A stretch of 36,085 nucleotides of DNA from Vicinamibacterales bacterium (GCA_035632195.1 DASQHH010000604.1:1-36085); one strand, 5' to 3'; shown: positions 1 through 36,085, counted from the stretch's first letter. Notes: generated by a model from the sequence alone, not told the origin. Program-made: numbers and translations.

Positions 1-1
1 C

Positions 2-217
2 GATCACATCGCGAAAGTGGCCGGCGTCGACCACGTCGGCCTCGGCTCCGACTTCGACGGCGCGACCATGCCGATCGGGATGGAGAGCGCGGCGGGACTC
101 CCGAAGATCACCGACGCCCTGCTGAAGAGGGGCTACTCGGACTCCGACGTCGAGAAGATCCTGGGCGGCAACATCCTGCGGGTAATGGAAGCAGTGGAGC
201 GTGCGGCGCACCGCTGA
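2..217 (+). CDS. membrane dipeptidase (peptidase M19 / renal dipeptidase family), C-terminal fragment; the 5' end lies left of the window
   Basis: The frame is open from the window edge. The tail VDHVGLGSDFDG...LLKRGYSDSDVEKILGGNILRV matches the conserved C-terminal block of M19 dipeptidases. Stop TGA at 215-217. Confidence 0.8.
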   Translation, partial: DHIAKVAGVDHVGLGSDFDGATMPIGMESAAGLPKITDALLKRGYSDSDVEKILGGNILRVMEAVERAAHR

Positions 218-1361
218 CGTTGTCGTCATCGGCGGCGGGTGCATGGGCGCGAGTGTCGCTTATCACCTGACACGCCGCGGCATCACGGACGTCGTCATCG
301 TCGAGCGGGAGAAGTTGCTCGCCACCGGTTCGACCGGGCGCAACGCCGGCGGCGTCCGCCACCAGTTCTCCAACGCCGCGAACATCAGGCTGTCGATCGA
401 GTCGATTGCCCTGCTCGAACGCTTCGGCGACGAGGTCGGGTCGCCAATCGATTTCCATCAGGACGGCTACCTGTTCCTGCTGTCGTCGAAGGCGAGCGTC
501 GAGACGTTCCGGCGCAACGTCGAGCTCCAGCGCGGCCTCGGAGTCGCCGTCGACTGGCTCGAGCCCGCCGACGTCGACCGGCTTGCGCCAGGCGTCGCGA
601 TCGAAGGCATTCTCGCTGCGACGTTCTGCGCGAAGGACGGCATTGCGGATCCCAACGGCGTGACGATGGGGCTCGCGAAGGCGGCGCAGAACGCCGGCGC
701 CTCGGTGGTCCGTGAGACCGAGGTCACCGGCATCCGCGTCGCGGGCGGCGGCCGGATTGATGCCGTCGAAACCTCCCGCGGGGTCATCGAGACGCGCACC
801 GTCGTCAACGCTGCAGGGCCCTGGGCGCGCGCGATCGGCCGTCATGCCGGAATCGACCTGCCGGTCGATCCGTATCGCCGGCACATCTTCATCGCCGCGG
901 TCGATCGGTCCGCCGCGCGCGTTCCGCCGTCGCACATCATGGTCATCGATTTCGGGACGACGTTCTATTTCCATCGTGAGGGCGCCGGAGTGCTCTTCGG
1001 CATGGGCGATCCCGACGAGACGCCGACGTTCGACACGACTGTGCAATGGGATTTCGCGCCCAAGGTCATCGAGGTCGCGATGACGCGTCTGCCGGCGCTC
1101 GGCGAGGCGTCCATCTCACACGCGTGGGCGGGGCTGTACGAGATGACGCCGGACGGCAACCCGATCATCGGCGCCGTTCCGCAGGTCCCCGGGCTGTATC
1201 TGATCAACGGGTTCAGCGGCCACGGTTTTCAGCATTCGCCCGCAGCCGGGCGCATCGTCGCGGATCTGATTGCGGGCAGCGATCCGGGCGTGGACCTGTC
1301 ACCGTTCGCCCTCGAGCGGTTCTCGGCCGGCGTCACGGCCGGCGAACGATACGTCGTGTAG
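201..1361 (+). CDS. FAD-dependent oxidoreductase, DAO family (sarcosine oxidase beta / D-amino-acid dehydrogenase-like)
   Basis: GTG start overlaps the dipeptidase end by 17 nt. N-terminal dinucleotide-binding motif DVVVIGGGCMGASVAYHL, then TGRNAGGVR, and C-terminal INGFSGHGFQHSPAAG, all typical of the DAO family. 386 aa. Confidence 0.85.
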   Translation: MRRTADVVVIGGGCMGASVAYHLTRRGITDVVIVEREKLLATGSTGRNAGGVRHQFSNAANIRLSIESIALLERFGDEVGSPIDFHQDGYLFLLSSKASVETFRRNVELQRGLGVAVDWLEPADVDRLAPGVAIEGILAATFCAKDGIADPNGVTMGLAKAAQNAGASVVRETEVTGIRVAGGGRIDAVETSRGVIETRTVVNAAGPWARAIGRHAGIDLPVDPYRRHIFIAAVDRSAARVPPSHIMVIDFGTTFYFHREGAGVLFGMGDPDETPTFDTTVQWDFAPKVIEVAMTRLPALGEASISHAWAGLYEMTPDGNPIIGAVPQVPGLYLINGFSGHGFQHSPAAGRIVADLIAGSDPGVDLSPFALERFSAGVTAGERYVV

Positions 1362-1415
1362 GCTCGAAACCGCGAAACCGCGTGAAAACAGGAAAAATAG
1401 AAAACACGAAGACGA

Positions 1416-1421
1416 TAAAAT
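1416..1421 (+). promoter_or_regulatory. -10-like hexamer TAAAAT, 7 nt upstream of ATG 1429 (possible leaderless promoter)
   Basis: An A/T hexamer fitting TAnnnT inside an A-rich 67-bp spacer. No Shine-Dalgarno sequence lies between it and the ATG. Confidence 0.3.
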
Positions 1422-1428
1422 CGCCGTG

Positions 1429-1752
1429 ATGGCGTTCGAACGAATTGCCGAGCAAGAAATCCAGGATGCGATGGCGCGCGGCGAGTTCGACAACCTGCCC
1501 AACGCCGGCCAGCCCATCGATCTCGAGGAGTATTTCCGCACGCCGGAACCGCTGCGAATGGCCTATTCGATCCTCAAGAGCGCGAAGTGTGCGCCTGAAG
1601 AGGTCGAGCTGCTGAAGGAGATCCGGTCGCTGGAGCGCTCGGTCGCCGCCGTCGGCGACGAACCGGAGCGCGCCCGCCTCGCGGCCCGCCTGCGCAACCG
1701 CCGACTGCAGCTTGCGGTCGCACTCGATCGCCAGCGCCTGCGTAGTCGCTGA
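1429..1752 (+). CDS. DUF1992 (DnaJ subfamily C28-like) domain protein
   Basis: The N-terminus AEQEIQDAMARGEFDNLPNAGQPIDLEEYF is the signature block of DUF1992. I chose the ATG at 1429 rather than the track start at 1270, because the upstream part overlaps the preceding gene and is Arg/Pro-rich junk. Confidence 0.75.
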   Translation: MAFERIAEQEIQDAMARGEFDNLPNAGQPIDLEEYFRTPEPLRMAYSILKSAKCAPEEVELLKEIRSLERSVAAVGDEPERARLAARLRNRRLQLAVALDRQRLRSR

Positions 1753-1756
1753 TCCG

Positions 1757-2272
1757 ATGCAGATTGCGCTGAAGCGCTGCGTGGTTCGATCGTGGCAGGC
1801 GTCCGACGTCGACTCGCTGGCCGTATACGCGAATAATCGCAACGTCTGGATGAACCTGCGCGACGCGTTTCCGCATCCCTACACGAAGAACGACGCTCGC
1901 GAATTCATCAAGGGGCTGAAGCAGCGCGCGCCGGAGACGTTCTTCGCCATCGCCGTCGGCGACGAGGCGATCGGCGGCATAGGATTCGTCCTGCATCCCG
2001 ACGTCGAGCGCGTATCGGCTGAAATCGGCTACTGGCTCGGCGAGCCGTTCTGGAGCCGCGGCATTGCGAGCGAGGCGGTGGCGGCGGTCACGAAGTACGC
2101 GATGGGCACGCACGGCCTGACGCGGATCTATGCGGTGCCGTTCGCGTGGAACGCAGCGTCGTGCCGGGTGCTCGAAAAAGCGGGCTACGTGCTCGAGGGT
2201 CGCCTGCGCAAGAGCGCGATCAAGGACGGGAAGCTCACCGACCAGCTGCAATACGCGTTCATCGCACCGTAG
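1757..2272 (+). CDS. GNAT family N-acetyltransferase (RimJ/RimL-like)
   Basis: Acetyl-CoA binding region WLGEPFWSRGIASEAVAAVTKYA and C-terminal NAASCRVLEKAGYVLEGRLR are typical of RimJ/RimL-type GNATs. The ATG at 1757 follows the DUF1992 stop by 4 nt. Confidence 0.85.
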   Translation: MQIALKRCVVRSWQASDVDSLAVYANNRNVWMNLRDAFPHPYTKNDAREFIKGLKQRAPETFFAIAVGDEAIGGIGFVLHPDVERVSAEIGYWLGEPFWSRGIASEAVAAVTKYAMGTHGLTRIYAVPFAWNAASCRVLEKAGYVLEGRLRKSAIKDGKLTDQLQYAFIAP

Positions 2273-4736
2273 CGCGGGCGCTCTCGACCTTCTTCACCCT
2301 CCAGATTTCTTCGGCGTATTCCCTCGTGGTGCGGTCGCTGGAGAACTTGCCCATGCCGGCGACGTTGAGGATCGACATCCGCCACCAGTCCGCCGGCTTC
2401 GCATAGACCTCGGCGGCGCGCGCCTGGCAATCGACGTAGGAGCGAAAATCGGCGCACAGCTGGTGGTAGTCGTACTGCGTCAGCGAGTCGAAGATCGGGC
2501 GGAAGATGCCCGAATGGCAGCCGTCGAGCGCGCCCGACCCGATCGTGTCGATGGCCTGGACGAGCTCGGGATCCGTCGCGATCCACTCGCGCGGCCGATA
2601 GCCGGCGCGGCGGATGGCTTCGACCTCGTCCGCCGTGTGGCCGAAGATGAAGATGTTCTCCGCGCCGACTTCCTCGCGAATCTCGATGTTCGCGCCGTCG
2701 AGAGTCCCAATCGTCAGCGCTCCGTTGAGAGCCGCCTTCATATTGCCCGTTCCCGAGGCCTCGGTGCCGGCCGTCGAAATCTGTTCGGAGAGGTCGCACG
2801 CCGGAAAGATCACCTCTGCGAGCGACACCGAGTAGTTCGGCAGGAAGGCGACGGCGAGCTTCCCGCGGACGGCGTGGTCGCCGTTGACGAGCTCGGCGAT
2901 GGAGTTAATCAACTTGATGATCAACTTGGCCATGGCGTAACCCGGCGCGGCCTTGCCCGCGAACAGCACGGTCCGCGGCGCAGGCTCCTCGCGTCCGGCC
3001 CGGATGCGGTGGTACAGAGCGATCACGCGCAGCGCGTTCAGCAGCTGACGCTTGTACTCGTGGATGCGCTTGACCTGACAGTCGAACAGCGTATCGGCAT
3101 CCAGCTCGATCTGCCACGCTTTCTTCGCGCGGTCGGCGAGCACCAGCTTGTTGATTCGATTGGCCCCGATCCACTCCCCGCGGAATCCCGCGTCGTCGGC
3201 GAACGGCGCGAGGCGGCGCAGCTCGGCCAGGTCGGTCGTCCAGGCATCGCCGATGGCTTCCGTGATGAGGGTCGCGAGCGCGGGGTTGCACTGCAGCAGC
3301 CACCGGCGCGGCGTGATGCCGTTGGTCTTGTTCGACAGGCGGCCTGGCAGCGCGGCGTCGAGGTCGGCGAACAGCTGCTCGCGGAGCAGCCGCGTGTGAA
3401 GAGCCGCCACTCCGTTGACCGAGTGGCTGCCGACGTACGCGAGGTGCGCCATGCGCACGTTGCGGTAGTCGTCGATGATGGCGGTTCGCCGCACGAGCCC
3501 TTCGTCGCCCCCGCCGCGCCGCACCGACTCGCGGAAACGGCGGTCGAGCTCTTCGACGATTTCGAAATGGCGCGGCAGCAGACGCTGCATGAGATCCGCC
3601 GGCCATTTCTCCAGAGCCTCGGGCAGGACGGTGTGATTCGTGTAGGCAAAGACCTTCTGCGTCAGCTCCCACGCGACGGCCCAGTCGACGCGAAACTCGT
3701 CGACGAGCAGCCGCATCAGCTCGGGAATCGCGAGCACCGGGTGCGTGTCGTTCAGGTGAATCGCCACTTTGTCCGGCAGCTCGTCCCAGCGCCGCTTGCC
3801 GAACTTGAGAAACCGCCGCAGGACGTCCTGCAGCGTCGCCGAGACGAAAAAATACTGCTGCTTGAGCCGCAGTTCCTTCCCCGCGTATTGATCGTCGGGC
3901 GGGTAGAGCACCTTCGAGATGTTCTCGCTGCGCGTCTTGTCCTCGACGGCGCGCACGTATTCGCCGGCGTTGAACCGTTCGAGATCGAACTCGCGGCTCG
4001 ATTTCGCAGCCCACAGCCTCAGCGTGTTCACCGTGTCGTTCCGGAACCCCGAGACCGGCGTGTCGTACGCCATCGCCCACACGTCCTCGGTATCGACCCA
4101 TCGGACGCGGAACAGCCCCTCGGCATCGTGGTAGCCCTCCGCTCGTCCGTAGAAGCGCACGCGGTGGATCGCGTCCGGCCGCGCAATCTCCCACGGGTTG
4201 CCATAGCGCAGCCAGGTGTCCGGCGCCTCCACCTGGAAGCCGTCGCGAATCCGCTGCGTAAAGATGCCGTACTCGTAGCGGATGCCGTAGCCATAGAAGG
4301 GCAGCCCCAGCGTCGCGGCCGAATCGGTGATGCACGCGGCCAGCCGTCCGAGGCCGCCGTTACCGAGCCCCGCGTCCCACTCGCGCTCGGCGATCGTTTC
4401 GAGATCGCAGCCGAGCCCGTGCAGGGCGTCGATGTAGGCGTTCTTGGCGCCGAGGTTGATCGTGTTGTTGACGAGCGCGCGGCCCATCAGGAACTCGAGT
4501 GACAGGTAGTAGACGCGCTTCGCGTCAGCCTTGTAATACGCGCTCTGCGTGTCGAACCAGCGCTCGACGAGCCGGTCGCGCACGGCGTACGCCAGCGCCT
4601 GGTAGACGTCGAAATCGGTCGCCGTATGCTCGTCCTTCGCAATGGAATACATCATGCGAAAGGCGAGCGAATCCGTGATGCCGGCGGCGTCGAGTCGCCC
4701 GGGCGACGGCGGAGGAATCCGGCGGCGGGGCGGCAT
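2259..4736 (-). CDS. glgP: glycogen/maltodextrin phosphorylase (GT35)
   Basis: Contains the pyridoxal-phosphate attachment signature EASGTGNMKAALNGALTIGTLDGANIE, plus YYLSLEFLMGRAL and LGNGGLGRLAAC. Start set at the ATG at 4736 (825 aa), because the conserved N-terminal block begins just after it. The track extension to 5036 is rejected. Confidence 0.95.
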   Translation of the reverse strand: MPPRRRIPPPSPGRLDAAGITDSLAFRMMYSIAKDEHTATDFDVYQALAYAVRDRLVERWFDTQSAYYKADAKRVYYLSLEFLMGRALVNNTINLGAKNAYIDALHGLGCDLETIAEREWDAGLGNGGLGRLAACITDSAATLGLPFYGYGIRYEYGIFTQRIRDGFQVEAPDTWLRYGNPWEIARPDAIHRVRFYGRAEGYHDAEGLFRVRWVDTEDVWAMAYDTPVSGFRNDTVNTLRLWAAKSSREFDLERFNAGEYVRAVEDKTRSENISKVLYPPDDQYAGKELRLKQQYFFVSATLQDVLRRFLKFGKRRWDELPDKVAIHLNDTHPVLAIPELMRLLVDEFRVDWAVAWELTQKVFAYTNHTVLPEALEKWPADLMQRLLPRHFEIVEELDRRFRESVRRGGGDEGLVRRTAIIDDYRNVRMAHLAYVGSHSVNGVAALHTRLLREQLFADLDAALPGRLSNKTNGITPRRWLLQCNPALATLITEAIGDAWTTDLAELRRLAPFADDAGFRGEWIGANRINKLVLADRAKKAWQIELDADTLFDCQVKRIHEYKRQLLNALRVIALYHRIRAGREEPAPRTVLFAGKAAPGYAMAKLIIKLINSIAELVNGDHAVRGKLAVAFLPNYSVSLAEVIFPACDLSEQISTAGTEASGTGNMKAALNGALTIGTLDGANIEIREEVGAENIFIFGHTADEVEAIRRAGYRPREWIATDPELVQAIDTIGSGALDGCHSGIFRPIFDSLTQYDYHQLCADFRSYVDCQARAAEVYAKPADWWRMSILNVAGMGKFSSDRTTREYAEEIWRVKKVESARATVR

Positions 4737-4816
4737 GCGACCGGATTGTAACCGTGGCGTTCGGCACGCGATTGACTTAAGATGCGTGCAGACGTGTGAG
4801 GCGCGGGGAAATTTCA

Positions 4817-5245
4817 ATGATCGCCCGATTCGCCGTTCCTTTCCTGCTGGTCGCGGTCCCCGCGTTCGGACAATCGCGCGTCTACACCAACGCCGACCTC
4901 GGAAAAGTGCAGCGGACGCACAACGCTCCCGAGTCGGAACTCGTGTGGCTGCGGGCGCACCAATTTGTGGCCGTTCCCGATCGTCCTGCCGGTCCTGAAG
5001 TGATCGTGGTCGCAGGCAGTACCGCCGAAGGACCATTCGGCCCGTTCTACACGACTCCGAGTCTTCCGCTCGCGCTGCCGCTGGAATCGACCGTGCCGTT
5101 GGGCAGTTTTTACGGCGGCTTCTACGGCCGGCACGCGGGCCGCATCTCGTCCGTCGTTCCGAATCTGTCCGCTCCGGCTCCGATCACCGTGCCTCCGTTC
5201 GCACGCGGGTCGTCTCCCGCTGCCCCTCACGCGCGACGACGGTAG
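4817..5245 (+). CDS. hypothetical secreted protein
   Basis: ATG at 4817 is preceded by GGGGAA. Signal-peptide-like N-terminus MIARFAVPFLLVAVPAFGQS. Third codon positions are GC-biased. No recognisable domain. Confidence 0.55.
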   Translation: MIARFAVPFLLVAVPAFGQSRVYTNADLGKVQRTHNAPESELVWLRAHQFVAVPDRPAGPEVIVVAGSTAEGPFGPFYTTPSLPLALPLESTVPLGSFYGGFYGRHAGRISSVVPNLSAPAPITVPPFARGSSPAAPHARRR

Positions 5246-5249
5246 CGGG

Positions 5250-6941
5250 TCAGCGCGGATCCGCCGCGACTCGAAAACCGAGACTGAAGCCCTTGTCCTT
5301 CGGCGCGTGCGTGTAGCGCAGCGCGCAGCGCGCGCTGTCGGAATCGAAATACCAGCTGCCGCCGCGGATGACCCGTTTCTCGCCCGACGCGGGACCGTGC
5401 GGATCGATGTTGGCCGAGGTCCGCTCGGGATACGGCGCGTACCAGTCCGACGTCCATTCCCATACGTTGCCGTGCATGTCCGCGAAGCCCCATGGGTTCA
5501 GCGGATAGGTACCGACAGGCGACGGCGACTTCCCCTTGAAGTTCGCCTGTGCGCTCGTCAGTGACTCGCCGGTCGAGAACGGACCGGTTGTCCCCGCCCG
5601 GCACGCGTACTCCCACTCGGCCTCGGTCGGCAGCCGGTAATGCAGCGCCGGGCCATCAGGCCGGGCGGCTTTGTCGGCGCGGTTGCCATTCCCGCGTTCG
5701 TTCAGCTTCTCGAGAAACTGCTCCACGTCGAAGTACGTGACGTTCTCGACGGGACACTGCGGCCCGCAGTTCGCGAAGGTGCTGGGCGTCGTCCCCATGA
5801 TGCGCCGCCACGCGGTCTGTGTCGTTTCGGTGCGCGCGAGATAGAACGCGTGCGTGATCTCGACGTCGTGCAGCGTCTCGTCGTCCTGTCGCTGCGCCTC
5901 CGACGCGGCGCTTCCCATCGTGAATCGCCCCGCAGGAACGTCGACGAACGTCATGCCCGTCAGCACGTCGGTGATCGTCCGCGTCGGCAGGTGGACCTCT
6001 TCGTCCGCCTTGACGTCGAAGCGGCGGAACCGCCCGTACGACGCGATGGTGCGGACGGCGTTGCCGGTGCCGAGCGTGTACTGCTCGCGCATCTCCTGAG
6101 GCACCGCGATGGTGAACCGATCGTCGAACCGGAACGTCGTCGTCACGACGGCGCGGACCGCGGGCTGCTCGACGTGGAGCTCGGTCTTGAGCACGCGTCC
6201 GGTCGCGACCTCGATCCAAATGCGGCCGTGCGCGAACAGATCGACGCCCGCCTCGCCTTTGATCATCGCGGGCGAGGACACTTCGTGATAGTCCACCCAC
6301 CAGATGCCAGGGCCGACGGTGCGGTCCTCTTTGCCGAGCGAGAACTTGAACCGCTGCTGATAGGACGCCTGCATGACGCCGAGCGCGAGCACCGGGTTGC
6401 CGATCGTGCTGCGCATCGAACCGAGGTTGTAGCGCACGCCTTCGTCGCGAATCGCTTCGGCCTGCGTCAGCGCATCCTTGGTGATCACTCCGGGGGCCCC
6501 GTCCCCCCGGAGGCCGAACAGCTTCGCCAGGCGCTCTTGACGGTCGCGTACGGGCACGCCGTCGACTTCGATCACGTCGCGGAATGGAATCAGGTTCTCG
6601 CTCTCCGGCGATTTGACGAGCAGGAAGTCGGACCGCAGATCCCGGTGCCGCGCGCGCGCGATGTCCGCTGCTGACGGCGGCGCCGTCGCGATGCCGCCGC
6701 GGCCGACGAACGGGCTGAAGCTGGGCAGCGGCTGGTTCGAGTCCTGGATGTACGTCTCTTCGGCGACCACGTTCACGAACTGGTCGATGAAGTAGTCCAG
6801 GTACCACGCAGCGCGGTCGAGAACGACGTCCAGCGGCACGCGTTCGGCCGGTTTATCGGCCGCCGCGTGGACCAGGACGGCGCCGAGGCCTATCGCAATC
6901 AGGACCGCGCGACGCACAGCCTGCAATATACTGCACCGCAT
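5250..6941 (-). CDS. secreted protein with a C-terminal FGE-sulfatase (SUMF1-like) domain and an unassigned N-terminal ~330 aa
   Basis: C-terminal YRLPTEAEWEYACRAGT...HGNVWEWTSDWY...RVIRGGSW...ARCALR are hallmark FGE-sulfatase motifs. The N-terminus from ATG 6941 (MRCSILQAVRRAVLIAIGLGAVLVHAAA) is signal-peptide-like. Confidence 0.85.
   Translation of the reverse strand: MRCSILQAVRRAVLIAIGLGAVLVHAAADKPAERVPLDVVLDRAAWYLDYFIDQFVNVVAEETYIQDSNQPLPSFSPFVGRGGIATAPPSAADIARARHRDLRSDFLLVKSPESENLIPFRDVIEVDGVPVRDRQERLAKLFGLRGDGAPGVITKDALTQAEAIRDEGVRYNLGSMRSTIGNPVLALGVMQASYQQRFKFSLGKEDRTVGPGIWWVDYHEVSSPAMIKGEAGVDLFAHGRIWIEVATGRVLKTELHVEQPAVRAVVTTTFRFDDRFTIAVPQEMREQYTLGTGNAVRTIASYGRFRRFDVKADEEVHLPTRTITDVLTGMTFVDVPAGRFTMGSAASEAQRQDDETLHDVEITHAFYLARTETTQTAWRRIMGTTPSTFANCGPQCPVENVTYFDVEQFLEKLNERGNGNRADKAARPDGPALHYRLPTEAEWEYACRAGTTGPFSTGESLTSAQANFKGKSPSPVGTYPLNPWGFADMHGNVWEWTSDWYAPYPERTSANIDPHGPASGEKRVIRGGSWYFDSDSARCALRYTHAPKDKGFSLGFRVAADPR
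6927..6932 (+). promoter_or_regulatory. -10-like hexamer TATACT, 7 nt upstream of ATG 6940
   Basis: Fits TAnnnT. No SD before the serine hydrolase start. It lies inside the first codons of the divergent FGE-domain gene. Confidence 0.3.
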
Positions 6942-8190
6942 GAAGAAACAGCTGCTCGTCCTGGCTGCGGCGCTCTCGATCGTTTCCATCACGCTCGGTG
7001 CGCAGACGAAGGTCGCGCCGACCAGGCCGCGCGGCTCCGTCAGCGCGCAGTCATCGCCGTCGACGTATTTTCCCGACCGCTTCAACTGGCAGCACAAGCG
7101 GCCGGACGAAGTGGGGATGAACGCGGCGCAGATCGATCAGGCCGTTCAGGCCGCCATCGCCGGCGAGACGACGGGCCCGAAGGACATGGTCCAGTTCCTG
7201 ACGAACAGTTTCGGCAAGGAGCCGTTCTTCAGTCTGATCGGACCGGTGAAGGATCGCGGACCGGCGAGCGGCCTTATCACGCGCCACGGCTACATCGTCG
7301 CGGAGTGGGGCGAGCCGTCGCGCGCCGATATCACCAACAGCGTCACCAAGACGTTTCTGACGACGGTCATCGGGCTGGCGTGGCAGAAGGGGCTGATCCA
7401 CGACGTCAACGATTACGTGCGCGACTACATGCCGCCGCACGTCGACCTGTTCGACTCCGAGCACAACAGGAAGATCAAATGGGATCACCTGCTGCGTCAG
7501 ACAAGCGATTGGCAGGGCACGCTGTGGGATCGTCCCGACTGGGCGGACCGGCCGCAACCGCCGAACGGCACGCTCGAAGAGCAGAAGAACCGCAAGCTGT
7601 GGGAGCCTGGCACGCATTTCAAGTACAACGACGTCCGCGTCAACGTCATGTCGCTCGCGGCACTGCAGGTGATCCGGCGACCGCTGCCTGAAGTCCTGCG
7701 CGAAGAAATCATGGAGCCGATCGGCGCGTCGTCGACCTGGCGCTGGTACGGCTACGAGAACTCGTGGGTGGAATTGGACGGCACGAAGATTCAGTCGGTG
7801 AGCGGCGGCGGCCACTGGGGCGGCGGGTTGTTCATCAATTCGTACGACATGGCGCGCTTCGGCTACCTGATGCTGCACAACGGCAAATGGAAGGATCGCC
7901 AGCTCGTGTCGGAGAAGTGGATCCAGATGGCGCGGACGCCGGGTACCGACAACAAGGAGTACGGCTACGCGAACTGGTATCTGAACCTGCCGCGCGACAA
8001 CGGCACGAAGCCGCTGTCGAACGCGCCCGAGGGCTCCGTCCGCTTCGTCGGCAACGGGTCCAACATCATTTACGTCGACCGGCAGAACGACATCGTCGCC
8101 GTGTTCCGGTGGATCCGCAACGATCGTGCGCTCGACGACGTCATCGGCAAGATGATGGCGTCTATGAAAACGACGGCCACGGCCCAGTAG
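6940..8190 (+). CDS. serine hydrolase, beta-lactamase / class C PBP-like family
   Basis: Signal peptide MKKQLLVLAAALSIVSITLGAQ. SxxK active-site motif in DITNSVTKTFLTTVIGLA. 416 aa. Confidence 0.85.
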   Translation: MKKQLLVLAAALSIVSITLGAQTKVAPTRPRGSVSAQSSPSTYFPDRFNWQHKRPDEVGMNAAQIDQAVQAAIAGETTGPKDMVQFLTNSFGKEPFFSLIGPVKDRGPASGLITRHGYIVAEWGEPSRADITNSVTKTFLTTVIGLAWQKGLIHDVNDYVRDYMPPHVDLFDSEHNRKIKWDHLLRQTSDWQGTLWDRPDWADRPQPPNGTLEEQKNRKLWEPGTHFKYNDVRVNVMSLAALQVIRRPLPEVLREEIMEPIGASSTWRWYGYENSWVELDGTKIQSVSGGGHWGGGLFINSYDMARFGYLMLHNGKWKDRQLVSEKWIQMARTPGTDNKEYGYANWYLNLPRDNGTKPLSNAPEGSVRFVGNGSNIIYVDRQNDIVAVFRWIRNDRALDDVIGKMMASMKTTATAQ

Positions 8191-8201
8191 GCGCGGTCGG
8201 C

Positions 8202-8229
8202 GCCGCTGCGTGCCTCTTCGAGCAGCGGC
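8202..8229. terminator. GC hairpin in a convergent spacer (possible bidirectional terminator)
   Basis: GCCGCTGC (8202-8209) pairs with GCAGCGGC (8222-8229) across a 12-nt loop. No flanking T/A tract. Confidence 0.3.
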
Positions 8230-8373
8230 CGGATCAACTGTGGATACGTCGATCGCCGATCGGCCGCGTCGAGGCGCGTATGCGCAGTTGGGCCGGAGTC
8301 GGCGGGTGCGCGAGTCTGGCGATTGCCGTGATCGTGAAGCCCGGACGCGAAGCGAGCGCCCGCATCGCTCTCG

Positions 8374-9294
8374 TCATGCCGGCCGTCCCGCCACGTGCGG
8401 TTTCAGAACGGTGGCGATAAAGCTGTGCGTCGGCGTGTCGACGCCGACCTCACGGCCCAGTCGAACGATTGCGCCGCTCAGCCATGGGAGTTCGAGCCGG
8501 CGGCCGCGCTCGAGGTCCTGCAGCATCGACGACTTCGCCTCAGGCGCCATCGTCGAGTACGCCTTCTCGACGTCCGCGATGATCGAATCGGGCACGTCCA
8601 CTCCCTTCGCGCGCGCGACGGCGTGCGCCTCGCGGAGCGCCGCTTTCAACATGCCGAACACATCCGGATCGGCCGCGATCGGTCCAATCGAGCAGCGGGT
8701 GACGGCGGTCATGCCGCTGAAGACCGAGAGCCGGACGAACTTCGACCAGATGTCGATGTCGATGTGATCGCTCAGCGTCGGGCGGAAGCTCGCGGGAATA
8801 CACGCGGAGAGAAAGCGCTGCAGGCGCGGCGAACGCGAGCCGTCGAGCTCGCCGAAGATGAGCGAGTCCATCACGGTGTGGCGGATCACGCCGGGTTCAG
8901 CGATGACCGCCGTGATGTACGTCGTGCCGCCGGCCGTATGACGCGCGCCGATTGCGCGCGCCAGAATGCCGACGCTCTCGACGCCGTTCTGAAAAGGAAT
9001 GACGACCGTGTCCGGCCCGAGCAGCGGCGGCAGCGAGGCGAGGGCGGATTCCACGTCGTACAGCTTGACCGTGAAGAGCACGACGTCGACCGGCCCGATC
9101 GCGCGCGCGTCGTCGGTGGCGTTCACCCGGGCGAGGTGCAGATTGCCCTTCGGGCTCTCGATCCGCAGTCCGTTCGTGCACAGGGCACTGAGATGCGCAC
9201 CGCGTGCGAGAAACGCGACGTCGGCGCCGGCAGCCTGCAGACGGCCGCCGAAGTATCCGCCCACACCTCCCGCGCCCACGACCGCGATCCGCAT
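8374..9294 (-). CDS. panE: 2-dehydropantoate 2-reductase (ketopantoate reductase, ApbA/PanE family)
   Basis: N-terminal MRIAVVGAGGVGGYFGGRL Rossmann motif. C-terminal SMLQDLERGRRLELPWLSGAIVRLG block is typical of PanE. Confidence 0.85.
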   Translation of the reverse strand: MRIAVVGAGGVGGYFGGRLQAAGADVAFLARGAHLSALCTNGLRIESPKGNLHLARVNATDDARAIGPVDVVLFTVKLYDVESALASLPPLLGPDTVVIPFQNGVESVGILARAIGARHTAGGTTYITAVIAEPGVIRHTVMDSLIFGELDGSRSPRLQRFLSACIPASFRPTLSDHIDIDIWSKFVRLSVFSGMTAVTRCSIGPIAADPDVFGMLKAALREAHAVARAKGVDVPDSIIADVEKAYSTMAPEAKSSMLQDLERGRRLELPWLSGAIVRLGREVGVDTPTHSFIATVLKPHVAGRPA

Positions 9295-9306
9295 ATCGGC
9301 GGCATT

Positions 9307-9672
9307 CTATCCGGTCGAGACGAGGAACTTGTTGCCGTCCGGATCCTGGAACATCGCGAACGTGCCCCAGTCGGCTTTCTGCGGCTCCTGCGTGAATGTG
9401 ACGCCGCGCGCCTTGAGCTCCCGCACCGTCGCTTCGACGTCGTCTGCCATGAAGCTGATGTTCATGAAGCCGCCGATCATCTTGCGATGCTCCTCCGGCG
9501 TGAACAGCACGACCCGTGTGTCCGCACGCGGAATCGCGAGCTCGATCCAGCGCTGGTCGCCTGAGAAGGGCGCGTCGGTGACGACCCGCATGCCGAGCTT
9601 CTTCGTGTAGAAGTCGAGAGCGCGATCCTGGTCGGTCACCGGCACGCTGACGAATTTGATTTGCTTGATCAT
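9307..9672 (-). CDS. VOC / glyoxalase-bleomycin resistance family protein
   Basis: The sequence MIKQIKFVSVPVTDQDRALDFYTKKLGM...FQDPDGNKF is typical of the VOC fold. It lies 12 nt upstream of panE. ATG 9672 was chosen; ATG 9681 is possible. Confidence 0.85.
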   Translation of the reverse strand: MIKQIKFVSVPVTDQDRALDFYTKKLGMRVVTDAPFSGDQRWIELAIPRADTRVVLFTPEEHRKMIGGFMNISFMADDVEATVRELKARGVTFTQEPQKADWGTFAMFQDPDGNKFLVSTG

Positions 9673-9725
9673 GTCGCACATGCTGCAATCGTTCGCGGCG
9701 CCGCGCAAGGCGTGCATGCGATACT

Positions 9726-10031
9726 ATGGCAAAGATTGCTACAGCGATGGTCATAGACGATTACGTCGTCGACACCCTGATGGCGGATCTCATCGGGCAC
9801 GATCGCCAGCCGTCGGCGTTCCTCGTCTACGTGTTTCTGTCGCGCGCGGCCGACGGCAAGGCGGCGACGGCGCAAATCGCGCTCCAGGACATCGCCGAGC
9901 GGACCGGGTTGTCCAAGCGGTCGGTTCAGAGCGCGCTCGGCTGGCTCGTGAAGCGCCGGTTGATCGCCGTGTGGCGCGAAAGCATCACGGCGATTCCGGT
10001 CTACACCGTGTTGAAGCCGTGGCGGCGATGA
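9726..10031 (+). CDS. small winged-helix DNA-binding-like protein (hypothetical)
   Basis: The segment IALQDIAERTGLSKRSVQSALGWLVKRRLI looks like an HTH recognition unit. 101 aa. Start uncertain (ATG 9726 or 9747). Confidence 0.55.
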   Translation: MAKIATAMVIDDYVVDTLMADLIGHDRQPSAFLVYVFLSRAADGKAATAQIALQDIAERTGLSKRSVQSALGWLVKRRLIAVWRESITAIPVYTVLKPWRR

Positions 10032-10102
10032 CGGTCAGCTCCGTCAATTTGACCGCAAACGGCGGATAGCGCCGTAAGGCGGGCCTCGGTCATAGTCGAC
10101 GC

Positions 10103-11179
10103 ATGCAGACAATGAATCTCGAACAACACGTTCAACCACACCTGAGCGACGCGCGCTGGACGGCTGTGCTGGCACGCGACCGCGCGGCGGACGGCACCTT
10201 CGTCTACGGCGTGCGCTCGACGGGCGTCTACTGCCGACCGTCGTGTCCGAGCCGACGGCCGCACCCCGATCGCGTCGTGTTTTTCGACGCGCCCGCTGAC
10301 GCGCGCGCAGCCGGGTTCCGGTCGTGCCTGCGTTGCCGGCCTGACTCCGTGGCAGCGATCGACCCCTGGATCGAGAAAGTCCAGCGCGCCTGCGTCTATC
10401 TGGCCAACGTGGAGGGAACGCCGTCCCTCGCGACGCTCGCTCGCCGGCTGGGTGGCAGTCCCTATCACCTGCAGCGGAACTTCAAGCGCATCGTCGGCGT
10501 CTCGCCCCGTGAGTATGCGGACGCCTGCCGTTTTCGCCGCGTACGGATGCGCCTGCGGGCCGGTTCCGACGTCACGGCCGCGATGTTCGACGCCGGCTAC
10601 GGGTCGAGCAGCCGTTTCTACGAAGGCGCGGCGACGAAGCTGGGCATGACGCCGTCGAGCTACCGCCGCGGCGGTGAGGGGGTGGCGATCCGATACGCGG
10701 TGGTTGCGTCTCCGCTCGGCCGCCTGCTCGTCGCCGCGACCGATCGCGGCGTGTGCGCCGTCATGATGGGCGCGTCTGACGAGGACCTCGTCCGCGGCCT
10801 GACCTCCGAGTATCCCGCGGCGAAGGTAACCGGCGATCGCGGCGGCCTTGCCGAATGGACGTCGGCGATCCTCGACCATCTTGCCGGCCGTCACCCGCGG
10901 CTCGACCTGCCGCTCGATGTCCGCGCGACGGCGTTCCAGTGGCAGGTCTGGCGGGCGCTCGCTGACATTCCGTACGGGGAGACGCGCACGTACGGTGACA
11001 TCGCCGTTGCCGTCGGCCGTCCGAAGGCGGTCCGTGCCGTCGCGCGCGCCTGCGCGACGAATCCCGTCGCACTGGCTATCCCCTGCCACCGCGTGGTGCC
11101 GGCAAGCGGCGGGACGGGCGGCTATCGATGGGGCGCCGCTCGAAAGCGAAAGCTCCTTGCGCGCGAGCGGCCGTACTAA
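10103..11179 (+). CDS. ada: bifunctional Ada: methylphosphotriester-DNA methyltransferase / AraC-type regulator / O6-methylguanine-DNA methyltransferase
   Basis: Ada zinc-binding cysteines CRPSC...CLRC, an AraC HTH (SPYHLQRNFKRIVGVSPREY), and the MGMT active site IPCHRVV preceded by TYGDIA. Confidence 0.9.
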   Translation: MQTMNLEQHVQPHLSDARWTAVLARDRAADGTFVYGVRSTGVYCRPSCPSRRPHPDRVVFFDAPADARAAGFRSCLRCRPDSVAAIDPWIEKVQRACVYLANVEGTPSLATLARRLGGSPYHLQRNFKRIVGVSPREYADACRFRRVRMRLRAGSDVTAAMFDAGYGSSSRFYEGAATKLGMTPSSYRRGGEGVAIRYAVVASPLGRLLVAATDRGVCAVMMGASDEDLVRGLTSEYPAAKVTGDRGGLAEWTSAILDHLAGRHPRLDLPLDVRATAFQWQVWRALADIPYGETRTYGDIAVAVGRPKAVRAVARACATNPVALAIPCHRVVPASGGTGGYRWGAARKRKLLARERPY

Positions 11180-11182
11180 AAT
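11177..11182 (+). promoter_or_regulatory. -10-like hexamer TAAAAT, 9 nt upstream of ATG 11192
   Basis: Overlaps the ada stop codon. No SD before the next start. Confidence 0.25.
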
Positions 11183-11191
11183 GTCTGCCGC

Positions 11192-12409
11192 ATGACACGC
11201 TACGGCCGGTCGCCCTGGCTGGATACGTTCCCCGCTTCGCGCGTTCCGTCCTATCCGAAGCAGCGCGGAGCGCTCCAGGCCGACGCCGTCATCATCGGCG
11301 GCGGACTGACCGGATGTCTCACGGCGTATGCCTTTGCTGCGGCTGGGATCGAACCCGTTCTGCTCGAAGCGGATCGCATCGGCCGCGGCGCGACGGCGTT
11401 TTCGTCAGGGTGGATTTCCGAGGAGCCGGGCGTCGCGTTCGGCGAGCTCGAGCAGACGGTCGGGCTGCGCGGGGCCCGGCGCGTGTTTCAGTCGTGGCGG
11501 CGGGGAGCGCTCGATTTCGCCGCGCTGCTGCGCCGGCTCGACATCAAGTGCGCGCTCGAGGAACGCGGTACGGTTTCGGTGGCGGCAACGCCCGAACAAA
11601 CGCTGCGGATGAAGAAGGACCACAAGGCGCGCAGCGCCGCGGGGCTTGCCGTGCCGCTGTTGAACGCGCGTGCCGTTCGAAGCGAAGTACATCTGGACGC
11701 CGCTGCCGGTCTGCGGAGCAGGGCTGGCGCGACGGTCGATCCGTATCGTGCGACGATCGGGTTGGCGGCCGCTGCGGCGTCGCGTGGCGCGTCGATCTGC
11801 GAACGGACGCCCGTAAGCCGCATAAAGTTCGGCCGGCGCAACGCGCAGGTCTTCACGCCATGCGGCTCGATCCGCACCCAGCGCATCGTCGTCGCGACCG
11901 GCATGCCCACGCCCGCGTTGTTCAAGGCGCTGCGGCGTCATTTCTGGTTCCGGACAACGTATCTGGTCATGACCGATGCGGTTCCGGCGAGAGTTCGGAA
12001 GCCGATTGCGTCGCGCTTCGTCCTTCGCGACTCCGCAGAGCCGGCGCACGTCATCCAGTGGGCCGGCGACGACCGGATCCTGGTGTCCGGGGCCGATGGG
12101 GAGACGCCGCCGCCCCGTCAGCTTGACAAGATGCTGGTGCAGCGCACCGGACAGCTGATGTACGAGCTGTCGACGTTGTACCCGGATATTTCAGGACTTC
12201 AGGCCGGTTACGGCTGGGCGGCCGAGTACGCACGGACCACGGAGGGCATTCCCTATATCGGAGCGCACCGGAACTACCCGCATCACCTGTTCGCATTCGG
12301 CGATTCGAGCCGCAGCCTCACGGGCGCCTACCTTGCCAGTCGCATTCTGCTACGCCAGCACTCCGGCGAATTGGATCCGGCCGACGCAGTCTTTGGATTT
12401 CACCGTTAA
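11192..12409 (+). CDS. FAD-dependent oxidoreductase (DAO family)
   Basis: Dinucleotide-binding motif DAVIIGGGLTGCLTAYAFAAAG. 405 aa. It lies 12 nt after ada. Confidence 0.8.
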   Translation: MTRYGRSPWLDTFPASRVPSYPKQRGALQADAVIIGGGLTGCLTAYAFAAAGIEPVLLEADRIGRGATAFSSGWISEEPGVAFGELEQTVGLRGARRVFQSWRRGALDFAALLRRLDIKCALEERGTVSVAATPEQTLRMKKDHKARSAAGLAVPLLNARAVRSEVHLDAAAGLRSRAGATVDPYRATIGLAAAAASRGASICERTPVSRIKFGRRNAQVFTPCGSIRTQRIVVATGMPTPALFKALRRHFWFRTTYLVMTDAVPARVRKPIASRFVLRDSAEPAHVIQWAGDDRILVSGADGETPPPRQLDKMLVQRTGQLMYELSTLYPDISGLQAGYGWAAEYARTTEGIPYIGAHRNYPHHLFAFGDSSRSLTGAYLASRILLRQHSGELDPADAVFGFHR

Positions 12410-12457
12410 CCGGTCGACCCGCGTCTAAGATAAGAAGTTAATCAGAGGAGCATCTTC

Positions 12458-15427
12458 ATGCGTACTATTTTCTCGGCGCTGGTTGTGCTTGCGCTGGCCG
12501 CATCACCCACGCTGGCGCAGTCGACAGCGGCCAACGGCACCATCGAAGGCACGATTACCGACACCTCCGGGGGAGTCCTGCCGGGCGTCACCGTCACCGT
12601 CGTCAATACCGAGACGGGCGCGGACCGCACGGTCGTGACGAACGAAAAAGGGATCTATCGTGCACCGCTGCTGCCGCTCGGCACGTACAAGGTCAGCGCC
12701 GAGCTCCAGGGCTTCAAGAAATTCGAGCAGACCGACATCAAGCTCTTGGTCGGCCAGACGCAGACCGTCAACGCGACGCTCGCGGTCGGCACGGTCAGTG
12801 AAACGATCACGGTCAACTCGTCGGACTTGCCGGCGCTCGAGACGTCGCGCATCGACATCGGCCACACGATGACGGATCTCGAGGTGCACAACCTCCCTCT
12901 CGTAGCCCGCAATCCGTACAACTTTGCGCTCGTGCAGCCGGGCGTCACCGGCATCGAGAACGTGGAGTTCGGCGTGCCGCGGCTTTCAGCCAACGGCGCC
13001 GCGATGCGCATCAACTACATGATCGACGGCAACACGAACACGGAGAAGGATCGGGCGGGACTGCGGCTGCTGCCGATGTCGGAAGTGATGATTCAGGAAG
13101 TCAAGGTCGTCACGACCGGCTTTGCCCCGGAGTTCGGCCAGACCATGGGCATGGTCTACAACGCGGTGACGCCGTCGGGGACCAACAAGTTCAGGGGTGA
13201 GGGCAGCTATCTGTTCCGCCGGAAGCCGTTCAGCGCGTTCCCGTTCTTCTTCGGATGCGGGAGCTCGACGGTCGCCGCGAACTGTCCGTCGATTGCCTCG
13301 GTCGTCGCCGCGGGCGAGGCGAAGGGCGTCAGCGAGAGCGCCCAGCGTCCTGACACGCGCGTCGATACGGGCACGGCCGACGTCGGCGGTCCGATCGTGC
13401 AGAACAAGGCGTTCTTCTACGCGGGCTGGGAGCAGACGCGCCGCGACCTCTCATCGACGAGCCTGATCACGGCGAACCCGTCCGATGTGAGCGCGGTCGG
13501 CGCCAAGGCGCAGCCGACGGCTGCGCCGAACGTTCAGACGGCGAAGTTCGCGATCGGAAAGGGCGACTTCCAGCTCGGCGACAGCAGCCGGCTGACCGCG
13601 CGCTGGATTCGGTTCCACAACGACGCGCCGTACAACAGCGGCGGTGGACTCGCCATCCTCGACCGCGCCACCGACTTTCTCGACGCGATGGATTCGACCG
13701 CCGGACAGGTGGTGTCGTCGCTCGGCTCGAACAAGCTGAACGAGTTCCGGTTCCAGTACGCGCACCGCCACCAGACGTCGGTGGCGAACGCCGATTCGGG
13801 TGCGAGCGGACCGGCGGTTACCATTCCGAACATCATCAGCTTCGGACCGCCAATCGGCGGGACCGGCCAGGGCAACGCCGGCATCGACTTCAAGCAGGAC
13901 ATCACGCAGGCAATTGACAACTTCACGTATATCCGCGCCGCGCACAGCTACAAGTTTGGGTTCGACTGGCAGCACATCTACGACGGGCGCACCAACGCGC
14001 CGCAGTTCGTCTACCAGTTCGGCACCGTGGCCGCGTATCTCGCCGCGAAGAGCGGCGCGAACCCGTTCGGCTATACGAACATGACGGAGATCGTGGGCAA
14101 CCTGTCGTTCAACATGTCCACGAACGTGTTCAGCACGTTCGTGCAGGACGACTGGCAGATCGCGCCCTCGGTCAAGCTGCTGTACGGCGTGCGCTACGAC
14201 CTGTACAAGTATCCCGACGGCCTCGGCGATGCGCCGCTGGCGCAGACGCACACGTTCAATACCGACAAGAACAACTTCGGCCCGCGCGTGGGCGTGGCCT
14301 GGTCGGTGGATCCGTCGACCGTCGTCCGGGCAAGCACCGGCGTCATGTACGACCAGCCGATTCTGGGCGGCTACGAGCAGGCCATCGCGTTGTCCGGCGC
14401 GCCGTCGCGCGCGGCCGCATACACGTTCACGCCGACGCAGGTAGGCGCGCCCGCATTCCCCAACACGATCGCATCCGGATCACTCAACATCACGCCATGG
14501 GCCGTCGACCCGAATTTCGTCGTCGGACACACGTGGCAGAGCAACGTCCAGGTCGAGCGGGGGTTCGCGCGCGACATGACGGCATCGGTCGGCTTCATGT
14601 ATGCGAAGGGCAGCGACCTGCCGGTCGTTTCAGACGCCAACCTGATCGGCGTCCAGACGGTAGGCACGCTCGCCGACGGGCGTCCGATCTACAGTACCGC
14701 AATCAACGCGTCGACGCGCGTTGACCCCCGCTTCAATCACATCAACGAGGTCCAGTCGATCGGCGACTCGACGTTCAAGGGCATGACGGTCATGTTCTCG
14801 AAGCGGTACTCGAGCGGCCTGTCGTACAACCTGCAGTACGTGCTCGCGAAAGGGCTCGACAACACCCCGCTGCTGACGCAGTTGACCGTCCAATCGGAGT
14901 CCGGCCGCACCGACCCGAGCAATCTCAACACCGACATCGGACCGAACCCTCTCGACATGCGGCACAGCGTCAACGGCAACATCGTGTACGTGTCGCAGAA
15001 TCACTCGCCGAATCGCGTCGTGCGCGAGCTGCTGAGCGGCAACGAGATTGGCGTGCTGATTCAGGTCAACAGCGGCCTGCCGGTCAACATCGCCGCGTCG
15101 GGCTCGCTTGCGGATCTGAACAAAGATGGCGTCACGAGCGATCGTCCGCTGTTCGTCGCGCGCAACTCGCTGTACCTGCCGGCGCGGAAGAACGTCGACC
15201 TCCGCTACACGCGCTGGATTCCGATCACCGGCTCGGTGAGAGGCGAGGTGATTGCCGAGCTCAAGAACGTCTTCAACACCGTCGAGATGGCCGGAATCTC
15301 GACGGGCACGGTCGTCGACGCCGCGGGCAACCCGGTCGCTGCGATCCCGACGGACCCCAACCTGTTTCCGAATCCGTCGGGCTACGAGCAGCGCAAGTTC
15401 CAGCTCGGCTTCAAAGTCCGGTTCTAA
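12458..15427 (+). CDS. TonB-dependent outer-membrane receptor with an N-terminal carboxypeptidase-regulatory-like domain
   Basis: SD AGAGGAG upstream. Signal peptide MRTIFSALVVLALAASPTLAQS. CarboxypepD_reg block GTITDTSGGVLPGVTVTVVNTETG...KGIYRAPLLPLGTYKV. C-terminal beta-barrel ending in QLGFKVRF (terminal aromatic residue). Confidence 0.9.
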   Translation: MRTIFSALVVLALAASPTLAQSTAANGTIEGTITDTSGGVLPGVTVTVVNTETGADRTVVTNEKGIYRAPLLPLGTYKVSAELQGFKKFEQTDIKLLVGQTQTVNATLAVGTVSETITVNSSDLPALETSRIDIGHTMTDLEVHNLPLVARNPYNFALVQPGVTGIENVEFGVPRLSANGAAMRINYMIDGNTNTEKDRAGLRLLPMSEVMIQEVKVVTTGFAPEFGQTMGMVYNAVTPSGTNKFRGEGSYLFRRKPFSAFPFFFGCGSSTVAANCPSIASVVAAGEAKGVSESAQRPDTRVDTGTADVGGPIVQNKAFFYAGWEQTRRDLSSTSLITANPSDVSAVGAKAQPTAAPNVQTAKFAIGKGDFQLGDSSRLTARWIRFHNDAPYNSGGGLAILDRATDFLDAMDSTAGQVVSSLGSNKLNEFRFQYAHRHQTSVANADSGASGPAVTIPNIISFGPPIGGTGQGNAGIDFKQDITQAIDNFTYIRAAHSYKFGFDWQHIYDGRTNAPQFVYQFGTVAAYLAAKSGANPFGYTNMTEIVGNLSFNMSTNVFSTFVQDDWQIAPSVKLLYGVRYDLYKYPDGLGDAPLAQTHTFNTDKNNFGPRVGVAWSVDPSTVVRASTGVMYDQPILGGYEQAIALSGAPSRAAAYTFTPTQVGAPAFPNTIASGSLNITPWAVDPNFVVGHTWQSNVQVERGFARDMTASVGFMYAKGSDLPVVSDANLIGVQTVGTLADGRPIYSTAINASTRVDPRFNHINEVQSIGDSTFKGMTVMFSKRYSSGLSYNLQYVLAKGLDNTPLLTQLTVQSESGRTDPSNLNTDIGPNPLDMRHSVNGNIVYVSQNHSPNRVVRELLSGNEIGVLIQVNSGLPVNIAASGSLADLNKDGVTSDRPLFVARNSLYLPARKNVDLRYTRWIPITGSVRGEVIAELKNVFNTVEMAGISTGTVVDAAGNPVAAIPTDPNLFPNPSGYEQRKFQLGFKVRF

Positions 15428-15448
15428 GGACGGCGACAGCCGGTTCAG

Positions 15449-15474
15449 TAGGGGCCGCTCGCGGGCGGCCCCTA
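15449..15474 (+). terminator. perfect 10-bp GC-rich hairpin after the TonB receptor gene (probable intrinsic terminator without a T tract)
   Basis: TAGGGGCCGC (15449-15458), loop TCGCGG, GCGGCCCCTA (15465-15474). It starts 22 nt after the stop codon. Confidence 0.45.
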
Positions 15475-15543
15475 CGTCCCGGCTCCGATCCCAGCCCCTC
15501 CCGCTCAACCCCGTCCTTCGCGCTTCGGAAGGCAGCCGCCCAG

Positions 15544-15549
15544 TAGAAT
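15544..15549 (+). promoter_or_regulatory. -10-like hexamer TAGAAT, 6 nt upstream of ATG 15556
   Basis: Fits TAnnnT. No SD. The spacing is that expected for a leaderless transcript. Confidence 0.35.
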
Positions 15550-15555
15550 CGTCTG

Positions 15556-18396
15556 ATGAAGCGCGCCGTCCTGCTTTCCATATCCCTTCTCGTTGTGGCC
15601 GCGGCGAGGCCCATTGCACAGATGCGCGTCGTGCCTGTGGATGCCGAAGGCGGACACGTGGCGCTCGGGCTCGCGCTGCGTCATCTCGCGAATACCGGCA
15701 TCCTGATGCAGACCACCGCGCATCCAGACGACGAGAACAACGCGCTGCTGGTGATGATGAATCGCGGCCTGGGCTATCGCACGGCGCTCGCGACGGCCAC
15801 GCGGGGCAACGGCGGCCAGAACGAAATCGGGCCGGAGATCTTCGAGGCGCTCGGCGTCCTGAGGACGAAAGAGCTCGAGGCGATGCACCGCTTCGATGGC
15901 GCGGAGCAGTACTTCACGCGAGCCGTCGACTTCGGATTCTCGTTCAGCATCGAGGAAACGTTCGAGAAATGGGGCCGCGACGACATCACGTCCGACTATG
16001 TGCGCCTGATGCGGATGGTCCGCCCGGATGTGATCATCGCGCTGCCGCCAGGCGGCCCCGGCGGCGGGCAGCATCATCAGGCCTCGTCGATCATCTCGCG
16101 CGACGCGTTCAAGCTCGCGGGTGACGCGTCGAAGTACCCCGACCAGCTGCGCGACGGGGTTCGACCGTGGCGGCCGAAGAAGTTCTACGTCCTGACCGGA
16201 TTCGGCTTGCCCGCCGACGCGCCGCCGCAGGGCCACGTCGCGCGCGTCAGCGTTGCGGGATACGACTCGCTGCTCGGCAAGACCTACGCGGAGATCGGCA
16301 CCGAAGCCCGCAGCATGCACAAGTGCCAGGGCATGGCGCAGCTGTTGTCGCTACCGTCGCCGATGTCGTGGACGTATCAGCTCGTCGAGTCGACGCTGCC
16401 GGGTCAGATCGACAACGGGACCGCGCTGAAAGACGAAGCCTCGCTCTTCGACGGACTCGATACGAGCATCGCTGGGCTGGCAAAGCTCGCCGGCGCGCGT
16501 CCGCCGAAGGACCTCATCGACGGCTTGGCGGTCATTGCGCGCTCGGTGACAGCAGCGCAGAAGGCATTCGATGCCGAGACCGACGCTGCCGCGCTCAAGC
16601 CGCTGTTCGACGGCCTGTTCGCCGTCCGGGTCCTGCGGCAGACGCTGAAGTCGCTGCCGATCGAGGACGGGGCGAAGGACGACATCGAATTCCGGCTGCG
16701 TCAGAAGGAGCGCGAATTCCAGCAGGCCATCCTGCTGGCCGGCGACGTCGAAGTCGATGCGCTCGCCGACGACGGCGTGGTCGTTCCGGGCCAGAAGGTT
16801 GCCGTGTCGGCCATCGTTGCCAATCATGGCAATGCCGACGTCAGCATAAAGGGCGTGCGATTCGACGGGTTCTCCGGCGGCGCTGCGTGCGAGCTGCTGC
16901 AAGTCACGGGACCCCTTGCGTTGTTTCCCGGCATGCCGGAGCCCAAGCCGGGACCGCCGCTTTCGACGCTGAAGAAGGGCCAGGTCGCGCGCTGCGTGGT
17001 TCAGCTGCAGGTGCCGCCGGATGCCCGCGTCAGCGAACCGTACTGGCACCGCGCAGGCGAAGCGGGCAGGTACACGTTTGATGACGGCGCGCCGTTCGGA
17101 CTGCCGTTCCGGCCGACGCCGTTCTACGCGCAGCTGACCATGACCTGGCCGGGGCTCGGCGGAAACGAGGAAGTCATCGACGGCATGCCGGTTGAACACC
17201 GGTACGAAGGCAACATCTTCAGCGGCGAGAAGCGCACCCAGCTGCTTGTCGTCCCGGCGTTTTCCGTCAGAAGCGAGCCGGAGATCGCCATCGTTCCGGC
17301 AGCGTCGATTCGAAGCGCGCCAGCCGTACCTGACCGGCCGCAGAAAGGCACCCGCCCTGCTGCCCGGCCGCGCCCGCCGGCCGCGGCCGGGTCGCGCGGC
17401 ACAGCCGTTCCCGCGTCGCCGCCCGCCGCCGATCGCGAAGTTCGCGTGACGGTGGTCAACGACACGCCGACGGCAGCCGAAGCGACAGTGACGCTCGATG
17501 TTCCGGAAGGATGGACCGCGGCGCCGCCCTCGCAGCCGGTGACCTTCACCCGCTCGGATGAATCCCAGACGGTGAAGTTCCAGGTCAAGCCATCGCCGTC
17601 GACGGAGCTGGGCACCTTTCACGTCAAGGCCGTGGTGACCGCTGCGAATGCGCGCTTCGAGCGTGGCTACGAGGTCATCGAATACCCGCACATCACGCGC
17701 GCCCACATCTACATGCCGTCGGACACGACCGTGAAGGTCATCGATGTCCGGACGCCGCCGAACATGACCGTCGGGTATGTGATGGGCGTCGGCGATCAGG
17801 TGCCGCCGGCGATCCAGCAACTCGGGTTGAAGGTGGAGCTGATCACGAGCGACGATCTCGCGTGGGGCGATCTGTCACGGTTCGACGCGATCGTGACCGG
17901 CGTCCGGGCGTACGAGCGGCGCGCCGACCTGCGCGCGAACAACAGCCGGCTGCTCGACTACGTGTTCAAGGGCGGAACGCTGGTCGTCCAGTACAACAAG
18001 CTCGAGTTCAATGCGGCACAGTACGGTCCGTATCCGGCGAAGGTCAGCCAGGATCGCGTCACCGACGAGCACGCGCCGGTTCAGATTCTCGATCCGCACA
18101 ACCCGGTCTTCACGACGCCGAACGAGATCGGCGAAAGCGCGTGGCAGAACTGGGTGCAGGAGCGCGGACTGTACTTCATCGGCGAGAAGGATTCGCGTTA
18201 TCGCGACCTCGTCGAGTTGGAGGATCCGTTTCCATACAACAAGGGGGTCAAGCGCGGAGCGCTCGTGGAAGCGCAGTACGGAAAGGGCCGCTGGATTTAC
18301 GTCGGACTCAATCTGTGGCGCCAACTCCCCGCCGGTACGGATGGCGCCTACCAGCTGCTCGCAAACCTGCTGTCGATCGGGAAGATGAAACCGTAG
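15556..18396 (+). CDS. large secreted PIG-L/LmbE family deacetylase with a C-terminal GATase1/ThuA-like domain
   Basis: Signal-like MKRAVLLSISLLVVAAA. LmbE motif MQTTAHPDDENNAL and a later GGGQHHQAS. C-terminal FDAIVTGVRAYE...GGTLVVQYNK resembles a class I glutamine amidotransferase-like fold. 946 aa. Confidence 0.85.
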   Translation: MKRAVLLSISLLVVAAARPIAQMRVVPVDAEGGHVALGLALRHLANTGILMQTTAHPDDENNALLVMMNRGLGYRTALATATRGNGGQNEIGPEIFEALGVLRTKELEAMHRFDGAEQYFTRAVDFGFSFSIEETFEKWGRDDITSDYVRLMRMVRPDVIIALPPGGPGGGQHHQASSIISRDAFKLAGDASKYPDQLRDGVRPWRPKKFYVLTGFGLPADAPPQGHVARVSVAGYDSLLGKTYAEIGTEARSMHKCQGMAQLLSLPSPMSWTYQLVESTLPGQIDNGTALKDEASLFDGLDTSIAGLAKLAGARPPKDLIDGLAVIARSVTAAQKAFDAETDAAALKPLFDGLFAVRVLRQTLKSLPIEDGAKDDIEFRLRQKEREFQQAILLAGDVEVDALADDGVVVPGQKVAVSAIVANHGNADVSIKGVRFDGFSGGAACELLQVTGPLALFPGMPEPKPGPPLSTLKKGQVARCVVQLQVPPDARVSEPYWHRAGEAGRYTFDDGAPFGLPFRPTPFYAQLTMTWPGLGGNEEVIDGMPVEHRYEGNIFSGEKRTQLLVVPAFSVRSEPEIAIVPAASIRSAPAVPDRPQKGTRPAARPRPPAAAGSRGTAVPASPPAADREVRVTVVNDTPTAAEATVTLDVPEGWTAAPPSQPVTFTRSDESQTVKFQVKPSPSTELGTFHVKAVVTAANARFERGYEVIEYPHITRAHIYMPSDTTVKVIDVRTPPNMTVGYVMGVGDQVPPAIQQLGLKVELITSDDLAWGDLSRFDAIVTGVRAYERRADLRANNSRLLDYVFKGGTLVVQYNKLEFNAAQYGPYPAKVSQDRVTDEHAPVQILDPHNPVFTTPNEIGESAWQNWVQERGLYFIGEKDSRYRDLVELEDPFPYNKGVKRGALVEAQYGKGRWIYVGLNLWRQLPAGTDGAYQLLANLLSIGKMKP

Positions 18397-18410
18397 GATA
18401 CTGGCGCGCC

Positions 18411-19997
18411 ATGCACGTTCCGCTCACGCCTCTTGAATTCGCTCGCCGGACGCGGACGCTGTATTCGGACCGCGAAGCGCTCGTCGACGGCGCTATGCGC
18501 CTCACATACCTGCAGTTCTTCGATCGCTGCGACCGCTGGTCGGCGGCGCTGCAGAAGCTCGGCGTCAACGTCTTCGATCGAGTCGCCTATATCGCACCGA
18601 ACACGCACGCGCAGCTCGAATCGTTCTACTCGGTGCCACAGACCGGCGCGATCCTCGTGCCCATCAACTACCGGCTGACTGCCGACGACTTCGCGTACAT
18701 CATCAACCATTCCGGCGCAACCGTCGTGTGCGCGCACGAGGACTATCTCGACGCCGTGGACGGCGTCCGCGGACAGTTGGCCGGCGTGCGGCACTTCGTT
18801 GCCCTTGAAGGCTCGAAAACGGGGTGGCTGGACTACGAAGCGCTGCTCGCGGCGTCGCCGTCGGCCTATCTGCACCCGGCCATCGACGAAGAGGACGTCG
18901 TCACCATCAATTACACGAGCGGGACGACGTCGCGTCCGAAGGGCGTGATGATCACGCACCGCAACGCGTACTTGAACGCGGTTGGGACGCTGCTGCATAT
19001 CCCGATGGGCCTCGCGGACCGGTATCTCTGGACGCTGCCGATGTTCCACGCAAATGGCTGGACGTTCACGTGGGTCGTCACCGCCGCCGGCGCGGCGCAC
19101 GTCTGTCTGCGGAAGGTGGACCCGCCGAAGGTCTTCGAACTGATCGCGAAGGAGCGTGTGACGCATCTCTGCGCAGCGCCGACTGTGCTGATTGCGTTGG
19201 CGAATGCCCCCGACGATGTTCGTCGCCAGGCGGGATGGGACGGAGCGCACGCTGGCGTGCACGTGGTGACGGCCGGCGCGCCGCCCGCGGCGGCGACCAT
19301 CGAGCGCATCGAAGGCGAGCTGGGTTGGACGATAACGCAGATGTACGGGCTGACAGAAACCGCGCCCTTCATTACTGTCTGCGAATCGCGTCCGGAGCAC
19401 GCCGCGATGTCGTCCGTCGACCGCGCCGTCGTGAAGGCAAAGCAGGGAGTGGAGCTGATCACGTCCGGGCAGATCCGCGTCGTCGACGAGCAGATGAACG
19501 ACGTGCCGGCGGATGGCCGGTCGATCGGGGAAATCGTGGTCCGCGGCAACGTCGTCATGAAGGGCTACTACGACGATCCGGACGCGACGACGAAGGCATT
19601 CCGCGGCGGCTACTTCCACAGCGGCGACGCGGCGGTGATGCATCCCGACGGCTACGTGGAGGTCCGCGACCGGATCAAAGACGTGATCATCAGCGGCGGC
19701 GAAAACATCTCGTCGGTGGAAGTCGAGGGCGTGCTGCTGCGCCACCCAGCCGTGCAGGAGGCTGCGGTCGTCGGTCTGCCGGACGAAAAATGGGGCGAAG
19801 CTCCGCACGCATTCGTGCTGCTGAAGGCCGGCGCGACGGCAACGCCGGACGAACTGCGCGCGTTCGCGCGCGAGCGGCTCGCGCATTTCAAATGCCCGCA
19901 CACGGTGACATTCGTGACCGAGCTGCCGAAGACCGCCACGGGAAAGATTCAGAAGTTCGTGCTGCGGGGAGGCCGCGCCGCTATTGCTGCGCAGTGA
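18411..19997 (+). CDS. acyl-CoA synthetase / AMP-dependent ligase (ANL superfamily)
   Basis: AMP-binding signature YTSGTTSRPKGV, then YGLTET, GDAAVMHPDGYVEVRDRIKD and C-terminal PKTATGKIQK. ATG 18411 chosen; the track extension back to 17862 overlaps the preceding gene and is rejected. Confidence 0.9.
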   Translation: MHVPLTPLEFARRTRTLYSDREALVDGAMRLTYLQFFDRCDRWSAALQKLGVNVFDRVAYIAPNTHAQLESFYSVPQTGAILVPINYRLTADDFAYIINHSGATVVCAHEDYLDAVDGVRGQLAGVRHFVALEGSKTGWLDYEALLAASPSAYLHPAIDEEDVVTINYTSGTTSRPKGVMITHRNAYLNAVGTLLHIPMGLADRYLWTLPMFHANGWTFTWVVTAAGAAHVCLRKVDPPKVFELIAKERVTHLCAAPTVLIALANAPDDVRRQAGWDGAHAGVHVVTAGAPPAAATIERIEGELGWTITQMYGLTETAPFITVCESRPEHAAMSSVDRAVVKAKQGVELITSGQIRVVDEQMNDVPADGRSIGEIVVRGNVVMKGYYDDPDATTKAFRGGYFHSGDAAVMHPDGYVEVRDRIKDVIISGGENISSVEVEGVLLRHPAVQEAAVVGLPDEKWGEAPHAFVLLKAGATATPDELRAFARERLAHFKCPHTVTFVTELPKTATGKIQKFVLRGGRAAIAAQ

Positions 19998-20367
19998 CCC
20001 CGGTTCGAGCGTGCCAGCCGCGCCGGACGATGACCACCCGGACGAGGCGCCGGCCGATGCGCCGGGCGCGCGCGCAGCTCGGCACGAAGACGTCGAGATG
20101 ATGGCCTTTGATGGCGGAGCCGGTATCCATCACCGTGTAGGAGCCGCTGAGCAGGCGGGTTCGGTCGACAATCCGCACGATCGATCCCACCGGCAGCCAC
20201 CGCGGATCAGCCGCGACAATACCGATGTGCGTATAGACTCCCGACCGTGTAATTCCTGCCTGGCAGTAAGCCGTCACGGTCGTCCGCGCAACTTCTTCAA
20301 AAGCCTCCGAACGCGCTGATACCGCGAGGCATAGCGCGATCGACACGGCGAAAATTACTCTGGGCAT
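19981..20367 (-). CDS. secreted 3D-domain protein (MltA/RlpA-like double-psi beta-barrel)
   Basis: Signal peptide MPRVIFAVSIALCLAVSARS. The sequence TAYCQ...VAADPRWLPVGSIVRI...YTVMDTGSAIKGHHLDVF carries the conserved Asp residues of the 3D domain. Confidence 0.75.
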   Translation of the reverse strand: MPRVIFAVSIALCLAVSARSEAFEEVARTTVTAYCQAGITRSGVYTHIGIVAADPRWLPVGSIVRIVDRTRLLSGSYTVMDTGSAIKGHHLDVFVPSCARARRIGRRLVRVVIVRRGWHARTGVTAQQ

Positions 20368-20379
20368 ACGCTCCGGAGT

Positions 20380-20916
20380 TCAAGGCGTATGCCCCTTCCG
20401 GCTCGGCTGTGATGATCGGCTCATCCACCTGAAGAAGAGGATCACGAGCGCCGCGGGAATGAATGGCCCCCACCAGTGGTTGAGCCCGAACGCGCTCAGC
20501 GTCGTCGAGCCGAATGTGACGAACGCCATGATGGCGCTCGCCCACGCGAACGCGCTGACGAGATTCAGCGCCGTGAACTTCAGCGGTTTGACGCTGGCGG
20601 CGGCGCACGCGATCGGAATCGCCGTCCGGAGTCCCGGCAGGAACCGGCTGACGAGGATGAGTCCCGTTTCGTTCTCGTGCACGTGCCTGGCGACGCGGTT
20701 GCGATAGGCCGCAAGCCGCGGATACTTGTCGAGCCAGTGAAGACGCCCGCGCAGGAGATAGAACCAGATCTGATCGCCCGTCGAGCCTCCGAGCGCGCCC
20801 GCCGTCAGGACCGCCGGCCAGAAGGCGCGGCCGGCTACCGCGTCCGCGCACACTTTGCTGTAATAGATCTCGCCCTCGAGGATGGCGGCGATGTAAATCG
20901 AGAGGTAGTAGAGCAC
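20380..20916 (-). CDS. DedA / VTT (SNARE-associated) family membrane protein
   Basis: Multi-TM protein with EGE near the N-terminus and the motif LVSRFLPGLRTAIPIACAA typical of DedA. GTG start. Confidence 0.8.
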   Translation of the reverse strand: MLYYLSIYIAAILEGEIYYSKVCADAVAGRAFWPAVLTAGALGGSTGDQIWFYLLRGRLHWLDKYPRLAAYRNRVARHVHENETGLILVSRFLPGLRTAIPIACAAASVKPLKFTALNLVSAFAWASAIMAFVTFGSTTLSAFGLNHWWGPFIPAALVILFFRWMSRSSQPSRKGHTP

Positions 20917-20990
20917 TAAGCTCGAGCGAGCACGCTGCGTACCACTCTAGCAGCCCGCTCGGCACAGGATGCTGTCGATGTCGTCGCGAC

Positions 20991-22400
20991 TCAACAGGCG
21001 ACGGGCCGCGACATGTCGGCGATTTCTTCCCGCGCGTGGCGATCGTTGACGCGGTGATCCATGCGCGTTACCCAGTCGCGCACCGCGCCGTTCTGAATCT
21101 TCAGGAAGTTCGCGAGATACGACGGCCGCATGTAGAAGCGCTTGTACGCGGCGCCGAGCAGGTACCGGAGCTCAACCTCGCTCAGATTCGGGTGCTTGAA
21201 CGTCGGCGTGTAGCCGTCGTACTTCTCCCAGTCGTGCTCCGTGAGCAGCGGCTCGATCTGCTTGAACATCGGCGTGCCCGGGTATGGCGTCAGGATCTTG
21301 AACTGCGCGAACGTCGATCCCAGATCCGTCGCGTAGTCGATCGTCGCCGCGATCGAGTTCCAGTCGTCCTGCAGGAATCCCAGGACGTAGAACGCGGCCG
21401 TGACGATCCCCTTCTTGCGGCAGTGGTCGATGATCTGGCGCTGGTGCGTCTGCGGAATCGGCCGGCGTCCGGACTTCTTGAGCGTCTTCGCGTCGAGCGA
21501 CTCCACACCGAAGCTCATCGCGCGGAATCCCGCTGCGTACAGGCGGTCCAGCAATTCGACGTCGAGGCGATCGAGCCGGGTCTCCGCCTCGAACCGGATC
21601 GTGAGGTTGCGCGCCTGGATCTCGTCGCACAGCTCCAGGCAGCGGTCGCGCTGTTCGCTGAACAGCGGGTCGCGGAAGATGACGTACGGCCGCTTGACCG
21701 AATCGCACAGCCGTTCGATCTCGTCGACGATGTTCGCGATCGACCGGGCGCGATAGCCGGCGAGAATGCGGTGCGGACAATAGGTGCAGAACTCCGGGCA
21801 GCCGCGGCTCGCGAGCAGCGGGTAGCCGCCCCCGACGGGGCGCGACGACCATTTGATACCGACCTTGCGCTCGCGATCGTCGGTCACCAGATCCCAGCGC
21901 GGGAACGGCAGGGAATCCAGATCGGCGATCTCTTCGCTGATGCTGATGCCGCTCGGAACCTCGCCCTGCGCGATCCGCATGACGCCGGCTTCTGGTTCGC
22001 CGTTGAGGATGAAGTCGCAGTGGTCCTGGAACAGCTCGGGCATCTTCGACGCGGTGATGCCGATGAAGCCGACCTTCATGCCGCGCGCGCGCATCTGATC
22101 CGCCCACGCGCATTCGGCCTTGTAGTCAACGAGCGACGACAGAACGAGGGCGACGTCCCCGGGCCGCTCGGCTGCCGGCAGATCGCCGCGGGTCCAGATG
22201 ACGTCGTGGCCGGCGCGCGCGAGCAGCGCCGCGCAATAAGCCATGTGGACGCTCGGAACGTCGTGGAACTGTTTCTTGACGTACTGGATCCAGAACGTGA
22301 CCTTGCTGAACGGCTCGAGGCGCGAGCCGTACCCGCCGACGACGGTATCCTTGCTGACAAACCCGCGATCGGACTTCAGATCTGCGAGAACCACCCGCAT
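20991..22400 (-). CDS. class B (cobalamin-binding domain) radical SAM enzyme
   Basis: N-terminal B12-binding-like Rossmann region (MAYCAALLARAGHDVIW...ALVLSS). Radical SAM cluster motif SRGCPEFCTYCPH. SD GAGGTG lies 5 nt upstream of ATG 22400. 469 aa. Confidence 0.9.
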   Translation of the reverse strand: MRVVLADLKSDRGFVSKDTVVGGYGSRLEPFSKVTFWIQYVKKQFHDVPSVHMAYCAALLARAGHDVIWTRGDLPAAERPGDVALVLSSLVDYKAECAWADQMRARGMKVGFIGITASKMPELFQDHCDFILNGEPEAGVMRIAQGEVPSGISISEEIADLDSLPFPRWDLVTDDRERKVGIKWSSRPVGGGYPLLASRGCPEFCTYCPHRILAGYRARSIANIVDEIERLCDSVKRPYVIFRDPLFSEQRDRCLELCDEIQARNLTIRFEAETRLDRLDVELLDRLYAAGFRAMSFGVESLDAKTLKKSGRRPIPQTHQRQIIDHCRKKGIVTAAFYVLGFLQDDWNSIAATIDYATDLGSTFAQFKILTPYPGTPMFKQIEPLLTEHDWEKYDGYTPTFKHPNLSEVELRYLLGAAYKRFYMRPSYLANFLKIQNGAVRDWVTRMDHRVNDRHAREEIADMSRPVAC

Positions 22401-23091
22401 AGAGTCACCTCAATGACAGAACCGACACTGACACCAGAGCACGCTGTCAGGCGGAGACGGGAGGTCCACGAGGTGATTTCGGAGAACACGCGTGCGTGCG
22501 CGGACGGGGATCGATTGACAGCGCAAGTCGCCCCACGACCCGCAGCGCGGGAACGGGCCGATCGCCCGCGTCCACGCGCGCCGCCGGCGCGTCGTTTTGA
22601 ATCGCCTGGTTTTCGTCGACGAGGTTGCGGGGTGCTCGCGACACGTGCGCCGTCAGCTCACCGAGCGACAGCAACTGGGAGACTGGCCGTACCGGTCCAC
22701 CGAACGATCGCGGATGCCGTGGAAGCCGCCGCACCGGAGCCGCCTGCGCGTCGCAGACGGGTCTTGCCGAGCCTCGCGGTCCGGGCGCAGCACTGGCGGA
22801 CGAAGCCCACAGCAGACAAATGGAGACAAGGCTGCTGGCTTTTACCCAGGTGCGCAGGTTCGGCGTCAAGAACACCATGAATAACCGGTAGTTACGCGGG
22901 GACGCATCACTATCCCACAGGCGCGCCAGCGACGCAACTGTGCCAAACGATATACCCGCCGCCACTTATCATCGCTCAATGGCCAGGAAATCGAGGAATT
23001 TACTAGTTTTTTGCAACGTCCTGCTGGATTGTCGCCATCGAGGTGGACCGACCATTTTCGTGTGTAACTTTTATGGCAGGGCGCCTGTCTG

Positions 23092-24642
23092 ATGACGGGT
23101 AGGATGGTCGTGAGACACGAGGCCCAGGCGTTGAACATGGGGCGTCAGATCGCCGGCACGACACGTCGCAGCGACACTGGCGGCTCTCAGCCGGTGCGCT
23201 CCGATGCGCAGACCGAGCACCTCCTGCGGCGCGCGGGTTTCGGCGCGCGCCCCGACGAACTCGATACCTACAGTCAACTGTCGTACACGGACGCCGTCGA
23301 GGCCCTGCTCGATTACGAAGCAGTACCGGACCTCGTCGACTCGAACATCGGCAAGCCCGGCTATGTGAACGTGACGGTGACCGGCGCATTCTCACCGCAG
23401 TCGGTTATCAACAACTCCCGCCAGCGATGGCTGTTCCGGATGGTCCACACGGATCGCCCGCTGCAGGAGAAGATGACGCTCTTCTGGCACAACCACTTCG
23501 CGACCGGGTACACAAAGATTGCCGGCGCGCTGGGCACCTCCGAGGGTGCGCGGTACCTCGCGGCGAAGGCGTCCGAAGACCCCGGCGGCGTGCGCGGACA
23601 GCTCGAGATGCTGCGGGACAACGCGCTCGGCAACTTCAGGGACATCCTGTTGAACATCGCCAAAGACACGGCGATGCTCGTGTGGCTCGACGGGCGGACG
23701 AACACCAAGGCACAGCCGCAGGAGAACTTCGCGCGCGAAGTGATGGAGCTCTTCACGATGGGCGTCGGGAACTACACGGAGCCCGACGTCTACGCAGGTG
23801 CGCGAGTGTTCTCCGGATGGAATCTGCAGCGGCCCGGCTCTGCCGCAGACGGCTCACAGCATTATGAGTTCGCCTACATCCCTGCGAACCACGAGACGAC
23901 GGCGAAGACGTTCAGTTTTCCGATCTACGCCGACGGCAACCCTACGATTCCGGCGCGCGCTGCGTCGGCCGGGATGCAGGACGGCATCGATCTGCTCAAC
24001 GCGCTCGCCGCCAACCCGAACACCGGCCGGTACCTGGCGACGAAGCTGTACCGGTTCTTTGTGAACGAATTCGGCGACGTCGATCCGGATTTCGTCGGCA
24101 GTATCGCTGCCGTCTTCCAACAGAGCCAGTACGACATGAAACAGGTCGTGCGTGCGGTGCTGCTGTCTCCGCAGTTCATGGATGCGGCGTTCCAGAGATA
24201 TTCGTGGCCGGCCGAATTCACCATTCGGGCGATTAAGGACATCGGGTGGCGCGGGTTCTCCGTGAACGACGCGCTGACGCCTATGGCGAACATGGGTCAG
24301 ACGCTCTACGAACCGCCGAACGTCGCCGGCTGGCCGGCGGGGCAGACCTGGTTCACCACCGGCGCGATGCTGTCGCGGATGAATCTCGCGTCTCAGCTGG
24401 CGACCAACCAGAAGTTCAACCTGGCGTCGGCGGCCAAGCCGTACCGCGCGTCGCCCGAGTCGCTCTTGTCGTACTTCCTCAATCAACTGAGGACCGCTCC
24501 TCTCGACGGCAGCGTCGTTGCGGCGCTGACGACGTACCTGCACGCCAACGGTGCGTGGACCGGCAGCGACACGCAGCTGCAAGCGAAAGCACCGGGCGTT
24601 GTTCACCTGATCGCCGGGCTGCCGGAGTACCAGCTCGTATGA
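23092..24642 (+). CDS. DUF1800 family protein
   Basis: EHLLRRAGFGARPDEL near the N-terminus and MTLFWHNHFAT are the characteristic DUF1800 blocks. Start uncertain (ATG 23092, 23104 or 23137). Confidence 0.85.
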   Translation: MTGRMVVRHEAQALNMGRQIAGTTRRSDTGGSQPVRSDAQTEHLLRRAGFGARPDELDTYSQLSYTDAVEALLDYEAVPDLVDSNIGKPGYVNVTVTGAFSPQSVINNSRQRWLFRMVHTDRPLQEKMTLFWHNHFATGYTKIAGALGTSEGARYLAAKASEDPGGVRGQLEMLRDNALGNFRDILLNIAKDTAMLVWLDGRTNTKAQPQENFAREVMELFTMGVGNYTEPDVYAGARVFSGWNLQRPGSAADGSQHYEFAYIPANHETTAKTFSFPIYADGNPTIPARAASAGMQDGIDLLNALAANPNTGRYLATKLYRFFVNEFGDVDPDFVGSIAAVFQQSQYDMKQVVRAVLLSPQFMDAAFQRYSWPAEFTIRAIKDIGWRGFSVNDALTPMANMGQTLYEPPNVAGWPAGQTWFTTGAMLSRMNLASQLATNQKFNLASAAKPYRASPESLLSYFLNQLRTAPLDGSVVAALTTYLHANGAWTGSDTQLQAKAPGVVHLIAGLPEYQLV

Positions 24643-25904
24643 AGGTAACCCGCCGTGAGTTCGTAAAGGGCGGCGTCGCGGCGTTCACGATGACGTTCGC
24701 GGCCCCGGAGTTCCTGTCAGACCTCGCGCGCGCGCAGGGCGCGTCCACGCGCAACCTCGTCGTCCTGTATTTGAGCGGTGGCAACGACTCGCTCAGCATG
24801 CTGTTTCCGTACACCGATCCGTTCTATTACAGCCGCCGGCCGACGCTCGCCGTACCGGCGGCCAACGCGCTGCAGGTTGGAACCGATTCATCGAGGGTGG
24901 CGCTCGGCCTGCACCCGCGGCTCACCGGGCTGCGCCAGATCTTCGATGCCGGCCGCCTCGCGTTCGTCCAGCGGACCGGTTACGCGAATCAGAGCCGGTC
25001 GCATTTCCTCGGCAGCGATATCTGGTCGGCCGCGAATCCGAACAATTCGACGGCGCTCGGCTGGGTCGGGCGCTATCTCGACTCGCTGCCGTCGCCGGTG
25101 GATCCGCTCGTCGGCTGGAACACCACGTCGACGCTTCCGCATGTGCTGCAGTCGGCCCACACTTCGGTGCCGGCCATAGCGAGCACGAGCGGATACGGCT
25201 TTGCGAGCCCCAACACCGGTGTGGAGGCCGCCGCCGAGCGCAGCGCCGCCGTCGCCATCTCGTCGCACGTTCCCGTCAACCAGCCGCAGCTGGCGTTCGT
25301 CTACGGCAGCTCTTCCGCCGCAATGGCGACGCTCGACCGCGTTGCGCTCGTCAACACCTATCAGGCGAGCGCGACGTACCCGAACACCGGGCTCGGCCAG
25401 GCGTTGAAGGCGGTCGCGGGCGCGATGGCGAAGAATATCGGTACGAAGATCTTCTACGTAACGACCGGCGGGTTCGACAACCACTCGACGCAGAACGTTA
25501 ACAGCACCAACGGCGCGTACTATCAGCTGATGGCGACGCTCAACGATGCGCTGCTGGCCTTTTACAACGATCTCGGCAGCCAGGGTCTCCTCGGCGACAC
25601 CTTGGTCATGAGTTTCTCGGAATTCGGCAGGCGCATCACCGAGAACGGCAGCCATGGAACGGACCACGGTGCGGCGTCGGTGATGCTCGTGATGGGCGGC
25701 CGCGTCAACGGCGGCCTGTACGGCACGGCGCCGAATCTCAATACCGATCCGAAGAATCCCACGCTCGAGAACAACGCCGGCGACGTCACGTTCGAGACGG
25801 ACTTCCGCTCCGTCTACGCCCGCGTTGCCGACAACTGGCTCGGTACCGACTCGGTTGCTCTCCTCGGAGGCGATTTCAGAAAGTCATCCCTGACGTTCGT
25901 TTGA
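24639..25904 (+). CDS. DUF1501 family protein (sulfatase/alkaline-phosphatase-like fold) with a twin-arginine signal
   Basis: Tat motif MKVTRREFVKGGVAAF. LSGGNDSLSM and SEFGRRITENGSHGTDHG are typical of DUF1501. The ATG overlaps the DUF1800 stop as ATGA (24639-24642). Confidence 0.9.
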   Translation: MKVTRREFVKGGVAAFTMTFAAPEFLSDLARAQGASTRNLVVLYLSGGNDSLSMLFPYTDPFYYSRRPTLAVPAANALQVGTDSSRVALGLHPRLTGLRQIFDAGRLAFVQRTGYANQSRSHFLGSDIWSAANPNNSTALGWVGRYLDSLPSPVDPLVGWNTTSTLPHVLQSAHTSVPAIASTSGYGFASPNTGVEAAAERSAAVAISSHVPVNQPQLAFVYGSSSAAMATLDRVALVNTYQASATYPNTGLGQALKAVAGAMAKNIGTKIFYVTTGGFDNHSTQNVNSTNGAYYQLMATLNDALLAFYNDLGSQGLLGDTLVMSFSEFGRRITENGSHGTDHGAASVMLVMGGRVNGGLYGTAPNLNTDPKNPTLENNAGDVTFETDFRSVYARVADNWLGTDSVALLGGDFRKSSLTFV

Positions 25905-25905
25905 G

Positions 25906-25911
25906 TACAAT
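25906..25911 (+). promoter_or_regulatory. -10-like hexamer TACAAT, 9 nt upstream of GTG 25921
   Basis: A near-consensus -10 in the 16-nt spacer between the DUF1501 and HD-GYP genes. Confidence 0.3.
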
Positions 25912-25920
25912 CGCAGGCTG

Positions 25921-27282
25921 GTGTCCGTTCAAACCGTCGCCACCTGCCGGCTGTCGGCGATCCTGTCGGGACTCTCATACGCCCTGGACCTGACCGAAGG
26001 CCATCCACAGGGTCACGCCTCGCGCAGTTGTCTCATCGGCATGCGGATCGGCCGCGCGCTCGGCCTGCCACCGGGCGATCTCTCGAACCTCTTTTACGCG
26101 CTCCTGCTGAAGGACGCCGGCTGCTCGAGCAATTCCGCACGCGTCTTTCAGCTGTTCGGGGGCAACGATCAGTCCGCGAAGCGGGGTGCGTGGCTCCGCG
26201 ACTGGCGCAAGCTGCGCGAACAGCTCGCCTACGTCCTCGACTATGCCGAGCCGCAGGGCAAGCTGTTCGAACGCGTCCGCCGTTTCGCCGTGCTCGCGGC
26301 CAAAGGGCCGGCCAGCCGGCGCGGGCTCTTCGAGGTCCGCTGCGAGCGCGGCGCGGAGATCGCTCGGACGCTCGGCTTTTCGAAAGAGACGTCGCAGGCG
26401 ATCCGATCGATGGACGAGCATTGGGACGGCGGCGGCTATCCCGACGGCCTGAAACACCAGCAGATCTCGATTCTGGCCCGCATCGTCGGCCTCGCGCAGG
26501 TCGTGGAGATTTTCGCGAGCGAGGAGGGCGCGGCGCGCGCGGTGATCGTCGCGAAGCAGCGGCGCGGCAGCTGGTTCGATCCCGAGGTGGTCGACGCCTT
26601 CGTCGGCACGTCGAGCCATCCCAGGCTCTGGGAGGAATGCCGCGGACCGGGACTCGACGAAACCGTCGCGAAGTCAGAACCGGAAGGACGGGAGATCATC
26701 GCGGACGAGGGGCGGTTGAACGACATCGCGGCGGCGTTCTCGTGGGTCATCGACGCGAAGTCGCCGTACACGTATCACCATTCAGATCGAGTCGCGGAGT
26801 TCGCGGTCGGCATCGGTCGCCGGCTCGGTCTCAAGGATGCCGACACGACCCGGCTCCGGCGGGCGGCGCTGCTGCACGACATCGGCAAGCTGAGCGTGCC
26901 GAACCGGATTCTCGACAAGCCAGGCAGGCTGACGCCGAAGGAATGGGAAATCGTCAAGCTGCATCCCTATTACACGCACCAGATCCTCCAGCGCGTGCCG
27001 GTATTCGGCGAGCTGGCGTTCGACGCGAGCGCGCACCACGAGCGGATGGACGGTCGGGGCTACTTTCGCAACCTGGCCGGCGACATGCTTTCGACGCAGG
27101 CGCGGATTCTGGCGTGCGCCGACCAGCTCGACGCCCTGTCCGCGGAGCGGCCGTACCGAGGCAAGCTGCCGCGCGAAAGAGTCCTGGCGATCATGCGCGA
27201 GGAGCGCGGCACCGGCCTCTGGCCCGAAGCAGTGGACGTCGTCGAGCAGGTGCTGACCCCGGGACCCCGGACGGGAAACTGA
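25921..27282 (+). CDS. tandem HD-GYP domain protein (putative c-di-GMP phosphodiesterase or effector)
   Basis: The second module has canonical LLHDIGK and HHERMDGRGYF. The first module has LLKDAGC in place of HD, but EHWDGGGYPDGL. GTG start. 453 aa. Confidence 0.85.
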   Translation: MSVQTVATCRLSAILSGLSYALDLTEGHPQGHASRSCLIGMRIGRALGLPPGDLSNLFYALLLKDAGCSSNSARVFQLFGGNDQSAKRGAWLRDWRKLREQLAYVLDYAEPQGKLFERVRRFAVLAAKGPASRRGLFEVRCERGAEIARTLGFSKETSQAIRSMDEHWDGGGYPDGLKHQQISILARIVGLAQVVEIFASEEGAARAVIVAKQRRGSWFDPEVVDAFVGTSSHPRLWEECRGPGLDETVAKSEPEGREIIADEGRLNDIAAAFSWVIDAKSPYTYHHSDRVAEFAVGIGRRLGLKDADTTRLRRAALLHDIGKLSVPNRILDKPGRLTPKEWEIVKLHPYYTHQILQRVPVFGELAFDASAHHERMDGRGYFRNLAGDMLSTQARILACADQLDALSAERPYRGKLPRERVLAIMREERGTGLWPEAVDVVEQVLTPGPRTGN

Positions 27283-27283
27283 C

Positions 27284-28267
27284 ATGCCGCCGATCAAACG
27301 CACCAAGTTCAAGCTGAGCCACGAGCAGCTGCTCGAAATGTTCCAGTGGCTGAAGCTGATTCGCGCCTTTGACCTGCGGCTCAGCGTCCTCGTCAAGCAG
27401 GGGAAGGTCCGCAGCGGCGTCTACACCGGCATCGGCCAGGAAGCGATCATCGTCGGCACCTGCTACGGCCTTCGCAAGGAGGACTACATCTGCCCGCTGC
27501 ACCGCGACCTCGGATCCTTCCTGATGAAGGGTGTCGAGGCGCGGACGATGATGTCGCAGATGTTCGCGAAAACGACCGGCCTGTCAAAGGGAAGGGACTC
27601 GGCGTTGCACAGCGGCGTGCCCGAGCTCGGCATCTTCGGGAACACCAGCATGCTCGGCGCCAATCTGCCTGTCGCGGCCGGTCTCGCGCTGACGTTCAAG
27701 ATGGAGAAGAGCGACAACGTCGTCATCGCGTACTTCGGCGAGGGAGCCAGCAACGTCGGCGACTTTCACGAGGCGCTGAATTTCGCGGGCGTGCAGCAGC
27801 TGCCGGTCGTCTTCATCTGCGAGAACAACCAGTACGCGTACTCGGTGCCGATCGAAAAGAGCATGGCCATCGACGACGTCGCCGATCGCGCACACGGCTA
27901 CGGCTTCGACGGCGTCGCGATCAACGGGAACGACGTGCTGGCGGTCTATCAGGCGACGCAGGGCGCGCTCGCGCGCGCGCGTGCCGGCGACGGCCCGACG
28001 CTGATCGAGTGCAAGACGTACCGCTGGCACGGCCACTCCGAACACGACAAGGCGTTCTATCGCACGGACGAAGAGCTCGCGATGTGGAAGAGCCGCGACC
28101 CGATTCCTACATTCACCACCTACCTGCAAACGCAGCACATCCTGGACGACGAGCGCATCAAGGCCATCGACACGCAGGTGGAGCGCACGATCGACGAAGC
28201 CGTGGAGTTCGCGATGAACGCGCCGGACCCGAATCCGGGCGAGGCGGTGACGGATCTCTATGCCTGA
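27284..28267 (+). CDS. thiamine-diphosphate-dependent 2-oxoacid dehydrogenase E1 component, alpha subunit
   Basis: TPP-binding region VIAYFGEGASNVGDFHEALNFAGVQQLPVVFICENNQYA, and YRWHGHSEHD. The ATG lies 1 nt after the HD-GYP stop. Confidence 0.9.
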   Translation: MPPIKRTKFKLSHEQLLEMFQWLKLIRAFDLRLSVLVKQGKVRSGVYTGIGQEAIIVGTCYGLRKEDYICPLHRDLGSFLMKGVEARTMMSQMFAKTTGLSKGRDSALHSGVPELGIFGNTSMLGANLPVAAGLALTFKMEKSDNVVIAYFGEGASNVGDFHEALNFAGVQQLPVVFICENNQYAYSVPIEKSMAIDDVADRAHGYGFDGVAINGNDVLAVYQATQGALARARAGDGPTLIECKTYRWHGHSEHDKAFYRTDEELAMWKSRDPIPTFTTYLQTQHILDDERIKAIDTQVERTIDEAVEFAMNAPDPNPGEAVTDLYA

Positions 28268-29243
28268 AGCGGTCACCTATCTCGAGGCGATCCGGCAGGC
28301 GCTCGCCGAAGAGATGCGCCGCGACGGCAAGGTGTTCGTCCTCGGCGAGGACGTGGGCGTCTATGGCGGCGCATTCGGCGTCACGCAGGGACTCTTCGAG
28401 GAGTTCGGCGAAGCCCGCGTCGTCGACACGCCCATTTCCGAGTCGGCGATCGTCGGCATCAGCATCGGCGCCGCGCTGCGCGGGTACCGGCCCGTGGCCG
28501 AAATGCAGTTCGCCGACTTCATTTCGTGCGGCTTCGACCAGATCGTCAACCAGGCGGCGACGCTGCGCTATCGCTACGGCGGCCGGGCCGCGTGTCCAAT
28601 CGTCGTCCGGGCGCCGAGCGGCGGCAACGTCAGCGGCGGACTGTACCACTCGCAGAATCCCGAAGCGTGGTTCGTGCATCGGCCGGGCCTCAAGGTCGTG
28701 GCGCCGTCGGATGCGTACGACGCCAAGGGCCTGCTGAAAGCCGCGATCCGCGACGACAATCCCGTGATCTACTTCGAACACAAGTATCTGTATCGGCGCG
28801 CAAAGGGACCCGTCCCGGACGGCGACGAGATCGTGCCGATTGGCGTCGCGGCGACGCGGCGCGAAGGACGGCACGCAACGCTGCTGACCTACGGCGCGAT
28901 GGTCACGCCGTCGCTCGAAGCGGCTGACGCCATGGCGAAGGAGGGCGTCGAGGTCGAGGTGATCGATCTGCGGACGCTGCTGCCGTTCGACAAGGACGCG
29001 ATTTTCCGATCGATCGACAAGACGAGCCGCGCCGTGATCGTGCACGAGGACGTAAAGACGCTGGGGATTGGCGCCGAGCTGTCCGCCGTGATCATGGAGG
29101 AACGCTTCACCGCGCTCGACGCGCCCGTGCTGCGCGTCACATACCCGGACACGCACGCTCCGTTCGCGCAGGGACTCGAACAGGCCAACCTTCCCAATAC
29201 CGCGAAGATCGTCGCCGCGCTCAGGACGCTCGCCGCGTACTGA
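28260..29243 (+). CDS. 2-oxoacid dehydrogenase E1 component, beta subunit
   Basis: VLGEDVGVYGGAFGVTQGL...RVVDTPISESAIVG...EMQFADF are typical of the E1 beta / transketolase pyrimidine-binding domain. 8-nt overlap with the alpha gene. Confidence 0.9.
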   Translation: MPEAVTYLEAIRQALAEEMRRDGKVFVLGEDVGVYGGAFGVTQGLFEEFGEARVVDTPISESAIVGISIGAALRGYRPVAEMQFADFISCGFDQIVNQAATLRYRYGGRAACPIVVRAPSGGNVSGGLYHSQNPEAWFVHRPGLKVVAPSDAYDAKGLLKAAIRDDNPVIYFEHKYLYRRAKGPVPDGDEIVPIGVAATRREGRHATLLTYGAMVTPSLEAADAMAKEGVEVEVIDLRTLLPFDKDAIFRSIDKTSRAVIVHEDVKTLGIGAELSAVIMEERFTALDAPVLRVTYPDTHAPFAQGLEQANLPNTAKIVAALRTLAAY

Positions 29244-30150
29244 AGATCGCGCTCAAGGCGTCGTCGAGCCGTGAATACGAGAAGGTGAATCCGAGGCGCT
29301 GCGCCTGTGCCGGCACGGCGCGCTGCCCTGAAAGCAGGAGCGCGTCCGCCATTTCGCCAAGCAGCAGCCGAAGCGCAAACGCGGGCGCCGGCAGAAACGC
29401 AGGGCGATGGAGGGCACGGCCGAGCGCCTGCGCGAAGGAGCGGTTGGTTTCCGGCGTCGGCGCCGTGACGTCGATTGGGCCGTTGACCGCCGTCGTTGCG
29501 ATCGCCCACTCGACCATCGCGATCCAGTCCGCACGGTGAATCCAGGGCCAGTACTGCCGTCCCGAGCCGACCGGGCCGCCCGCGCCGAACCAGAACGGCG
29601 GCAGCATCTGCGGCAGCGCCCCGCCGTCCCGCTCGAGCACAAGGCCCGTCCGGATGCATACGACGCGGCACCGATCGGCCGCGCGAGCCGCTTCGGCCTC
29701 CCACGCGGCGCAGACGTTCGCGAGGAAATCGCCGCCCGGCCGCGCCGTCTCGTCGACGATCTCGTCGCCGAGCGGTCCGTAGTAGCCGACCGCAGAGCCG
29801 CTGACGAAGACGCGCGGCGGCGTTCGCGCATTCGCGATCGCCGCGACGAGGCTTCGCGTGGCGTTCACGCGGCTGTCCAGAATCTTCGCCTTCTGTGCCG
29901 CCGTCCATCGGCGTCCGGCGATGGACTCGCCCGCCAGATTGACGACGGCATCCGCGCCGTCAACCACCGAGGCCCATGCGCCGGCGCTTCCGTCCGGCAG
30001 CCATGCCACCTGCAACGGCTGGCCGCTCGCCGGCGCGCCGTGCGAGTCGGCTGATCGAGACAATAGGGTCACGTGATGGCCGTGTGCGGCGAGCGACGCC
30101 GCGAGCGGGCGGCCCAGAAATCCGGTTCCACCGGCGATCACTGTTCGCAT
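29221..30150 (-). CDS. TIGR01777 / YfcH-like epimerase family protein (atypical SDR with DUF1731 C-terminus)
   Basis: VIAGGTGFLGRPL Rossmann motif from ATG 30150. VVNLAGESIAGRRWT and GSGRQYWPWIH blocks are typical of this family. Confidence 0.85.
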   Translation of the reverse strand: MRTVIAGGTGFLGRPLAASLAAHGHHVTLLSRSADSHGAPASGQPLQVAWLPDGSAGAWASVVDGADAVVNLAGESIAGRRWTAAQKAKILDSRVNATRSLVAAIANARTPPRVFVSGSAVGYYGPLGDEIVDETARPGGDFLANVCAAWEAEAARAADRCRVVCIRTGLVLERDGGALPQMLPPFWFGAGGPVGSGRQYWPWIHRADWIAMVEWAIATTAVNGPIDVTAPTPETNRSFAQALGRALHRPAFLPAPAFALRLLLGEMADALLLSGQRAVPAQAQRLGFTFSYSRLDDALSAIFSTRRAS

Positions 30151-30220
30151 GCTGGGATCAACACCGGCTGCTTGTGAATTATTCCGCAAGCGCGACCCGA
30201 GCCGCGCCGGCTCAGCGGCG

Positions 30221-31393
30221 TCAGAACGTCTGCCGCGCCACCCACTCGCGGAACAGCGAATCGACGACCGCGTATCGACTGCCGTCGCGCACCACCATAT
30301 CGTCGCGCACGAGCGCGCCGAGCGCCGCCTGCACCGTCGATGGTCCGCCGAGCCGGAATCGCGCGCGGACGTCCGCCGACAGCATTTCGCGGCCGTCCTC
30401 GACGACGACGGCGCGAAGCACCGCGCGCTGCGCGAGCGTGAGACGCTCCCACAGCGCCTCGAAGATCGCCTGCTGCTCGATCAGAAGACGCTTGAGGGCG
30501 CGATGCAGATCGTCGAGCGTCGCCCGCCGGCGCCCGCGCTGCGCGCGCACTTCGTCCCAGGTTTCGTGGGCGAGGCGCTGCACGTCGTACGGCAGATTCC
30601 CCGCCAGCTCGACGATCGCCGCGCCCAGCCCCTCCTCGGGCCGCATGCCGGAACGGCGGAACCGCCGGTCGATGAACGCGGCGAATTCGTCCGCGGGAAT
30701 CTTGTCGAGGCGCATCACCGGCCCCGCCTTGTAGAACGGCCGCCGGGCGCCGAGCATCCGCTCCATGAGGCTGGGCTCGGAGCCCGCGAAGACGTAGCCG
30801 ACGCTGCGCTGATGCTGTACCGCCGCGCGTAGCGCGTGTTCGACCGACCCGCCGTTGAAGCCGCCGATGGCCTGGAATTCGTCGAGCGCAATGACGATGC
30901 GCCGGCTGCGCGTCTCGGCGAGGCGTCCCGGCAGCGCGAAGACCTCTTCGGCGAGCCGCGCGACGTCGCGGTCGCTGCGGACGCCCGGGAACGACACCGA
31001 CACCGTGCCGCTGCCGGGCGTCCGGAGCGCCGGGTCGGGCGCGTAGCGAATCTCGGCCCGGGCCGATCGGATGGCTTCGCGGAGCCACGAGCGTGCGCGT
31101 TCCCACGCCGTCTCGGCGGTCATCAGCGCCCGCGCGTAGCCCTCGAGAAACGCAACGTACGAGCTGAAGCTGCTGACGGTGACGTCCACGGTCAGCGTGC
31201 CGCGGCGGCGGAGCGCGGAGAGGGCGTGGCGGATGAGCGACGACTTGCCGTACCGGCGCGGAGAGATGAGAAAGACCTTCTGCGCCGCGTGCAGGTCGCG
31301 GACGAGCCGGTCGAGCTCGACGGTTCGGTCGACGAACGCCGCGGCCGGCACGACCTCGCCGTAGACGAAGGGGTTGTCCGTTACGTCGAACAT
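30221..31393 (-). CDS. AAA-type ATPase of the archaeal-ATPase (PF01637-like) family with a C-terminal winged-helix (DUF234-like) region
   Basis: N-terminal PFVYGEVVPAAAFVDRTVEL, Walker A SPRRYGKSS, Walker B RIVIALDEFQ, and a C-terminal LTLAQRAVLRAV... wHTH-like tail. Confidence 0.8.
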   Translation of the reverse strand: MFDVTDNPFVYGEVVPAAAFVDRTVELDRLVRDLHAAQKVFLISPRRYGKSSLIRHALSALRRRGTLTVDVTVSSFSSYVAFLEGYARALMTAETAWERARSWLREAIRSARAEIRYAPDPALRTPGSGTVSVSFPGVRSDRDVARLAEEVFALPGRLAETRSRRIVIALDEFQAIGGFNGGSVEHALRAAVQHQRSVGYVFAGSEPSLMERMLGARRPFYKAGPVMRLDKIPADEFAAFIDRRFRRSGMRPEEGLGAAIVELAGNLPYDVQRLAHETWDEVRAQRGRRRATLDDLHRALKRLLIEQQAIFEALWERLTLAQRAVLRAVVVEDGREMLSADVRARFRLGGPSTVQAALGALVRDDMVVRDGSRYAVVDSLFREWVARQTF

Positions 31394-31421
31394 CGTAACG
31401 GTTACGTATTATAGCGTAATG
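31394..31421 (-). promoter_or_regulatory. AT-rich 28-bp spacer with a consensus TATAAT and a CGTAAC/GTTACG palindrome (candidate promoter plus operator of the ATPase gene)
   Basis: On the minus strand, TATAAT (31413-31408) lies 14 nt upstream of ATG 31393. The palindrome CGTAAC-G-GTTACG (31394-31406) fills that interval. Confidence 0.35.
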
Positions 31422-32660
31422 TCAGTAGTATCTGCGGGGTAGGTCGACGATCACGCGCCGCCGGGCCAGGTCCGCCAGCGCCGGCGGTACGGTCCCCTGC
31501 GACATCGCGTCCAGGGCCGCGCGCTCGACTGTGACGTCGTCGGGCAGGTATCGCCTGCACGCGCCGTATTCCTGCTCGTAGTCGTCCGATGGGAAGCGCA
31601 GCCGCAGGCGCACGCGGCTGCCGGCGGGTTCGGCGGCGTAGAGCGGATTGACGCGGAGCTCGCCGGACACGGGCTTCGGCGGAAGCGCATGCCGGCCGAA
31701 GACGCCCGGATGATGCGTCGCGACCACCGTTAGCGCCGGCGCGGCGTCGAGCGTGGCCTTGCCGTCCAGGCGCGAGAGGTCCAGCGGGCCTCCGGCGACG
31801 ACGTCCTCGAACAGGCCGCCCTCCGCGAACACGCGCGGCGGGAGCGATTCGAAGAGATCGACGTAGCCCTCCGGCGAGAGCGGCTGCCCGTGCGACGGCG
31901 TCCACGTCCGCTCGTTGTGCGTGTGTCCGATCACCACGGCGCCGCGAGCGGGGTCCACGAGTCTCGTCATCTCGCCGACGAACTGGCGCTTGGTCCAGAT
32001 GTACATGAACGCGTCGGTGCACATGGCGTAGCCGAACGCGTCGCGCGCGAAAGGGAACGGCGAGTTGCCGTCGCAGCAGACCGGTTCGCAGCCCGCGGCC
32101 GTGAACCGGCGCGCCAGCCACACCTTCGCGAAATACAGGTCCGCGAGCACGACCGGCTCGGTCGACAGGTCGAGCAGCGTGCGCGTGAGGTGGCCCGAGC
32201 CGCCGCAGATGTCGATCGCGCGGTCGCCCCTCGCCAGCACGGTGCCGGCGACGGCGCGGACGACCGCTTCGGCGACGATGAACGTGGGGTCCGAGAAGCG
32301 GTACAAGAAGTAGCCGCCCTCGAAGTTCGGTCCGAGCGCGTCGACGGTTTCCCGGTACGTCGCGTGAGGCGACGCGGCTACGGCGTCGAAGGCCGCGGCG
32401 TCAGCTTCCGACTCGAGACCGAACATCGTGCGCCGCGCAAGATCGGGACGGCCTGCCTGGACCTGATCCCGCGCCACCGTCGCCGCGGGCTGGAGGTGGA
32501 GCACCGGAATCCCGTCGACGACAGGGAAGATGCAGCAATGGCAGCCGAGGATGCCGTCCTGGATCTCGCTGGCTTCGCGGCGATGAAAGAGCGACTCGAC
32601 CAGCTCGAGGCGTCCGCCGCAATAGGGGCATCGCAGGATTCCGAGCGTGGAGAGGCGCAT
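31422..32660 (-). CDS. class I SAM-dependent methyltransferase with an N-terminal Trm112-like zinc ribbon and an unassigned C-terminal ~150 aa
   Basis: LRCPYCGGRLE...LGCHCCIFPVVDGIPVL (four-Cys ribbon). SAM motif I AIDICGGSGHLT. ATG 32660 shares one base with the upstream stop. The track extension to 33389 is rejected. Confidence 0.8.
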   Translation of the reverse strand: MRLSTLGILRCPYCGGRLELVESLFHRREASEIQDGILGCHCCIFPVVDGIPVLHLQPAATVARDQVQAGRPDLARRTMFGLESEADAAAFDAVAASPHATYRETVDALGPNFEGGYFLYRFSDPTFIVAEAVVRAVAGTVLARGDRAIDICGGSGHLTRTLLDLSTEPVVLADLYFAKVWLARRFTAAGCEPVCCDGNSPFPFARDAFGYAMCTDAFMYIWTKRQFVGEMTRLVDPARGAVVIGHTHNERTWTPSHGQPLSPEGYVDLFESLPPRVFAEGGLFEDVVAGGPLDLSRLDGKATLDAAPALTVVATHHPGVFGRHALPPKPVSGELRVNPLYAAEPAGSRVRLRLRFPSDDYEQEYGACRRYLPDDVTVERAALDAMSQGTVPPALADLARRRVIVDLPRRYY

Positions 32661-33487
32661 CAGGGCGCCGTCACGGGATCGCCGAACTCCTCGAGCACAC
32701 CGTTGCCGGCGGCGGCGAGCGGCGACCGCCGGAAGTACTCGACGCCGAGCCAGCGGCGCGCCACCTCGTCGTCGATCCACGCGATCGGATTGTTCGTCCC
32801 CATCTGCGTCCGGTGGCAGCGCAGGGCGGCGAGCTTGCGAGGAATCCATTCGCGGACGTCGATCGAAAACGTCGGCGGCGCCGCGGAATCGCCGAACGCG
32901 TCCGGCTCGATCCCCCAGAAGCTCGAGTCGGACGGCGCTCCGCCCTTCGCGTGGGCGGCGTCGACGACTTCGCGCATGACGCCTTTCGGCATCGTGACGT
33001 AGTAGAGCGGGGGAGCGTCGTCGCCGAGGGACTTCACCGCGGTATACGTGCGCTCGTGCACGCCGATGTGATCGAGGTGCCAGTACAGACCGTCCTCGGC
33101 GAACGTGATGACCGCGTCCGGCCGGTACCGCTGCAGCGCGGCGACGATCTCCGCGTGGAACTCCGGCACGTTCGCCCAGCGCAGATCGCCGTCGGGATGA
33201 TCTTCCTGGATTACTTCGGCGACGCCGAGGACGGCGGCCGCTCGCCCGAGCTCGTCGGCGCGGACCCGTCCGAGGTCGCCGTCGGGCACGAGCGCCGGAT
33301 CGCTGATCGATCCGGATTCGCCCTTCGATCCGCAGAGCAGCACCACGCGGACGCCCGCGTCGGCAAGGCGCGCCAGCGTGCCGCCGCACGCGAGCGATTC
33401 GTCGTCGGGATGGGCGAAGACGGCCAGCACCGTCCGCGGTGCCGCCGCTGCGGCGTCGGGCGGACGTTCAGCCCCGCTGTCGGACAC
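32660..33487 (-). CDS. PIG-L / LmbE family zinc deacetylase (MshB/BshB-like)
   Basis: VLAVFAHPDDESLACGGT and YWHLDHIGVH zinc-ligand motifs. The GTG start is preceded by GGAGG (33498-33494) with a 6-nt spacer. Confidence 0.9.
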   Translation of the reverse strand: MSDSGAERPPDAAAAAPRTVLAVFAHPDDESLACGGTLARLADAGVRVVLLCGSKGESGSISDPALVPDGDLGRVRADELGRAAAVLGVAEVIQEDHPDGDLRWANVPEFHAEIVAALQRYRPDAVITFAEDGLYWHLDHIGVHERTYTAVKSLGDDAPPLYYVTMPKGVMREVVDAAHAKGGAPSDSSFWGIEPDAFGDSAAPPTFSIDVREWIPRKLAALRCHRTQMGTNNPIAWIDDEVARRWLGVEYFRRSPLAAAGNGVLEEFGDPVTAP

Positions 33488-34505
33488 GATTCGCCTCCAC
33501 GATCCGTCGATAGACGGCGATGTATTCGTCCACCATCCGCGCGGCGCCGAAACGGGCGACGGCGCGCTCGCGCACGCGGCGCCGATCGAGGTTGAACACG
33601 CGCGGCAGCTCGTTGACCATCTGCTCGAGATCCCCGTAGATCACGCCTGTCACGCCGGCGTCGACGACTTCACGCACGGCGCCTTTGTCGAGGGCGGCCA
33701 CCGGCGTGCCACACGCCATCGCTTCGGCGAGCACGAGGCCGAACGGCTCGCGCGACTGAATGGGGTAGATCAGCGCGCGCGCGCCGCCGTACAGCTTTAC
33801 TTTCTCCTCGAAGCTCGCTTCCCCGTAGTAAATGATGTGCCGGCCGTCGACGTGCGGCGCGACTTTTTCTCGGTAGTAATCGTCCGCGGCGGCCGCCAGA
33901 ATCAGCTTCATCCCGACGCGCTTGGCGATCTCGATCGCCTGCAGGACCCCCTTGCCTTCGGTGAACCGGCCGAGGAAAAGGAGATAGTCGTCAGGCTTTT
34001 CGTTGAACAGGAAGTTGTCGGTGTCGATGCCGTGCAGGACGGTTGCGACGATGTTCAGGCCGTCGAGCAGTTGTGCCTGTTCGTTCGAGATCGCGACGAA
34101 GGGGGCCTCGGGGTAGCGCGACCAGAGACGGAATTCTGCCTGGCTCGGCGAATTGTGAAGCGTCTGGACGATCGGTGTCGGCGACAGGCGCGCAAACGCG
34201 AGCGACATCGGGTAGTACGCGGCCTCGTAGTGGATGAGATCGAAGTCCCTCGCGCGCTCGACGGCGGCCGCGAGGTTGAGCATTTCGTACAGTTCCCACG
34301 GCCACATGTTCTCGTCGTGCCAGTAGCCGTGCGGGTAGATGGCGTGCAGCTTCGCTCTCGTGGTGGAGTCGCCCGTCGCGAAGAGCGTGACGTCGACGCC
34401 TCGCGCGACGAGGCCTTCGGTGAGCAGCGACGTCATCGTCTCGACCGAGCCCGATTTCGGCGGCGGTATCGTCGTGGCCACCGGCGCGATGTGCGCTATG
34501 CGCAC
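33468..34505 (-). CDS. glycosyltransferase family 4 (GT-B fold)
   Basis: N-terminal [12 protein letters not shown]... from GTG 34505, preceded by GGAGG (34514-34510). C-terminal EX7E region SREPFGLVLAEAMACGTPV. The track extension to 35561 is rejected. Confidence 0.9.
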   Translation of the reverse strand: MRIAHIAPVATTIPPPKSGSVETMTSLLTEGLVARGVDVTLFATGDSTTRAKLHAIYPHGYWHDENMWPWELYEMLNLAAAVERARDFDLIHYEAAYYPMSLAFARLSPTPIVQTLHNSPSQAEFRLWSRYPEAPFVAISNEQAQLLDGLNIVATVLHGIDTDNFLFNEKPDDYLLFLGRFTEGKGVLQAIEIAKRVGMKLILAAAADDYYREKVAPHVDGRHIIYYGEASFEEKVKLYGGARALIYPIQSREPFGLVLAEAMACGTPVAALDKGAVREVVDAGVTGVIYGDLEQMVNELPRVFNLDRRRVRERAVARFGAARMVDEYIAVYRRIVEANRVRQRG

Positions 34506-35614
34506 GCCACCTCCAGCAGCCGCGGGAGGATGACGTTCGCGTCGAAGTGATCGCGCGCGATCTCGGCCGCGCACTTCGAGTGCCGGGCATAGTCGCGATT
34601 GACGGATTCGATGCCGTCGAGCGCTTCGTCGGCGGTCGAGAACGCGAGGAGCCCGTCGCCGGACGGCAGGTGCGCGGTCCAACCCGTATCCTGCACAACG
34701 GCGGGGCGGCCCGCGGCGAGGTAGCACTCGGTGCGGTCGCTGAACCAGCCGGAGCGGTTCGCGACGTAGGTGTGCTTCGCGACGCCGAACTCCGCCTTGG
34801 ACGCCTGGACGAAGTCGCGGTACTGGTCCGGCGTCCTCGACACACCCATCGCCGGCACCGTGTCCCAGCCGTACTCCTGGAGCAGCTTCTGCGGGCCGTT
34901 GATGGCCAGCTCGAACTTCTGCGGCGTCTTCGACGGCAGCTCGATGAAGCGCACGAACTCCTGGTCCTTGTTGCCGCCGACGTCCGTGAAGCTCTCGATC
35001 TGCCACGTCATGACGCTGGTGAAGCGATCGCGCGGCGGCGCGGACGTGCGCCAGTCGTCGAGCGTGATCGGCTGCCACGTCTTGTGCCACGTGAAGTCGC
35101 CGACCGGCACGGGTGACGCCGGCGTTCCGATGTTCGATCCGAACGTGAACAGGCGATCGAACCGCCGGAAGAACGCGACGTACCAGGGCTCGGCCTTCGC
35201 GATGGCGAGCTGCGTGAACGCCGGGTCCGAGTCGATGAAAGCCTTGTGCGGGATGCGCGCGTACTCGTCGCGCCAGAACCACGACCCGCCGGACAGGTTC
35301 AGGAACAGATCCGCCTCGGCGGCGTACGCGCGGACGTGTTCGGCCGTGCGGCCGTGATACGACCCGTCGTAGTTGACGAACGACCACCGGTCGCCGAGGC
35401 CGTACGGCTCGAGCGCCGCGTTGATGTACGACGTGCCGTACGACGGATCGAGCGCGCGCGTGTTCTGAATGGGGTCGTACACGCATTCGCCGGTGTCCTC
35501 GATGTAGAAGACCTCGTGGCCGAGCGCGCGCAGGCCGAGCAGGTACATCAGCGAGCACCACGTCACGCCGCCGAACGGGTACCTCGCGATGATGCCGGCA
35601 AACAGAATCCTCAG
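34496..35614 (-). CDS. GT-B-fold glycosyltransferase-like protein of unrecognised family (the C-terminal half resembles CgeB / Glyco_trans_1_2-type domains); probable CTG start
   Basis: The in-frame, stop-free, GC3-rich sequence upstream of the track start encodes (L)[15 protein letters not shown], a typical first strand plus Gly loop of a GT-B N-domain. GGAGG (35626-35622) lies 7 nt before CTG 35614. C-terminal [16 protein letters not shown] block. The minimal version is 34496-35566 (GTG). Confidence 0.65.
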
Positions 35615-36085
35615 CGCCGCGCCTCCTGAATCAGTTCGTCGACGGTCTCCGGGTCATCGAGCGATTTGCCCACGGAAAGCCGGGCGCACATCCGCCGGTA
35701 AAGGTCGCTCGTCTTCAGCAGCTCGTCGTGCCGCCCCTGCGCTTCGATGCGGCCGTTGTCGAGGACGAGGATGCGGTCGGCGTCGCGGACCGTCGACAAC
35801 CGGTGAGCAATGACGATGGTCGTGCGTCCCGCGCGCAGGCGCCTGATGGCGCTGAACACGATCTCTTCGGAGATCGCGTCCAGCGACGACGTCGGCTCGT
35901 CGAGGATCAGGATCGGAGCGTTCTTCAGAATCGCCCGCGCGATGCTGAGCCGCTGCCGCTCGCCGCCCGACAGGCTGGCGCCGGCTTCGGCGATCTCCGT
36001 CTCGTAGCCCTTCGGCAGCTTCGAGATGAATTCGTGGGCGTGCGCCGCCTTCGCCGCGTCCTCGATTTCCTTCTTGGTGGCGTCG
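35611..36085 (-). CDS. ABC exporter, ATP-binding domain (MsbA / type I exporter-like), C-terminal part; the 5' end lies right of the window
   Basis: The frame is open to the window edge. ABC signature [14 protein letters not shown], Walker [13 protein letters not shown] and H-loop IVIAHRLST. The track starts at 35859 only because no start codon occurs further upstream in the frame. Confidence 0.9.

Follow-up and report, generated by a model that had tools for sequence, protein, structure and literature searches.

Organization and boundaries of the operon

What is made and exported by a set of genes that combines an ABC exporter, two GT-B proteins, a PIG-L/LmbE deacetylase, and a zinc-ribbon methyltransferase? 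Such a set lies at one end of the 36,085-nt stretch of Vicinamibacterales DNA analyzed here (the window), and the first-pass annotation had read it as a candidate pathway for an amino-sugar conjugate. Direct reading of the minus strand confirmed that the five genes are joined by start/stop overlaps without spacers and that each junction had been placed correctly, with GGAGG 4-7 nt ahead of three internal starts (Table 1). The overlapping junctions indicate translational coupling, in agreement with the proposal of a real operon, and all five domain assignments were recovered by Pfam, NF, or TIGR model matches.

Table 1. Features of the operon and of its 3' boundary in the window
Feature	Position	Strand	Remarks
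MsbA-type ABC exporter half-transporter, C-terminal 157 aa (nucleotide-binding domain)	35611..36085	-	Cut by the window end
ABC/gene2 junction	Stop TGA 35613-35611; CTG 35614-35612	-	GGAGG 35626-35622, 7 nt 5' of the CTG
gene2, 372-aa predicted GT-B-fold protein, unnamed family	34496..35614	-	CTG start overlaps ABC stop (CTGA)
gene2/GT4 junction	Stop TAG 34498-34496; GTG 34505-34503	-	10-nt overlap; GGAGG 34514-34510, 4 nt 5' of the GTG
GT4 glycosyltransferase, 345 aa, TeGSS/Tll1591-like	33468..34505	-	PF00534 (Glycos_transf_1) and PF13439 (Glyco_transf_4)
GT4/PIG-L junction	Stop TGA 33470-33468; GTG 33487-33485	-	20-nt overlap; GGAGG 33498-33494, 6 nt 5' of the GTG
PIG-L/LmbE-family zinc de-N-acetylase, 275 aa	32660..33487	-	PF02585, 103 bits (cut-off 28.2)
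PIG-L/methyltransferase junction	TGATG 32662-32658	-
412-aa protein: putative N-terminal Trm112-like zinc ribbon, predicted class I SAM methyltransferase core, unassigned C-terminal region of ~150 aa	31422..32660	-
Operon 3' boundary: AT-rich TATAAT box and CGTAACcGTTACG palindrome	31394..31415	-	Directly upstream of the ATPase_2 gene
ATPase_2 gene	30221-31393

The methyltransferase gene is the 3' end of the operon. Between positions 29000 and 36085, neither a sigma-70-like promoter nor a minus-strand terminator-like site was detected; the three terminator-like matches in this interval were all on the plus strand, and their number was no higher than in shuffled sequences. The ATPase_2 gene was not a conserved neighbor of the operon among related loci, and in 19 loci its orthologues were preceded by the TTACG-N8-CGTAAC-N2-TTACG arrangement seen in the window, both next to the operon and away from it.

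Conservation in related and distant genomes

Conservation of gene order in relatives had been named beforehand as a check on the annotation. About 75 of the 80 species-level loci of Vicinamibacterales share the order synthase (GT2-NHL), ABC exporter, gene2, GT4, PIG-L, and methyltransferase, with median spacers of -4, -1, +8, -8, and +1.5 nt. The arrangement exceeds chance, since both the order and the tight junctions are kept in about 57-75 related loci. As had been suspected, the 5' end of the operon lies beyond the window: relatives carry a gene for a 1,284-aa protein ahead of the ABC gene, as seen in loci L002-L004. The unit, a translationally coupled operon typical of the Vicinamibacterales (Acidobacteriota), therefore comprises six genes rather than the five first proposed; genes 2-6 fall within the window. 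Vicinamibacterales are an abundant order of soil Acidobacteria, across which the operon is conserved.

Beyond this order, gene2 recurs together with the synthase and the MsbA-type ABC exporter in distant lineages. In three such clusters (L086, L089, and L091), the homologues of the synthase, including its N-terminal GH-like domain, and of the ABC protein were 38-45% identical to those of the operon, and one to three gene2 paralogues were present. The PIG-L and methyltransferase genes were absent from the distant clusters, which contained pyruvyl-, acetyl-, sulfo-, or phospho-transferases instead; the two enzymes therefore represent lineage-specific tailoring. The first-pass annotation had placed them at the heart of the system, a position that belongs to the partnership of synthase, ABC exporter, and gene2. 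Genes for a polyprenyl-phosphate initiating transferase, Wzx/Wzy, or OPX/PCP proteins were found neither in the operon nor within ~10 kb of it in relatives.

The membrane synthase and the ABC exporter

The first gene in relatives encodes a 1,284-aa membrane protein consisting of a GH-like domain, a GT2 domain, five transmembrane segments, and an NHL propeller. The clan-GH-A-like domain keeps both catalytic glutamates, and its GNE(I/V)P and LxExG motifs were invariant among distant homologues; it matches GH2_C/GH72 weakly and belongs to neither GH17 nor GH94. It directly adjoins the GT2 domain, and neither a signal peptide nor a transmembrane segment precedes the latter, so that a cytoplasmic location is indicated. 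The QxxRW motif was absent on reading the GT2 sequence, so the enzyme is possibly non-processive.

The window holds a fragment of the exporter that scored 50 bits with PF00005 and, as its best match, 195 bits with TIGR02204 (MsbA_rel). Full-length orthologues of 619 aa combine ABC_membrane and ABC_tran in one polypeptide, and the orthologue of locus L002 (PF00664, 120 bits; PF00005, 115 bits) has the fused TMD-NBD architecture of MsbA-type proteins. All equivalog scores were below cut-off (MsbA, 403.8 against 602; glucan exporter, 375.5 against 733; HepA, 348 against 725), and the protein does not single out any one of these three models.

The unnamed GT-B family of gene2

The probable CTG start of gene2 was confirmed by 81 aligned orthologous loci, in which the corresponding codon was ATG in 46, GTG in 30, TTG in four, and CTG in one; in about half of these loci, the start likewise overlaps the ABC stop codon by 4 nt (NTGA), and all gene2 homologues are 372 aa long. 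The only Pfam match was a weak one to PF13524 (Glyco_trans_1_2; 25.6 bits, cut-off 25). The AF2 model (pLDDT 94.6, pTM 0.93) retrieved 285 PDB structures by Foldseek at E<=0.001, led by T4 AGT, PglA, BshA, MshA, and PimA (TM 0.55-0.63, ~12% identity). As modeled, gene2 adopts a GT-B fold with two Rossmann-like domains and is nearest to retaining glycosyltransferases; the fold model and the weak PF13524 match thus agree with the earlier view of a GT-B protein outside the recognized families. We also considered gene2 as a CAZy GT4-type enzyme and rejected this assignment: alignment with the operon GT4 profile by hhalign gave a probability of 15%, and the EX7E motif is missing, the first Glu aligning with Gly289 and Glu296 not being conserved in a 36-sequence family alignment. 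Catalytic competence can be inferred only from the conserved residues K216, E275, K280, and R294, which suggest an active enzyme.

The family comprises 3,484 representative clusters, and its fusions join gene2 to YdjC deacetylases, methyltransferases, kinases, sulfotransferases, GT2, GT4, or the ABC exporter. Natural ABC-gene2 fusions (P0254, P0238, P0225, and P0220) have the same order as the operon, and locus L093 shows such a fusion in a sulfation context. Together, fusion and neighbor partners include GT2, GT4, APH kinase, sulfotransferase, methyltransferase, YdjC deacetylase, pyruvyl transferase, and hexapeptide acyltransferases, which is the usual set of polysaccharide-decorating enzymes.

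The GT4 enzyme and its acceptor

Over its full length, the operon GT4 resembles TeGSS/Tll1591 and Alr1000 (GT4; PDB 7fg9, 7fga, and 8x3q), with 46% identity to 7fg9 (E 7.7e-80; residues 1-336, 333 columns). TeGSS is a UDP-glucose α-1,2-glucosyltransferase, and stress-induced alpha-1,2-glucosyl oligosaccharides are its products (PMC9909042). Its ligands of the UDP diphosphate, Arg179, Lys184, and Glu256, are kept as R180, K185, and E253, whereas none of the acceptor-side residues Trp10, Tyr18, Arg117, Thr119, Asn122, and Trp254 is retained. The substitutes for Trp10 and Tyr18, A10 and S18, are nearly invariant in 24 orthologues; in the glucosylsucrose synthase, the Y18F mutant is nearly inactive. 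Moreover, glucosylsucrose synthases lie in a sucrose-phosphate synthase neighborhood, whereas this GT4 lies in an export operon. Since both acceptor-side residues and genomic context differ, sucrose is not expected as the acceptor; from the sequence, the acceptor should differ, and the chemistry may differ as well.

The first-pass annotation had proposed that GT4 attaches GlcNAc and PIG-L then de-N-acetylates it, as in MshA/MshB, BshA/BshB, and PIG-A/PIG-L. This logic is unsupported, because the GT4 is TeGSS-like and falls far under the cut-offs of MshA (TIGR03449; 33.2 against 462.5 bits), BshA (43.7 against 273.7), and GpgS (NF053787; 44.6 against 480).

The deacetylase and the methyltransferase

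Loss of the zinc ligands in the PIG-L protein had been named as grounds against the annotation. All are retained: H26, D28, D29, H137, D139, and H140 (AHPDD and HxDH, zinc and catalytic residues) were invariant in 25 orthologues. The closest solved relatives are diacetylchitobiose deacetylase (Dac) and MshB (E 1e-12 to 1e-9), with which the motif aligns. Equivalog scores remained below cut-off for MshB (86.1 against 224.35), Mca (82 against 277.15), BshB1 (65.6 against 182.5), and BshB2 (69.8 against 195.25).

In the 412-aa protein, the cysteines of the putative ribbon (C11, C14, C40, and C42/43) and the motif I sequence D150-x-CGG-x-GH were invariant in 29 orthologues. The ribbon scored 31.5 bits with NF038101 (cut-off 77) and matched Trm112-like PDB proteins at E 2e-6 by profile, a search that otherwise returned only weak class I methyltransferase matches. 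By motif I and its Pfam score, which equals the cut-off for PF08241 (Methyltransf_11; 21.2 bits) and is 25.7 against 27 for PF13649 (Methyltransf_25), the protein is a predicted class I SAM-dependent methyltransferase.

Proposed function and alternatives

Taken together, the six-gene operon most likely builds, trims by de-N-acetylation and methylation, and exports a sugar polymer or glycoconjugate, for which we estimate a probability of roughly 0.55. The best reading of the product is an oligo- or polysaccharide, or a glycolipid head group, that would be assembled in the cytoplasm, tailored, and then exported by the ABC protein. The likeness of GT4, the synthase-led operon, and the replacement of tailoring enzymes favor an exported glycan or glycoconjugate over a small conjugate of an amino sugar. 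Of the earlier interpretation, the coupled operon, the domains, and their conservation stand, whereas the GlcNAc logic, the five-gene extent, and the centrality of PIG-L and methyltransferase are not supported. The view that the combination fits no named pathway also holds, as all proteins score below the curated cut-offs of the named pathway families, and we found no characterized orthologous cluster in the literature.

The following course is our inference as to which sugars are used (including the donors of the three glycosyltransferases), in which order the steps occur, and what the product is and where it ends up. The 1,284-aa protein would supply the backbone-forming GT2 activity, its cytoplasmic clan-GH-A-like domain might remodel the chain, and its C-terminal NHL propeller would face the periplasm. 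GT4 would transfer a hexose (probably glucose) in alpha linkage to a saccharide other than sucrose. gene2 may act at or with the exporter, adding the residue that is subsequently modified; in Vicinamibacterales, this could be an N-acetylhexosamine that PIG-L de-N-acetylates and the zinc-ribbon methyltransferase methylates. The dedicated MsbA-type exporter would then move the finished product across the inner membrane. GpgSDF and HexSDF offer precedent for a sequence of glycosyltransferase, deacetylase, and flippase (PMC12713373).

Cytoplasmic assembly by multiple glycosyltransferases followed by ABC export is also the scheme of ABC-dependent O-antigen and capsule systems with terminal capping (WbdA/WbdD/Wzm-Wzt). 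In these systems, a glycosyltransferase is fused to kinase/methyltransferase modules, as in gene2-family fusions. The present exporter differs from Wzm/Wzt in being a fused TMD-NBD MsbA-type half-transporter, and the locus lacks an initiating phosphoglycosyl transferase, a ligase, and an OPX component.

An alternative that we consider unlikely is a membrane aminoglycolipid. Here the glycosyltransferases would place a GlcNAc-containing head group on diacylglycerol, phosphatidylglycerol, or a similar lipid, PIG-L would bare the amine, the methyltransferase would N-methylate it, and the ABC protein would flip the product to the outer leaflet. GpgSDF (GlcN-phosphatidylglycerol, P. aeruginosa) and HexSDF (C. 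difficile aminoglycolipid) are alike in combining a glycosyltransferase, a de-N-acetylase, and a translocator in one operon. They give precedent for that order, with a GT4, deacetylase, and flippase triad experimentally established for GlcN-PG and HNHDRG, and their action exposes cationic glucosamine outside the cytoplasm (PMC12713373). MsbA-type exporters flip lipids, and MsbA models are among the best ABC matches; a membrane-retained product would also fit the periplasmic NHL domain of the synthase and the lack of outer-membrane export genes nearby. However, the operon GT4 is no GpgS orthologue and is far nearer to a glucosyltransferase forming soluble oligosaccharides. The deacetylases and translocators of the two systems are COG3233 or CE4-type and UPF0104/MprF-like, in contrast to PIG-L and an ABC protein here. 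The present operon also has two more glycosyltransferases, a GH-like domain, and a methyltransferase; three glycosyltransferases with intact GH-like catalytic glutamates suggest a longer saccharide, and the pyruvyl, acetyl, and sulfo transferases that replace PIG-L and methyltransferase in relatives are typical of polysaccharides.

An osmoregulated or cyclic-glucan-type periplasmic oligosaccharide seems rather improbable. It would be a glucan oligomer made by GT2 and a cytoplasmic GH-like transglycosylase, given alpha-glucose branches by GT4 and a methylated amino sugar by the tailoring enzymes, and exported to the periplasm by an NdvA/ChvA-like ABC protein. The fusion of a membrane glycosyltransferase to a GH-like (transglycosylase-type) domain and the MsbA-type exporter parallel Cgs with ChvA/NdvA and the GH17-GT2 protein NdvB (PMC10237404), which have such an exporter as partner or depend on it. 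The glucan-exporter score, the oligosaccharides of the nearest characterized GT4 relative, and the lack of outer-membrane export genes agree with this scheme. The GH-like domain is nevertheless of another family and lies directly N-terminal to GT2 in the cytoplasm, unlike the layout modeled for NdvB, in which a periplasmic GH17 domain is linked via transmembrane helices to a cytoplasmic GT2. The glucan-exporter score is no better than those of MsbA models, no glucan has been reported for Vicinamibacterales, the synthase has an additional NHL propeller, and the tailoring enzymes of Cgs/NdvB systems are succinyl or phosphoglycerol transferases rather than PIG-L and a methyltransferase.

The small conjugate first proposed (of the mycothiol, bacillithiol, or aminoglycoside-intermediate kind, with GlcNAc put on a small acceptor by GT4, deacetylated by PIG-L, finished as a soluble metabolite by the methyltransferase and the second glycosyltransferase, and pumped out by the ABC protein) is very improbable: a GT-B gene does adjoin a PIG-L/LmbE deacetylase of MshB/Mca-like length and motifs with an intact active site, BshA and MshA are among the gene2 Foldseek matches, and natural-product clusters commonly carry ABC exporters, but the thiol-pathway scores are far under cut-off, GT4 is nearest to a glucosyl- and not a GlcNAc-transferase, a membrane GT2 leads the operon, PIG-L is dispensable in the wider cluster family, and neither a cysteine ligase (MshC/BshC-type, as first noted) nor an acetyltransferase occurs in the operon or the conserved flanks of relatives. 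The operon is thus not a mycothiol-like thiol pathway.

Extent and conservation of the operon

The minus-strand run at the right end of the window had been described in the first-pass annotation as a five-gene unit, and it proved to be a six-gene operon in relatives, with a synthase gene first. Genes to the right of the window were read not from this contig but from relatives at 80-87% identity in gene2 (the GT-B protein of unnamed family), which came from soil metagenomes and MAGs named Vicinamibacterales (Acidobacteriota). The gene order in these relatives was the his operon, a DUF4097 gene, a 1,284-1,289-aa synthase, a 619-aa ABC exporter, gene2, GT4, PIG-L, and methyltransferase, and the stop of the synthase gene overlapped the start of the exporter gene.

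A scan of GTDB species representatives with a four-sequence gene2 alignment, which matched only close relatives (at least 68% identity), yielded 80 loci whose gene2 was 68-84% identical. In nearly all loci that were long enough (tblastn), the six genes lay on one strand in the order synthase, ABC, gene2, GT4, PIG-L, and methyltransferase, and the operon was conserved in at least ~75 species-level genomes. Median spacers along the operon were -4, -1, +8, -8, and +1.5 nt, with start codons assigned by alignment to the window proteins. No gene2 match was found on plasmids by tblastn.

Positions of the operon genes and of other features discussed in the text
Feature	Position	Strand	Assignment
Synthase gene, related locus L002	3926-7780		first gene of operon (outside window)
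Synthase gene, related locus L004	4241-8110		first gene of operon (outside window)
ABC exporter, nucleotide-binding domain (NBD)	35611-36085 (window right end)	-	best model MsbA_rel
gene2	34496-35614	-	weak Glyco_trans_1_2 match
GT4	33468-34505	-	Glycos_transf_1 + Glyco_transf_4
PIG-L	32660-33487	-	PIG-L model, 103 bits
Methyltransferase	31422-32660	-	Trm112-like ribbon + Methyltransf_25/11
Gap before ATPase_2	31394-31415	-	TATAAT, then palindrome CGTAACcGTTACG; ATPase_2 ATG at 31393
DUF1800/DUF1501 pair	23092-25904	+	
Radical SAM protein	20991-22400	-	
Second PIG-L-domain gene	15556-18396	+	PIG-L at residues 53-179, plus NPCBM_assoc
Outer-membrane barrel gene	12458-15427	+	CarboxypepD_reg/TonB-dependent-receptor-like
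Ada-type regulator/methyltransferase	10103-11179	+	Ada_Zn_binding + HTH_AraC + DNA_binding_1

Neither the ATPase_2 gene, which in the window follows the operon after 28 nt, nor the epimerase/DUF1731 gene was a conserved neighbor. In 19 related loci, an element of the form TTACG-N8-CGTAAC-N2-TTACG around a TATAAT-like box stood ahead of the ATPase_2 orthologue, whether or not that gene adjoined the operon; it is likely to be a conserved promoter/operator that gives a very short leader. Because the downstream genes are not conserved neighbors and ATPase_2 has its own conserved element, the operon ends at the methyltransferase stop (31422). The 28-nt gap before ATPase_2 is AT-rich, compared with ~64-70% GC in the window. 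Inside the run, neither a sigma-70-like promoter nor a terminator-like site on the minus strand was found; the promoter result carries little weight, since promoters of this phylum may differ. The three terminator-like matches, all on the plus strand, did not exceed the number in shuffled sequence. Rfam and tRNA scans gave no match anywhere in the window.

Gene junctions and the gene2 start codon

Direct reading of the minus strand (31300-36085) bore out the spacer-free junctions described earlier, as Pfam and NCBIfam did the five domain calls. The ABC stop TGA (35613-35611) overlaps a CTG (35614-35612), with GGAGG at 35626-35622, 7 nt upstream. The gene2 stop TAG (34498-34496) lies within the GT4 gene (GTG start at 34505; 10-nt overlap), and GGAGG is found 4 nt upstream of that start. 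The GT4 stop TGA (33470-33468) falls in a 20-nt overlap with the PIG-L gene (GTG start at 33487), which has GGAGG 6 nt upstream, and TGATG (32662-32658) forms the PIG-L/methyltransferase junction.

In the window ORF list, none of the codons ATG, GTG, and TTG occurs in the gene2 frame upstream of 35566. Across 81 orthologous loci, the position of the gene2 CTG was taken by ATG in 46, GTG in 30, TTG in 4, and CTG in 1, the last in a Luteitalea MAG (L041, 10001-10003). Among the 120 homologues listed, gene2 proteins were 367-398 aa long, nearly all of them 372 aa, with query coverage of 99-100%. These aligned start codons and homologue lengths place the CTG, by comparison, at the true start position, where it is a rare start codon. 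A 4-nt NTGA overlap with the ABC stop was present in about half of the 81 loci. The CTG start is probably tolerated through stop-start coupling, and the CTGA overlap may show that re-initiation accepts an unusual start codon in nature.

The synthase of relatives

The synthase begins with a clan-GH-A-like TIM-barrel that weakly resembles GH2_C and, in a distant homologue, GH72. Its motifs GNE(I/V)P and LxExG were invariant, even in synthase homologues at 38-45% identity, and would supply the acid/base and nucleophile glutamates of the GH-like domain. A GT2 domain follows directly; its best models were MftF (161 bits) and PgaC (119 bits), both below cut-off, and it lacks the QxxRW motif. After it come ~five TM helices and then an NHL beta-propeller, which was found in Vicinamibacterales synthases only. 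Ahead of the GT2 domain there was neither a signal peptide nor a TM segment. Judged from the sequence, the GH-like domain is therefore expected in the cytoplasm and the propeller in the periplasm. We found no described enzyme with this architecture.

GT4, PIG-L, and methyltransferase

The assumption that the GT4 attaches GlcNAc found no support. Its closest characterized relative, by far, was the UDP-glucose glucosyltransferase TeGSS/Tll1591 of Thermosynechococcus (E 7.7e-80, 46% identity over 333 positions), a retaining alpha-1,2-glucosyltransferase that extends sucrose with UDP-glucose (PMC9909042). The next-best solved relatives were tetrahydrobiopterin glucosyltransferases, while BshA and PimA reached only 36-39 bits and the NCBIfam scores for MshA, BshA, and GpgS were 33-45 bits against cut-offs of 274-480. 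The UDP ligands of TeGSS (Arg179, Lys184, and Glu256) were retained in the GT4, whereas its acceptor contacts Trp10, Tyr18, Arg117, Thr119, Asn122, and Trp254 were replaced in the window protein; the replacements Ala10 and Ser18 were nearly invariant among orthologues. The most economical reading would be an alpha-transferase that uses a UDP-hexose, probably UDP-glucose, on another saccharide acceptor.

In PIG-L, residues H26, D28, D29, H137, D139, and H140 were invariant in 25 orthologues, so the zinc ligands expected for a deacetylase have not been lost. Its nearest solved relatives were archaeal diacetylchitobiose deacetylases and MshB, and it scored below the cut-off of every equivalog model. 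The four-Cys ribbon and SAM motif I of the methyltransferase were invariant in 29 orthologues. A PDB profile search with this protein recovered nothing beyond Trm112-like proteins and weak matches to class I methyltransferases, and its last ~150 residues were unmatched in domain and PDB searches. Literature searches found no PIG-L/methyltransferase fusions and nothing on PDB entry 9FZ9.

The gene2 family and its partners

No specific Pfam or NCBIfam family model covered gene2, and a sequence search of the PDB gave nothing useful. An AlphaFold2 model built from a 36-sequence alignment of distant homologues reached a pLDDT of 94.6; a model from a shallow alignment (at least 80% identity) reached 56 and was discarded. 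Foldseek placed the retained model among retaining GT-B enzymes (TM ~0.6, ~12% identity), including T4 alpha-glucosyltransferase, PglA, BshA, MshA, and PimA. Profile comparison with the operon GT4 was marginal (15% probability), and the EX7E motif was not conserved. The conserved polar residues E39, K216, E275, K280, R294, Q308, T310, and R350 are compatible with an active nucleotide-sugar enzyme. The family comprised 3,484 representative clusters (E<=0.001, 50% identity), or 623 at 1e-30. Across related loci (L002-L084), gene2 was the most conserved operon protein (68-87%, compared with 39-84% for PIG-L and 37-76% for the methyltransferase). Conservation at this level suggests that gene2 is strongly constrained, perhaps by contact with the exporter protein.

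Because the GTDB scan gave only close relatives, the breadth of the family's context beyond Vicinamibacterales rests on three loci with synthase, ABC, and gene2 (L086, L089, and L091), one with an ABC-gene2 fusion (L093), and one with gene2 paralogues only (L094). In all three informative contigs, the distant gene2 homologue (41-54% identity) adjoined a synthase homologue and an ABC homologue. The former were 38-45% identical over residues 22-866, with the GH-like domain present and the NHL propeller absent; the exporters were likewise 38-45% identical. PIG-L and the operon-type methyltransferase were absent from these three loci. Distant loci instead carried a pyruvyl transferase, hexapeptide acyltransferases, or other GT4s, and often two or three gene2 paralogues.

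Among 18 multidomain gene2-family proteins, the Pfam fusion partners were GT2 (7), GT4, APH-type kinase, and sulfotransferase (3 each), methyltransferase and ABC exporter (2 each), and a YdjC sugar deacetylase (1). In the database proteins P0254, P0238, P0225, and P0220, the ABC part belonged to the same exporter subfamily as that of the operon (41-58% identity, BLAST) and preceded gene2, as in the operon. One ABC-gene2 fusion sits in a context of PAPS synthesis and GT2 (L093). Joins of the ABC end with gene2, or of gene2 with GT4, were also seen in P0167, P0131, P0204, P0129, and P0191, which come from close relatives and match the window at 82-95% identity; with gene overlaps of 4-10 nt, errors of gene calling or frameshifts are the probable cause. 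By contrast, P0254 and P0238 are distant fusions, as P0225 and P0220 probably are.

Taken together, the distant neighborhoods, the fusion tally, and the ABC-gene2 fusions point to exporter plus gene2, usually with the GH-like/GT2 synthase, as the persistent functional unit, and the accompanying enzymes are the usual polysaccharide-decoration palette. Where deacetylase and methyltransferase functions are tied in by fusion, the partner is the gene2 family rather than the GT4. The natural ABC-gene2 fusions also predict physical coupling between glycosyltransferase and exporter.

Proposed pathway and alternative products

We propose that the three glycosyltransferases build the product on the cytoplasmic side, where the GH-like domain possibly remodels it. 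A HexNAc residue, most plausibly from gene2 or the GT2, would be de-N-acetylated by PIG-L and then methylated. The ABC exporter would then translocate the product, possibly handing it to the synthase's NHL propeller in the periplasm. In this scheme, which sugars are used, which step comes first, whether methylation is on N or O, and where the product ends up are all inferred.

More broadly, gene2 and its dedicated MsbA-type exporter could form an undescribed, widespread module that glycosylates, modifies the terminal residue, and exports, a reading that we consider unlikely (a probability of about 15%). If so, gene2 would dock on or be fused to the exporter and install a terminal sugar, whose modification would license export of the glycan made by the cytoplasmic GH-like/GT2 synthase. 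The modification would here be de-N-acetylation and methylation, and elsewhere sulfation, phosphorylation, pyruvylation, or acetylation. Such a module would represent a third ABC-dependent architecture for glycan export, besides Wzm/Wzt and PglK-type flipping, and Vicinamibacterales would carry a periplasmic or surface glycan with (N-)methyl-glucosamine.

In or near the operon of relatives, we found no initiating phosphoglycosyl transferase, Wzx/Wzy, or outer-membrane export component, so the product may stay in the periplasm or membrane. This keeps two alternatives in contention. One is an aminoglycolipid, for which GpgSDF/HexSDF offer a precedent (PMC12713373), and the other is a periplasmic glucan-type oligosaccharide, as made by the Cgs/ChvA and NdvB systems (PMC10237404). 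A small-molecule thiol is the least likely product.

Two known pathways were rejected as assignments. For Nod-factor-like logic (NodC, deacetylase, NodS, and NodIJ), NodC scored 28.8 bits against a cut-off of 550, a NodS match was absent, and the ABC type was different. For hopanoid HpnI/HpnK logic, HpnI scored 33.9 against 310, and HpnK is a YdjC-family protein rather than a PIG-L one.

Novelty and significance

The literature search found no characterized orthologous cluster, and no operon protein reached the threshold of a characterized pathway family. All components come from known superfamilies, a glycan or glycoconjugate operon with an ABC exporter is of a familiar kind, and nothing here contradicts established principles. 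What is new is the combination of genes, together with the predicted physical coupling of an unnamed GT-B family to a dedicated MsbA-type exporter and the putative synthase architecture of cytoplasmic GH-like domain, GT2, TM helices, and periplasmic NHL propeller.

Few soil bacteria are as abundant, or as rarely cultured, as the Vicinamibacterales, and to our knowledge nothing has been established experimentally about their envelope or secreted glycans. The occurrence of the operon in at least ~75 species-level genomes, with gene2 at 68-87% identity, indicates that its product is likely important for envelope or soil-matrix interactions. In place of a vague "amino-sugar pathway," the analysis gives concrete assignments that can be put to the test. 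The six genes can be cloned together as a single fragment, the GT4 is probably an alpha-transferase for UDP-hexose, the PIG-L deacetylase keeps its active site intact, and natural fusions predict a physical glycosyltransferase-exporter coupling. The unnamed GT-B family and the GH-like/GT2/NHL architecture deserve classification.

Other genes in the window

Directly downstream of the outer-membrane barrel gene lies the gene for another PIG-L-domain protein (946 aa), unrelated to that of the operon, and the two genes look like an uptake locus for N-acetylated glycans. The window also encodes an Ada-type regulator/methyltransferase, a radical SAM protein, and a DUF1800/DUF1501 pair.
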